The notes under the pieces are model-generated. The model was not told where the DNA came from. It saw nothing but the letters and a program-made list of their open reading frames with translations, and ran no database searches. Below, piece after piece: positions 1 through 32,000 of a stretch of DNA of 32,000 nucleotides. The translations under genes and the position numbers were made by a program. The DNA is from Kiritimatiellia bacterium (lineage in GTDB: Bacteria; Verrucomicrobiota; Kiritimatiellia; SLAD01). The DNA lies in the NCBI GenBank assembly GCA_007134735.1, contig SLKG01000037.1, forward strand, positions 65,286 to 97,285. Reading direction: 5' to 3'. Within the stretch, counting starts at the first letter, position 1, and each line of letters opens with the position of its first letter.

Positions 1-1956
1 CCCCTGGACCCCCTGAACGCTGACCCGGCCGTCCTGCACGATCACTTCCGCGCCGGGCGGAATATCGCCGGCCTGGACCTGCTGGACATACTCCTGAAAA
101 GCCCGGTTGCTGTCCTGCTGGGAGGGAATCCAGATCCGGTCCCCGTACAAGTCCCGCATGACGGCCATGTACGTATTATCCGCCAGCGCGTTCTGCGTGA
201 TGAGATAAACATCCGGCCGGCAATGGGCGGAGAAGATCATGTAGGTCGGCACGAAGCGGCCCGGATCCGTTCCCCCGAAAAAGATCGCGTCCTGCTCCAT
301 CTCCGGCGGATAATCCGGATTCGGCAACGGCGGTTCATTCGGATCGAGTTCATCGAGAATGGCGTCGGCGCCCCGTAATTGCCAGTGTCCGAATTGCCAT
401 CCGAAGTCATGCCCGCGCTGTTCGGCGCCCCCGATGATTCGGATCTGGCCCTCATTATAGAAGTTCTGGTACAGCACCATCAATGGGAAGACGGCCCCGA
501 GGACCAGGCCCACATACCGGCCGATCCCCTTAAGGCGAAGGTACCTTTCCACCAGGGACAGGACGAAGATGATGCTGTACCCCAGCCATACGGCGAAAAG
601 CGCATGGGAGGGGATGAAAAACCGGCGCTGGATGAACAAGGTCTGGATGTCGAGGTCGGGATTCAAGAACGTCATGAGCATGACGCTCACGAGGAAATAC
701 GCGGTGATCAAGGTGATCAGCCAGGATCGCATGGACCGGCGGATCTGCGCGAAGAAGAAGAACGGGAAGATGGCCATCAACACCGTGGGGAGGGTGAATT
801 GGCTGCGCAGGCTGTAAAAGTAGGCGCGCATCTGCGCGAAGAACAAGGCGGGGTCTTCAAGGGGATTGGATGGGACGATGCGTTCATATTGACCCCGCGT
901 AAACGCGTGTTTGAATCCCTCCCACGTTCGCGTGTACCCCCAGTTATGGGGCGGGTTCTGGTCGGAGGCGATCGGCATGAACAGGTAGAAGGAGAGACCT
1001 AGCAGGACAAACAGGGCCATCAGGCCCATTCGGCGCCATTCGGTGAACAGTTTGTGTTCGATCAGAAACAGGCCGACCGGCGCAAACAGGAAAAGGAAAC
1101 CGAGTACGTAATAAAAGCTCTGGACAACCGGAGCCGGTTCGCCCGTTGGAACCATGGTATGCGCGCGATAAAGAAGATAGGCGCCGATGACGATGCCCAG
1201 GACGGCGGAGGCGTCGCGCAGGAGCGGTCGGTCCCGAAAGGCCACGGCCAGAAACAGGGCCGGCGCGATGAAGAAGATCGTATGGTGATTGGTCAGGGCA
1301 AGCCCGAACATATAGGCCATCACATACAGCACACGGTCCTCGCCCGGACGGGACATCCAACGGTAGGTCAGGATCAGGATCATCATCAGGAAGAAGGCGT
1401 TGAGCGCGTACACCTCCACGATGACGGCTTGCGACCAGAGCACCGGACTGACCGCCAGCAGCAGACCGGCTGAAACACCGGCCGTCCAGCACAGGGAGCT
1501 TTCAATGGACAATCCCAGTTCCCGGGTGGCCCGCTTCATGCCGCGCATCATGTCGGCGCCCGAGCGGCTGACCAGCAAGGCCAGCAGGGCACAGGCGAGG
1601 GAAGCGAACGTGGCCGACATGAGGCCGACGGCCCAGGCGGGGTTGGGGTATCCGTGGTACTCGATTCCGTGAAAGATCCACTGAAAGAACCATGCCAGCA
1701 GGGTCCAGGTCGGATAGCCGGGCGGGTGGGGCACCCCCATGTAGTCCGCCGCAACGGTCAGTTCACCCGAATCCTCGAGTGTGACCGTGGGCGCCAGGGT
1801 ATAGAGATACAGGGAAAACGCGACGACCAGCACCGTGGTAAACGCCGTCCAGTCCACGGTACGGAAAAAGGCGCCGGTTTGGTGGTCAAAAAACGCAGCC
1901 CTTTCATCGGACGGCCGGACGCCGGTCTCTTTTATAACAGGCTCTCGTTTTCTCAT
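1..1956 (-). CDS. DUF2723/TMEM260-like GT-C fold membrane glycosyltransferase (partial; C-terminus lies beyond the left edge)
   Basis: Absent from the ORF track because it has no stop in the window. My minus-strand translation from ATG 1956..1954 stays open to nt 1 (652 codons). It reads MRKREPVIKETGVRPSDERAAFF...LAPTVTLEDSGELTVAADYMGVPHPPGYPTWTLLAWFF...WSQAVIVEVYALNAFF...DQNPPHNWGYTRTWEGFKHAFTRGQYE, with many hydrophobic helices. Plus-strand ORFs 379..1002, 1054..1473 and 1654..2166 are its E/D/G/H-rich antisense shadows. Confidence 0.85.
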   Translation of the reverse strand, partial: MRKREPVIKETGVRPSDERAAFFDHQTGAFFRTVDWTAFTTVLVVAFSLYLYTLAPTVTLEDSGELTVAADYMGVPHPPGYPTWTLLAWFFQWIFHGIEYHGYPNPAWAVGLMSATFASLACALLALLVSRSGADMMRGMKRATRELGLSIESSLCWTAGVSAGLLLAVSPVLWSQAVIVEVYALNAFFLMMILILTYRWMSRPGEDRVLYVMAYMFGLALTNHHTIFFIAPALFLAVAFRDRPLLRDASAVLGIVIGAYLLYRAHTMVPTGEPAPVVQSFYYVLGFLFLFAPVGLFLIEHKLFTEWRRMGLMALFVLLGLSFYLFMPIASDQNPPHNWGYTRTWEGFKHAFTRGQYERIVPSNPLEDPALFFAQMRAYFYSLRSQFTLPTVLMAIFPFFFFAQIRRSMRSWLITLITAYFLVSVMLMTFLNPDLDIQTLFIQRRFFIPSHALFAVWLGYSIIFVLSLVERYLRLKGIGRYVGLVLGAVFPLMVLYQNFYNEGQIRIIGGAEQRGHDFGWQFGHWQLRGADAILDELDPNEPPLPNPDYPPEMEQDAIFFGGTDPGRFVPTYMIFSAHCRPDVYLITQNALADNTYMAVMRDLYGDRIWIPSQQDSNRAFQEYVQQVQAGDIPPGAEVIVQDGRVSVQGVQG

Positions 1957-2029
1957 GTTCGGCTCTTTTTACAGCCCCGTTCAGGAATGCGTCGGATACA
2001 GCGGGTCGCGGTGCATGCCGCACACCCTC

Positions 2030-2058
2030 AAGCTAAATCCATGCGTGTGCGGCGTCAA
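2030..2058 (-). promoter_or_regulatory. Candidate sigma70-like promoter for the DUF2723 gene
   Basis: Minus strand reads TTGACG (2058..2053), a 17-nt spacer, then TAGCTT (2035..2030). It lies about 75 nt upstream of ATG 1956 in the 157-nt gap after the UbiA gene. Motif match only. Confidence 0.25.
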
Positions 2059-2113
2059 GCGATACCCCTTGCCTTCCCCGGTTTGGATGCCGCGGGGCGT
2101 CCATTTGTTCACA

Positions 2114-3025
2114 TCACCGCAGCAGTAAAACCAGCAGTACCGTCAGGCCGTACAACGCGATGTTGATGAGCAGGGGTTTATCCGTCAAAAGAATTTTTTC
2201 CGGCCGGCCGCCCTGTTCATGGCGGTAGACCAGGTCCAGGTACCGGAATAAACCGAAAATGACGAACGGTATGGTGAAACCGAGCCCGGTGGTCCCGAAC
2301 TTATCGACCGTATCCGGCCACAGGGTATACAGCGCATAGGAGACGATGGTCGCCGCGCTGACAATGGCGATCAGCTGGTCCAGCAGCCGCTCGTCATATT
2401 GGACCATGCTCGCGCGCGTGGTGTCCGCGATTTCGTTGAGGACGACTTTTTCATGCCGCCGTTTGCAGAGTCCGAGAAACAGGGCCAGCAGCAGGGCGCA
2501 CAACAGCAACCAGGGCGAAATGGTGACCTCAATGACCAGGGCGCCGGCCAGGGCCCGGAGCACGAATCCCCCAGCAATGACGAATATGTCAATGAGGGCG
2601 ATCTGCTTCAGGCCGAATGTATACACGACCTGCAGTCCCGCATACGCGGCCAGGGCCGTGAAAAACGGGGGGGATAGGATCCAGCCGCCCGTCAAACCCG
2701 CAAGGAGAAGGACGGCGGAAAGAAGCAGGGCCGTTGGGATCGGCAATTCACCTGACGCTACCGGGCGCCGTTTTTTCGTGGGATGTTTCCGGTCGTATTC
2801 GATGTCCCGGACATCGTTCAGAAGATAGATGCCGCTGGACACCAGGCAGAAGAGGAGGGCCGCCGGAAGGACCCACGCGATATGCGCGATGGTAATGCCC
2901 TGGCCGGGATCGCCCAGGGCGAAGATAAACGCGGCGAATACCACGGCGTTCTTGGTCCACTGTGTCACGCGCAACGCCCGCAGCAGCATCAGGGGGTGTC
3001 CGGAAATAAACGGGTACTTGATCAT
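2114..3025 (-). CDS. UbiA-family prenyl-phosphate phosphoribosyltransferase (decaprenyl-phosphate phosphoribosyltransferase-like)
   Basis: Sequence includes LRALRVTQWTKNAVVFAAFIFA, the NDxxDxxxD motif (YLLNDVRDIEYDRKHPTKKRRPVASGEL) and multiple TM helices. I set the start at the internal ATG 3025..3023 (MIKYPF...), which overlaps the upstream stop as ATGA. The track's 3103 start would overlap the upstream gene by 82 nt. Confidence 0.85.
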   Translation of the reverse strand: MIKYPFISGHPLMLLRALRVTQWTKNAVVFAAFIFALGDPGQGITIAHIAWVLPAALLFCLVSSGIYLLNDVRDIEYDRKHPTKKRRPVASGELPIPTALLLSAVLLLAGLTGGWILSPPFFTALAAYAGLQVVYTFGLKQIALIDIFVIAGGFVLRALAGALVIEVTISPWLLLCALLLALFLGLCKRRHEKVVLNEIADTTRASMVQYDERLLDQLIAIVSAATIVSYALYTLWPDTVDKFGTTGLGFTIPFVIFGLFRYLDLVYRHEQGGRPEKILLTDKPLLINIALYGLTVLLVLLLR

Positions 3026-3771
3026 GAGGCCACACTCCGCGGATGACGGCTCCGGGGCCGGCGCCGAAATCCGGATTTGAATGCCAGTTTCCAAACAATC
3101 CATAGCGCTTCCCGTACAATCGACGTGCTCATTTTCGATTGTCCCGACCGGCGCTCTTCAAAAGTAATGGGAACATCCACGATATGAAATCCCAGCATCC
3201 ACGCATTGAATGTCATTTCCACCTGGAACGAATACCCGTCCGACCGGACGGCGTCGAGGTCGATGGCTTCCAGCACCTCGCGCCGGTAGCACTTGAAGCC
3301 GCCGGTGGGATCGGTAAAGGGAAGCCCCGTGATCATGCGCACATAGACCCCGGCGCCCTTGCTGAGACACAACCGGGACAACGGCCAGTTAATGACCCGG
3401 ATGCCGTCGACGTAACGGGATCCCAATACCAGGTCGGCGCTCTCCGCGGCCGCCCGCATGCGGGGGATCTCAGCCGGATCGTGTGAGAAGTCCGCGTCCA
3501 TCTCGAATATGAACCCGTATGAGCGTTCCAGCGCCCATTTGAATCCGGCCGTGTAGGCCCGGCCCAGTCCCATTTTTCGTTCGCGGTGCAATACATGAAT
3601 GCGGGACTCCCGCTCGCTCAACTCGTCCAGCAACTCGCCGGTGCCGTCCGGCGAGTTGTCGTCCACGTACAGCAGATCCGTTTCCGGATAATGATCGAAC
3701 ACGGCGCGCTGGATATCCTCCACGTTGTCGTGCTCGTTATACGTGGGCACAATGATCAAAGTGTCGTTCAT
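3022..3771 (-). CDS. GT2 polyprenol-phosphate glycosyltransferase (dolichol-P-mannose synthase / Ppm1-like)
   Basis: Sequence includes IIVPTYNEHDNV, YVDDNSPDGT and FEMDADFSHDP, the pattern typical of DPM1/Ppm1-type GT2 enzymes. It has a 4-nt ATGA overlap with the downstream UbiA gene. Confidence 0.9.
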   Translation of the reverse strand: MNDTLIIVPTYNEHDNVEDIQRAVFDHYPETDLLYVDDNSPDGTGELLDELSERESRIHVLHRERKMGLGRAYTAGFKWALERSYGFIFEMDADFSHDPAEIPRMRAAAESADLVLGSRYVDGIRVINWPLSRLCLSKGAGVYVRMITGLPFTDPTGGFKCYRREVLEAIDLDAVRSDGYSFQVEMTFNAWMLGFHIVDVPITFEERRSGQSKMSTSIVREALWIVWKLAFKSGFRRRPRSRHPRSVAS

Positions 3772-3861
3772 TCCGGTAGCACTTTAGGGGACACGGCGAA
3801 AAAAACAAGCCGATGTTGTTTTGAATCGATCCATGGCGTATGATACGTGCGGCAGTGTATT

Positions 3862-4422
3862 ATGAAATATCCCCTCCATTATTATGGCGATCCGATTCTT
3901 CGGGAGAAAACCGTTCCGGTGGCCGAGGTCACGGATGAGATCCGCGCCCTCTCGGACGACATGATCGAGACCCTGCATTCGGAAAACGGGATCGGGTTGG
4001 CGGCCCCGCAGATCGGCCGGCGGGAATCCCTTTGTGTGGTGTATGTGCCCGGGGAATACGATGTGGATGAGGAAGGGCATCGGCTGAATCCGGACGCGGC
4101 GATGCCGATGGTGCTGATCAATCCCGAAATTACGGAACCGTCCGATATTCAGGCCGCCCGGGATGAGGGGTGCCTGAGCATTCCGGATATATACGCCGAG
4201 GTGGTTCGGCCGTATGAGATCCGGGTGCGGTACCTCGACCGCGAGGGCGTGTCCCGTGATGAACGATACCGGGGTTTGGTGGCGCGGGTGATTCAACACG
4301 AGGTGGACCATCTCAACGGGATTCTGTTCATCGACCGCATTTCCCACGTAAAGAAGATCGCCCTCCGGGGCCGCCTTAAGCGTCTGCGTCGCGAAACGGA
4401 AGAGCGGTTCAAGCCGGCGTAG
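3862..4422 (+). CDS. def: Peptide deformylase
   Basis: All three Def motifs are present: GIGLAAPQIG, EGCLSIP and HEVDHLNG. The track start 3847 is a GTG. ATG 3862 gives MKYPLHYYGDPILR, a typical Def N-terminus. Confidence 0.95.
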   Translation: MKYPLHYYGDPILREKTVPVAEVTDEIRALSDDMIETLHSENGIGLAAPQIGRRESLCVVYVPGEYDVDEEGHRLNPDAAMPMVLINPEITEPSDIQAARDEGCLSIPDIYAEVVRPYEIRVRYLDREGVSRDERYRGLVARVIQHEVDHLNGILFIDRISHVKKIALRGRLKRLRRETEERFKPA

Positions 4423-4434
4423 AGGCGGCCGGCA

Positions 4435-5406
4435 CTATTCCGTTCTCGGGATGTCCGGATCGAAACCGGGGGTTTCGACGGCGGGGCCGGTTGTTTCCGC
4501 CGGCGCGCCGGGTTCCGTTCCGGCCGGGGATGCCGGGACAGCGTTGGATTCCGGCCGGAACGGCATGGCCGCTTCCTCGGTTTCCTCCGCGGGGTCCGCC
4601 GTTTGCCGCAGGGCGTCGGATGCGGCGCCGTTGCGGTGCCGTCGAAGAAATTCCTTGGCCAGGTTCCGGTAGGCCACGGACCCCGTACAATGGCGGTCGT
4701 ATTGAATAATCGGACGGCCGAAACTCGGCGCCTCGCTCAACCGCACGCTCCGGGGAATCAATGTTTCAAAAACCTTGTCGGCGAAATGGGCGGCCACTTC
4801 CTGGACAACCTGTTGCGACAGGTTGGTGCGCATATCGTACATCGTCATCACGATCCCCGCTATGTCCAGGTCCGGATTGGCCCCGCTTTCCCGCAGTTGC
4901 CGGACCAGCCGGGCCATGACGCTCAAACCTTCCAGGGCATAATATTCGCATTGAATCGGAATCAGCAGTCCCTGGGCCGCGGTGAGGGCGTTCATGGTCA
5001 GGATGCCGAGGGAAGGGGGGCAGTCGACCAGGATGAAATCGTAGGGTTGTTCTTCCTCCCGAAGAGGTTGCAGGGCGTTCTTGAATGGATGCAGATAGTG
5101 TTCGGAGCGCGCGATGTCCACTTCCGCGCCGGCCAGGTCCACCTCCGCCGGCAGAAGATCGAGCCGCTTGACCTCGGTCGGCTGGATGAAATCGCGGATG
5201 GATTTTTCGCCGAGCAGGACCGGATACAGGCTGTGGCCGGCGCGCTGTTCCACGCCCAGGCCGCTGGTGGCGTTGGATTGAGGATCGAGATCGATCAACA
5301 GGACACGCTTCCGTCGTTCGGCCAGGCAGGCTGAAAGGTTGATGGCGGTCGTGGTTTTCCCCACGCCGCCTTTCTGGTTGGCCACCGCGATGACTGGACT
5401 ATCCAT
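4435..5406 (-). CDS. parA: ParA/Soj-family ATPase with about 70-aa Pro/Ala/Glu-rich C-terminal tail
   Basis: Deviant Walker A in IAVANQKGGVGKTTTAINL, plus LLIDLDPQ and ILVDCPPSLG. I chose start ATG 5406 (MDSPVIAV...), which has AGGA 8 nt upstream. The track start 5436 is a TTG. Confidence 0.9.
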   Translation of the reverse strand: MDSPVIAVANQKGGVGKTTTAINLSACLAERRKRVLLIDLDPQSNATSGLGVEQRAGHSLYPVLLGEKSIRDFIQPTEVKRLDLLPAEVDLAGAEVDIARSEHYLHPFKNALQPLREEEQPYDFILVDCPPSLGILTMNALTAAQGLLIPIQCEYYALEGLSVMARLVRQLRESGANPDLDIAGIVMTMYDMRTNLSQQVVQEVAAHFADKVFETLIPRSVRLSEAPSFGRPIIQYDRHCTGSVAYRNLAKEFLRRHRNGAASDALRQTADPAEETEEAAMPFRPESNAVPASPAGTEPGAPAETTGPAVETPGFDPDIPRTE

Positions 5407-5526
5407 AATCGGCATCCTACCGCATTTCATAAGCAAGGCTCAAGAGGCCGTTGCGCAAATCGAAGAGGCGGCGGGTAACGCACCGTGAATCCGAAAAAGC
5501 CTGCGCGCGGCACCGCACGCCCCTCT

Positions 5527-6609
5527 TCAGGCCTCCTGTTCCGGCAGGGCGGGCGTCTCTTCCTCCTCCCGCCGGACGCCCTCGATCTGTTCCATCTTGC
5601 CCTCGATCCGGCCGAGCCGCTTCTCCGCTTCCGTGAATTTTTTCATCGAGTTTTCGAGGTGCTGTCCCACGAGGCGGAAGGAGGCTTCAAACCGTTCAAA
5701 TTCCTTTTTCAACCGGCCCAGGTGATTCATGATGTCCCGGGCGCTTTCCTCCACGCGCATTCCCTTGAGCCCCAGCAGAATGGTCTGGAGATAGGCGTAG
5801 AACGTGTTGGGGGATACCGGGATGACGCGCTTGGCCAGCGCGTATGACAACAGGGACGATCCCGCCCCCGAATGGTCGTCCCGAACGATCATTTCATAAT
5901 ACACGTTCTCGGCCGGAATATACATAAGCGCGAAATCGAATGTACCCTCATCGGTACGGATGTATTTGGAGGCGATGTCGTCCGCGTGCTTTTTCACGTT
6001 GCGGATGAATTCGGTGCGCGCGGCTTTTTTCGCCTTCTCATCCTCCAGTTCGCTGATGCGGCGGAAATTCTCCAGTGAAAATTTGGCGTCCACCGGCACG
6101 AGGCCCGATTGCAACCGTATGACCGCGTCCACGGTTTCCCCGCCCCGGAACGTATACTGCGTTTCATACTGGTGAGCGGTCAGTACCTGCGCCAGGAGCT
6201 CGTTCAGCCACAGCTCGCTGATGTTGCCCCGGAGTTTCGGCGATTGCAGGATGTCCTGCAGGCCGGAAATATCCTTGCCCACATCAAAAATCTGCTGGGT
6301 GCTTTTTTCCAGGGACACAAGCTGTTTGTTCACGTTCTGGATGACCCGGGAGGTGCCTTCCAGCTGTTCCCACGTGGACTTGCGTGTCGCGTCCAGCGAC
6401 TGGGACATGTGTTGATTGATCTGTTGAAGAGACGATCGCAGTTGTTCCATCTGTTCAGTCGTCTGCCGGGAAAGGGCGTTCATCTGGTTTTGAATGAGCA
6501 GCATGGACTCGTCGCGCCCGGCCTTCGGGATGGCCAGGGCGTTGCGAATCCACCATCCCGCCGCCAGCAGGATGACCGTAAGAACCGCGATTAGGATGAT
6601 GTAGTCCAT
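5527..6609 (-). CDS. rmuC: DNA recombination protein RmuC
   Basis: N-terminal TM helix, a long coiled-coil, then the RmuC nuclease-like core: DAVIRLQSGLVPVDAKFSLENF and FALMYIPAENVYYE. Confidence 0.9.
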   Translation of the reverse strand: MDYIILIAVLTVILLAAGWWIRNALAIPKAGRDESMLLIQNQMNALSRQTTEQMEQLRSSLQQINQHMSQSLDATRKSTWEQLEGTSRVIQNVNKQLVSLEKSTQQIFDVGKDISGLQDILQSPKLRGNISELWLNELLAQVLTAHQYETQYTFRGGETVDAVIRLQSGLVPVDAKFSLENFRRISELEDEKAKKAARTEFIRNVKKHADDIASKYIRTDEGTFDFALMYIPAENVYYEMIVRDDHSGAGSSLLSYALAKRVIPVSPNTFYAYLQTILLGLKGMRVEESARDIMNHLGRLKKEFERFEASFRLVGQHLENSMKKFTEAEKRLGRIEGKMEQIEGVRREEEETPALPEQEA

Positions 6610-6795
6610 GGATATACCGTATGCCGGATGTCTGCGCGGCCTGTTTCCAGGCGTTGGAAGTCGTTTTGAAGTCTAGGTCCAATCATTGGACATTCCTGGT
6701 TGTACGTATGCAAACGGGCCATGCGCGGGTTCCGTTATTTTGTCGGTTCGTGCTCGTCTGTCCGGTCGCGACACGCGGCGCGCGACGCGGTTCCC

Positions 6796-7641
6796 CTACC
6801 GCACCAGCATCACCGGCAGGTGCGAGCGGGTCATGAGGTTCATTGTTGTGCTGCCGAGAATCAATTCCCGTATCCGGCTGTGGCCGTAGGCGCCCATCAC
6901 AATCAGGTGGCATTCCTGTTCCTGTGCGCTTTCGAGAATGCCTTGCGAGGAACGGTGGTTTTCCACAATAAGGTTCGTCGCCCGGCAGTCGTGGGATTCC
7001 GCCAGTTTCAGTCCCTCCGCCGATATGCGTTCGGTTTCGGCAATTTCCTTTCCTTCCGTCACCGTCAGGATGATCAATTCCACATTCAGGGCCTTGGCCA
7101 GTTCGATGGCGACATGCAGTCCCTGGCTGGCGTGTCCGCTGCCGTCGTACGCCGCCATGATCTTGTTGATGGGTTGAAATTCGGAGGGCGTTACCAGGCA
7201 GGGTTTGATCGAGTGCCGGAGTACGCGTTCGGCGGTTGACCCCAGAGCTTCGCCCACGATATCGGCGTGCTGACCGCGTTGTCCGATGATCAATAATTCC
7301 GTCCGGTTTTCTTCCTCGACGATTACTCGTGAGGGATGTCCCATTTTCAAGGCGCCGTCCGCCGGAATGCCGGCTTGCTCGCATCGATGGTTAAACGCCT
7401 CGACAATGGTTTCGCCTTTCCGTTCCAGCACGTCGCGGAATTGCTGGAGCTGGCTCCCATAGGGCTGGGCGCCGATCCAGCCGGAGATGTCGGCCATGAG
7501 CGGGCCTTCCAGCATGCGCGAGTCGAGGATATGCAGACCCGTGAGCCGGGCGGACAGCTGTTGGGAAAGATGCAAGGCGTATTCACAGGCGATATCGCTG
7601 TGTCGGGATCCGTCCAGGCAGACCATGATGTTCTTGATCAT
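6796..7641 (-). CDS. Universal stress protein, tandem USP domains
   Basis: Two USP halves (MVCLDGSRHSD... and MAAYDGSGHAS...). The C-terminal ATP motif G-x2-G-x9-GS is present in MGAYGHSRIRELILGST. AAAGGA lies 6 nt upstream of the ATG. Confidence 0.9.
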   Translation of the reverse strand: MIKNIMVCLDGSRHSDIACEYALHLSQQLSARLTGLHILDSRMLEGPLMADISGWIGAQPYGSQLQQFRDVLERKGETIVEAFNHRCEQAGIPADGALKMGHPSRVIVEEENRTELLIIGQRGQHADIVGEALGSTAERVLRHSIKPCLVTPSEFQPINKIMAAYDGSGHASQGLHVAIELAKALNVELIILTVTEGKEIAETERISAEGLKLAESHDCRATNLIVENHRSSQGILESAQEQECHLIVMGAYGHSRIRELILGSTTMNLMTRSHLPVMLVR

Positions 7642-7831
7642 AATGATCCTTTCAACTCGATTTCAGTTCGATCACGGTGGTTACGGCGGGATCATAATAG
7701 AAGGTTTCCGGGCGGTTGTCGATAGGGGAGAACCCGGGGTGGCGGTAGCCCGCGGGGCGAGGCCCCGACCTTTTCCCGGACGGTGTTTCGCGGGCTTGCA
7801 GAAGGGCCCGTACAATTGATACGGTACAATC

Positions 7832-10225
7832 ATGGCGGCAAAGAAACAGGGCGGACACTCCGGGTGGCAGGATGCATGGGGCATCTTATGCCTGGCGCTT
7901 GCCTTACTGCTGTTTCTCAGTCTGATATCCTACGATTCCGGGGACGTATCGGTGATTGCGTATCCGTCCAATCAACCCACCCTCAACTTCATAGGGCCGA
8001 CCGGCGCCTGGTTGGCGTTCATTTTGTTCATGGGGCTGGGCGTGGGCGGATACCTGGTGCCGGTGGTGGTGGCCGGCCTGGGCTTTCTGTTGTTGTTCGT
8101 GCGGGAAAGGCGGATCTGGCCCCGATGCGTCTGGATGCTGGTGGTGCTGACGTCGCTGATCGCGCTGGCCGAGCTCCGGTCGGACGTATGGAACGGAATC
8201 ACCTCCGGACTCAACATCGAATGGACGGGCGGCGTGCTGGGGTACCTGTTGGTGCAGGAAACACTGATCCGTTTTGTGGGGAGGGTGGGGACGGCCATCC
8301 TGGCGGTTTCGGGTTTGCTGGTGGGCGTGTTTTACCTGGCCGAAATCCACCCGCTGTCCGTGATCCGGAAACTGTCCGAGTGGGGAACGATCCTGTACGG
8401 ATGGACGACCACGAAACTGGAAGAACGGCGCGATCGTCGCGAACAGTTGATGCGGGAGGAACGCGAGATTGCGAAACGCCGGCGACGCCTGGAAGAAGCC
8501 GTGAGCAAACGCGAGAAATCCGTGGCCGCGGCCCGGAGCCGGAGTGCGCGCGAAGCGGCCGAGCCGGACGCCCGGGAGCCGTCGGAATTGCCGATCGAGC
8601 CGGAACCGGAAACCGGCCGGGATCAACCCCTTCCGGACGAGCCCCTCAAGGCGCCCCGGCCGGCGCCGCGCCGCCCCAAACCCGCGGAGACGGCGACCGT
8701 TTCCGCCGCGCCCGTGGCCGCGGCCGCCGATACGGATTACCGGTTACCGCCCCTGGATTTGCTGGATGATGCCGCCGCGGCTCGCCCGCGCGAAATCCAG
8801 GAGGATCACCAGGCCGCCGGCACGATCTTAAAGGAAACACTGGCCGAATTCGGCATAGAAACGGAAGTGACCAATGTGGAGCGTGGTCCCGTGGTGACCC
8901 GCTACGAATTATTGCCCGCGCCGGGCGTTCGCGTGGAACGCATCACCGGGCTCAGCAACAATATCGCCCTGGTGATGAAAGCCGAAAGTGTGCGCGTACA
9001 GGCGCCCATTCCCGGAAAAGGCGTGGTGGGCATCGAAGTGCCCAATACGCTTTCGACGTTCGTCTATCTGCGGGAAATGATGGAGAGCCGTGTCTGGCAG
9101 GGAACCCGGTGCGCCCTGCCGTTGGCGCTCGGAAAAGACGTGGCCGGAAAAGAGCTCATTGCCGACCTGGCGGATATGCCGCACATGCTCATTGCCGGGG
9201 CGACCGGGTCGGGCAAAACAGTCTGCATGAATTCGATTCTGGCCGGCCTGCTCATGTCCCGCAGCCCCGCCGATATGCGGTTGATGCTGATCGATCCGAA
9301 GATCGTGGAATTCTCCGCCTATGAGCGGTTGCCGCACCTGGTGGTTCCGGTGATTACGGACGCCAAGAAGGTGGGCCTCGGCCTGCGCTGGGCCATCACG
9401 GAAATGGAAAAGCGATACAAGCTGTTTGCCAAGGTCGGTGTGCGCAACATCAAGGCGTACAACAGCCGGCCGATCGTGAAGCAGACGGATTTATTTGAAT
9501 CGGACCGGGATACAGCGGAAGACGAAAAACAGCCGCCGGATCGTCTGCCTTACCTGGTCATTATTGTCGACGAGCTGGCGGATCTGATGCTGAACGCGCA
9601 GGCGGAGATCGAAAATTCCATCGCGCGACTCGCCCAATTGTCACGAGCCGTCGGCATTCATATGATCCTGGCGACGCAACGGCCGTCGGTTAATGTGATT
9701 ACCGGGACCATCAAGGCGAACTTTCCCGCGCGCCTGGCCTTTCAAGTGGCCCAGAAGGTGGATAGCCGCACCATTCTGGATGCCGCGGGCGCCGACAAGC
9801 TGCTGGGCAAGGGCGATCTGCTGTTCCTGCCGCCCGGCAGCAGCAAACTGATCCGCGCGCAGGGCACGATGACGACCGACAATGAGATACGCCGGATCGT
9901 TGAATATATCCGGTCACAGGCCGAACCGCGGTACGAGCAAACCATTCGCGAAAAGATGGAGAGCAAGACGGCCATGATTCCGGAAGCGGAGGAAGACGAT
10001 GAGCTGCTCGAGGCGGCGATTGAGATCATTCGCCAGACCCGGCGCGCGTCCACCTCGTCTTTGCAGCGCCGGTTGCGTATTGGATATACGCGGGCGGCCC
10101 GGCTGATGGATCTTTTGGAGGAACGAGGTGTTGTGGGGCCGCCCCAGGGATCCGATCCGCGGGAAATTCTCATCGATTTGGACGGGGAAATTCCGCAGAA
10201 TGAGACGGTGGAAGAGGAGCGCTGA
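7832..10225 (+). CDS. ftsK: DNA translocase FtsK/SpoIIIE
   Basis: N-terminal TM helices and a charged/Pro-rich linker. Motor domain has Walker A in LIAGATGSGKTV and Walker B in YLVIIVDELADL. The gamma winged-helix is STSSLQRRLRIGYTRAARLMDLLEERGVVGP. Confidence 0.95.
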   Translation: MAAKKQGGHSGWQDAWGILCLALALLLFLSLISYDSGDVSVIAYPSNQPTLNFIGPTGAWLAFILFMGLGVGGYLVPVVVAGLGFLLLFVRERRIWPRCVWMLVVLTSLIALAELRSDVWNGITSGLNIEWTGGVLGYLLVQETLIRFVGRVGTAILAVSGLLVGVFYLAEIHPLSVIRKLSEWGTILYGWTTTKLEERRDRREQLMREEREIAKRRRRLEEAVSKREKSVAAARSRSAREAAEPDAREPSELPIEPEPETGRDQPLPDEPLKAPRPAPRRPKPAETATVSAAPVAAAADTDYRLPPLDLLDDAAAARPREIQEDHQAAGTILKETLAEFGIETEVTNVERGPVVTRYELLPAPGVRVERITGLSNNIALVMKAESVRVQAPIPGKGVVGIEVPNTLSTFVYLREMMESRVWQGTRCALPLALGKDVAGKELIADLADMPHMLIAGATGSGKTVCMNSILAGLLMSRSPADMRLMLIDPKIVEFSAYERLPHLVVPVITDAKKVGLGLRWAITEMEKRYKLFAKVGVRNIKAYNSRPIVKQTDLFESDRDTAEDEKQPPDRLPYLVIIVDELADLMLNAQAEIENSIARLAQLSRAVGIHMILATQRPSVNVITGTIKANFPARLAFQVAQKVDSRTILDAAGADKLLGKGDLLFLPPGSSKLIRAQGTMTTDNEIRRIVEYIRSQAEPRYEQTIREKMESKTAMIPEAEEDDELLEAAIEIIRQTRRASTSSLQRRLRIGYTRAARLMDLLEERGVVGPPQGSDPREILIDLDGEIPQNETVEEER

Positions 10226-10815
10226 TGGAATCACTGGGACACACACTGAAAAGCACACGCGAGCAGAAACGGATCAGTGCGTCGGATGCGGCCCGGAGTA
10301 CGCGGATCAAGGTGCAGCATATCGAGGCCATCGAGCGGGACGATTTCAGTCAAATTGCCGCGCCTGCCTATGCCAAGGGATTCATTAAAATATACGCGGA
10401 ATACCTGGGCCTCGATCCCGAACCGTTGATCAAGGAATATCTCGAAAAACACGCCCCGAAGGAACGCCCCCCCCTGTTGGAGGAGGAACCGGAGGAAAGA
10501 CCGGGGCGCACGTGGACAAGGCCGTCGATTCCCTGGCGGGAAATCTGGGAACGGGTGCGTGCGCTGTATGGGGCCATCAACTGGTCCGCATTCAAACGTT
10601 GGCCGTGGCCGAAACGGCCGCCGCGCGTGATGGCCCTGTACGTGGCCATCGCCGTGTTCTTGCTCCTGGTGCTGATGGGGATAACGCGGTTTGTGCGCCG
10701 GGAAAGGCCCGACGTGGAAGAGAGGCCCGTCCGGCCGGTGCCGGAAGCGGAGTATCCTCTGATTCGTGACGTGCCGGACCCCTATCTGGAAAAGAAACAT
10801 GAATCTACCGAATAA
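10225..10815 (+). CDS. RodZ-like helix-turn-helix membrane protein (short periplasmic tail)
   Basis: N-terminal HTH (LKSTREQKRISASDAARSTRIKVQHIEAIERDDF...AKGFIKIYAEYLGLD) followed by a single TM helix (MALYVAIAVFLLLVLMGI). The start overlaps the ftsK stop (TGATG). It sits directly upstream of pgsA, as rodZ (ymfM) does in Bacillus. Confidence 0.65.
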   Translation: MESLGHTLKSTREQKRISASDAARSTRIKVQHIEAIERDDFSQIAAPAYAKGFIKIYAEYLGLDPEPLIKEYLEKHAPKERPPLLEEEPEERPGRTWTRPSIPWREIWERVRALYGAINWSAFKRWPWPKRPPRVMALYVAIAVFLLLVLMGITRFVRRERPDVEERPVRPVPEAEYPLIRDVPDPYLEKKHESTE

Positions 10816-11386
10816 ATTGACGTTGGCCCGGCTGGTGCTGGTGGCGCTGCTGCTCGTGTTGTTGACGGTTCCGTTTCCGTATGCGATGAGCCTGGCCCTG
10901 CTGGTGTTTATCGTGGCCAGCGTATCCGATTACCTGGACGGATATCTGGCGCGGCGCGTATACGGCGAGTCCGCTTTCGGCCGGCTGATGGATCCGCTTG
11001 CGGATAAGGTCATGGTATGCGCCGCGTTCGTGAGTTTTGTCGATCTGGGTCTCGTCCCCGCCTATATCGTGGTCATCATTATTTCCCGGGAATTCCTGGT
11101 GACCGGATTACGCCTTTTGGCCGTGGAAAAAAGAGAAATCATTCCGGCCGGCAAATGGGGGAAACACAAAACGGTCTGGCAGATCGCGGCAATTATCGTC
11201 ATCCTTCTCGGCCTGGCCGTCCGCCACGATATCCTGGGAGATGCGGACGCGGCCCTGTTGCGTGACTACGATCTGGCATTCGAACATATCGCGTATGCCG
11301 TTTCCATCGCGGTGGCCCTGATCACCGTCGGTTCCGGTTATCTCTATTTCATGGAGAACAGGGAACTCATCAGGCGGAATTTATGA
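10799..11386 (+). CDS. pgsA: CDP-diacylglycerol--glycerol-3-phosphate 3-phosphatidyltransferase
   Basis: CDP-alcohol phosphatidyltransferase motif D-x2-DG-x2-AR-x8-G-x3-D-x3-D is present in DYLDGYLARRVYGESAFGRLMDPLADK. The N-terminus MNLPNKLTLAR is typical. ATG 10799 is preferred over the track's GTG 10766. It overlaps the rodZ-like gene by 17 nt. Confidence 0.9.
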   Translation: MNLPNKLTLARLVLVALLLVLLTVPFPYAMSLALLVFIVASVSDYLDGYLARRVYGESAFGRLMDPLADKVMVCAAFVSFVDLGLVPAYIVVIIISREFLVTGLRLLAVEKREIIPAGKWGKHKTVWQIAAIIVILLGLAVRHDILGDADAALLRDYDLAFEHIAYAVSIAVALITVGSGYLYFMENRELIRRNL

Positions 11387-11412
11387 CGGAGCCCCGCTTC
11401 ACGGGCGCCGGC

Positions 11413-12294
11413 CTATGAGCCGGAACCGGGGGCCGGGGGTTGCTCCGAGGGATCCTGCGTGACCCGGACGGGGAAGGGGGGCGTTTCCGATCCGCTGTAC
11501 ACGGTCAGATGCGGGAAGGCGATCTCGATGCCCTCGGCGTTGAAACGGGCCTGGATATCCTTCATGATCGAGTTCTTCAGATTCAGGAAATCCTGTTTTG
11601 CGAACCACACGCCCAGCATTAATTCCAGCGCGGAAGTTCCAAAGTCCTTGAAGATGATGAGGGGACGCGGTTCGTCGAGCGAATAGGGGTTTTGATCGGC
11701 GATCTCGGTAAGGATTTCCATCACGCGTCCGGCGTCTTCCTTGTAGGCGATGCCGATGTCGATATCCATGCGGCGAATCGGGAATCGTGAAATATTGATC
11801 ACCTGCGACTTGATCAGCGTCTCGTTGGGCATCCGCACAAACCGGTTGTCCGGTGTGCGCAATTTCACGGAGAGCAGGTCGATGGACAAGACAAAGCCGA
11901 GGGTGTCTCCGACCTTGATCATTTCGCCCGCTTCAAAAGGACGTTCCCAGATCAGGAAAAGACCACTGATGATATTGGATAGGCTGGTCTGTGACGCGAA
12001 TCCGATCGCAACGCCGATGATGCCGGCCGCCCCGAGAATGGCGGTCAGCCGGAAGCCGAGGTTCTGAAGGATCATGACCACAATCAGAGCGGTCCCGAAA
12101 TAATACACGCCTTTGCGAATCAGTATGCCCGCTTGTTCGGTCATGCGCGCGCGGGCCAGGCGGCCGGTCATGGACGCCGTGATATGGACCAGCGGCAGAC
12201 CGATCACCAGGAGAAGGGCGCTGCGCACCAGCGGAAGCATCCGGGCGCCCATCCAACCATTTTGTACGACCAGTTCTATGGATGAAGGTTCCAT
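11413..12294 (-). CDS. Small-conductance mechanosensitive channel (MscS family)
   Basis: Three TM helices followed by the MscS beta-domain: FEAGEMIKVGDTLGFVLSIDLLSVKLRTPDNRFVRMPNETLIKSQVINISR. Confidence 0.9.
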   Translation of the reverse strand: MEPSSIELVVQNGWMGARMLPLVRSALLLVIGLPLVHITASMTGRLARARMTEQAGILIRKGVYYFGTALIVVMILQNLGFRLTAILGAAGIIGVAIGFASQTSLSNIISGLFLIWERPFEAGEMIKVGDTLGFVLSIDLLSVKLRTPDNRFVRMPNETLIKSQVINISRFPIRRMDIDIGIAYKEDAGRVMEILTEIADQNPYSLDEPRPLIIFKDFGTSALELMLGVWFAKQDFLNLKNSIMKDIQARFNAEGIEIAFPHLTVYSGSETPPFPVRVTQDPSEQPPAPGSGS

Positions 12295-12297
12295 GAC

Positions 12298-13095
12298 TTA
12301 CATGCGGATGAAGGATTTCAAGTCGTCGATACTCTTTTGAATGCGTCCCTTCGGAAGCGGTTCCCGCGCCTCCGAAATCAGGCGGGCCTTCGGGCTTGCG
12401 GGAGGGGGGGCGTCCCCGTAATGCGTTCGGCTTGTTTTCGAATTGCCCTGGTAGGTCACGTCCACCTGGCTGGTCCACAGCCGGTCCTTGTCCTGGTACA
12501 GATTGAGGTGGGGGGCGTGGATGCAGAGCCTCTGGAATTCAACGGCCTCCGGCGCCTGGTTTTTTATGTGAATGGGGCACACCGCCATGTGCGGGCGTTT
12601 GCGAATCGTGCGGCGGTTTCGGCGTGCCGTCGTGCGAAGCGAATAGCACAGGGTCCCGTCCGTCGGGGTGCCGAACCATGAGTTGGAAAGGATCACCGTC
12701 GGTTCCGTGAACAGGGCGGAATCCATGTCTTGCCCCGTAAGTAAACGCAACCAGATGGGGATGCTGATAAAAAACAGCAAATCGCTCCCGGGCGGGAAGA
12801 GCAGTGGCGAATCCGGTCGGGCGACCACGGCCCGGTCCGGGGTCAGGGGCTTGAGCGCGAGCGTCCGTGAATCATCGGCGGCCGCCCATCGTGTCCATGT
12901 GGCCCCGTCGGGTTTGGCCTCCGTTTTCATCATGACCAGGGAATCGTCCTGGGGTGCCCGCTCGATCGCGGTCTGCCATTCGTCTTCCGAACGCTGGATC
13001 CACAGTTTGAAAGGACCGATCTGGCCGTGCAGACACGCTCCGTCGGCGATCTCAACCGGATCCCACGCGGATATGTTTTGTTGGGTCAGGGTCAC
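12298..13095 (-). CDS. Hypothetical protein (no motif I recognise)
   Basis: 265-codon ORF with normal amino-acid composition. It has a GTG start with GGAAGG 8 nt upstream. Its stop is 3 nt before the MscS ATG, so the two are probably co-transcribed. There is no signal peptide or TM segment. Confidence 0.6.
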   Translation of the reverse strand: MTLTQQNISAWDPVEIADGACLHGQIGPFKLWIQRSEDEWQTAIERAPQDDSLVMMKTEAKPDGATWTRWAAADDSRTLALKPLTPDRAVVARPDSPLLFPPGSDLLFFISIPIWLRLLTGQDMDSALFTEPTVILSNSWFGTPTDGTLCYSLRTTARRNRRTIRKRPHMAVCPIHIKNQAPEAVEFQRLCIHAPHLNLYQDKDRLWTSQVDVTYQGNSKTSRTHYGDAPPPASPKARLISEAREPLPKGRIQKSIDDLKSFIRM

Positions 13096-13171
13096 GTGTG
13101 CAACCTTCCGCTTGTCTTCGACTGTCGAATCTACCTGCGCGTATCAGCGGCGTCAATGGAAATGGGGCGCG

Positions 13172-13238
13172 GGAAAAGCCGGGCTGTATCAATAGTCTGC
13201 ACGGACCGTATGGCCGGCGGCTTATGATACAGCCCCGG
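13172..13238 (-). terminator. Possible intrinsic terminator after the OMP gene
   Basis: Minus strand reads CCGGGGCTGTATCA, a 33-nt loop, then TGATACAGCCCGG, followed by CTTTTCC. The stem is 13 bp with one bulge. The loop is large, so confidence is modest. Confidence 0.35.
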
Positions 13239-13261
13239 TGTTGCCGGTCTTGGATGCGGAT

Positions 13262-13942
13262 CTAGAACTGGTATCGCGCGCCGATACTGATGAACAGGTC
13301 GTCGATAAGCGCCAATTCCCCGTAATACGAGACGTTGTGGTTGTGCCAGTAGATCACGCCGCCCGCAAGGGCCAGTTCCACGTCGCTGTCGCTGTCACTG
13401 AATCGTTCTCGTCGCGTCTCCGGCTCTGGAATGGCCGGAAACGTCATGGTTCTCGTAATGGTCGAATCATAATACATATAGCTCAATCCGGCAAAACCGT
13501 ATACTGTAATCACATCCAGATCCTTACTCCCTAATGCGCCGACGTTGAGCGACCAGAAATCCGTCTCGCTCTTCCACGATCCCATGGCATGCCGGCCCGA
13601 ATCATCCCAGCGGGATAGCCCGAACGCGCCGCGTATGGCCAGGTCGAAGGGGATGTCGTAGATCGGAAGCCGGTATTGAGACCCCAGCTGAAGGAATGGT
13701 TCGATGTCCCCCGAATCAGGGTCGATAAAGCCGCCGCCGATGAACAACGCCAGGTCGTCAATCGGGCCGTAGGTAAAACGGCCGGCGTACAGGTTGACGT
13801 CGCCTTCCAGCGTGATGCCGCCTCCGAAACGTATCAGGCCGGCGTCCGTGTTGGCGTCATCGGCGATCGGCTGGCCGAGTATGGCCATGGCGGATAGGGT
13901 CGTGCCCAGCAGAATAACCACGGTCGGTATGAACTTCTTCAT
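13262..13942 (-). CDS. Outer-membrane beta-barrel protein
   Basis: Signal peptide MKKFIPTVVILLGTTLSAMA, alternating Gly/aromatic beta-strand pattern, and the C-terminal OMP signature GARYQF. AAGGAG lies 8 nt upstream of ATG 13942. The track's ATG 13948 is only 2 nt from the SD. Confidence 0.8.
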   Translation of the reverse strand: MKKFIPTVVILLGTTLSAMAILGQPIADDANTDAGLIRFGGGITLEGDVNLYAGRFTYGPIDDLALFIGGGFIDPDSGDIEPFLQLGSQYRLPIYDIPFDLAIRGAFGLSRWDDSGRHAMGSWKSETDFWSLNVGALGSKDLDVITVYGFAGLSYMYYDSTITRTMTFPAIPEPETRRERFSDSDSDVELALAGGVIYWHNHNVSYYGELALIDDLFISIGARYQF

Positions 13943-14014
13943 GATCATTTCTCCTTCATGTTTTGCGATAACCCCCTCGTGGAGCTACTTTTTAGATCTT
14001 TTCGTATAAATAGT

Positions 14015-15874
14015 TCAATCCGTCAGTCCTTCCAGCCAGATCATCCATTGGGCCACGTCACTGCCGTATGGTATGCCTGATATCTGTTCCAAGGCCTGGG
14101 ATGCGGAATGCCGAACCCTTGCGTCCGGGTCTTCAAGGAGAAGGTTGATCAACGGTTCTGCCGCCTGCAGGCTGCCTGTTTTCCCAAGTGCTTCAGCGGC
14201 GCGCAACCGGACCCAGCGATTATCATCGTCCAGGCTTGAAATCAATTCAGCGGCCGCCAGCTCTCCCAGGTTCCCCAATGCTTCGATGGCGGCATTTCGA
14301 ACGCCGGCGTGCCGGTCTTCCAGGGCGGCAATCAACGGCGGTACGGCGCGGATATCGCCCACTCGGCCCAGTGCCTCCGCCGCGTATTGCCGGACCCTCC
14401 GGTGCCGATCGTCAACCGCGGAAATCAAGGACTGTATGGCCCGTTCATCTCCGATTCTTCCCAGCGCCTCGGCGGCATATTGCCGAACTCCGGCATCATC
14501 ATCCTCGAGCGCGGAAATGAGTTGTTCTACCGCGCGTACCGCGCCCATTGTTCCCAGTGCCTCGGCCGCCCGTTCCCGAATATCCGAATCGGGGTCATCC
14601 AAGGCCAGGCTCAGTCGCTCGATTGATTCTTCACGTCGCCTTTCTTCTTCCAGTGCTCTTTCAATAGCCTCCTCGGCCCGGGCGATTTGACCGGCGGCGT
14701 CCGTCCGTTCCGGGTTCAGATCCAGCAGCTGCCCGAAGGTCTGTATGGCGTCCTCGTACTCCCCGGCCCCGTATTGTTCCATGCCGGCGGCAAACAAAGC
14801 GTCTTCCTGTTCCTTTTTTTTCCGGGCTTCCATTTGTTCTCTGAATGCCGCCTTCGCTGAAGTCATCTGTTCGGCCGCATCCGCTCGATCCGGATTCAGA
14901 TCCAGCACCCGCCCGAAGAACTCCATGGCCCCCTCGTAATCCTCTTCGGTGTAACGTTCCATGCCGTCGGAAAATAACCGGTCCTTTTTCGCCTTCTGTT
15001 CGCGCTCCTCAATGGCCGCTTTCGCCGAAGTCATCTGTTCGGCCGCATCGGATCGATCCGGGTTAAGGATGAGCACCCGCTCAAAGAGCTCCATGGCTTT
15101 CTCGTAATCCTCTTCGGCGTAGCGCTCCATGCCATCGGCGAACAACGCGTTTTCATTCTCTACCGGATCCGCCCAATAGTGTAACAGGGCCCATCCGATG
15201 CCCAGGCTCAACGCGATCAATGCCGCCAGCGCCATGCCGGCATTGACCATTTTGCGTTTGCGCATCCTGTGACGTATGGTGTCGGGGACCGTGGAGCGAT
15301 CCGGGGGCGGAGGAGGCAGTCGCGGTCTCTTTACGCCTCGTTCGTCGAGCACTTTGATAATTTCCCGCTCGACTCCGTCGAGTATTTCCTTGCGGATATA
15401 TCGCCATCCCTTTTCGCTGTCGATAAAATCGATCAGCGGAGTCGGTTTGCCGGGCAGGATTGTGCGGAAGGAAACAAATTCTATTTTTTCCCAGGCACAG
15501 GGCTCGACAAGAATGGATACCAGTTTGAGTTCATTATTTTTGACCCGCTCGCAAATGCGCGGAAATTCTACCGTCTGGATGAAGTCGGAGTTGAGGAACG
15601 CGCTGCTGATCAGTAGTATGGCGATATCGGCCTGATCGATTTCCCGCTCGATGCGCTCCTTGAAATTCTGGCTCGGGGTCAGATCTTTCGTGTCATACCA
15701 GAACACCGTGTGGTAATAGCGCTTGAAAGATTTGGCCAGCCAGGGAATGAGCGCGAATTCGCTTTCGTCATCGGGCACCCACCGCTTGCCCTCGTCCCTG
15801 TATCCCAGATAACGGCATTCCTCGCGGGCATAACTCACGAAAATGCGTATTTCCTGCGCTGTTTCCTCGGTCAT
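14015..15874 (-). CDS. TIR-domain membrane protein with TPR-like and HEAT repeats
   Basis: - aa 8-175: TIR-like (IRIFVSYAREE..., DIAILLISSAFLNSDFIQTVEFPRI).
- aa 200-234: basic cluster RHRMRKRK followed by a TM helix.
- aa 244-415: three TPR-like units of 56-60 aa.
- aa 431-600: five to six 31-aa HEAT/PBS-lyase-type repeats (VRQYAAEALGRIGDERAIQSLISAL).
- Start: GGAGG lies 7 nt upstream of the ATG. Confidence 0.85.
   Translation of the reverse strand: MTEETAQEIRIFVSYAREECRYLGYRDEGKRWVPDDESEFALIPWLAKSFKRYYHTVFWYDTKDLTPSQNFKERIEREIDQADIAILLISSAFLNSDFIQTVEFPRICERVKNNELKLVSILVEPCAWEKIEFVSFRTILPGKPTPLIDFIDSEKGWRYIRKEILDGVEREIIKVLDERGVKRPRLPPPPPDRSTVPDTIRHRMRKRKMVNAGMALAALIALSLGIGWALLHYWADPVENENALFADGMERYAEEDYEKAMELFERVLILNPDRSDAAEQMTSAKAAIEEREQKAKKDRLFSDGMERYTEEDYEGAMEFFGRVLDLNPDRADAAEQMTSAKAAFREQMEARKKKEQEDALFAAGMEQYGAGEYEDAIQTFGQLLDLNPERTDAAGQIARAEEAIERALEEERRREESIERLSLALDDPDSDIRERAAEALGTMGAVRAVEQLISALEDDDAGVRQYAAEALGRIGDERAIQSLISAVDDRHRRVRQYAAEALGRVGDIRAVPPLIAALEDRHAGVRNAAIEALGNLGELAAAELISSLDDDNRWVRLRAAEALGKTGSLQAAEPLINLLLEDPDARVRHSASQALEQISGIPYGSDVAQWMIWLEGLTD
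14075..14584 (-). repeat. Intragenic 93-nt periodic repeats encoding HEAT-like units
   Basis: 31-aa periodicity: DIRERAAEALGTMG..., VRQYAAEALGRIGD..., VRQYAAEALGRVGD..., VRNAAIEALGNLGE..., VRLRAAEALGKTGS..., VRHSASQALEQISG. These are coding repeats, not a CRISPR array. Confidence 0.75.
14630..15145 (-). repeat. Intragenic tandem triplication (units of about 168-180 nt) encoding the TPR-like units
   Basis: Long near-identical nucleotide blocks. For example, ctcgtaatcctcttcggcgtagcgctccatgccatcgg (about 15100) matches ctcgtaatcctcttcggtgtaacgttccatgccgtcgg (about 14930). Likewise gaagtcatctgttcggccgcatc occurs at about 15030 and about 14860. At protein level the units read LFADGMERYAEEDYEKAMELF / LFSDGMERYTEEDYEGAMEFF / LFAAGMEQYGAGEYEDAIQTF. 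Confidence 0.8.
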
Positions 15875-16038
15875 GGCCGCCCCTCCGGGGAACGTCCCCC
15901 GTCCTTACTGCGTCAGGCGGATTAACCCCGCCTGCAAGCGATTTGCACTACTCGTCTTTATTGCCTCCGCCAAAGCTGATCATGAATGAGAAACGGGGAA
16001 GAAGCAAGCAAAAGCCGTGGTGTATTTTTTGAAGTAGA

Positions 16039-16455
16039 TCATGCTTCATTTTGCATGAAATTTGTAGCATGGCGCCGCATGAAGTCCCCCACTGTTCCGC
16101 ATAAGAGGCGGTTCCCCATGTCCGGAAACGCCACCCATTCACCGGCGTCATGTTCTTCGCTTAACCGGAAATGGCCGCCGGTGATGCGGGCGTTCATGCA
16201 GAGGAGGACGACGTGTGCGGAAGGCATTTCGAATTCGGTGGCGCCGGCGAAGCCGATGACCTCAATTTCGTAGCCGGTTTCCTCGAGGGTTTCACGGAGA
16301 AGCGCCGTGACGAAATCCTCCCCGTGATCGACCTTGCCACCGGGCCATTCCCAGCATCCGGCGAAGCGTTTGTTGATGTTTGATCTTCGTAACAGCAGGC
16401 TTTGCCGGGCATCGTTCTGGATGATGGCCTTGACGGCCAGCCAATACGATTTCAT
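16039..16455 (-). CDS. NUDIX hydrolase
   Basis: Complete Nudix box G-x5-E-x7-RE-x2-EE-x-G is present in GGKVDHGEDFVTALLRETLEETGY. The ATG 16455..16453 lies 1 nt after the TGA (16459..16457) of the upstream gene. An AAAGG SD sits inside that gene's 3' end. Confidence 0.9.
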   Translation of the reverse strand: MKSYWLAVKAIIQNDARQSLLLRRSNINKRFAGCWEWPGGKVDHGEDFVTALLRETLEETGYEIEVIGFAGATEFEMPSAHVVLLCMNARITGGHFRLSEEHDAGEWVAFPDMGNRLLCGTVGDFMRRHATNFMQNEA

Positions 16456-16456
16456 G

Positions 16457-19033
16457 TCAACCTTTCTTGTGTTGCTTGGTTGAGGTGGGTTTGCGCGCCC
16501 GCTTTTCGGATCGCCTCACTTCCAGGCCCGCCCGGGCCAGAATTTTCGGAAATTCCTTGATCGCATTTCGGTCGTAATGCCGAACGTCATCGAGGCCGGG
16601 ATCGGACCAGGGGATCAGGAAGGGATGCGTCTTGTTTGCGTCGTTGCGGATCTGCCCGTAACGCCAGCCGGCCCGTATGCGTTCCACGTTCCAGCGGCCG
16701 TGTTCCATTTCGGCCATCCGCTCGATTTCTTCCTCGGTGAACACGATGTCCGCCCTTGGCCGTGCGGCCGGCCGGACGATGAATCCGCAGTTTTCCAGGA
16801 TCCGTCTCGCGTACCGGGCTTGTTCCCGGTTGGCCTGGCGGTAGGTTTCGTCCATCGCTTCCCATGGGCGCATGTTGGCGGGGAGGCGATGGGCGCTTTC
16901 CTCCACATAGCGGGCGTGAAAGGCCTGAGCCATCCGTTCCGTGGTGTTGGTGTCCAGCTCGCCGTCTCCCGGTCTGAGCAGGGCGTGGAAAGAGGCCCGG
17001 TCCATGGGAAACGGCATCAGATTAGGCACCCCGGTCCAAAGCGAATCCCGGTTGAGCGCGTCGGCGCTTCCTCCTGATCCCTGCGCGCTGACGATGCGGG
17101 CGCCCAGCGCCAGGGCTACCCGGTATTCCACCGCGCTGATGGGGCCGCCGCCGAATCCGATGCAGATCACGTCTTTTGGGGCGATGCCCTTGTCGAATAG
17201 GTCCTGCCAGCTTTTGAGGACCTGGTCCGGCGAGAAACCGGCCTCGCCGCAGGGCACGAGACGGTCATAGCGTTTGTCTTTCACTGCGTCGTGCGGCAGT
17301 TGGTCCGGGATATAGCCGATCAGTTCAAACCGTTTCTTTTTCGAGCGGTGGAGATCGGCCGCCGTTTTGCCTGCGCATCCCGGCACACCGGATTTGGTTC
17401 CACCGGAAATGACCAACCCGTCAAAAGTGGTTAATGCCTCGCTGATCAACGGCCGGATGATTCGGGTTATCTTTTTATCCAGCGATGCGGCGCCGCCGGC
17501 CAGGACGATGGCTTTGGGCGGCAGGGCGCCCAGCGCATCCGTATCCGCGCCGGCCCGGTCCGCCAGATCCAGTAGATCCAGCACCCAGCGATGATCCGCC
17601 GGGGCCTCCTCGCCCACATGCAGTCGCTCCACCCATTCCCGTTCCACCGCGAGCGCGTCCGTCGGAGCGCAATGAACGCCGGCCAGACAATAACGAATGC
17701 CCCGCGCATAATAACCCAGCGCATCCAAGGGTTGATCGAGCAACAGATGGAGGCGGCCGGCCGTAAACCAGGCTCGGGGCAGTTCGATCCCGGCTTCCGC
17801 ATGGCTTTGGCAGGTACGGATGCCCCCCCGAAGGGCGGTACGCATGCCCGCCGGCCGGGCATGGTCGCGTCGGCTGTAGATTTCGAAACCGAGCATATCG
17901 GCGAGGTAGTAGGGGTTTTCCGGTTCATGTTCGTGGGCCTGTCGGTGGTGTTGACGGGCGGCGGGCCATTCACTCCGCAGGGGTTCCAGCGCCCAGCCCA
18001 GCCGCGAGAGTGCGCGCGCATGCAGGCTTTCGCGTTTTCGCAGGTGCGGCACGAATGGGCATCCGCGTTCCCGGCATAGGGCCTCGGCTTTCTCCAATAA
18101 CGCCCGGCCGCGCCGGTATTCCTTCGATTTCGGTTTCCCACGATAAATCTTGCAGAGCGCGAAACCCAGATCCTGAAGCATTTCACAGCGGTTGGCGCCG
18201 GATGCCTTTTCATACGGCGCCAGTGTTCGCTCGACGGCCTTGTAATCACCGCATGCGGCGTGGAGCCGGCCCAGCGTCAACGCCAGGACAGGGCGTTTGG
18301 CCGTGTTGGGTTCATGATCCAGAATCAATTGTTGTACCTGGATTTCCCGCAGCACGGCATCCCGGGTTGCGTAGGATGCGTAATTGGCCAGCATGCCGTC
18401 AATGTCCTGCGCCATACGGTTATAGTTGCGGTCGCCTTCCTCCATCAGGGCGGCGAGCAGGTTGCCGGTCCGCTTCACCTCGGAGGACAGTTTGAGTGGA
18501 TTCTTGTAAATCCGGTCATGTAACGTGTCGGCCCAGGCATGTTGAAGCCAGGTGCGGACTTGAATTTCCGCCCGCCGGTTACCGATCGCTTGGATTTCAT
18601 TGGGCTTGAACCCGAGGGCAGCCGCCTTTTTCGGTATGAGCCGCACGATATAGTGCATGTCGCGATATCCGAACCGGTCGTCTCCCAGATTCAACCCTTT
18701 TTCGTCGGCCTCGAGGATTTCGAAATTCGACTCGATAAACGTGCGCACGGCCCGGACTTGTTCCAAGGTTTGTACGATCACCCGCGCTCCGCATAAATCG
18801 GTCAGATCGTGTACCGGATCCTTGTATTTTTGATGTTTCCGCACCGCCTTTTCGGCGAAACTTGATATCGTTTTGTCCCGTGCTTGAACCAGCGCATCGG
18901 GAATTGAAGCCGCGCAGGCGTGTTCCAGTATTCGGCGCAGAGCAACGGCGTGGGTGGCGTATCGCGGTTGTTCCCCGGCATACAATTTGATTTGACGCCG
19001 GTGTTCTGTCGGAGTGATACCCTTGGATGCCAT
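16457..19033 (-). CDS. RelA/SpoT-domain nucleotide pyrophosphokinase fused to TPR-like linker, SLOG (LOG/LSDAT-like) sensor and RyR-type C-terminal module
   Basis: - aa 25-180: RelA/SpoT synthetase motifs ARDKTISSFAEKAVRK, DLTDLCGARVIV, GYRDMHYIVRL and AEIQVRTWLQHAWADTLHDRIYK.
- aa 230-500: helical TPR-like region.
- aa 505-665: Rossmannoid SLOG-like motifs IVLAGGAAS, VISGGTKSGVPGCAG, LIGYIP, ICIGFGGGPISAVEY and QGSGGSADAL.
- aa 698-835: RyR-like region (MRPWEAMDETYRQANREQARY and EMEHGRWNVERIRAGWRYG..KTHPFLIPWSD).
- Start: I chose ATG 19033, which has AAAGGAGGGA 7 nt upstream. The track's 19156 start is a TTG. Confidence 0.85.
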   Translation of the reverse strand: MASKGITPTEHRRQIKLYAGEQPRYATHAVALRRILEHACAASIPDALVQARDKTISSFAEKAVRKHQKYKDPVHDLTDLCGARVIVQTLEQVRAVRTFIESNFEILEADEKGLNLGDDRFGYRDMHYIVRLIPKKAAALGFKPNEIQAIGNRRAEIQVRTWLQHAWADTLHDRIYKNPLKLSSEVKRTGNLLAALMEEGDRNYNRMAQDIDGMLANYASYATRDAVLREIQVQQLILDHEPNTAKRPVLALTLGRLHAACGDYKAVERTLAPYEKASGANRCEMLQDLGFALCKIYRGKPKSKEYRRGRALLEKAEALCRERGCPFVPHLRKRESLHARALSRLGWALEPLRSEWPAARQHHRQAHEHEPENPYYLADMLGFEIYSRRDHARPAGMRTALRGGIRTCQSHAEAGIELPRAWFTAGRLHLLLDQPLDALGYYARGIRYCLAGVHCAPTDALAVEREWVERLHVGEEAPADHRWVLDLLDLADRAGADTDALGALPPKAIVLAGGAASLDKKITRIIRPLISEALTTFDGLVISGGTKSGVPGCAGKTAADLHRSKKKRFELIGYIPDQLPHDAVKDKRYDRLVPCGEAGFSPDQVLKSWQDLFDKGIAPKDVICIGFGGGPISAVEYRVALALGARIVSAQGSGGSADALNRDSLWTGVPNLMPFPMDRASFHALLRPGDGELDTNTTERMAQAFHARYVEESAHRLPANMRPWEAMDETYRQANREQARYARRILENCGFIVRPAARPRADIVFTEEEIERMAEMEHGRWNVERIRAGWRYGQIRNDANKTHPFLIPWSDPGLDDVRHYDRNAIKEFPKILARAGLEVRRSEKRARKPTSTKQHKKG

Positions 19034-19127
19034 GAGTCGTTCCCTCCTTTCGAAGTGCCGTGCGAGCCATGTTGAGGGCGGGAAGAGTGTGATTTCGAGG
19101 CACCCCTCCGCCACGCAGAACGGTGAA

Positions 19128-19156
19128 ATCGTACCGGAAATATCCGGGGAAGACAA
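19128..19156 (-). promoter_or_regulatory. Candidate promoter for the RelA/SpoT-NUDIX operon
   Basis: Minus strand reads TTGTCT (19156..19151), a 17-nt spacer, then TACGAT (19133..19128), about 95 nt upstream of ATG 19033. Motif match only. Confidence 0.25.
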
Positions 19157-19277
19157 GCGGTCCCTGTCGCCGGTTCATTTCGTGCGTGGAGCATGACGCC
19201 GAAAAAAAATGTTGCATGGAATTCCCAATGATCTATCTTCTTTCCCGTCCTATGGGCGGAAGACCGCCGTTTCGGAC

Positions 19278-19305
19278 TTGCATCCGGAAGAAAAAACGTT
19301 ACATA
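19278..19305 (+). promoter_or_regulatory. Candidate promoter for the tRNA gene
   Basis: TTGCAT (19278..19283), a 16-nt spacer, then TACATA (19300..19305), about 16 nt upstream of the mature tRNA 5' end. The -10 register is ambiguous because of the run catatac. Confidence 0.3.
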
Positions 19306-19321
19306 TACGGTAGGCACTCAT

Positions 19322-19398
<77 letters not shown>

Positions 19399-19406
19399 AT
19401 TTAGAA

Positions 19407-19445
19407 GCAAGAAAGCCCTGTGTTTACAGGGCTTTCTTGCTTTTG
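19407..19445 (+). terminator. Rho-independent terminator after the tRNA
   Basis: Perfect 14-bp stem gcaagaaagccctg / cagggctttcttgc with a 6-nt loop tgttta, followed by TTTTG. Confidence 0.85.
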
Positions 19446-19705
19446 TGATTCTCCTCGCTCACACCCCCGCCTTCAAGTCGGAGATCCCAAACTCCCGGCA
19501 GAAGGGCTCATTTCGTCCGCCCACGTGTCACGGATACGTGAATAGGTTATTGTTCGCCATCCGCCACTTCGCTGTGATTCAACGAATATGACCCTTCAAC
19601 ATTCAAAACAATATCCCCCGTCAAAAGCACATCCACGGAAGCGATCTCGCCATTATCATAAAATGCAAATCCACGTTGTTGCATGAACCCCAGTGCGTGC
19701 CCTTC

Positions 19706-22700
19706 CTATTGAGGAATGAAGCGAAGCCGGATAAATAGGGGTTCGGAAAAAACCCATTCGGGTATTCGTATGCGGATTTCTTCGGTTTGATCGTCCCCCG
19801 TGGGGACCGGCGGATCCCGGTGGTAGACCGGCAAGGTTTCCAAGGCAACCCACGCGTCGTCCAGCTCCCGCGCTACCTCGACTTGATATTCCACACCCCG
19901 CTCCTCATGTATGAGCCGCCGATAGGTGTACGTGAGGTATTCCGTTTCCCCGTCCGTCATTATTCCCATCCGGGGCAGGGCGGGCTCGATCGCGTCGGTA
20001 CGATTCAGCCCGAGCGCATATTTGGCCAGATTGGCCCAGCCGTCATCATCCGGCATCGCATCCGGACCGCTGATGGCCGGGTCCTCCAGTTCCTCCGGAT
20101 CGAAATTATCGGACAACCATCGTTCATGGGGCAATTGCCCCCCTTGAAACCGCACCCGCATGATCCGGCCGGTGACCGTGCCCTCCACAAAATCCGCCAC
20201 CGCCCTTGCGGTATCGACCGTGAAGGTCAACGGTCCGGTGTATTCCGAATAGCGCCGGCCGTTGAATCCGACCGTCCCGTCGGAATCACGCACGTAATAC
20301 ACAGCATGCGCGCCCTTCATGTTCGCAAGAAAATCCGTGTCCTGGTCCGTAAAGAACCCGCCGCGGAATACATCATCCGGATGGAAGGTTTCCACGTCGA
20401 AATACAGGGCCACCCGATTGCCCGCATTGAAGTCATGTGCAAACGGATCCGCCCCATTGAGTCTCAGGAGCGCGTTGCCGCTTTCCACCGTCTGCGCGTA
20501 GGCCGGGGATCCCGGACGGCCGAATCCGAACGCGTACCAGAGTCCGTTAATGGAATCCGCTGTAAGAATGGACGATTCGAGAGCCACCTCACCTGAGCCG
20601 CTCAACAGCCCGGCCGTGCCGCTGCCCGACACATGGGTGCCGGGTTCAAGGATCACCGGCGCGGTCAGGTCGCCGTGTAGATGCACGGCGCCGGCTTCTA
20701 TGCGAAGCGTTCCCGTGAATGTATCGCCGCTTCCCGCCAGTCGCAGGATCCCGTCACCGGTTTTTGCGATCTCGTGCGCGCCTTTCAGCGCCCCCGAAAC
20801 GGCGAGGGTGTTGTTCGATCCCTCCACGTGCCATCCGCTGTCTCCCCGGACAATAACGGGTCCTGCGATGCGGGCGTAATGGGTTCCCGGTCCCGGCTCA
20901 TACCGCAGGGCGCCGCCGGAATCCGGTCCTCTCCCGGTCAGCTTCAACGGCCCACCGAAGGAATGGATCCGGGGATCATTTCCGGAAACCAGGCGCAATT
21001 GGGCCCCGGCTTTAACCAAAATCTGCGTTGATGCCGAAGGTGTGGCCGGTTCCGTTATTTGCAATACGCCGCTTTCGATCCGGGTTTCTCCCGTATAGGT
21101 CTTGCCCGGTCCAGTCAACGACGCCGTTCCGGGTCCGTCCTTGATCAGGGCCCCCGGCCCGCTCCAGCTTTCGCGCAACCGCAGTCCTCCGTATTCCGCA
21201 TGACCGCCCGTCGACTGCACTGTGAGACGCACGTCGGATTCCAGGAAAACCCCGCCCTGAACCCGGAATTCCACAAATCCCGTTCCTTCATCGGTCACGG
21301 TGACCGCCGCTTCATGGTTCGTGGAGGCAAAGTGCAGAGACGCGTGGCCGCCGGTATCCTGAATGCGATTGCGTCCGCCGTTTCCCGGTCTGTGTACGAT
21401 CAGGTGGCCGATCGTAATGTGATCGTTCAATTTCACGTCACGGCGATCGTTCGCGGGTTGGCGTATCACGGCCACGGTCGATGTGCCGTCGGGATAGGTA
21501 TCCGTGGTCCAATTGATCGCTTCGGCCCACGTGGCATCGTCCTGGGCCAACAACACGGGGATGTCGGAACCATTATCCGGAAGGTGGGCGATCGGATTCC
21601 CGTCGGCGGTCATGGTACCCGGCAGGCCCTCCTCAAAGACCGACGCATCCAAGAGCGCGCCGTCCGCGAGCGAGCGGACTTCGATGCGCCGTACCCCCGA
21701 GGACAGCGCGTTGGGGATCAACGCGCCCCAGAACCGCGGGTTTGTCGCGACCAGTTCCTCGTAGAAAAGCGCATAGCGTTCGTCGATGTCGCTCCCTGTC
21801 ATCTCGATGGGCGTGGCGGCCAGAGGACGGGAATGGCCCTGCTCGTCCTCGTACAGAACGACGAAATGACCGGGATCGAATTCCGATTTCCCCACAAGGC
21901 CCGTGGCCTCGTGGGCGCCCTCTCCGAATTCAAGGATCTCCACGCCGCCGGTTGTCGTCAGTAGGTGATGATAGGCCGTGCCGTCCGCGCCGTCGTTCAG
22001 CAGGATCCGCATGTTCAACGTGTTCCCGGGATCGAAGCGCCGGTTGCCCGTCGGTTCCGCGATAAACCATCCTTCGTACGTGCCGTCCTCATCCGTTACA
22101 AACGTCCCGTGCCGCTCGTCCAGGTCATCCGGCATGAAGCGCGGCGCATCCGTGTTGCGAATGAACGCATCGCCGTTTGTCTTTACGAAGATCATGTTGC
22201 CCGCACCGTCCTGATCGGGCGGATCGTCGAATGCCGCAACCCGGTTTCCATAGCGATAGATCGTGTTCGTTTCCAGCCCTTCCAATTTCAACCGATAGGC
22301 ATAGGGCACGCGGTTCAGGTTGCTGCCGTCCCGGTCCTGTTCCCCCTGGATAAAACGGGGCAACAGAATCTCCGTGAGGCGGACCGCGGTGAACCGGTTG
22401 CCGGCCGCCGGCTCGGTGTCTTCCGCTTCCGCCGACAACTGGAAGGCGCCCGCCCCGTCACCGATGTGCAGATCCCCGAAGAACGCAATCCCGTTGACGG
22501 CTTGTACCGAGCGAGTTCCCGAAAGCGTCCCGTCGCCGATAAGGGTGAGTTCGACGATACCTGCGAAATTGGTTACGATCATGCCTGCGGCATCTACGGC
22601 GCGAACGACGACCAGGCCCAACGGTTCCCCGCTCTGAACCACCGACGGATACGTGTCGAACAGTAGGTGGGCCACCGGTCCGGCCGGTGCGCACGTGACG

Positions 22701-25700
22701 GTGATGTCGTCCAACCGCAATTCCGCCCGTGGGCCCGTGTCGCCCCAGGCCCGGTAATATCGCCAGAGCAACTGAACATAGGGTTCACCCAGTGCCTCGG
22801 ACGGTAATTCCACCGGGCCGAACGCCTCGACATGACCGGCCACGTCATTCCGGACATATTCGAGGGGGCGATCCCGGCCATCCCGGACATCCATGAATGG
22901 GCCTTCCGTTCCGATCCGGTACTGCAGGCGAATCGCATAGGTCCGGTCATTGGGCGTCACCGTGCCCGCCATCCAGGCCACGCGACCCTCCGTTACCCCC
23001 GTTGTATCCACGGCCATCAGGGCTCCGCCCAGGTCGCGCTCCCGTCCCGTATTGATGAAGGAAAGACCCTGTTCCCCCAATGCATTAATCCGGGTGCGGG
23101 CCGTGTTGTTGTAGGGATAGCCGTGGCTCTCGTGATCATCCGGATGATAGTTCCCGGTCTCCAATGAATAGGCGTGGGACAGGGGAGTCCCGGCTCCCGG
23201 ATCGCTCTCCTCGCTCTGCAGGAACAGCATGTGTTCGGGATAATGACCGTCGGGTTCATCCGGATGCCATTCACTAAATACATAAGGCCCATTCGACAGG
23301 GCATGAGCCGATGGGTAAACCAGCAGATCAAAGGACGTCTGTGTCGGGGGATGTACATGATCGTCCGCCGCGATCGTAACCGTGGCGTTGCCGCGTTGAA
23401 GCGGATATACGGTCAGGGTGGATCCGTCAACCCCGGGATCCGCGACGTGGATATTGTCCGCGTGGGCGGTAAACGTCACGCCGTCCTTCTCCGCCACATG
23501 GAAAACGTTGGAGAGATTCACCACGGCGGGATCGCCGTTCTCGATCAGATACCGGCGCTCAATCGGCTCCTTCAGTCGGGGCGGCAGGTTGGCGGCATCC
23601 CACGCCCGCCCTTCCGCGGTAATATTATCGAAGCGGTGGTTTCCCGCCGGGCCTCCGTGGCCTTTCTCGAACGTAATGCGCAGCCCGAACTCGGCGTTGT
23701 TGTTCACCTCCGGAATTCCGGAGAAATCAAAGGTGTGCCGAGCGGGGATTTCGGTCACCGTCAAGCGGTCCCAATGCTGGTAATGGGTTCCATCAACCGT
23801 GTATTCAATCACCTGTGTGCCGGCCCCGGAAGAGGACCGGCGGGTTTCATAGTGCACAACCACATATTCGAAACCGGGTGTAGGCAATGCGATATGGATT
23901 TCCGCGTCCAGCGGACGGTTCACACGCAGATGGGAGCCGGCCGCATCGCCAAAGCGTGCATTTTCCCCGCTGAAATGCTCTCCGGTTCCGGGGAGGATGT
24001 CCGTGTGGGGTCCCGGTTCCACGGTCAGGCCGGACCCTTCCGCGAGCGAATAAGTCGGTCTCAGCAGATTCTTCTCGTCATTAAAATTCCAATAGTGGAT
24101 CAGGGAGGGTCGGGTCTCCAGTCCGCCCAGGGCTTTTACCGTCGGCGTACTCCAGTGTCCGTGCGCATTTCGGGTCCGGGCGGTCAGCAGGGCCGGGCCT
24201 TCCACGGACAGGGGCGCCGTATATTCCGTGCCCGCCACGCCTCCTCCCGGTGCGCGCGGATCGCGGCCGTCGAGCGTAAAGAAGATCGACCCCCCCGACG
24301 GACTTTCGAACCATATTTCAGAACCGTTCCCGTCGGCCACGGGCGGCGGCGGCAACATTCCCTCGTCTTGGCGTCGACGATCCATCCAGTTGGCTCGCGG
24401 GATTACCCAATCAATCAAACGCTGAATCTCATTCGTGTATTCATTCCCGACATATGGCCTGTCGGGCCACCGATCCAGGTTGCGGGCGGCGGCGGATTCA
24501 ATGGTATCGCAGGACCGGTTGATTTCTTCACCCATCGCACGAATCAACTCCTCCAGCGCTTCATCCGAGAAAACCGTTGCCCGCCATTCCGCCCAGCGAT
24601 CGTAAAACGCCTGCCTGAAATCCGGATCCAGGCACAGCCAGTCCCACCAGTCATCAGAGTGAAAGTAGGGGGTGGAATCTCTGGTTCCGTACCACGTGTC
24701 CCACCGGGAATCGCGCGGGTCATGAGATCCCATGGACCGGTCGAAATCCCAAATCGGACCGGCCTGCAAAAGCTGATTTTCGGGTTTGTGGAAATATGCG
24801 CTTAATCGAAGGCCATCAACGTTCTTTGCAAACGCGTTCAACAGCAGGTGGTCCACCCAGGAATCCCGGTCGATGTAATCCAGGTAATCCCGGGATTGAA
24901 AATTGCCGTCGCGATCCAAAACCAAAGCGTCCTCAAACGCCTGCACATACGATACGACGTAATCAACCTGCCGGGAGTGAATGCCGGCTTCGACATAGTT
25001 CGGATAGGGACCCCCATCCAGGCTGTGTATCTTGGGACGGGAAATCACGAGAGGGAAGGAATGAGGTTCGTCCGGGATGCGGCGATCGGTTTCCCACTCG
25101 TATTCGTCCACGGCGGCACGATCAATCTTCAGTATATAACCACCAGTCCAGGGACCCTTTACCGCTACGTCGATCGGTCCTTCCGGCGGGACTTCGTCCC
25201 GGTTGATATTGTGATGTCCCAAGCGGCCCGGCCCCTGCTTGATCCGTTCGATGATGGCATAGACCCCCACATAATCCTCTTCCGTTAAATCCTCGCCGTC
25301 ATGATTGACGTACACTTCCACAAAACGCGAATCGGGCGCCCAGCGTCCGCTTCGTCGGGACAGCTCATAGATCAAAGAATTACGAATAATGGCCCTGTCG
25401 TACCCATATCCCGGATAGAAAACCCAATCCGATTCGGGGCGCATCCCAAGGAGAGCCAAAGAAGTATCCCGGTCATATTCATCCCGGAATTCCACCGAGT
25501 ATGGTTTTTTGGGCCAATGCATCGAGCTGGATCCGCGATGACGGAGACCCTGTCGGACGGCCAGCTCCGGCCTGCGGGTTAGCGCGCTGACGCCTTCGGG
25601 GTCCCGGTCGAACAGAAAGAAGAACCCGTCGTGGCGGGGTTTCCCTTCCGGGGTCCGGGTCCGGTCATTTCGGTGCGGTCCCACCGGAGTGATTTCCGCG

Positions 25701-26629
25701 CCCCGGGCGTCCATCACGACGATCGGTAGAAACGAACGCCGGTCCAGCAAGTCGTCTCCGAGTCGTATGTAATGCCGGGTGGCCGGATGACCGGCGGCGT
25801 CGTGCGCATCAAAAATGCGGGCGCGCAACAACGTGGTCTTCGTCAGCGTCAAGGGTTGTTCGTAGAGGGCGGATTGTTTGTCCGGAATGGAACCGTCCGT
25901 GGTATATCGAATCACTCCGATGTGGTCTGCGCCCGCCAACGACACCGTGACTCGGTTGGTAAAGGTGCGCGACGGTTCCGAAAAGATCACGGTTTCCGAT
26001 AACAGATGACCGCCCGGTCCCGCATTCTCGGTCCCCGGGGTGGGGACGGCAAACCGGGTCCATGTATGCGGATCGTCCTGTTTGCGTCCGTATGAAAAGT
26101 CCCGCGGCATCGGGAGCCATGTAACGCGATCGACCACCTCGCCGTTCGGCGCCGTCAGCAGAACGGTATCGCCGTCTTTCCCGATGCTGAAATTGGCGTG
26201 GAGTGGATGGGCGGGATCGGTGCGATTTTTCCGGGAGGCCCAAACGATTAGATAGCCACCGCTTTCGATCACGGTCTGATCGGGGAACACCCACCTGAAC
26301 GGACTGATATCGTCGTCGGAAAGCCCCCAGCCGGAAAGATCCACCTCATCTTGACCCGGATTGTACAATTCGATCCAGTCCGGGTAATCTCCGTCTTCAT
26401 CCTCAAGGGTTGCCCCGTTTGAGGCCATTACTTCGTTGATCCGAACCGCTTGGGCCTGCTGTCCTGGCGTAAACGCCAGGATACATAAGGCACTCAAAAG
26501 CCCCAGCCCCGCCGGGAACCCCCTTGTTCTTCCTGTCCGGAAGATCGCGATAACCGCACTCCTTGTCCGTACCGGCCAACCGTTAAGAACCAATTGTAGA
26601 ATATACACCTCAAAAGGGCGGCGCTCCAC
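19706..26629 (-). CDS. Giant secreted/surface protein: lamin-tail domain, CotH kinase-like domain, chitobiase-C/Ig-like domains, autotransporter-associated beta-strand (PATR) repeats
   Basis: 2307 codons.
- Signal-like segment: GFPAGLGLLSALCILAFTPGQQAQA.
- aa 61-175: LTD (VRINEVMASNG...DYPDWIELYNPG..VDLSGWGLSDD).
- aa 215-275 and 770-825: CHB_HEX_C-like (IRYTTDGSIP, IFFTLDGRDP).
- aa 300-750: CotH (KKPYSVEFRDEY..., IIRNSLIYELSRRSG..., VGVYAIIERIK).
- About aa 1760-2040: PGTASLTGPGKTYTGETRIESGVLQI and GILRLAGSGDTFTGTLRIEAGAVHL repeats.
- Start: the track start is a GTG, so the exact start is uncertain. Confidence 0.9.
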   Translation of the reverse strand: MERRPFEVYILQLVLNGWPVRTRSAVIAIFRTGRTRGFPAGLGLLSALCILAFTPGQQAQAVRINEVMASNGATLEDEDGDYPDWIELYNPGQDEVDLSGWGLSDDDISPFRWVFPDQTVIESGGYLIVWASRKNRTDPAHPLHANFSIGKDGDTVLLTAPNGEVVDRVTWLPMPRDFSYGRKQDDPHTWTRFAVPTPGTENAGPGGHLLSETVIFSEPSRTFTNRVTVSLAGADHIGVIRYTTDGSIPDKQSALYEQPLTLTKTTLLRARIFDAHDAAGHPATRHYIRLGDDLLDRRSFLPIVVMDARGAEITPVGPHRNDRTRTPEGKPRHDGFFFLFDRDPEGVSALTRRPELAVRQGLRHRGSSSMHWPKKPYSVEFRDEYDRDTSLALLGMRPESDWVFYPGYGYDRAIIRNSLIYELSRRSGRWAPDSRFVEVYVNHDGEDLTEEDYVGVYAIIERIKQGPGRLGHHNINRDEVPPEGPIDVAVKGPWTGGYILKIDRAAVDEYEWETDRRIPDEPHSFPLVISRPKIHSLDGGPYPNYVEAGIHSRQVDYVVSYVQAFEDALVLDRDGNFQSRDYLDYIDRDSWVDHLLLNAFAKNVDGLRLSAYFHKPENQLLQAGPIWDFDRSMGSHDPRDSRWDTWYGTRDSTPYFHSDDWWDWLCLDPDFRQAFYDRWAEWRATVFSDEALEELIRAMGEEINRSCDTIESAAARNLDRWPDRPYVGNEYTNEIQRLIDWVIPRANWMDRRRQDEGMLPPPPVADGNGSEIWFESPSGGSIFFTLDGRDPRAPGGGVAGTEYTAPLSVEGPALLTARTRNAHGHWSTPTVKALGGLETRPSLIHYWNFNDEKNLLRPTYSLAEGSGLTVEPGPHTDILPGTGEHFSGENARFGDAAGSHLRVNRPLDAEIHIALPTPGFEYVVVHYETRRSSSGAGTQVIEYTVDGTHYQHWDRLTVTEIPARHTFDFSGIPEVNNNAEFGLRITFEKGHGGPAGNHRFDNITAEGRAWDAANLPPRLKEPIERRYLIENGDPAVVNLSNVFHVAEKDGVTFTAHADNIHVADPGVDGSTLTVYPLQRGNATVTIAADDHVHPPTQTSFDLLVYPSAHALSNGPYVFSEWHPDEPDGHYPEHMLFLQSEESDPGAGTPLSHAYSLETGNYHPDDHESHGYPYNNTARTRINALGEQGLSFINTGRERDLGGALMAVDTTGVTEGRVAWMAGTVTPNDRTYAIRLQYRIGTEGPFMDVRDGRDRPLEYVRNDVAGHVEAFGPVELPSEALGEPYVQLLWRYYRAWGDTGPRAELRLDDITVTCAPAGPVAHLLFDTYPSVVQSGEPLGLVVVRAVDAAGMIVTNFAGIVELTLIGDGTLSGTRSVQAVNGIAFFGDLHIGDGAGAFQLSAEAEDTEPAAGNRFTAVRLTEILLPRFIQGEQDRDGSNLNRVPYAYRLKLEGLETNTIYRYGNRVAAFDDPPDQDGAGNMIFVKTNGDAFIRNTDAPRFMPDDLDERHGTFVTDEDGTYEGWFIAEPTGNRRFDPGNTLNMRILLNDGADGTAYHHLLTTTGGVEILEFGEGAHEATGLVGKSEFDPGHFVVLYEDEQGHSRPLAATPIEMTGSDIDERYALFYEELVATNPRFWGALIPNALSSGVRRIEVRSLADGALLDASVFEEGLPGTMTADGNPIAHLPDNGSDIPVLLAQDDATWAEAINWTTDTYPDGTSTVAVIRQPANDRRDVKLNDHITIGHLIVHRPGNGGRNRIQDTGGHASLHFASTNHEAAVTVTDEGTGFVEFRVQGGVFLESDVRLTVQSTGGHAEYGGLRLRESWSGPGALIKDGPGTASLTGPGKTYTGETRIESGVLQITEPATPSASTQILVKAGAQLRLVSGNDPRIHSFGGPLKLTGRGPDSGGALRYEPGPGTHYARIAGPVIVRGDSGWHVEGSNNTLAVSGALKGAHEIAKTGDGILRLAGSGDTFTGTLRIEAGAVHLHGDLTAPVILEPGTHVSGSGTAGLLSGSGEVALESSILTADSINGLWYAFGFGRPGSPAYAQTVESGNALLRLNGADPFAHDFNAGNRVALYFDVETFHPDDVFRGGFFTDQDTDFLANMKGAHAVYYVRDSDGTVGFNGRRYSEYTGPLTFTVDTARAVADFVEGTVTGRIMRVRFQGGQLPHERWLSDNFDPEELEDPAISGPDAMPDDDGWANLAKYALGLNRTDAIEPALPRMGIMTDGETEYLTYTYRRLIHEERGVEYQVEVARELDDAWVALETLPVYHRDPPVPTGDDQTEEIRIRIPEWVFSEPLFIRLRFIPQ

Positions 26630-26769
26630 GAAATAATTGGATTATCTCCGGAAGAGGATGGGGATTCTCTCTTTCCCGGCGCCGTTTCCCATGCTATGAT
26701 GAAGGTGAGTCGCAATCAACGATCGTGAATGATGTTTGGAAGATCCGATAGCGAAAGGAGTGCTCGCTG

Positions 26770-27267
26770 ATGAATCAATATCTTGTGGTGGCGGCGGATG
26801 CGGTTCGCGCCCGTTTCTTTCACCTACAGGGAGCGGATGAGCCGGCCCTGGAATCCGGTCCGAACCTGGTGGAGGACGATGTCCTGTTGAATCCGGAGCA
26901 AGCCATGTCCGATCGGGATGTTTTTTCGGAAAACAAATCCGGGCGAAACCGCACCATGGGATCCTCTCCGCACGGTTACGACGATCATCGCGATAAACAT
27001 GCGGATGAGAATGCCCGGAAATTTGCGCGGTTGATCGCGAAGGAAATTGTGACCCGTGCCGCGAAGCGTTCGATGCGCCATATTGTCCTTTCCGCGGACA
27101 AACGAATGCTCGGTATGTTGCGTCCGCAACTGGATGCCGGACGGCAAGCACAATGGGAAATCCGGGAATGCGCGGCGGATGTCAGTAAATTGGCGCCCGA
27201 CGCCTTGCACCATCATCTTGCCGGGAAGAAGCTGCTACCGCCCCGCCGGCGGCCAGGACCGGCCTGA
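26770..27267 (+). CDS. Host-attachment-protein family (bacterial eRF1-like, baeRF12) protein
   Basis: The family-like layout as I recall it: N-terminal YLVVAADAVRARFFHL, central SPHGYDDHRDKHADENARKFARLIAKEI, then HIVLSADKRMLGMLRPQL. AAAGGAG lies 9 nt upstream of the ATG. Confidence 0.7.
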   Translation: MNQYLVVAADAVRARFFHLQGADEPALESGPNLVEDDVLLNPEQAMSDRDVFSENKSGRNRTMGSSPHGYDDHRDKHADENARKFARLIAKEIVTRAAKRSMRHIVLSADKRMLGMLRPQLDAGRQAQWEIRECAADVSKLAPDALHHHLAGKKLLPPRRRPGPA

Positions 27268-27291
27268 TGCTCTGAGGCCCGCATCAGGGCC
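27261..27291. terminator. Hairpin spanning the stops of two convergent genes
   Basis: 8-bp stem cctgatgc (27263..27270) / gcatcagg (27281..27288) with a 10-nt loop. There is no clear U-tract on either strand. Confidence 0.3.
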
Positions 27292-27787
27292 AGGTGGTTT
27301 CGACCAGATTGCTGCGTTGCCGCCCGTCCGCCGAGGTCCAGGCAAAGGCCACGCGTGTACCCGATCGCGGTGTGGACAGGTCGTTGTATCCATAGCGGAT
27401 GTTATTCAATTCCTTGACGGCCTGGCCCGGGTGCCGGATCCACTCAAATTTTCCGCCCACGTACCGGCTTCCGTCCCAGACAAAGAAATGGCCGAGGGCA
27501 TTTTGACTCCACGGGTATCGGTCCCATGCAAACCGGACGAACCGTCTGTCGGAGGTTATTTCGGCATCCAGGGTCATCACTTGCGTGGCGCCCCTGCCCG
27601 ACGGGCCTTGGCGCGTGTGCCAACGAATCGATTCCCAGGTACGGGTATCGGCATCCACATCCTCCTCGTCCGAATCCTCGGCCACGGGATCTTCGTTGGG
27701 CGTTTCCACGGGGGGACGGGAGGAGCGGTTGTCCAGGTCACAACCGGTTATCAGGGACACGGCCAAGAGAAATAGAAACCATTTCAT
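27284..27787 (-). CDS. Hypothetical lipoprotein
   Basis: Signal peptide plus lipobox in MKWFLFLLAVSLITGC, followed by an acidic linker. ATG 27787 has AGGGGG 8 nt upstream. The track start 27796 is a GTG. Confidence 0.7.
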   Translation of the reverse strand: MKWFLFLLAVSLITGCDLDNRSSRPPVETPNEDPVAEDSDEEDVDADTRTWESIRWHTRQGPSGRGATQVMTLDAEITSDRRFVRFAWDRYPWSQNALGHFFVWDGSRYVGGKFEWIRHPGQAVKELNNIRYGYNDLSTPRSGTRVAFAWTSADGRQRSNLVETTWP

Positions 27788-27871
27788 TGTGTGCACCCCC
27801 TGTTGTCGGGTTTGGTCATGAAAGGATGGAACCGAACCCGGGACATGCCGGTTGGCCCATCGATCGAGCCC

Positions 27872-28231
27872 TTACTTGGAGAGCCCGGATTTGACCGTTT
27901 CCACGATTTGCGTGAACCCGTCCGGATCGTGTATGGCGATCTCGGACAGCATTTTGCGGTTCAGACCGATACCGGCTTTGGCGAGGCCATCGATCAGCCG
28001 GTTGTAACTGATTTCGTGCTGACGGCAGGCGGCGGTAAGCCGCGCAATCCACAGCGAGCGATATTCGCGTTTCTTCTGCCGGCGGTGCGCGTAGGACATG
28101 GAAAGGGCCCGATCAACGGATTCCGTGGCCGTGCGGAATAGTTTACTGCGCGCTCCGTAGAACCCCTTTGCGCGGGCGAGGCGGCGTTTGCGGCGACGAC
28201 GTGAAACAGGTGCGTTGGTTGCTCTCGACAT
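27872..28231 (-). CDS. rplT: 50S ribosomal protein L20
   Basis: Sequence runs MSRATNAPVSRRRRKRRLARAKGFYGARSKLFRTA...AHRRQKKREYRSLWIARL. GGAGGAG lies 9 nt upstream. Confidence 0.97.
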   Translation of the reverse strand: MSRATNAPVSRRRRKRRLARAKGFYGARSKLFRTATESVDRALSMSYAHRRQKKREYRSLWIARLTAACRQHEISYNRLIDGLAKAGIGLNRKMLSEIAIHDPDGFTQIVETVKSGLSK

Positions 28232-28254
28232 GACGGTATGCTCCTCCGGCCCTG

Positions 28255-28449
28255 TTATTTGGGCAGGTAATCGACAATGCGCTTGTAATCGGTTTTGGCG
28301 ACCAGTCCGCCCTGGCGCAACCGCCGTTTCTGCTTGCTGGTCTTATTCGTGAACAAGTGTCCGCGACCGGCGGATTCCCGCTTGATTTTGCCGGTCCCCG
28401 TCAGCTTGAATCGTTTAGCCACCGATTTTCTGGTTTTCTGTTTGGGCAT
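28255..28449 (-). CDS. rpmI: 50S ribosomal protein L35
   Basis: Only the last 64 codons of track ORF 28255..28710 are L35: [46 protein letters not shown]... It lies directly upstream of rplT. Confidence 0.95.
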
Positions 28450-28640
28450 AAAAACATCCGATTCTTTAAGATTCAGGGGCTTTACGCCCCGAAAAAGGCA
28501 CCTATGTACGACACAAAGTCCCCCGTGTCCAGAACATTCCTTTTTTTTCTGAAAGGCGGAGCGTTCTGGATGCGGTTCCCCGGGGCGGGGTTCATCACGG
28601 GCTTGGAATTCGCCGGGTGTTCGGGCATATTCACACGGTA

Positions 28641-29429
28641 ATGAATGCGCTGGGAGCGATCGGCAGATTTGTGGTGGACAAATGGCGTTCCACGGCCTAC
28701 GTGGCCGCACTGGTTTTTTCGGTGCTGCTCATGGCCGTGAAACCCCGTTACTGGCCACGCACGGTGCGGGATGTCCTGGCGCGCCAGATTCTGTTCACCG
28801 GGGTGGAAGCCTCGCGTTTCATCTCGATGATTGCCCTGCTGGCGGGCGTCTCCATTGTGGTCCAGGCGCAGGTCTGGCTTCAGCGCGTGGGCCAGATCGA
28901 ATTGCTGGGTCCGATCCTGGTGGCCGTGGTGATCCGGGAAGTAGGACCGTTGTTGACGAATTTTGTGGTGATCGGACGCAGCGGCTCGGCGATCGCGACG
29001 GAACTCGGAAACATGCGGGTACAAGGGGAGGTGCAATTGCTGGATGCACAGGGTCTCGATCCGTTCCATTACCTCGTCTTTCCTCGTGTGCTGGGCATGA
29101 TGGTTTCCATTTTCGGGCTCACGGTGGTGTTTATCGTGGTGTGTTTCGTGAGCGGTTATGTAAGCGGATTTCTGATGGGGGCGAATCCCGGGCCGCCGAT
29201 GTTTTTTATCGATAGTGTCCTGGGTGCGGTCGAACCCCGGGACGTCCTGGCGTTTCTGGCGAAGACCCTTGTACCCGGCCTCTTGACGGGCGCCATATGT
29301 TGTGCGGAAGGCATGAGTGTGCGGGGTGCGGTGACGGAGGTGCCTCAGGCGACCACCCGGAGCCTGGTGCGATCGGTCGGCGCCCTGTTCATCGTATCGG
29401 CGCTGATTTCACTGGTTACCTATATCTAG
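28641..29429 (+). CDS. mlaE: MlaE-family ABC transporter permease
   Basis: Sequence includes [54 protein letters not shown] and multiple TM helices. ATG 28641 ([10 protein letters not shown]) is preferred. The track's GTG 28617 remains possible. Confidence 0.85.
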
Positions 29430-29433
29430 AGCC

Positions 29434-30144
29434 ATGAGTACGGATAAACCGATTCTCACATGGGAAAACGTAACGCTGGGGGGCGATGATGCCGGGCGGG
29501 ATGAAGTCGTGCTGGAGGGGGTGCATTTCGAATTGGGGGCCGGGGAGACCGTGGTGGTCCGGATTGAGGAGGAGATGGCGTGTCCCCCGCTGGCCGATGC
29601 GGCACAAGGCCTGCTAAACCCGGTACGGGGCCGCATATTATTCATGGGCCAGGATTGGCGCGCGATGGACCCCGACACGGCGGCGTCGAACCGTGGCCGC
29701 ATCGGGCGCGTCTATGAATCCCATGCATGGATCAGCAATCTCGATCTGGACGAGAATATTACCCTGGGCCGTCGGCACCATACGCGGCAACCGGTTCCCG
29801 ACATTCTGGAGGAGGCCCGTGCATGGGCACGCCGATTCGGATTGGATGACCTGCCCGCCGTTCGTCCGGCCTGGGCGAATAGACGGGAACGACGAATGGC
29901 GCAATGGGTGCGGGCCCTGCTGGGCGAGCCGGATCTACTTCTGTTGGAGCGACCGACCCGCGAGGCGGCGGATGGGGAATGCGCGGCCTGGATGGAAGCG
30001 GTCGAGGAAGCGCGCGCGAAGGGGGCGGCGGTAATGTGGGTGGTGTCGGATGAACGGGTTTGGCAAAATGAGTCGATGCGGTCGGCACTTCATGTTACAG
30101 TAAGAGACGGGCAATGGGTCGTGTCACCGGAGAAACACGCATGA
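29434..30144 (+). CDS. MlaF-like ABC ATPase-fold protein with degenerate catalytic motifs
   Basis: It aligns colinearly with MlaF/ABC NBDs (LEGVHFELGAGETVVV..., GLLNPVRGRILFMGQD, LDENITLG, LLGEPDLLLL). The catalytic motifs are replaced:
- Walker A GPSGSGKST becomes IEEEMACPP.
- Signature LSGG becomes WANR.
- Walker B DEP becomes ERP. Confidence 0.8.
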   Translation: MSTDKPILTWENVTLGGDDAGRDEVVLEGVHFELGAGETVVVRIEEEMACPPLADAAQGLLNPVRGRILFMGQDWRAMDPDTAASNRGRIGRVYESHAWISNLDLDENITLGRRHHTRQPVPDILEEARAWARRFGLDDLPAVRPAWANRRERRMAQWVRALLGEPDLLLLERPTREAADGECAAWMEAVEEARAKGAAVMWVVSDERVWQNESMRSALHVTVRDGQWVVSPEKHA

Positions 30145-30989
30145 AAAAACCGTTCAAGTTCAGGTACGTCCATGAAATCGTGGGCACGTTCGTGTTGCTG
30201 GTGCTGGTTGCGGTGATCGCGGCGATCGTGCTGGCCGGCCGGGCACAGGGATGGTTTGAACCGGTTCATGAAATCCGCTTGGAATTTCCGGAAGAAGGCA
30301 CGTTCGGATTGCGGCGCGGGGCGGAAGTGCGGGTGCTCGAAGCGCCCGCGGGTACGGTTCACGATATCGTGGTGCGCGAGGACGGCGTGATGGAAGGGGT
30401 GCTCCGCATCCGGGACCGGTTTCTTCCCTATGTCCGGGAAGACTCCAAGGCCGTGATCCGGCTGGTCTTCGGCGTGGCGGGCGATGCCTACGTGGAGATC
30501 ACGCGGGGTGTCGGAGCGCCATTGCCGGAAGAGGACGCGTATATCGAAGTGGTCAAGGACACCGAGATCATGGACCTCGTGGAGGATTTGCTTGATCAAC
30601 TGATGGCGGCGGCGGTGCCCGCGCTCGAACAACTCCGGGTACTGCTCGAGGAGTTTACGATGCTGGCTTCTGATATGCGCGATCCGGATCGGGACGCACA
30701 GCAATTGCTGGTTAAGATCAACCGGATGATGGACGACCTGGGCCGGATTGCGGCCAATGTGGCGGAGGCCAGCGACCATTTTCCGGAAATGACGGAGACG
30801 GTCGGGGGCGAAGTGCGCGACATGACAGGTTTGGTTGCGCAGACGCAGAGTGCCTTGCAGGAAGCGGAAATCCTGATCGAAGGGCTACAGCGGCATTGGC
30901 TGATCCGGCGGTACGTGGACCGGGAAGACCCGGACCCGGATGCGCGGTTGGCGCCATCCGCCGTCATGGGTGCAGGAGAAATGGAATGA
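30141..30989 (+). CDS. mlaD: MlaD/MCE-domain protein
   Basis: N-terminal TM helix (IVGTFVLLVLVAVIAAIVL) followed by an MCE beta-barrel (GLRRGAEVRVLEAPAGTVHDIVV) and a helical C-terminus. ATG 30141 overlaps the upstream stop as ATGA. Confidence 0.85.
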   Translation: MKKPFKFRYVHEIVGTFVLLVLVAVIAAIVLAGRAQGWFEPVHEIRLEFPEEGTFGLRRGAEVRVLEAPAGTVHDIVVREDGVMEGVLRIRDRFLPYVREDSKAVIRLVFGVAGDAYVEITRGVGAPLPEEDAYIEVVKDTEIMDLVEDLLDQLMAAAVPALEQLRVLLEEFTMLASDMRDPDRDAQQLLVKINRMMDDLGRIAANVAEASDHFPEMTETVGGEVRDMTGLVAQTQSALQEAEILIEGLQRHWLIRRYVDREDPDPDARLAPSAVMGAGEME

Positions 30990-31930
30990 GGTGGATTATG
31001 AAGTGGCAGCGTGTGGCAATGACGGGGATATTGGCGGCCGGTCTTTTCCTGGGGGGGTGCGCTACCCCCCAACCGGTGGAGCGCACGGATCCGGAACTGA
31101 AACGGAAGGCCTCGGCCGCAAGGGCCGCCTTTGAAGCAGGGGACATCCGGCGCGCATCGGACCTGTACCAGGAAGCGTTGATGCGGGCGCGAACGACGGG
31201 AGACGCGGAGGATATCGGCACACACGCGTACAACGTCGCCTTGTGCCAGGTCCTGCTGGGACGGCATGAGCGGGCGTTGGAATTCTTGAGGCAGGCCCAT
31301 TACGAGATGGACCGGGCGGAGATGGACATGGTTCCGCTGCGCCTGGTGGAAGCCGAAGTCTTTCTGGCGCTACAGCGGGACGGGGAAGCCCGTTGGTCGG
31401 CGGAACGCGCGGTGGAACATGCCCGGTCGCCGGAACACCGGACGCATGCACGTCTTCTGCTGGCCTTAATGGAACTCAATGCCGGAAATACGGATGCGGC
31501 CCGCGGGGAATACCGGCAGGCGCGCCGGCATGCCCGGGAAGCATCTCTGCCGGTACAGGCGCGCACCGAAGAGGTGCTGGCCCGTATCGGGCTTGCGGAG
31601 GGCAATCACGTGGAAGCCGCCATTTCGTATGACCGCGCGGCGGAACTGTACCGTCGCGCCGGACAGTACCGGGAGATGAGCCGGATGTGGATTCGCGCGG
31701 GGGAGTCGTATGAAGCGACGGGCAAGGACGCCGCGGCAGGCTACCGCTATTTTCGTGCCGCGCGGAGTTTGTTCGGGCGGAATGAAACCGTGGAAGCCTT
31801 GCGCATTGTTGAACGGGCCGTGGAGACGGCTGAGCGTGCGCAGGATTCGCGGCTGGCCGAAGAAATCGCCCTGCTGTTCCGGGAAATATCGAACGCCGTG
31901 AAGATTTCAGGCGATGCGACGTCTAATTGA
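30986..31930 (+). CDS. TPR-repeat lipoprotein
   Basis: Lipobox in MRWIMKWQRVAMTGILAAGLFLGGC, followed by Ala/Arg-rich TPR-like helices. ATG 30986 overlaps the mlaD stop (ATGA), with AGGAG 7 nt upstream. The track's 30896 start lies inside mlaD. Confidence 0.75.
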   Translation: MRWIMKWQRVAMTGILAAGLFLGGCATPQPVERTDPELKRKASAARAAFEAGDIRRASDLYQEALMRARTTGDAEDIGTHAYNVALCQVLLGRHERALEFLRQAHYEMDRAEMDMVPLRLVEAEVFLALQRDGEARWSAERAVEHARSPEHRTHARLLLALMELNAGNTDAARGEYRQARRHAREASLPVQARTEEVLARIGLAEGNHVEAAISYDRAAELYRRAGQYREMSRMWIRAGESYEATGKDAAAGYRYFRAARSLFGRNETVEALRIVERAVETAERAQDSRLAEEIALLFREISNAVKISGDATSN

Positions 31931-32000
31931 AGGATGCGGGCAACGCACCTTTCGCGGTTGGAGCCGCGGAAATGAAAGGACCGTACATGAATAAATGGAT

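Follow-up and report, generated by a model that had tools for sequence, protein, structure and literature searches.

Three neighbouring genes on the minus strand of the window (the whole 32,000-nt stretch that was analysed, from contig SLKG01000037.1 of a Kiritimatiellia bacterium) on balance probably form a conflict or alarm module that works with a nucleotide signal and follows a Thoeris-like logic. One encodes an 858-aa RelA/SpoT synthetase-solenoid-SLOG-RyR protein, which we label BIG; the others encode a NUDIX protein and a TIR-domain protein. An ORF check recovered all three reading frames where a first-pass annotation of the sequence had placed them, and every domain it had called was borne out by Pfam, an AlphaFold2 model and Foldseek. 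Its link between BIG and NUDIX and its inclusion of TIR as a domain class also stand, whereas the synteny it expected of the particular TIR gene does not, and the RyR domain had been underused. The literature covered, to which Burroughs et al. (2015) did not belong, yielded no description of this gene set, and the annotation, too, had named no characterised system with this combination. The features are as follows:

16457..19033, minus strand: BIG, 858 aa (ORF, three Pfam matches, AlphaFold2 model, Foldseek)
18329..19012, minus strand: RelA/SpoT-type nucleotide pyrophosphokinase domain of BIG, residues about 8-235 (PF04607, motifs, Foldseek)
17549..18328, minus strand: all-helical TPR-like solenoid linker of BIG, residues 236-495 (AlphaFold2, Foldseek, Pfam matches in homologues)
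16964..17521, minus strand: SLOG (LSDAT_prok) Rossmannoid of BIG, residues about 505-690 (PF18171, Foldseek, invariant columns)
16496..16951, minus strand: tandem RyR (Repeat1-2-like) domain of BIG, residues about 695-846 (PF02026, PDB matches, Foldseek)
16039..16455, minus strand: NUDIX, 138 aa (PF00293, PADLOC PDC-S07, Nudix box)
15875..16038, minus strand: NUDIX-TIR intergenic gap, 163 nt (sequence)
14015..15874, minus strand: TIR gene, 619 aa (TIR_2, ThsB1, HEAT_2)
15350-15850, minus strand: TIR domain, residues about 9-175, with candidate catalytic Glu E103
15170-15238, minus strand: TM segment of the TIR protein, residues 213-235 (Kyte-Doolittle peak 2.09 at 213)
Residues 240-619 of the TIR protein: TPR/HEAT region (HEAT_2, E=1.6e-38)

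BIG belongs to a large family, widespread in little-studied PVC bacteria, whose architecture (RelA/SpoT synthetase, TPR-like solenoid, LSDAT-type SLOG, tandem RyR) is constant. It includes at least 405 full-length homologues; identity to BIG is 51-74% among the top 120, and mean column identity in an alignment of 32 sequences is 63%. We place the start of BIG at the ATG at 19033 because 31 homologues share the same first Met. The SLOG-RyR module is represented by 496 sequences (clustered at 50% identity, E<=1e-30), and a SLOG-RyR-protein kinase fusion among the relatives indicates that the sensor module of BIG is swappable.

The N-terminal domain has the hallmarks of a nucleotide pyrophosphokinase. 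Residues 52-178 match RelA_SpoT (PF04607, E=2.9e-16), and none of the five synthetase motifs varies among 32 sequences of the family: R52-x-K54-x3-S58-x3-K62; D79-x2-G82-x-R84; Y123-R-D-x-H127; E156-x-Q-x-R160-T161; and H172-x4-K177. BIG thus carries the catalytic Asp (in D-x2-G-x-R) and Glu (in E-I-Q-x-R-T, including Q158) of RSH synthetases, and the domain aligns to RelQ (2be3) with its motifs in register. Foldseek on the AlphaFold2 model (pLDDT 84.7, pTM 0.82) matched this N-terminus to RelQ, RelP and CapRel; in sequence comparison, the closest solved RSH enzymes are the ordinary (p)ppGpp synthetases RelQ and RelP, with CapRel matching weakly, so that the homology does not by itself establish a toxic effector role. 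Long RSH enzymes (Rel, RelA, SpoT) were rejected as an assignment for BIG, which gave no Pfam match to HD, TGS or ACT and for which no NCBIfam model reached its cut-off. Residues 224-494 are modelled as all-helical and match the TPR regions of SPY and OGT in Foldseek, and Pfam finds TPRs in the homologues P0186 and P0144.

The two C-terminal domains are of families that handle nucleotides. Residues 509-578 match LSDAT_prok ("SLOG in TRPM, prokaryote"; PF18171, E=7.7e-7, 29.0 bits against a cut-off of 25.4), and residues 508-676 are modelled as a beta-alpha-beta Rossmannoid, whose Foldseek matches are the TRPM2 MHR1/2 domain (8e6v, E=4e-5) and the LOG-family protein TM1055 (1rcu, TMt 0.64, rmsd 3.4 A). 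A sequence-only search of the PDB with BIG found no SLOG; the gathering score and the TRPM MHR1/2- and LOG-like fold nevertheless place the domain in the LSDAT_prok branch of the SLOG superfamily, and the 505-665 segment, which the annotation had staked on a SLOG/LOG Rossmannoid, models as one. Its invariant columns fall in glycine-rich loops (G544-G545-T546 and G549; G626, G628-G630 and E636). From sequence and model, this SLOG is probably of the TRPM2 ADPR-binding type.

Further downstream, residues 768-840 match RyR (PF02026, E=2.5e-13), and sequence matches in the PDB are to the R12 domain of ryanodine receptors and to a Bacteroides thetaiotaomicron RyR. The domain is a tandem, with a degenerate repeat 1 (about 695-757) and a canonical repeat 2 (767-846), and Foldseek aligned it whole to RyR Repeat1-2 (6uhi, 6uhh, 9l9b) over 180-204 columns. 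Repeat 2 carries H778, W781, H803 and D821, conserved in 41 of 50 orthologues; the Pfam match, these four ligand-type residues and the R12-like fold together identify it as a member of the RyR/R12 family. According to a 2026 preprint (PMC13232231), PF02026 proteins either bind 2'/3'cADPR with nanomolar affinity or cleave it via H75, W78, H100 and D117 (RyDEP numbering), residues that BIG matches at the same spacing. Because RyR domains bind or cleave this signal and BIG keeps the four residues, we regard RyR as a sensor candidate at least as good as SLOG. The earlier label of a "RyR-type C-terminus" had the identity right and missed the sensor potential. Moreover, 12 of the surveyed loci hold 14 additional RyR-only proteins (AAA-RyR, TrkA_N-RyR and stand-alone RyR of 120-156 aa), most of which keep the same four residues, as expected for a shared signal.

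RyDEP proteins are small viral anti-defence homodimers acting as sponges, and the parts of that preprint covered here describe no host RyR effectors; the BIG RyR, in contrast, is host-encoded, tandem in one chain and fused to an enzyme, and we propose it as a receiver. Tentatively, the tandem RyR may be a host-side receptor or processing glycosidase for ADPR-type signals made by TIR or DUF4062 proteins, working with a TRPM2-type SLOG and a Nudix protein and having alarmone synthesis or tRNA pyrophosphorylation as its output. The conserved His/Asp dyad of the RyR could mean nucleotide degradation or processing instead of sensing, as could the LOG-like GGG...E motif of the SLOG. Animal TRPM2 (SLOG/MHR1-2 plus NUDT9H) and ryanodine receptor Repeat1-2 draw on the same LSDAT SLOG, Nudix and RyR repeat families, which are associated with binding of ADPR or adenine nucleotides (Foldseek 8e6v and 6uhh/9l9b). 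These animal proteins are ion channels, whereas the output of BIG would be a soluble pyrophosphokinase, and the Nudix of the cluster is a separate minimal MutT-like protein, unlike the NUDT9-like domain of TRPM2.

NUDIX is tightly coupled to BIG. Its ATG lies exactly 1 nt after the BIG stop (TGA-c-ATG), as first annotated, and this junction is kept in a BIG relative of 74% identity although the flanks differ. In a neighbourhood survey of 51 species-level BIG genomes (52 loci), mostly from PVC bacteria, a NUDIX orthologue accompanies BIG in 41-42 of 51 species-level loci and lies within 600 nt, on either side, in 36 of 52. The two are even fused in P0186, P0189 and P0237, in both orders (NUDIX-RelA-TPR-SLOG-RyR and RelA...RyR-NUDIX). 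The protein matches PF00293 (E=4e-18) and PADLOC PDC-S07 (3.8e-22) and has an intact Nudix box at residues 40-62 (nt 16270-16338; G40-x5-E46-x7-R54-E55-x2-E58-E59-x-G61), conserved in 44 orthologues. In NCBIfam and the PDB it is most similar to MutT or NTP-pyrophosphohydrolase types (3grn, 1mut, CTP pyrophosphohydrolase); NudE is matched at E=0.045 and one "ADP-ribose pyrophosphatase MutT" at 2.8e-4. We rejected membership of the ADP-ribose pyrophosphatase subfamily, the nearest models and structures being minimal MutT-like. The annotation had cast NUDIX as a brake on signal or product; the minimal MutT-like type favours clearing of the pyrophosphokinase product and disfavours clearing of ADPR.

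This coupling also suits another reading, which we consider distinctly improbable: a toxSAS-type toxin-antitoxin pair with a constitutively toxic RelA/SpoT enzyme, a product-hydrolysing NUDIX antitoxin, and SLOG, RyR and TIR as accessories. MutT-type Nudix enzymes do hydrolyse (p)ppGpp, the coupling is tight at the 1-nt junction and extends to fusions, BIG matches PADLOC PDC-S33, and prophages, a phage satellite and plasmids carry stand-alone SAS genes that its RelA/SpoT domain alone matches at 30-37% identity. BIG shares the synthetase fold and all catalytic motifs with toxSAS/CapRel and with the housekeeping SAS RelQ and RelP. It differs from them in being a multidomain protein of 858 aa whose partner is a NUDIX, and its roughly 620 residues of conserved TPR, SLOG and RyR, sensor-type domains, favour ligand gating over constitutive toxicity. 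NUDIX, present in most loci, is absent from about seven with complete flanks (L003, L005, L008, L010, L012, L028, L041), which is unexpected for an obligatory antitoxin, and we found no mention, in the literature covered, of toxSAS together with Nudix. The reading also overlaps the one we prefer, in which NUDIX is the reset.

A second alternative, to which we assign a very low probability, makes the pair a signal brake or insulator: the RyR would act as a RyDEP-like glycosidase turning cyclic ADPR isomers into ADPR and NUDIX would destroy the ADPR, protecting TIR/DUF4062-rich cells from autoimmunity, with a salvage or secondary role for RelA/SpoT. The RyDEP catalytic His/Asp dyad is conserved in BIG, the same loci also contain stand-alone RyR proteins, host-encoded and the size of RyDEP, and NUDIX is coupled to BIG. 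Against this, six of eight RyDEP homologues with conserved residues bind without cleaving (PMC13232231), the NUDIX is not of the ADPRase type, and the intact, invariant RelA/SpoT motifs would be left unexplained.

The third gene encodes a TIR-domain membrane protein, as first annotated, with a TIR domain, one TM segment, three TPRs and HEAT repeats. TIR_2 is matched at residues 43-137 (E=2.3e-11) and PADLOC ThsB1 at 9e-14; the single hydrophobic segment is preceded by RHRMRKRKM, which puts positive charges on its N-terminal side. E103 is a candidate catalytic residue, aligning, weakly (E=0.73), to the Glu of "WCLMEL" in L6, and an S...E motif is conserved among the TIR partners of BIG. The 163-nt gap before this gene, noted earlier, is real; within it, a ribosome-binding site, GGAGG, stands 7 nt ahead of the TIR ATG, a hairpin without a T-run lies at about 15914-15935, and no terminator-like or promoter-like site was seen on its minus strand. 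With a gap of this length, the TIR gene is only putatively co-transcribed with BIG-NUDIX.

That the TIR gene is an unrelated neighbour, the unit being BIG and NUDIX only, seems to us hardly probable at all, yet part of the evidence points that way: besides the gap and the gene's own ribosome-binding site, just 2 of 51 loci have an orthologue of this TIR gene, and the BIG relative nearest in sequence (74% identity) lacks any TIR. The expectation that this specific gene would be a conserved neighbour is thereby contradicted. At the level of domain class, however, the association is strong. Fifty-three neighbouring proteins, verified by Pfam, carry TIR_2 (36) or DUF4062 (17), and at least one such gene occurs in 36 of 52 loci (within 1 kb in 23, within 300 nt in 17). 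They number 2.79 per 10 kb in the first 1 kb from the core as against 0.52 per 10 kb at 2-8 kb, a 5.4-fold pile-up (binomial p=1.6e-8), and in about 10 loci no more than 15 nt separate a TIR-type ORF from BIG or NUDIX on the same strand. Proteins with the same TIR-TM-variable architecture are found in about nine other BIG loci, L046 (4 nt away) and L011 (261 nt away) among them, and the TIR domain of L004, downstream of BIG on the same strand, is 56% identical to that of the window. Apart from NUDIX and RyR, TIR-type genes alone recur beside the core: the 147 other neighbours within 3 kb include no recurrent kind, three transposases being the most of any, so that the association is specific and does not reflect the general sharing of an island. 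At this level, then, the annotation's inclusion of a TIR protein in the module is supported. The available flanks lack a TIR-type gene in 16 of 52 loci, and 14 loci have NUDIX without one.

The TIR partner is a swappable class, built as TIR/DUF4062-STAND-TPR/WD40 or as TIR-TM with a variable C-terminus; independent metagenome contigs show the gene order DUF4062-NACHT, WD40, NUDIX, BIG. The C-termini are hypervariable (TPR, HEAT, WD40, FGE-sulfatase, Zn-ribbon), and a conserved effector with such partners is typical of sensor-effector immune systems. One close comparison is type I Thoeris (ThsB TIR plus ThsA SIR2-SLOG), in which likewise the effector is conserved and the TIR partners vary, and where a TIR protein stands beside an effector whose SLOG, as that of BIG would, receives an NAD+-derived cyclic ADPR signal. 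The window TIR protein, with its ThsB1 match and candidate catalytic E103, is ThsB-like under PADLOC-DB v2 (types I-II). BIG itself was rejected as a ThsA effector (SIR2-SLOG or TM/Macro in PADLOC-DB v2): it matched only PDC-S33 and no ThsA model, its SLOG belongs to the LSDAT/TRPM type, and a RelA/SpoT pyrophosphokinase takes the place that SIR2 has in ThsA. The cluster also adds a tandem RyR and a coupled NUDIX, and the TIR partners of BIG are large STAND or membrane proteins, unlike the small ThsB proteins; they match PADLOC families at the level of the TIR domain only. With their TIR_2 or DUF4062 N-termini, NACHT or NB-ARC and TPR or WD40, the recurrent ones resemble TIR-/DUF4062-STAND NLR-like sensors such as the Swarozyc DUF4062 NADase; DUF4062 is a TIR-like NADase making ADPR (bioRxiv 10.64898/2026.05.01.722283). 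The known STAND sensors are self-contained NAD+-depleting executioners, whereas those beside BIG come paired with a distinct sensor-enzyme and a NUDIX. Since such proteins can be self-contained NADase effectors, signalling may not run from TIR to BIG.

Genomic context bears on a further alternative, which we consider unlikely: that BIG and NUDIX are a housekeeping stress regulator, an alarmone synthetase that senses NAD+/ADPR status with its SLOG and RyR domains and adjusts (p)ppGpp-type signalling, the adjacent TIR-type genes being users of the same metabolite pool or coincidental. The window flanks are housekeeping genes (FtsK, PgsA, MscS, L20/L35), and no mobile-element genes were found within 10 kb of the cluster on either side, in line with the annotation. 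Its proposed check for homologues in defence islands came out negative, the 147 neighbours giving no defence-island signal and the loci not being recognisable as such islands. Neither 50,697 phage records nor 72,556 plasmid records contain full-length BIG. The sequence is very highly conserved across phyla and, as judged from the alignments, BIG appears unusually conserved for a defence gene, which counts against a defence reading; the kinship with RelQ and RelP and the 14 loci with NUDIX alone also suit a housekeeping role. The specific pile-up of TIR/DUF4062 genes at the core, often abutting on the same strand, argues against it, as do a genomic location that differs between close relatives and a patchy distribution over species-level representatives of many phyla. 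The paralogous RyR proteins and the kinase fusion suggest a modular conflict-type system, and PDC-S07, which NUDIX matches, is a PADLOC phage-defence candidate family.

For the conflict or alarm module that we prefer, we infer which molecule is the ligand, which way the signal runs, what BIG makes and what the module is for, be it anti-phage defence or some other stress alarm, as follows. The input would be a TIR-type NAD+-cleaving protein, here membrane-anchored with its TPR/HEAT part facing outwards, and in other genomes a STAND NTPase that has a TIR or DUF4062 domain and TPR or WD40 repeats. Once triggered, it would make ADP-ribose or one of the cyclic ADPR isomers from NAD+. BIG would receive this signal with its C-terminal half, through its tandem RyR with 2'/3'cADPR-type residues and its TRPM2-like SLOG with glycine-rich nucleotide loops, and ligand binding would act through the TPR-like solenoid to release the N-terminal pyrophosphokinase. 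With ATP as the pyrophosphate donor, this enzyme would pyrophosphorylate either a nucleotide, yielding (p)ppGpp or (p)ppApp, or the 3' end of tRNA, and so arrest growth or translation. The translationally coupled MutT-like NUDIX would provide the reset, most likely by hydrolysing the pyrophosphorylated product and alternatively ADPR.

If this is correct and the tentative reading of the tandem RyR also holds, bacteria would unite in one operon three ADPR/cADPR-handling modules that are later found in animal TRPM2 and ryanodine-receptor calcium channels. BIG would represent a new effector class for TIR signalling, its RelA/SpoT output linking TIR/NAD+-derived (ADPR-type) immune signals with alarmones, and NLR-like TIR/DUF4062-STAND and TLR-like membrane TIR proteins would be able to signal to a separate enzyme, beyond depleting NAD+. 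The module is directly testable with four purified proteins, and it would offer a tractable soluble system for ligand recognition by RyR and TRPM2-type SLOG domains, bearing on the old debate over how cADPR and ADPR act on the RyR and TRPM2 channels of animals. It would also give bacterial RyR domains their first cellular function, only months after the finding that cADPR isomers are bound by viral RyR proteins.

The first-pass annotation had placed three consecutive open reading frames on the minus strand of the window, and all three are present there at exactly those coordinates:

Features of the cluster and of its first product
16457..19033, minus strand: gene (i), an 858-aa ORF whose product we call BIG
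residues 52-178 of BIG: RelA_SpoT (Pfam, E=2.9e-16)
residues 509-578 of BIG: LSDAT_prok, 'SLOG in TRPM, prokaryote' (Pfam, E=7.7e-7; 29 bits against a cut-off of 25.4)
residues 768-840 of BIG: RyR (Pfam, E=2.5e-13)
16039..16455, minus strand: gene (ii), NUDIX, 138 aa (E=4e-18), with a complete Nudix box at G40-Y62
14015..15874, minus strand: gene (iii), the TIR protein, with an N-terminal TIR_2 domain (E=2.3e-11) and a match to PADLOC ThsB1 (9e-14)

BIG starts with the ATG at 19033, the same methionine that begins 31 homologues; a longer, TTG-initiated ORF also exists. The AlphaFold2 model of BIG, built with 32 homologues as input, is confident (pLDDT 84.7, pTM 0.82), and searching it against the PDB with Foldseek returned a separate match for each region: RelQ, RelP and CapRel for the N-terminus; the TPR parts of SPY and OGT for the all-helical residues 224-494; the MHR1/2 domain of TRPM2 in a structure with dADPR (8e6v, E=4e-5) and the LOG-family protein TM1055 (1rcu, TMt 0.64, rmsd 3.4 A) for the Rossmannoid at 508-676; and the complete two-repeat RyR Repeat1-2 domain for the C-terminus (6uhi, 6uhh and 9l9b, 180-204 aligned columns). 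The proposal that segment 505-665 is a SLOG/LOG Rossmannoid, singled out beforehand as a point on which the annotation could fail, therefore holds in both the model and the fold search. A sequence-only search of the PDB found no SLOG relative of BIG; fold search alone found some. The SLOG/LSDAT class was reportedly defined by Burroughs et al. in NAR in 2015, and that of BIG carries a LOG-like GGG...E636 motif. None of the five RSH synthetase motifs varies within the BIG family, and they align in register with RelQ. BIG is not a long RSH, because HD, TGS and ACT domains are all missing from it (Pfam; no NCBIfam model above its cut-off).

The BIG and NUDIX genes meet at the junction TGA-c-ATG. 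By NCBIfam assignment and comparison with the PDB, NUDIX is of the minimal MutT-like type; we therefore rejected its membership of the ADPRase-type Nudix enzymes, and its probable role tilts towards hydrolysis of a pyrophosphorylated product. MutT-type enzymes hydrolyse (p)ppGpp. The 163-nt gap between the NUDIX and TIR genes contains a GC-rich hairpin of 7-8 bp lacking a T-run (about 15914..15935, minus strand; GCAGGCGG-ggttaat-CCGCCTG), and a GGAGG is located 7 nt 5' of the TIR ATG; a promoter and terminator scan of this gap was uninformative, at the same level as shuffled controls.

The family to which BIG belongs is large and uniform in architecture: at least 405 proteins match, the best 120 of which show 51-74% identity and a length of about 840-860 aa; mean column identity of the family alignment is 63%. 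A genome scan using the single BIG protein as query yielded no confirmed locus. Repeated with alignment A1 (profile-guided, one genome per species), the scan yielded 51 true loci, or 52 counting the window, mostly from Planctomycetota, Verrucomicrobiota, Lentisphaerota, Kiritimatiellia and Auribacterota, with the remainder from Acidobacteriota, Deltaproteobacteria, KSB1 and an Accumulibacter MAG. In one locus (L036, CAVTMS010000009.1) the BIG-NUDIX pair lies in a 288-kb contig that bears the label Candidatus Bathyarchaeota archaeon, which reflects either a binning error or horizontal acquisition by an archaeon.

The window's NUDIX has an orthologue in 41-42 of the 51 loci; the gene usually directly precedes BIG and sometimes directly follows it, as it does in the window. 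The Nudix box is kept in 44 orthologue sequences; three family proteins are fusions, with NUDIX N-terminal to BIG in P0186 and P0189 and C-terminal in P0237; and a 74%-identical relative of BIG keeps the BIG-NUDIX junction in a wholly different genomic context. Because of this co-occurrence, box conservation, fusion and retention of the junction, BIG and NUDIX constitute a real, mobile two-gene core. NUDIX and a TIR-type gene (TIR_2 or DUF4062) occur together in 28 of the 52 loci; 14 have NUDIX only, 8 a TIR-type gene only, and 2 neither. A toxSAS-like toxin with NUDIX as its antitoxin, a reading partly compatible with the Thoeris-like circuit that we prefer, is weakened because about 7 complete loci are without NUDIX, and we consider it improbable. 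Some loci have two tandem NUDIX genes ahead of BIG, or a 379-aa protein of NUDIX plus an unknown domain right after it (L058:12539-13678; L059:8997-9960). Neighbour clusters 'C3' and 'c7' were discarded as antisense shadow ORFs of BIG and NUDIX produced by greedy ORF calling.

The TIR protein of the window has one hydrophobic segment (213-235) with RHRMRKRKM just before it, three TPRs and a HEAT-repeat array. On the positive-inside rule, its TIR domain is predicted to be cytoplasmic and its repeats extracytoplasmic, a Toll-like-receptor-like arrangement. By tblastn, this protein was found in 2 of the 51 loci (L004, at 56% identity, and L019), and no TIR was found with the closest BIG relative. 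The absence of TIR synteny that tblastn implies is misleading: iterated HMMs and Pfam verification reveal that TIR-class partners are common. When all neighbours were clustered without bias, a recurrent cluster of 800-1,600-aa proteins emerged in which, by Pfam, a TIR_2 or DUF4062 N-terminus is joined to a STAND NTPase (NACHT or NB-ARC) and an array of TPR or WD40 repeats, and the iterated HMM searches gave 53 candidates, every one Pfam-verified (36 TIR_2, 17 DUF4062). At least one TIR-type gene is present in 36 of the 52 loci (window included), lying within 1 kb of the core in 23 and within 300 nt in 17; density is 2.79 per 10 kb at 0-1 kb versus 0.52 per 10 kb at 2-8 kb (ratio 5.4, binomial p=1.6e-8). 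In about ten loci a TIR-type reading frame directly adjoins BIG or NUDIX and shares its strand, and two independent metagenome contigs encode DUF4062-NACHT, WD40, NUDIX (1-2 copies) and BIG in series by precomputed annotation. That in this window alone the TIR neighbour is coincidental is very improbable. Aligning small TIR and DUF4062 alignments with hhalign made no link (probability 2%), and the TIR-likeness of DUF4062 therefore rests on 2026 preprints, in which it is a TIR-like NADase making ADPR and active in anti-phage defence (bioRxiv 10.64898/2026.05.01.722283).

About ten BIG partners share the window's layout of a TIR, one TM segment and a variable C-terminus (e.g. TIR-TM-TPR-FGE-sulfatase in L011, TIR-TM-TPR in L042), and gene (iii) therefore represents a class of partners that recurs, and is not a conserved orthologue. 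Members include L011:10796-13186, L042:3267-5375, L046:10581-12011, L004:8746-10080, L024, L020, L037, L044 and the window's own 14015..15874; the single hydrophobic segment follows the TIR by about 60-100 residues, and the C-termini vary (TPR-FGE-sulfatase, TPR, HEAT). Their sequences suggest a Toll-like-receptor-like topology in bacteria. The claim that a TIR protein is part of the module is supported for a swappable class, of which the window's particular gene is not syntenic.

No other gene, whether of defence, mobile or any other type, recurs among the remaining 147 neighbours within 3 kb: they include no more than three transposases and one AbiE pair, the rest being assorted housekeeping genes. 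It is therefore with TIR-type genes specifically that the core is associated, and shared residence in defence islands does not account for this. Placement of the BIG loci in defence islands was rejected on these neighbours and on the PADLOC matches of the TIR partners, which are domain-level only. Proteins of about 370-406 aa (cluster c6) lie directly beside BIG at L020:10538-11650, L026:6004-7221 and L026:11204-12304, and occur also in L011; two of three scanned, both from L026, weakly resemble SLATT_1, SLATT_3 or DUF4231 (E 1e-4 to 9e-4, below Pfam cut-offs), and the L020 member has no Pfam match. SLATT and DUF4231 proteins are SMODS/SLOG-associating 2TM effectors, and c6 proteins may serve these systems as an alternative membrane effector. 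AbiEii-type nucleotidyltransferase toxin genes are found near BIG at L027:7022-8020 (directly upstream), L010:2674-4206 and in L035.

In the phage RyR-domain proteins termed RyDEP, which bind or cleave 2'/3'cADPR, H75 and D117 form a catalytic dyad, W78 stacks adenine and H100 binds phosphates, according to a 2026 preprint (PMC13232231). H778, W781, H803 and D821 of BIG have the RyDEP spacing, with the full pattern in 41 of 50 orthologues, and the RyR of BIG is the probable receiver. Twelve loci encode 14 additional RyR-only proteins, mostly with the same ligand residues (AAA-RyR of about 930 aa; TrkA_N-RyR; stand-alone RyR of 120-156 aa). The SLOG-RyR module has 496 representatives (50% identity clusters, E<=1e-30), and in P0156 it is fused to a protein kinase that replaces RelA/SpoT. 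The RyR His/Asp dyad and the SLOG GGG...E636 could indicate signal processing, not sensing; a signal-degrading brake is, in our judgement, a distinctly improbable account. Stand-alone host RyR proteins of 120-156 aa, approximately RyDEP size and with full H-W-H-D (L018:6724-7083, L026:16579-17022, L037:9941-10408, L045:7830-8255), could be the host's own means of buffering or hydrolysing the signal. RyR and SLOG-RyR fusions (P0156; P0213; L010:11067-12842; L010:14710-17523; L043:5899-8697) are of the kinds SLOG-RyR-protein kinase, TrkA_N-RyR (up to three repeats) and AAA/MoxR-like-RyR (about 930 aa).

Housekeeping genes flank the cluster in the window, and no mobile-element gene lies within 10 kb on either side:

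Flanks of the cluster
one flank: FtsK, an HTH_25 protein, PgsA, MscS, DUF432
other flank: a giant CotH/LTD protein, L20, L35, MlaE

The giant gene (19706..26629, minus strand) is directly upstream of BIG on the same strand, across a 672-nt gap, and encodes a secreted-type protein of 2,240-2,307 aa (LTD, Fn3_assoc, CHB_HEX_C_1, CotH, PATR repeats) that was found in 0 of the 51 related loci. At about 26770..27267 (plus strand), a 165-aa protein with Pfam Host_attach and baeRF_family12 (bacterial/archaeal eRF1-like) adjoins a 167-aa unknown and L20/L35.

With the domain identities, intact motifs, BIG-NUDIX coupling and specific TIR association established, a Thoeris-like circuit is the best-supported model for the cluster, and we lean modestly towards it. 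A triggered TIR-type NADase would cleave or cyclise NAD+; the RyR and/or SLOG domains of BIG would receive the ADPR-type product; the TPR-like solenoid would relay reception to the RelA/SpoT pyrophosphokinase; growth would be arrested by what this enzyme makes, either (p)ppGpp or (p)ppApp or, as with CapRel, pyrophosphorylated tRNA; and NUDIX would reset the system. The original module reading survives in its domain identities, BIG-NUDIX coupling and TIR class, and is amended in that the TIR is swappable, RyR the probable receiver, NUDIX MutT-like, and defence islands absent. Counting against the circuit are the 16 of 52 loci without a TIR-type gene in their available flanks, the unusual conservation of BIG, the housekeeping surroundings, and the phage and plasmid collections, which contain no BIG and only stand-alone RelA/SpoT-domain relatives. 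A physiological alarmone regulator sensing NAD/ADPR is the alternative to be set beside these points, and we regard it as unlikely. TIR- and DUF4062-STAND proteins can also act alone as NAD+ depleters.

The cluster resembles Thoeris in working logic but is not a member, because BIG matches no ThsA model and both effector chemistry and SLOG subtype differ. BIG has the synthetase fold of SAS and toxSAS enzymes, yet it comprises four domains in 858 aa and has a type of partner, NUDIX, not reported for them; it has the RyR ligand residues of RyDEP, but is host-encoded and fused to an enzyme. The cluster combines LSDAT SLOG, Nudix and RyR modules, which are known from animal TRPM2 and RyR channels. 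Our literature searches found no description of the whole combination, of which an earlier, purely computational mention is possible, and nothing relevant on alarmone synthetase with RyR, toxSAS with Nudix, or cADPR with alarmone and Thoeris. The logic of a TIR signal passing to a sensor-effector is known; the effector and sensor set is new. The system is widespread and conserved and would tie NAD+-derived immune signalling to alarmone-type chemistry; it also opens bacterial RyR and TRPM-type SLOG domains to direct tests of function.

What the first reader, a model, noticed from the sequence alone, without database searches (positions are those of the whole stretch)
14015..15874. TIR domain tethered to the membrane with a predicted extracytoplasmic TPR + HEAT repeat array
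SEEN:
- An N-terminal TIR-like domain is followed by the basic cluster RHRMRKRK immediately before a single TM helix.
- An acidic segment (ADPVENEN) follows the helix.
- About 380 aa of TPR-like and HEAT-like repeats come after that.

KNOWN:
- The positive-inside rule places the TIR domain in the cytoplasm and the repeats outside.
- Bacterial TIR domains act as NADases or signal synthases in Thoeris, CBASS-associated and other defence systems.
- HEAT/PBS-lyase repeats are normally cytoplasmic scaffolds.

INFERENCE:
- This looks like a transmembrane receptor-like TIR protein, with repeat array as sensor and TIR as output. That differs from the small soluble ThsB-type TIRs.
Basis: partly seen in the sequence, partly recalled or inferred. 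Interest (0 to 1): 0.65.

Follow-up and report, generated by a model that had tools for sequence, protein, structure and literature searches.

The report
Membrane-anchored TIR enzyme beside alarmone-synthetase partner
A soda-lake bacterium encodes a TIR immune-type enzyme held at the inner face of the membrane, with a repeat "antenna" predicted to point outwards, next to two conserved genes that could read and erase the TIR's nucleotide signal; this looks like a new outside-in variant of the bacterial Thoeris pathway, not yet tested in the lab.

Summary
Confirmed. ORF 14015-15874 (-) encodes a 619-aa protein with an N-terminal TIR_2 domain, a proline-rich and basic linker (RHRMRKRK), one 26-aa hydrophobic helix (6 K/R before, 0 after), three TPR-like hairpins and six alphaRep-type HEAT repeats. 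The catalytic Glu is present: E103 aligns with AbTir E208, and F98 sits at the aromatic position that governs ADPR cyclisation.

The protein belongs to a large TIR clade (4,124 50%-identity clusters at E<=1e-30). Its C-terminal modules are swapped (HEAT, WD40, FGE-sulfatase, SBP_bac_3). 28 of 63 close representatives carry one hydrophobic helix at the same place. The same module types also occur without a helix, so the outward position of the repeat array is a well-supported prediction, not a fact.

The gene lies 164 bp downstream of a highly conserved pair: RelA/SpoT nucleotidyltransferase-TPR-SLOG-RyR(R12), plus NUDIX. RyR-domain ORFs lie within 10 kb in 7 of 22 independent loci of this TIR clade. 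RyR/R12 and SLOG domains are experimentally known to bind or hydrolyse TIR-made cADPR isomers.

Most likely this is a Thoeris-like pathway with a membrane-anchored TIR sensor/signal synthase and an alarmone-synthetase-type effector. It is a new variant of a known kind, with no biochemistry yet.

The parts
14015..15874 (-). Whole gene: 619-aa TIR - transmembrane helix - TPR-like - HEAT protein
   Evidence: ORF listed. Domains. The identical protein is found on 7 contigs from soda- or salt-lake samples.
15341..15853 (-). TIR domain (residues about 8-178), with a 20-residue insert (about 20-41) shared with the closest relative L019
   Evidence: Pfam TIR_2. PADLOC ThsB1 model, 9e-14. AlphaFold model with mean pLDDT 83.6. 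Foldseek hits plant, bacterial and animal TIR structures with probability 1.0.
15566..15568 (-). Codon of E103, the predicted catalytic glutamate. F98 (15581-15583) sits at the AbTir W204-equivalent aromatic position.
   Evidence: E103 is invariant in the 15-sequence alignment A1 and nearly invariant (at least 90%) in the 67-sequence alignment A5. The profile-to-PDB alignment pairs the query motif 'SdFIqdvEL' with AbTir 'KNW-TEYEL'. W204 and E208 are defined experimentally in bioRxiv 10.1101/2022.05.07.491051.
15251..15334 (-). Linker (residues 181-208): VKRPRLPPPPPDRSTVPDTIRHRMRKRK. It is proline-rich and has net charge +8.
15173..15250 (-). Single predicted transmembrane helix (residues 209-234)
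   Evidence: Hydropathy and flanking charges. AlphaFold models one long helix over 199-234. An equivalent segment is present in 28 of 63 relatives.
14621..15151 (-). Three TPR-like hairpins joined by 35-39-residue helices (residues 242-418). Net charge is -0.12 per residue.
   Evidence: Pfam TPR_1/TPR_2. Repeat comparison. Helix pattern in the AlphaFold model. Charge.
14048..14617 (-). Six HEAT_PBS / alphaRep-type repeats (residues 420-609)
   Evidence: Pfam HEAT_2 and HEAT_PBS. The best Foldseek hits are artificial alphaRep binders (46-52% identity), and CpcE/F also matches.
15875..16038 (-). 164-bp spacer between NUDIX and the TIR gene. No convincing promoter or terminator was found on this strand.
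16039..16455 (-). NUDIX hydrolase (138 aa) with an intact Nudix box GGKVDHGEDFVTALLRETLEETG. It is the conserved partner of the upstream gene.
   Evidence: Pfam NUDIX, 4e-18. A NUDIX gene is adjacent to the RelA/SpoT-SLOG-RyR homologue in 6 of 6 contexts examined.
16457..19033 (-). RelA/SpoT-like nucleotidyltransferase - TPR - SLOG (LSDAT_prok) - tandem RyR (R12) protein. It is 858 aa from the ATG used by the gene callers; the longest ORF reaches 19156.
   Evidence: Pfam RelA_SpoT 3.2e-16, LSDAT_prok 8.7e-07 and RyR 2.9e-13. The family has at least 405 clusters, 51-74% identical over the full length. Synthetase motifs, SLOG glycine motifs and the RyR residues H/W/H/D are at least 95% conserved.
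16514..16732 (-). Second RyR repeat, carrying the four ligand or catalytic positions of phage RyDEP: H, W at +3, H at +25 and D at +43
   Evidence: Alignments to the RyR1/2/3 R12 domain and to PDB 3nrt. RyDEP residues H75, W78, H100 and D117 come from PMC13232231.

Best explanation
The gene encodes a single-pass inner-membrane protein. Its N-terminal, catalytically competent TIR domain faces the cytoplasm. Its C-terminal TPR-like/HEAT solenoid is predicted to face the periplasm.

It belongs to a large TIR clade built as 'constant TIR + swappable C-terminal binding module', with or without a membrane helix between the two.

The proposed mechanism is inferred, not shown:
1. A ligand or an envelope event engages the repeat array.
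2. TIR domains cluster at the inner face of the membrane. TIR NADase sites form across two TIR domains.
3. The TIR converts NAD+ into an ADPR-derived signal. The aromatic F98 makes a cyclic ADPR isomer plausible.
4. The signal is read by the tandem RyR(R12) and/or SLOG domains of the protein encoded just upstream.
5. That binding switches on the protein's RelA/SpoT-type nucleotidyltransferase (alarmone synthesis or a toxSAS-like reaction), causing growth arrest or a stringent-like response.
6. The NUDIX enzyme, and possibly the RyR domain acting as a glycosidase, degrade the nucleotides and reset the system.

This is Thoeris logic (TIR sensor/synthase plus SLOG-gated effector) with a membrane-anchored sensor and a new type of effector.
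For: Shown by tool results:
- TIR fold and family membership.
- E103 is invariant in A1 and nearly invariant in A5. E103 and F98 align with AbTir E208 and W204.
- A single hydrophobic helix with a strong positive-inside bias, in this protein and across the family.
- One relative has TIR - helix - SBP_bac_3, a typical periplasmic domain.
- 16 of 119 of the nearest HEAT arrays carry an N-terminal signal-like segment, so exported arrays of this type exist.
- The C-terminal half is the most acidic stretch examined in the window (-0.10 per residue). The two predicted exported proteins are also acidic; the cytoplasmic proteins are not.

Evidence for the link with the neighbours:
- Same strand, 164-bp gap.
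- RyR-domain ORFs lie within 10 kb in 7 of 22 distinct loci of this TIR clade. In L017 a RyR gene overlaps the TIR start by 4 bp. In L014 a TrkA_N-RyR gene and a RelA/SpoT-TPR-S-SLOG gene follow the TIR gene. L032 has a SLOG-RyR ORF upstream of the TIR gene.
- In the reverse direction, a TIR or TIR-like gene lies within about 4 kb of RelA/SpoT-SLOG-RyR + NUDIX in 4 of 6 contexts.

From the literature:
[quoted passage not shown] These residues are at least 95% conserved in the window protein's family.
- The SLOG domain of ThsA binds 3'cADPR (bioRxiv 10.64898/2025.12.03.692087).
Against: - No biochemical, genetic or expression data exist. Only DNA runs from soda- and salt-lake samples hold the locus.
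- Topology was not computed with a dedicated predictor.
- HEAT, WD40 and FGE-sulfatase modules also occur in helix-less relatives. The closest relative, L019, places two Flg_new_2 repeats before its helix. 'After the TIR' therefore does not always mean 'outside'.
- The closest relative of the RelA/SpoT-SLOG-RyR gene (74% identity, L038/L039) has NUDIX but no TIR within 7 kb downstream. Fifteen of 22 TIR-clade loci show no RyR ORF, though many are on short contigs.
- The very high conservation of the RelA/SpoT-SLOG-RyR protein across phyla (51-74%) is unusual for an arms-race defence gene.
- The window flanks are housekeeping genes, not a defence island.
- PADLOC recognises no complete system.
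Confidence: 0.5

Rival explanations
1. The protein is a stand-alone sensor-effector. The repeat array senses a cue and the TIR simply depletes NAD+ (abortive infection or growth arrest), as TIR effectors do in CBASS, Pycsar, SPARTA and Avs. The upstream RelA/SpoT-SLOG-RyR + NUDIX pair is an independent module that happens to lie next door.
For: - The catalytic Glu is conserved.
- Many members of the clade have no RyR or SLOG gene in the DNA available.
- The RelA/SpoT-SLOG-RyR + NUDIX pair occurs without a TIR in L038 and L037.
- A 164-bp gap separates the TIR gene from NUDIX.
- The Thoeris survey sets aside stand-alone TIRs as probable NAD+ depleters.
Against: - RyR-domain genes recur next to this clade in 7 of 22 loci from at least four phyla-level backgrounds, including overlapping or adjacent genes. 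That is far more than expected for a rare domain.
- RyR and SLOG are both known binders of TIR products.
Confidence: 0.27
2. The hydrophobic segment does not span the membrane. The protein is a soluble or peripherally attached cytoplasmic TIR-HEAT sensor, like the 970-aa helix-less TIR-HEAT paralogue in L012.
For: - HEAT_PBS arrays are mostly cytoplasmic: 103 of 119 nearest relatives lack a signal-like segment.
- Soluble TIR-HEAT, TIR-WD40 and TIR-FGE relatives exist.
- No dedicated topology tool was run.
Against: - The segment is 26 uncharged residues long, with a Kyte-Doolittle score of 2.09, flanked by +6 and -4 charges.
- AlphaFold models it as one continuous helix.
- An equivalent segment appears at the same position in 44% of close representatives, with scores up to 3.2.
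- It is too short to form a re-entrant hairpin.
Confidence: 0.08
3. The TIR acts as a non-enzymatic adaptor. The protein is an envelope-associated scaffold, with periplasmic TPR/HEAT binding envelope proteins and a cytoplasmic TIR-TIR contact, and has no nucleotide signalling role.
For: - Weak NCBIfam similarities of the TPR units to periplasmic or outer-membrane TPR proteins: YbgF, BamD and PilW.
- An outer-membrane-like 228-aa gene lies 66 bp downstream.
Against: - The catalytic Glu and the aromatic residue are invariant or nearly invariant across the clade. Adaptor-only TIRs would not need them.
- The NCBIfam TPR hits are far below their cut-offs.
- The 228-aa gene has no counterpart at other loci.
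Confidence: 0.06

Closest known systems
Thoeris (ThsB TIR sensor/synthase + ThsA SIR2-SLOG effector; types I-XI in bioRxiv 10.64898/2025.12.03.692087)
   Same: - A TIR protein with the catalytic Glu is encoded beside a protein that joins a SLOG nucleotide-sensing domain to an enzymatic output.
- The PADLOC ThsB1 model matches the TIR (9e-14).
   Different: - The TIR is fused to a membrane helix and a 385-aa repeat array, rather than being a small soluble protein.
- The putative effector is a RelA/SpoT nucleotidyltransferase. That paper's text mentions no alarmone or ppGpp effector.
- RyR and NUDIX modules are added.
- The window is not a defence island.
- No phage test has been done.
Phage RyDEP / R12 (RyR, PF02026) proteins (PMC13232231)
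   Same: - The neighbour's C-terminal RyR repeat matches PF02026 (50.3 bits against a cut-off of 27.4).
- It keeps the H/W/H/D ligand-binding and catalytic positions.
   Different: - The domain is chromosomal and host-encoded.
- It is fused to SLOG and a RelA/SpoT domain, and it is present as a tandem pair like animal R12.
- Here it would serve as the host's own receptor or terminator of the signal, not as a viral counter-defence.
- That paper does not discuss such host proteins.
Animal Toll-like / IL-1 receptors
   Same: A single-pass membrane protein with a solenoid-repeat ectodomain and a cytoplasmic TIR domain, giving outside-in logic.
   Different: - The orientation is reversed: the TIR is N-terminal with a signal-anchor helix, not a type I protein with a C-terminal TIR.
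- The ectodomain is TPR/HEAT, not LRR or Ig.
- The TIR keeps the enzymatic Glu, whereas TLR TIRs have classically been viewed as adaptors.
- The resemblance is by analogy. No orthology is implied.
TIR-repeat and sensor proteins of conflict systems in multicellular prokaryotes (Kaur et al. 2020, PMC7159879; Dore et al. 2024, PMC10907252)
   Same: - TIR is combined with FGS (FGE-sulfatase), WD40 and TPR modules.
- Sensors of one domain type are predicted to sit either in the cytoplasm or in the periplasm, depending on transmembrane segments.
- Relatives lie in islands with STAND, TCAD9 and Tubulin_2 genes.
   Different: - No STAND/MoxR/vWA core is present in this window.
- The partner here is RelA/SpoT-SLOG-RyR + NUDIX.
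TRPM2 channel logic (N-terminal SLOG/MHR + C-terminal NUDT9H, gated by ADPR); the Pfam family name LSDAT_prok means 'SLOG in TRPM, prokaryote'
   Same: - A SLOG of the LSDAT family sits together with a NUDIX enzyme and an ADPR-producing enzyme.
   Different: - The components are separate proteins, with no channel. The output is a nucleotidyltransferase.
- The TRPM2 comparison rests on my own knowledge and on the Pfam family name. The paper that defined the family (Burroughs et al. 2015) could not be read.
Toxic small alarmone synthetases (toxSAS, CapRel-type fused sensors)
   Same: - An N-terminal RelA/SpoT synthetase domain with intact motifs is fused to regulatory domains, with a neighbouring hydrolase that could neutralise the product.
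   Different: - The regulatory part is TPR-SLOG-RyR.
- The neighbour is a NUDIX, not a small alarmone hydrolase or a protein antitoxin.
- Toxicity was not tested.
- The toxSAS comparison rests on my own knowledge.

Membership tests
TIR domain, enzymatic (NADase/cyclase) type | Sequence match to a TIR profile above the curated threshold | tested here: met
   Pfam TIR_2, 44.7 bits against a cut-off of 28. All 67 clade members match TIR_2.
TIR domain, enzymatic (NADase/cyclase) type | Flavodoxin-like TIR fold | tested here: met
   AlphaFold model with pLDDT 83.6. The top 47 Foldseek PDB hits are all TIR domains, mostly with probability 0.96-1.0.
TIR domain, enzymatic (NADase/cyclase) type | Catalytic glutamate in the alpha-C helix (AbTir E208, SARM1 E642) | tested here: met
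   E103 is invariant in A1 and nearly invariant in A5. It aligns with the 'EL' Glu of AbTir and AtTIR.
TIR domain, enzymatic (NADase/cyclase) type | Aromatic residue at the AbTir W204 position, needed for cyclic products | tested here: met
   F98 aligns with W204. It is invariant in A2. It is Phe rather than the preferred Trp.
TIR domain, enzymatic (NADase/cyclase) type | NAD+ cleavage activity and identity of the product | not testable with these tools
   Needs an assay of the purified domain.
Thoeris defence system | A TIR gene in one operon with an effector that carries a signal-binding domain | tested here: inconclusive
   The genes share a strand and adjoin a SLOG/RyR-bearing protein, but a NUDIX gene and a 164-bp gap lie between them. 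The association recurs in 7 of 22 loci.
Thoeris defence system | The effector belongs to a described Thoeris type | tested here: not met
   No RelA/SpoT or alarmone effector is mentioned among the 29 types. PADLOC finds only ThsB-like similarity for the TIR and candidate models PDC-S07 and PDC-S33 for the neighbours.
Thoeris defence system | Location in defence islands | tested here: inconclusive
   The window flanks are housekeeping genes (FtsK, RmuC, ParA, Usp, MscS). Related loci lie among STAND, TIR, TCAD9, Tubulin_2 and NADAR genes.
Thoeris defence system | Protection against phage | not testable with these tools
Single-pass (bitopic) N-in/C-out membrane protein | One hydrophobic helix of about 20 or more residues, with no second one | tested here: met
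   Residues 209-234 score 2.09. The only other window above 1.2 is the TIR core strand at 81-102.
Single-pass (bitopic) N-in/C-out membrane protein | Positive-inside charge bias | tested here: met
   6 K/R against 0 in this protein. Family sum 154 against 90, with N>C in 27 of 35.
Single-pass (bitopic) N-in/C-out membrane protein | Experimental or dedicated-predictor topology | not testable with these tools
   No DeepTMHMM, TMHMM or fusion data were available.
CBASS / Pycsar TIR effectors | A neighbouring CD-NTase or cyclase, and a SAVED or cNMP-binding domain on the TIR protein | tested here: not met
   No such domains were found in the TIR protein or in the 15 neighbouring ORFs scanned. The PADLOC SAVED_TIR hit covers only the TIR part, residues 57-119.
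RyR / R12 domain family, PF02026 (neighbour gene) | Profile match and conservation of RyDEP H75/W78/H100/D117 | tested here: met
   RyR, 50.3 bits against a cut-off of 27.4. H, W at +3, H at +25 and D at +43 are present and at least 95% conserved in 119 full-length relatives. Ligand binding was not tested.
RelA/SpoT (RSH) synthetase (neighbour gene) | Synthetase-domain profile match and conserved motifs | tested here: met
   RelA_SpoT, 60.1 bits against a cut-off of 27. The motifs TDLCGARVIVQT, FGYRDMHY and AE.QVRTW.QHAWAD are conserved. The product (ppGpp, ppApp or modified tRNA) is unknown.

The most novel reading that the evidence does not exclude
This would be a bacterial outside-in, innate-immunity-like pathway:
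- A periplasmic HEAT/TPR ectodomain detects an envelope-level cue, such as phage adsorption or penetration, or envelope damage.
- The cytoplasmic TIR makes a cADPR-type signal.
- A host RyR(R12)+SLOG module reads the signal and turns on a RelA/SpoT alarmone synthetase.
- NUDIX resets the system.

That would couple TIR/cADPR signalling to a stringent-type response. It would also give a prokaryotic antecedent for both cADPR-to-RyR and ADPR-to-TRPM2 (SLOG+NUDT9H) signalling in animals.
Probability: 0.25. Interest if true: 0.85.

Novelty: new variant of a known kind. Interest (0 to 1): 0.62.

Why it matters
Described bacterial TIR signalling (Thoeris) uses small soluble TIR proteins that are thought to sense infection inside the cell. 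Three things would follow if this reading is right.

1. A TIR enzyme anchored in the membrane with an outward-facing binding solenoid would show that bacteria can feed envelope or extracellular information into TIR/NAD+ signalling. That matches the topological logic of animal Toll-like receptors.

2. The conserved partner joins a RelA/SpoT nucleotidyltransferase to SLOG and RyR(R12) domains. In 2026 the RyR(R12) domain was shown, in phage proteins, to bind or cleave 2'/3'cADPR. The host-encoded version beside TIR genes would be the missing 'own-side' use of that domain. It would link TIR signals to alarmone-type growth control and add an unreported effector class.

3. It would give a tractable bacterial model for the long-debated cADPR-RyR connection.

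The three genes are short enough to clone and test directly.

Tried and rejected
- **DNA-level tandem repeats.** None were found in the gene. The repeats show only at the protein level.
- **Promoter and terminator scan of 13000-19700.** Counts were no higher than in shuffled sequence, and nothing useful lay on the minus strand between the genes. Operon structure stays open.
- **Island integrated at tRNA-Met (19322-19398, +).** Rejected. The cluster lies on the 5' side of the tRNA, and its GC content (0.55-0.64) does not stand out from the window.
- **Downstream genes as part of the unit.** The 228-aa outer-membrane-like gene and the DUF432 gene have no counterpart in any related locus.
- **CBASS or Pycsar membership.** Rejected.
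- **Search and alignment problems.**
  - The search for related loci with the broad alignment A1 failed because the alignment was too diverse. A2 was used instead.
  - Mixed alignments A3 and A4 forced HEAT proteins over the TIR or TPR parts. They were not used for structure prediction.
- **Literature.**
  - Burroughs et al. 2015 (NAR) and Burroughs & Aravind 2020 (J Bacteriol) may already describe the LSDAT/RelA context. Neither was held. Priority for the neighbour architecture could not be checked.
  - No paper in the searchable library combines RelA/SpoT, RyR and SLOG in prokaryotes.
- **Transcription.** No RNA runs hold the locus.
- **First word-indexed homologue search.** It found only 15 relatives and badly underestimated the family. 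The exhaustive profile search found 38,752.


Full report
**1. The observation**

The window holds a 619-aa ATG ORF at exactly 14015..15874 on the minus strand. A GGAGG Shine-Dalgarno sequence precedes the ATG.

Pfam finds three kinds of domain:
- TIR_2: 44.7 bits against a cut-off of 28, residues 43-137.
- TPR_1/TPR_2: residues 245-273 and 358-389.
- Strong HEAT_2/HEAT_PBS matches over 421-600.

The beta-A strand IRIFVSYA at residues 9-16 shows that the TIR domain starts at the N-terminus.

A hydropathy scan finds one strongly hydrophobic stretch outside the TIR core. It covers residues 209-234 with a Kyte-Doolittle score of 2.09 over 19 residues. RHRMRKRK precedes it (6 K/R in the 15 flanking residues). 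ADPVENEN follows it (0 K/R and 4 D/E).

The 385-residue C-terminal part has three roughly 59-aa TPR-like units (41-68% identical to each other) and six 31-aa HEAT repeats. It holds no cysteine and has net charge -39. AlphaFold models residues 200-619 with mean pLDDT 88. The model shows three helical hairpins joined by 35-39-residue helices, followed by six HEAT hairpins. Its best structural matches are artificial alphaRep binders, which are consensus HEAT_PBS repeats (46-52% identity), and it also matches the phycocyanin lyase CpcE/F.

**2. Is the TIR an enzyme?**

A profile of the N-terminal 242 residues and 14 homologues aligns to solved TIR domains. The family motif 'SdFIqdvEL' falls on AbTir 'KNW-TEYEL' and AtTIR 'SSWCLD-EL'.

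In AbTir, E208 is the essential catalytic glutamate. W204 is the aromatic residue needed for ADPR cyclisation (bioRxiv 10.1101/2022.05.07.491051). The equivalents in the window protein are E103 and F98.
- E103 is invariant in the 15-sequence alignment and nearly invariant (at least 90%) in the 67-sequence alignment.
- F98 is invariant among the closest seven.

The AlphaFold model of residues 1-242 has pLDDT 83.6. Foldseek matches it to plant, bacterial and animal TIR structures with probability 1.0.

The catalytic machinery is therefore present. Activity itself is untested.

**3. The family**

The word-indexed search found only 15 relatives, at most 43% identical. The exhaustive profile search found 38,752 representative clusters (50% identity) at E<=1e-3 and 4,124 at E<=1e-30.

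The closest representatives share an N-terminal TIR with the motifs IFVSYSH, LIPWL, ILLISQ.F..S.FI...ELP.I and LPG.PTPLI. Of 63 such representatives, 28 have one hydrophobic segment immediately after the TIR domain, at positions about 190-280. Their C-terminal tails run from 5 to 528 residues.

The C-terminal modules differ widely, and each type occurs with and without a helix:

| Module | With helix | Without helix |
|---|---|---|
| SBP_bac_3 | L012, 566 aa | not seen |
| WD40 | L014, L028 | L033/L034, P0150 |
| FGE-sulfatase | L020, P0149 | L015, L027 |
| HEAT | window protein | L012, 970 aa |

A census of 67 members gives FGE-sulfatase in 9, TPR in about 6 and WD40 in 5.

No other protein combines this TPR triplet with the HEAT array. 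The next-best matches to the C-terminal half cover only the HEAT part.

The family plan is therefore a constant enzymatic TIR plus an exchangeable binding module, with an optional membrane helix between them.

**4. Topology**

A large N-terminal domain without a signal peptide, followed by one helix with +6 before it and -4 after it, predicts N-in/C-out. The supporting evidence is as follows.
- The charge bias holds across 35 helix-bearing relatives. K+R sums to 154 on the N side and 90 on the C side, and N exceeds C in 27 of 35.
- One relative carries a classical periplasmic solute-binding domain after the helix.
- 16 of the 119 nearest HEAT arrays begin with a signal-like hydrophobic segment, so exported arrays of this type exist.
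- Within this window, cytoplasmic proteins have net charge -0.04 to +0.03 per residue. The two predicted exported proteins have -0.06 and -0.07. The C-terminal half of the TIR protein has -0.10, while its TIR domain has -0.04. This fits a domain exposed to soda-lake brine, the habitat of the source samples. The sample is small, and HEAT arrays tend to be acidic anyway.

Two observations weaken the case.
- The same module types occur in helix-less relatives.
- The closest relative (L019, 52% identity) has two Flg_new_2 repeats before its helix.

A published precedent exists for one sensor type being placed in either compartment by transmembrane segments (PMC10907252).

I rate N-in/C-out at about 0.7. 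It still needs a topology predictor and fusion experiments.

**5. The surroundings**

On the same strand and upstream lie two genes.
- An 858-aa protein carries RelA_SpoT (60 bits), a TPR-like middle region, SLOG of the LSDAT_prok family, and RyR (50 bits).
- A 138-aa NUDIX gene starts one base after its stop codon. Its Nudix box is intact.

The TIR gene follows after 164 bp. The wider flanks are ordinary chromosomal genes: FtsK, RmuC, ParA, Usp, MscS and a phosphatidyltransferase. A 2,307-aa CotH/LTD/PATR surface protein and a tRNA-Met gene are also nearby.

**6. Is the neighbourhood meaningful?**

*Starting from the TIR clade.* I collected 22 distinct loci. I searched them with a RyR profile built from the loci and with jackhmmer for the other domains. 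RyR-domain ORFs lie within 10 kb in 7 of the 22:
- the window;
- L006: RyR plus RelA/SpoT-TPR-SLOG;
- L009: an RCK-like protein with a weak RyR match, plus a 96-aa RyR protein directly after the TIR gene;
- L014: the TIR-helix-WD40 gene is followed by TrkA_N-RyR and RelA/SpoT-TPR-S-SLOG, the latter 34% identical over 696 residues to the window protein;
- L017: a 96-aa RyR gene overlaps the TIR start by 4 bp;
- L032: a SLOG-RyR ORF lies upstream of the TIR gene;
- L034: a SLOG-RyR protein is encoded divergently, about 1 kb away.

These loci come from Chloroflexia, Bacteroidales and other unrelated backgrounds.

PF02026 is a rare domain. The RelA/SpoT-SLOG-RyR family, for example, numbers about 405 clusters among 5.8 billion. 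Seven of 22 is therefore far above chance. This is a rough inference. No genome-wide control was possible.

*Starting from the RelA/SpoT-SLOG-RyR family.* Family members are 51-74% identical over their full length, and the few hits that carry a source name come from Ca. Erginobacter, Pirellulales, Acidobacteria and Bryobacteraceae.
- A NUDIX gene is adjacent in 6 of 6 contexts.
- A TIR or TIR-like gene lies within about 4 kb in 4 of 6. These are the window; L035, with a different TIR family fused to a zinc ribbon; L036, with DUF4062-STAND; and L040, a Thermoguttaceae island that also holds the clade's TIR-FGE gene about 19 kb away.
- The closest relative (74% identity) has NUDIX but no TIR nearby.
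- L037 has a faint SLATT_1 match and an AAA-RyR protein.

So RelA/SpoT-SLOG-RyR + NUDIX is a stable core, and TIR proteins are frequent but not obligatory companions.

**7. Why this suggests a mechanism**

[quoted passage not shown] RyDEP does this through H75 and D117, with W78 and H100 in ligand contact (PMC13232231).

The window protein's second RyR repeat (EMEHGRWNVERIRAGWRYGQIRNDANKTHPFLIPWSDPGLDDVRHYDRN) has H, W at +3, H at +25 and D at +43. All four are at least 95% conserved in 119 full-length relatives. So are the RelA/SpoT synthetase motifs and the SLOG glycine motifs. A degenerate first RyR repeat precedes the second, giving a tandem pair as in animal R12.

SLOG is the 3'cADPR receptor of ThsA.

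A TIR next to a protein with two kinds of receptor for TIR products, an enzymatic output and a nucleotide-diphosphate hydrolase is most simply read as a signalling chain:
- TIR makes the signal.
- RyR and/or SLOG read it, or RyR terminates it.
- The RelA/SpoT domain acts.
- NUDIX resets.

Every step after 'the TIR has the catalytic residues' is inference.

**8. Comparison with what is known**

The logic is Thoeris-like. Three features differ.
- The TIR is membrane-anchored and carries a large predicted ectodomain.
- The candidate effector is a RelA/SpoT nucleotidyltransferase. The latest survey of 29 Thoeris configurations does not mention this class.
- The RyR domain is used on the host side, which the RyDEP paper does not discuss.

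PADLOC sees only ThsB-like similarity and two unnamed candidate models.

The resemblance to Toll-like receptors is topological only. The orientation is reversed and the ectodomain is TPR/HEAT.

TIR fused to WD40, TPR or FGS modules is known from conflict systems of multicellular prokaryotes (PMC7159879).

I could not read Burroughs et al. 2015, which defined the LSDAT SLOG family and may already describe RelA/SpoT contexts. My claim of novelty for the neighbour is therefore limited to the searchable library.

**9. Verdict**

Architecture and catalytic Glu: yes. Outward-facing array: probable. Receptor-like role: plausible and in keeping with the family.
- The larger point is the three-gene context.
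- I class it as a new variant of a known kind (TIR/Thoeris-type signalling).
- Interest is 0.62. The most novel reading has probability about 0.25.

Noticed in passing
window 19706-26629 (-): A 2,307-aa ORF with Lamin-tail, CHB_HEX_C, CotH kinase and PATR (autotransporter passenger) repeats, likely a giant surface protein. Together with the outer-membrane-like gene, it suggests a diderm of the PVC group. The closest TIR relatives include a Lentisphaeraceae MAG.
   Followed up: partly
window 13262-13948 (-): A 228-aa protein with an N-terminal signal-like segment (MIMKKFIPTVVILLGTTLSAMAILG) and a C-terminal ...ARYQF, typical of small outer-membrane beta-barrels. It has no Pfam or NCBIfam match and lies 66 bp downstream of the TIR gene. 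No counterpart exists at related loci.
   Followed up: partly
window 16457-19033 (-) and proteins P0279-P0398: The RelA/SpoT-TPR-SLOG-RyR architecture is strikingly conserved (51-74% identity over about 850 aa), with named hits from several phyla. A NUDIX gene is adjacent in 6 of 6 contexts. This looks like an undescribed two-gene unit in its own right.
   Followed up: partly
L012 7059-11689: Tandem paralogues of the TIR clade in a deltaproteobacterial MAG. One is soluble TIR-HEAT (970 aa). The other is TIR-helix-SBP_bac_3 (566 aa), followed by a YkuD L,D-transpeptidase gene. This is a natural pair for comparing cytoplasmic and periplasmic versions.
   Followed up: partly
L019 2733-4307: The closest relative (52% identity) shares the 20-residue insert in the TIR domain. 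It places two Flg_new_2 (InlB B-repeat-like) domains between the TIR and the hydrophobic helix. That puts domains usually found outside the cell on the predicted cytoplasmic side.
   Followed up: no
L018 1-10286 and L040 960-3956: Tubulin_2 genes (fused to a TIR_2 domain in L018) and, in L018, a NADAR (NAD/ADP-ribose-associated) gene lie near members of the TIR clade or near the RelA/SpoT-SLOG-RyR gene.
   Followed up: no
L034 6495-9053 (-), L037 5896-8685 (-): A second RyR-bearing architecture of about 850-930 aa: a weak AAA match, then RyR at the C-terminus, with a SLOG-like region detected in L034 only. It lies next to a TIR-WD40 gene (L034) or next to the RelA/SpoT-SLOG-RyR gene (L037).
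   Followed up: no
window 12298-13095 (-) and 11413-12294 (-): A DUF432 protein is encoded directly upstream of an MscS-type mechanosensitive channel, with a 3-bp gap. This may be a functional pair.
   Followed up: no
P0136, P0142, P0147: Very long proteins (1,100-1,900 aa) with four to six tandem TIR domains matching the family profile. Some have vWA-like N-termini.
   Followed up: no

Follow-up and report, generated by a model that had tools for sequence, protein, structure and literature searches.

How would a RelA/SpoT-type synthetase that carries nucleotide-sensor modules be switched on, and how would its product be cleared? The gene which raises this question lies in a 32,000-nucleotide stretch of Kiritimatiellia DNA, analysed as a whole and referred to here as the window. 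The answer we favour, with a probability of roughly 0.55 judged from sequence and structural comparison, is that the gene encodes the effector of a three-part Thoeris-like system (TIR, RSH-TPR-SLOG-RyR and Nudix proteins) in which an ADPR-type signal would gate the pyrophosphokinase and the Nudix enzyme would remove its product. The relevant features of the window are as follows.

16457..19033, minus strand: whole gene, an 858-aa RSH-TPR-SLOG-RyR protein plus stop codon (ORF list and translation)
19043..19048, minus strand: Shine-Dalgarno sequence AGGAGG, 9 nt upstream of the ATG (read from the sequence)
18443..19012, minus strand: RelA/SpoT-homologue synthetase fold, aa 8-197 (Pfam RelA_SpoT at aa 52-178)
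17552..18364, minus strand: all-helical TPR-like solenoid, aa 224-494 (DSSP of the AlphaFold2 model; Foldseek matches to SPY/OGT TPR arrays)
16964..17521, minus strand: TRPM-type SLOG (LSDAT) Rossmannoid, aa 505-690 (Pfam LSDAT_prok and fold matches)
16763..16951, minus strand: RyR repeat 1, degenerate, aa 695-757 (secondary structure of the model)
16496..16735, minus strand: RyR repeat 2, aa 767-846 (Pfam RyR; H778, W781, H803 and D821, with R796)
16039..16455, minus strand: MutT/NudG-like Nudix hydrolase, 138 aa, 1 nt downstream of the synthetase gene (Pfam NUDIX, 4e-18)
14015..15874, minus strand: TIR_2 - transmembrane helix - TPR - HEAT protein, 619 aa (Pfam TIR_2, 2.3e-11, with TPR and HEAT)

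The open reading frame runs on the minus strand from the ATG at 19031-19033 to the stop codon at 16457-16459, and the frame remains open upstream as far as a TTG at 19156. An earlier, sequence-only reading had accepted the ATG on the strength of its Shine-Dalgarno sequence, and this start is borne out by the 9-nt spacing of AGGAGG and by the N-termini of 25 homologues, with which it agrees in the alignment. The protein is identical to P0001, encoded on the MAG contig PWJR01000070.1 (GCA_003559975.1). It is made up of a SAS-type RelA/SpoT domain, a TPR-like solenoid, a TRPM-type SLOG domain and a tandem RyR Repeat12-like unit, an architecture for which no published description was found in the literature searched. 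Its AlphaFold2 model is confident (pLDDT 85.1, pTM 0.82) and each module was recovered by Foldseek, ie RelQ, RelP and CapRel for the synthetase, SPY/OGT TPRs for the solenoid, TRPM2 MHR1/2 and the LOG-like TM1055 for the SLOG domain, and RyR Repeat12 for the RyR unit. HD, TGS and ACT gave no Pfam match in the 858-aa protein; by Pfam and fold search, the TGS, ZFD/CC and ACT/RRM regions of the long-RSH C-terminus are replaced by TPR, SLOG and RyR. The earlier reading had described the C-terminal 650 aa as helical repeats, a Rossmannoid and a RyR-like module instead of TGS/ACT, and Pfam and Foldseek agree. All of its domain assignments proved correct by Pfam, model and Foldseek, and the motifs it quoted are in place, with GGAAS at aa 513-517, SGGTKSG at 543-549, GFGGGP at 626-631 and GSGGS at 652-656 in the Rossmannoid, and EHGRWNVERIRAGWRYG at aa 777-793 and HPFLIPW at aa 803-809 in the RyR-like module.

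The synthetase domain matches Pfam RelA_SpoT (PF04607) over aa 52-178 with E = 2.9e-16 and 60.2 bits, against a gathering cutoff of 27. The motifs RxKxxxSxxxK, DxxGxR, GYR-x-x-H and EIQ(I/V)RT...H.W...H...YK are all present and can be aligned residue for residue with RelQ-type enzymes. Loss of the catalytic residues had been named beforehand as grounds for abandoning the enzymatic assignment; these residues (R52, K54, S58, K62, D79, G82, R84, Y123, H127, E156, Q158, R160, T161, H165, W167, H172 and K177) are kept in 215-223 of 223 family members (97-100%), the variable exceptions within the motifs being R124 and D125. Judged by its motifs, the RelA/SpoT domain appears catalytically intact. The earlier placement of the motifs about 25 aa from the start was inaccurate, R52 and K54 lying about 50 aa in, but the accompanying claim that there is no room for an HD domain stands, because the synthetase fold itself begins at about aa 8.

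Compared with the PDB, the RSH profile found RelQ-type 2be3 at 4e-14, YjbM at 2e-8, CapRel at 3e-6 and FaRel2 at 0.02. The remaining match beyond the RelQ, RelP, CapRel and FaRel2 enzymes was a 346-aa 'GTP pyrophosphokinase' (9s6k, E = 0.021), and no identifiable long RSH was among the matches at E <= 10. Foldseek gave TM scores of 0.65-0.69 for RelQ and 0.44 for CapRel (E = 2.1e-5). By sequence the domain is nearer to the SAS enzymes than to long RSH proteins, and with 858 aa and four modules the protein exceeds the size of a single-domain SAS (about 200-300 aa). Its best PADLOC match is PDC-S33, a defence-candidate model of about 349 aa whose other matches include RSH proteins of a filamentous phage and of a plasmid rich in toxin-antitoxin genes. 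That shared match, the position of CapRel among the top fold matches, the CapRel profile match and the established role of toxSAS enzymes as defence effectors (PMC11559606) are what one might expect if the RSH domain, within the same three-part system, were a CapRel/FaRel2-type pyrophosphokinase of the tRNA 3'-CCA end, blocking translation directly with no diffusible alarmone. The RelQ-type (p)ppGpp synthetases are nevertheless the nearest relatives by profile and by TM score. In addition, a MutT-like Nudix enzyme acting on such a tRNA would probably leave a 3'-phosphate and not restore the 3'-OH, so that the neighbouring hydrolase would fit a nucleotide product more readily than tRNA. We consider the tRNA alternative quite unlikely.

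The TPR-like solenoid connects the synthetase with the sensor modules. The first of these is matched by Pfam LSDAT_prok at aa 509-578 with E = 7.7e-7 and 29.0 bits (cutoff 25.4), over part of the profile, and carries the Gly loops G513-G514, G544-G545-T546-x-x-G549 and G626-x-G628-G629-G630 together with E636. Most of the Gly-loop residues are at least 94% conserved among the 223 members. When the SLOG-RyR part of the model was compared with the PDB, 49 of the best 50 fold matches were TRPM-channel structures, the top matches being MHR1/2 of TRPM8, 2, 4 and 5 at 1e-8 to 1e-6, several of them ADPR-bound; the LOG-like protein 1rcu (TM1055) matched the SLOG domain with a TM of 0.63. The sequence-only reading had likened this domain to that of ThsA, a comparison which has to be replaced: the domain is TRPM-type (LSDAT), TRPM structures dominate its top 50 structural matches, and no PADLOC ThsA model matches the 858-aa protein.

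The second sensor module matches Pfam RyR (PF02026) at aa 768-840 with E = 2.5e-13 and 50.5 bits (cutoff 27.4), and its profile finds PDB entries with E values down to 5e-31. The tandem unit superposes on the two-repeat Bt-hRyR_12 chimera 6uhi over 175-180 columns with TM 0.61-0.64. RyR repeats in the plural had been proposed, and the model does show two helix-helix-strand repeats, at aa 695-757 and aa 767-846, of which the first is degenerate, retaining H706 and Y709 without the phosphate-contacting His and Asp. The tetrad H778/W781/H803/D821 of the second repeat is invariant in a 26-sequence alignment; across the 223 members conservation is 99% for H778, 93% for W781 (aromatic in 99%), 97% for R/K796, 96% for D821 and 62% for H803. 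Its spacing of 3/22/18 is close to that of H75/W78/H100/D117 in RyDEP and H129/W132/H154/D171 in RyR-Tad. Phage RyR proteins use these H/W/H/D residues to bind or cleave 2'/3'cADPR, the TIR-made signals being bound with nanomolar affinity (2026 preprints: PMC13232231; bioRxiv 10.64898/2026.06.04.730250), although only one of the phage homologues tested cleaved the signal while others keep the residues (PMC13232231). Rather than a passive module, the RyR unit here probably serves as a second ligand site or as a signal glycosidase. A second type of RyR-bearing protein, 2TM-TrkA_N-RyR, adjoins TIR genes in several of the family's loci, a pattern seen in signal-based defence systems, where the sensor is shared and the effector swapped.

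The sequence-only reading made no use of the Nudix and TIR neighbours. The Nudix protein has an intact Nudix box, GKVDHGEDFVTALLRETLEETGY, and matches the PADLOC defence-candidate model PDC-S07 (3.8e-22); its nearest PDB and NCBIfam relatives are MutT and CTP-pyrophosphohydrolase types, not ADP-ribose pyrophosphatases. A MutT-like Nudix gene is adjacent in 27/54 loci, usually co-directional and with overlaps or short gaps, and the lack of one next to the synthetase gene in the other 27/54 counts against the Thoeris-like reading. In four 50%-identity clusters the two enzymes are fused, in the orders Nudix-Nudix-RSH-SLOG-RyR (P0232, P0279), Nudix-RSH-TPR (P0333) and RSH...RyR-Nudix (P0252). In two others (P0305 and P0326) the same N-terminal position is occupied by an HD_4 hydrolase of the RSH type, whose HD and ED motifs are intact, and because of this exchange the Nudix enzyme is likely to act on the synthetase product. 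The earlier proposal that the product must be removed in trans gains comparative support from the next-gene Nudix, its recurrence beside the synthetase, and the Nudix and HD_4 fusions. To our knowledge Nudix enzymes are not among the established toxSAS antitoxin classes. A ppGpp-degrading Nudix enzyme has been documented in Thermus thermophilus (PMC3153485).

The TIR gene lies beyond the Nudix gene, 583 nt downstream of the synthetase gene. Its product, with a TIR domain at about aa 5-176, matches the PADLOC ThsB1|ThsB model at 9e-14 and has a putative catalytic Glu, E103, which is invariant in 37/37 aligned TIR-domain sequences; it is the probable signal generator. In 26/54 loci a TIR_2 gene is found no farther than 8 kb from the family gene, or in 31/54 if DUF4062-STAND genes are added, a relationship between DUF4062 and TIR not being supported (hhalign probability 2%). 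Of these 46 genes, 37 are no more than 3 kb from the target and nine at 3-8 kb, ie they are about 7-fold denser near it, and they are often co-directional with it at gaps of 3-60 nt. Several TIR genes per locus are common, a further resemblance to Type I Thoeris, and P0240 is a complete TIR-NB-ARC-RSH ORF.

Several observations count against the Thoeris-like reading, among them the sequence of the SLOG domain, which is not ThsA-like, the low figure of 62% for H803 and the missing tie between DUF4062 and TIR. Neither a TIR nor a DUF4062 gene lies within 8 kb in 23/54 loci, and in 13/54 there is a Nudix gene without either. In the closest homologue, P0002 (74% identity), the Nudix gene is present but the roughly 10 kb of sequence on the downstream side contains no TIR gene; upstream, the contig extends for only some 200 nt. 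The TIR partners are of widely differing architecture and many are STAND (Avs-like) proteins, which also counts against the reading. The TIR domain of such proteins is usually viewed as an NAD+-depleting effector and not as a maker of signals. The 13 loci, the closest homologue and the mixed TIR partners would suit a self-contained synthetase-Nudix module, akin to a toxSAS with a hydrolase antitoxin or to a metabolic-stress switch, whose sensors read a ligand not made by TIR proteins (free ADPR, NAD+ breakdown products, ATP/ADP or a phage-made nucleotide) and whose TIR-STAND neighbours are there by defence-island clustering. Consistent with that, PDB entry titles name plain ADPR, ATP or ADP as further ligands of TRPM-type SLOG domains and of RyR Repeat12. 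Such a module would leave unexplained the concentration of TIR genes close to the target, the TIR-NB-ARC-RSH fusion, the ThsB match and an RyR tetrad like that of the nanomolar 2'/3'cADPR binders, and we think it unlikely. The linkage to TIR genes and the cADPR-isomer-binding RyR proteins of the 2026 preprints lend support to the earlier suggestion that one nucleotide signal is coupled to the synthesis of another.

The family is tight, with more than 220 full-length members (223 were scored for residue conservation), and is carried by only 54 of 185,579 species representatives. It is scattered over PVC bacteria, where it is concentrated, Acidobacteria and Deltaproteobacteria, and is also found in Bacteroidales, KSB1, Accumulibacter and a Bathyarchaeota MAG; identities of 40-55% in these groups outside PVC suggest horizontal transfer. 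The gene contexts of close homologues are non-syntenic and transposases lie near some loci. Since the synthetase, SLOG and RyR modules are all conserved across the 223 members, they appear to be under selection together, and the joint conservation of synthetase, SLOG loops and RyR ligand residues supports the earlier description of a ligand-gated pyrophosphokinase. Full-length identity is 50-75% across phyla, a degree of conservation uncommon in defence genes, and this counts against the Thoeris-like reading. It raises the question of whether the protein is a housekeeping substitute for the stringent response in PVC bacteria reported to lack a long RSH, with the Nudix enzyme as hydrolase and both partners regulated by NAD or ADPR. 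In 2011, a survey of Planctomycetes, Verrucomicrobia and Chlamydiae detected no RSH among those sampled (PMC3153485). The family has its main concentration in PVC phyla, its length and sequence are highly conserved, and a Nudix or HD_4 domain followed by a synthetase repeats the hydrolase-synthetase logic of a long RSH. The family is not universal in PVC bacteria, however, and its spread beyond them, its contexts, and the frequent TIR-STAND neighbours and PADLOC defence-candidate matches speak against such a role, which we regard as highly improbable. By its sparse distribution, non-syntenic contexts, transposases and PADLOC matches the family is probably accessory, not housekeeping.

Returning to the three-part system, the Nudix and TIR genes beside the synthetase suggest that an immune or signalling system of a Thoeris-like, so far undescribed kind is at work, with an alarmone as output and perhaps operating in five steps. 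A trigger, probably infection, would cause the neighbouring TIR protein to convert NAD+ into an ADPR-derived signal (2'cADPR, 3'cADPR or cADPR). The signal would be bound by the SLOG domain, the RyR module or both, and the RyR module might also cleave it, providing a built-in reset. The TPR solenoid would transmit this binding to the pyrophosphokinase and turn it on, either through oligomerisation or because autoinhibition is relieved. With ATP as donor, the enzyme would then pyrophosphorylate a purine nucleotide at its 3'-OH, yielding (p)ppGpp or (pp)pApp, or, less likely, the CCA end of tRNA, with growth arrest in both cases. Finally, the Nudix enzyme, or a fused HD_4 domain in some relatives, would destroy the product, setting a threshold for activation and protecting uninfected cells. 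A bolder version, which we put forward tentatively, is that this is an undescribed Thoeris type in which host SLOG and RyR modules read a TIR-made cADPR isomer, the signal is converted to an alarmone with Nudix as the off-switch, and the host RyR gave rise to the phage RyR proteins, the toolkit appearing later in animal channels. If true, it would be the first direct link of NAD-derived immune signalling to stringent-response chemistry. The phage RyR sponges and glycosidases would then have their cellular origin in the host RyR module, and TRPM-type SLOG, Nudix and RyR Repeat12 would represent a bacterial immune toolkit later used in the animal TRPM2 and ryanodine-receptor channels.

Of the known systems, Type I Thoeris (ThsB TIR with ThsA SIR2-SLOG) similarly places a TIR gene beside a SLOG-superfamily sensor fused to a killing or arrest enzyme, and the present effector, like those of Thoeris, carries candidate sensors of ADPR signals in its SLOG domain and RyR tetrad. 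It differs in that the effector enzyme is a RelA/SpoT pyrophosphokinase where ThsA is a SIR2 NADase, the SLOG domain is of the TRPM/LSDAT type, and an RyR Repeat12-like module, a TPR solenoid and a Nudix partner are added. No PADLOC Thoeris effector model matches the 858-aa protein. In the 29-type Thoeris survey, RelA, SpoT, RyR and Nudix are all absent from the text, as are RelA, PF04607, RyR, PF02026 and alarmone from the supplements consulted. STAND NTPases, the class to which many TIR partners here belong, were deliberately left out of the 2025 systematic Thoeris survey.

The toxSAS enzymes (FaRel, FaRel2, PhRel, CapRel) provide the precedent for a hydrolase-free RSH synthetase as growth-arresting effector, the role predicted here, and CapRel is both a fold and a profile match. 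They can be neutralised by a hydrolase encoded next door (PMC7229694). At about 200-370 aa they are much smaller than the present protein with its dedicated nucleotide-sensor domains; its partner is a Nudix enzyme (with HD_4 fused in some relatives) and not a SAH or proteic antitoxin, and activation by a small molecule is predicted, as opposed to loss of an antitoxin or capsid binding. RelQ and RelP are the closest characterised enzymes in sequence and structure, and all catalytic motifs align with theirs. They are single-domain housekeeping tetramers under pppGpp or RNA control, whereas the present protein has a further 650 aa given over to sensors and scaffold, and its distribution is sporadic.

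The phage proteins RyDEP and RyR-Tad share with the RyR unit PF02026, the two-fold Repeat12-like fold and the H/W/H/D ligand residues. They are small anti-defence sponges or glycosidases which clear Thoeris signals; the present module is host-encoded, a one-chain pseudo-dimer with one half degenerate, and fused to an effector enzyme, its predicted role being that of a receptor or self-limiting timer. The sensor half finds its best structural matches in the ADPR-binding MHR1/2 of animal TRPM channels and in Repeat12 of the ryanodine receptors, and TRPM2, with SLOG MHR1/2 and a NUDT9-H Nudix domain, likewise combines a TRPM-type SLOG with Nudix. Unlike those channels, the protein lacks an ion-channel domain and has enzyme activity as its output, and its Nudix partner is MutT-like and not NUDT9-like. 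The resemblance is modular and evolutionary, and is not one of family membership.

The synthetase gene encodes an 858-aa protein, and an AGGAGG lies 9 nt 5' of its ATG. The frame is open upstream as far as a TTG at 19156; despite this longer open frame, alignment places the common start of 25 homologues at the ATG. The relevant features of the window, and the Pfam domains of the protein (all above the gathering score), are as follows.

ATG 19031-19033, stop codon 16457-16459 (-): synthetase ORF
aa 52-178: RelA_SpoT, E = 2.9e-16
aa 509-578: LSDAT_prok, "SLOG in TRPM, prokaryote", E = 7.7e-7, profile partly covered
aa 768-840: RyR, E = 2.5e-13
16039-16455 (-): Nudix gene, 1 nt past the synthetase stop codon, Nudix box intact
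14015-15874 (-): gene for a TIR - transmembrane helix - TPR - HEAT protein
19322-19398 (+): tRNA-Met (CAT) gene, between a giant CotH gene and the synthetase operon
19405-19442: perfect 17-bp hairpin, directly after the tRNA-Met gene

No HD, TGS or ACT match was found by Pfam in the 858-aa protein, as a sequence-only reading had held. Its observation of a synthetase-SLOG-RyR gene was confirmed by the ORF, the Pfam domains and a Foldseek match for every module, and the motifs it quoted were all found in the translation where it had placed them. The AlphaFold2 model, with 26 homologues as input, was confident (pLDDT 85.1, pTM 0.82), as was a separate model of the C-terminal half (pLDDT 88.7). 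With the predicted model as Foldseek query, the N-terminal domain matched RelQ and RelP at a TM of 0.65-0.69, and also CapRel; aa 224-494 matched the TPR arrays of SPY/OGT; the Rossmannoid domain matched MHR1/2 of TRPM channels (E = 1e-8 to 1e-6), several of them ADPR-bound, as well as the LOG-like TM1055; and aa 695-846 matched the two-repeat Bt-hRyR_12 chimera over 175-180 aligned columns (TM 0.61-0.64). Since aa 695-846 aligns to a two-repeat structure, the C-terminus is modelled as a tandem Repeat12-like pair, of which Pfam detects the second repeat only.

All PDB sequences were searched with a profile built from aa 1-235. Its matches included the RelQ-type synthetases 2be3 (E = 4e-14) and 3l9d (E = 1e-11), followed by YjbM (E = 2e-8), CapRel (E = 3e-6), RelP (E = 1e-5) and FaRel2 (E = 0.02), and no long RSH (RelA/SpoT-type) enzyme was identifiable among matches with E ≤ 10. 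In the alignment the catalytic motifs agree with those of the RelQ-type enzymes at every residue. The residues R52, K54, S58, K62, D79, R84, Y123 and H127, together with E156, Q158, T161, H165, W167, H172 and K177, are each 97-100% conserved in 223 full-length family members, so the loss of catalytic residues that would have counted against the earlier proposal of a pyrophosphokinase was not seen. The domain is thus predicted to be an active SAS-type pyrophosphokinase inside a large protein, and no degenerate relic. PADLOC assigns it to PDC-S33 (3.7e-15), which is mentioned in no paper found in the literature search.

The SLOG domain belongs to the TRPM (LSDAT) clade. TRPM channels make up 49 of the best 50 structural matches of the SLOG-RyR model, and, going by the entry titles, the fold matches include TRPM2 in complex with ADPR, dADPR or 8-Br-cADPR. 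The glycine-loop residues are mostly at least 94% conserved in the 223 members. The SLOG assignment of the sequence-only reading thus stands, on Pfam LSDAT_prok and on fold; the ThsA comparison that it suggested is not borne out. A ThsA-like SLOG was rejected because none of the PADLOC ThsA models matches the protein and the fold matches are dominated by TRPM channels.

No part of the protein proved more informative than the RyR unit. Phage RyR proteins bind or cleave the TIR-system signals 2'/3'cADPR through four residues, H75, W78, H100 and D117 in RyDEP, and homologues other than RyDEP bind them with nanomolar affinity; the authors report that PF02026 as a whole, and animal RyR Repeat12, keep the four residues (PMC13232231). 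The phage sponge "RyR Tad" has the equivalent residues H129/W132, K147/H154 and K170/D171 (bioRxiv 10.64898/2026.06.04.730250). Their counterparts in the window protein are H778, W781, R796, H803 and D821, spaced 3/22/18, where the phage proteins have 3/22/17. A 26-sequence alignment shows no variation at any of the five; among the 223 members conservation is 99% for H778, 99% for an aromatic residue at 781, 97% for R/K796, 62% for H803 and 96% for D821. Host proteins of the RSH-SLOG-RyR architecture are absent from both of these 2026 preprints.

At four or more loci, that of the cultured Oligosphaera among them, a second type of RyR protein is encoded beside the family gene and TIR genes. Of about 560-630 aa, it starts with two transmembrane helices, continues with a Rossmann domain of the TrkA_N (RCK/KTN) type and ends in a RyR domain in which the H/W/H/D tetrad is likewise retained.

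L063:5284-7143 (+): TrkA_N-RyR gene beside RSH-SLOG-RyR and TIR genes
L040:11092-12939 (+): TrkA_N-RyR gene beside RSH-SLOG-RyR and TIR genes
L010, L042 and L049, and proteins P0195 and P0196: further examples

This protein may be a channel-like effector that a cADPR-type ligand gates, ie a prokaryotic "channel plus RyR domain" protein. A shared sensor joined to different effectors, as in such neighbours, is typical of signal-based defence systems. When the SLOG-RyR half was used to look for other N-terminal effectors, the matches were mostly fragments at contig ends, plus one noisy nanopore contig, with no clean effector swap; the evidence for effector swapping comes from the TrkA_N-RyR neighbours.

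The full architecture is present in more than 400 database proteins (50-75% identity, about 845 aa). A protein identical to that of the window is encoded on MAG contig PWJR01000070.1 (GCA_003559975.1). An exhaustive synthetase-domain search gave 289 clusters (50% identity) at E < 1e-30, nearly all of 800-900 aa. Across 185,579 species-representative genomes, an alignment-based contig scan gave just 54 loci; a single-protein scan gave none. The majority are from Planctomycetota, Verrucomicrobiota, Lentisphaerota and Kiritimatiellia, with scattered carriers in Acidobacteria, Deltaproteobacteria, KSB1, Bacteroidales, Accumulibacter and one Bathyarchaeota MAG. In this last (Candidatus Bathyarchaeota, CAVTMS010000009.1) the family member has 49% identity and a Nudix gene next to it; its 288-kb contig was binned with archaea, which reflects either cross-domain transfer or a binning error. 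The one cultured carrier found, Oligosphaera ethanolica DSM 24202 (NZ_JAUSVL010000001.1 3664173-3682770), offers an experimental handle on the family. Its locus encodes an RSH-...-RyR protein (885 aa), a TrkA_N-RyR protein (615 aa), a 1006-aa trypsin-like peptidase protein and a 351-aa TIR_2 protein, and looks like a multi-effector island. Plasmid and phage collections held no full-length homologue, only RSH-domain matches of 28-37% identity. The sporadic distribution, the lack of synteny among close homologues of the gene and the transposases near it in some loci indicate an accessory, horizontally moving gene. A housekeeping stand-in for long RSH enzymes, which PVC bacteria were reported to lack in a 2011 survey (PMC3153485), is very improbable for a family present in only 54 species representatives and in mobile gene contexts.

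Gene context was determined by calling and clustering ORFs in 54 loci (53 from the genome scan, plus the window), with iterated profiles for the TIR and DUF4062 domains. A Nudix gene of 135-180 aa is directly adjacent in 27 of the 54, upstream or downstream of the family gene, nearly always co-directional and often with a 4-nt overlap; one locus has two in tandem (L064:8997-9960 (+)). The partner is MutT/NudG-like, not ADP-ribose-pyrophosphatase-like, and in the window PADLOC matches it to the defence candidate PDC-S07 (3.8e-22). Thermus thermophilus has a documented ppGpp-degrading Nudix enzyme (PMC3153485). In 26/54 loci a TIR_2-domain gene is found no more than 8 kb away, and DUF4062-STAND genes, which were counted apart (hhalign probability of TIR against DUF4062, 2%), add five loci. 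Of these TIR/DUF4062 genes, 37/46 are within 3 kb of the target and 9/46 at 3-8 kb, ie they are about 7-fold denser close by. Often the TIR or DUF4062 domain is fused to a NACHT, NB-ARC or AAA_16 NTPase with arrays of WD40 or TPR. All 37 aligned TIR-domain sequences have the putative catalytic glutamate (E103 in the window protein), and PADLOC calls the window TIR protein ThsB (9e-14). Its gene contains three 132-nt direct repeats (14667-15146; 70-83% identical, spaced 168-180 nt) encoding three near-identical TPR-containing modules. Two unrelated loci (L058:6050-8305 (+) and L063:7205-9793 (+)) each encode a ClpB-like double-AAA+ protein a few kb or less from the family gene, one of the two having a TPR region at its N-terminus. 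An unlikely alternative is that the TIR genes are mere island neighbours of a two-gene synthetase-Nudix module that senses another ligand; consistent with it, 13/54 loci have Nudix but neither TIR nor DUF4062 inside 8 kb, and the downstream sequence at hand for the closest homologue contains no TIR gene.

On the other side of the synthetase gene, the hairpin after tRNA-Met has the look of a terminator acting in both directions. Scans for promoters and terminators gave background-level signal only, and GC content is unremarkable. An island anchored at tRNA-Met was rejected: the synthetase gene lies 5' of the tRNA, and a look for att-like direct repeats gave none. Just upstream across the tRNA, a giant secreted protein (19706-26629 (-); 2307 aa, 2240 aa as called) carries LTD, Fn3_assoc, CHB_HEX_C, CotH and autotransporter-associated PATR repeats, and no relation to the synthetase was shown. 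A 165-aa protein (26770-27267 (+)), 7.7 kb from the synthetase, matches Pfam Host_attach and baeRF_family12 (bacterial/archaeal eRF1-like), a family linked to conflict systems.

Some relatives carry the partner domains in fusion.

P0232 and P0279: Nudix-Nudix-RSH-...-SLOG-RyR, two fused Nudix domains each
P0333: Nudix-RSH-TPR
P0252: Nudix at the C-terminus
P0305 and P0326: RSH-type HD_4 hydrolase at the N-terminal Nudix position, HDxxED and D...N motifs intact
P0240: TIR-NB-ARC-RSH, complete ORF with TIR_2 and a C-terminal RSH domain

The replacement of Nudix by HD_4 argues that Nudix would act on the synthetase product, a role analogous to that of the HD domain of long RSH enzymes and the SAH antitoxins of toxSAS. 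P0240 (827 aa; JGI sample 3300075153, 4.5-kb contig, gene 1733-4216; RSH 47% identity) has EVQLQT in place of EIQxRT, so its RSH domain may be inactive.

The anatomy, conservation and genomic coupling of the family are matters of observation. The mechanism we propose for it, judged from sequence, has in our estimate a probability of about 55%. On a trigger, the TIR protein would make an ADPR-derived signal, to be bound by the SLOG and/or RyR unit; the RyR unit might also hydrolyse it, as a timer. The TPR solenoid would pass activation to the synthetase, whose output would be (p)ppGpp or (pp)pApp, and the product would be removed by Nudix, or by the fused HD_4 in some relatives. Pyrophosphorylation of tRNA, as by CapRel, is a less likely output, and we regard it as quite unlikely. 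The ligand-gated pyrophosphokinase of the sequence-only reading, with its product removed in trans, is thus supported and extended. If our mechanism is correct, an alarmone synthetase joins the effectors under TIR-signal control, and NAD-derived immune signalling becomes linked to (p)ppGpp/(pp)pApp, both of them major nucleotide-signalling systems of bacteria. It also predicts a host-side role for the RyR domain, whose binding or cleavage of cADPR isomers has so far been shown only in phage anti-defence proteins (2026 preprints). The link of cADPR/ADPR to TRPM2 or RyR channels has long been debated; the co-occurrence in one bacterial locus of TRPM-type SLOG, Nudix and RyR Repeat12, which are proposed to cooperate, makes it evolutionarily testable.

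The literature search returned nothing relevant on the RSH-SLOG-RyR combination; Burroughs et al. (NAR), who reportedly defined the SLOG/LSDAT families in 2015, may already list this architecture with no function assigned. The main text of a 2025 Thoeris survey (29 putative types) contains no RelA, SpoT, RyR or Nudix, and RelA, PF04607, RyR, PF02026 and alarmone were not found in the accessible part of its supplements; to that extent, the absence of RelA and RyR terms indicates that the protein is no described Thoeris effector. The survey discarded Avs/STAND-type TIRs, and the family was probably missed because many of its TIR partners are STAND proteins and it resides in uncultured PVC bacteria. 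Thoeris is resembled in that a TIR gene stands beside a SLOG-bearing putative effector, and toxSAS modules in that a putative RSH effector stands, in 27/54 loci, beside a hydrolase; Nudix does not belong to the established toxSAS antitoxin classes. Unlike long RSH enzymes, the protein is without HD, TGS and ACT, and unlike single-domain SAS it is not single-domain. It falls outside the named families of long RSH enzymes, single-domain SAS and Thoeris effectors, and is predicted to be a TIR/SLOG signal-gated effector with new chemistry and a host-side role for RyR.
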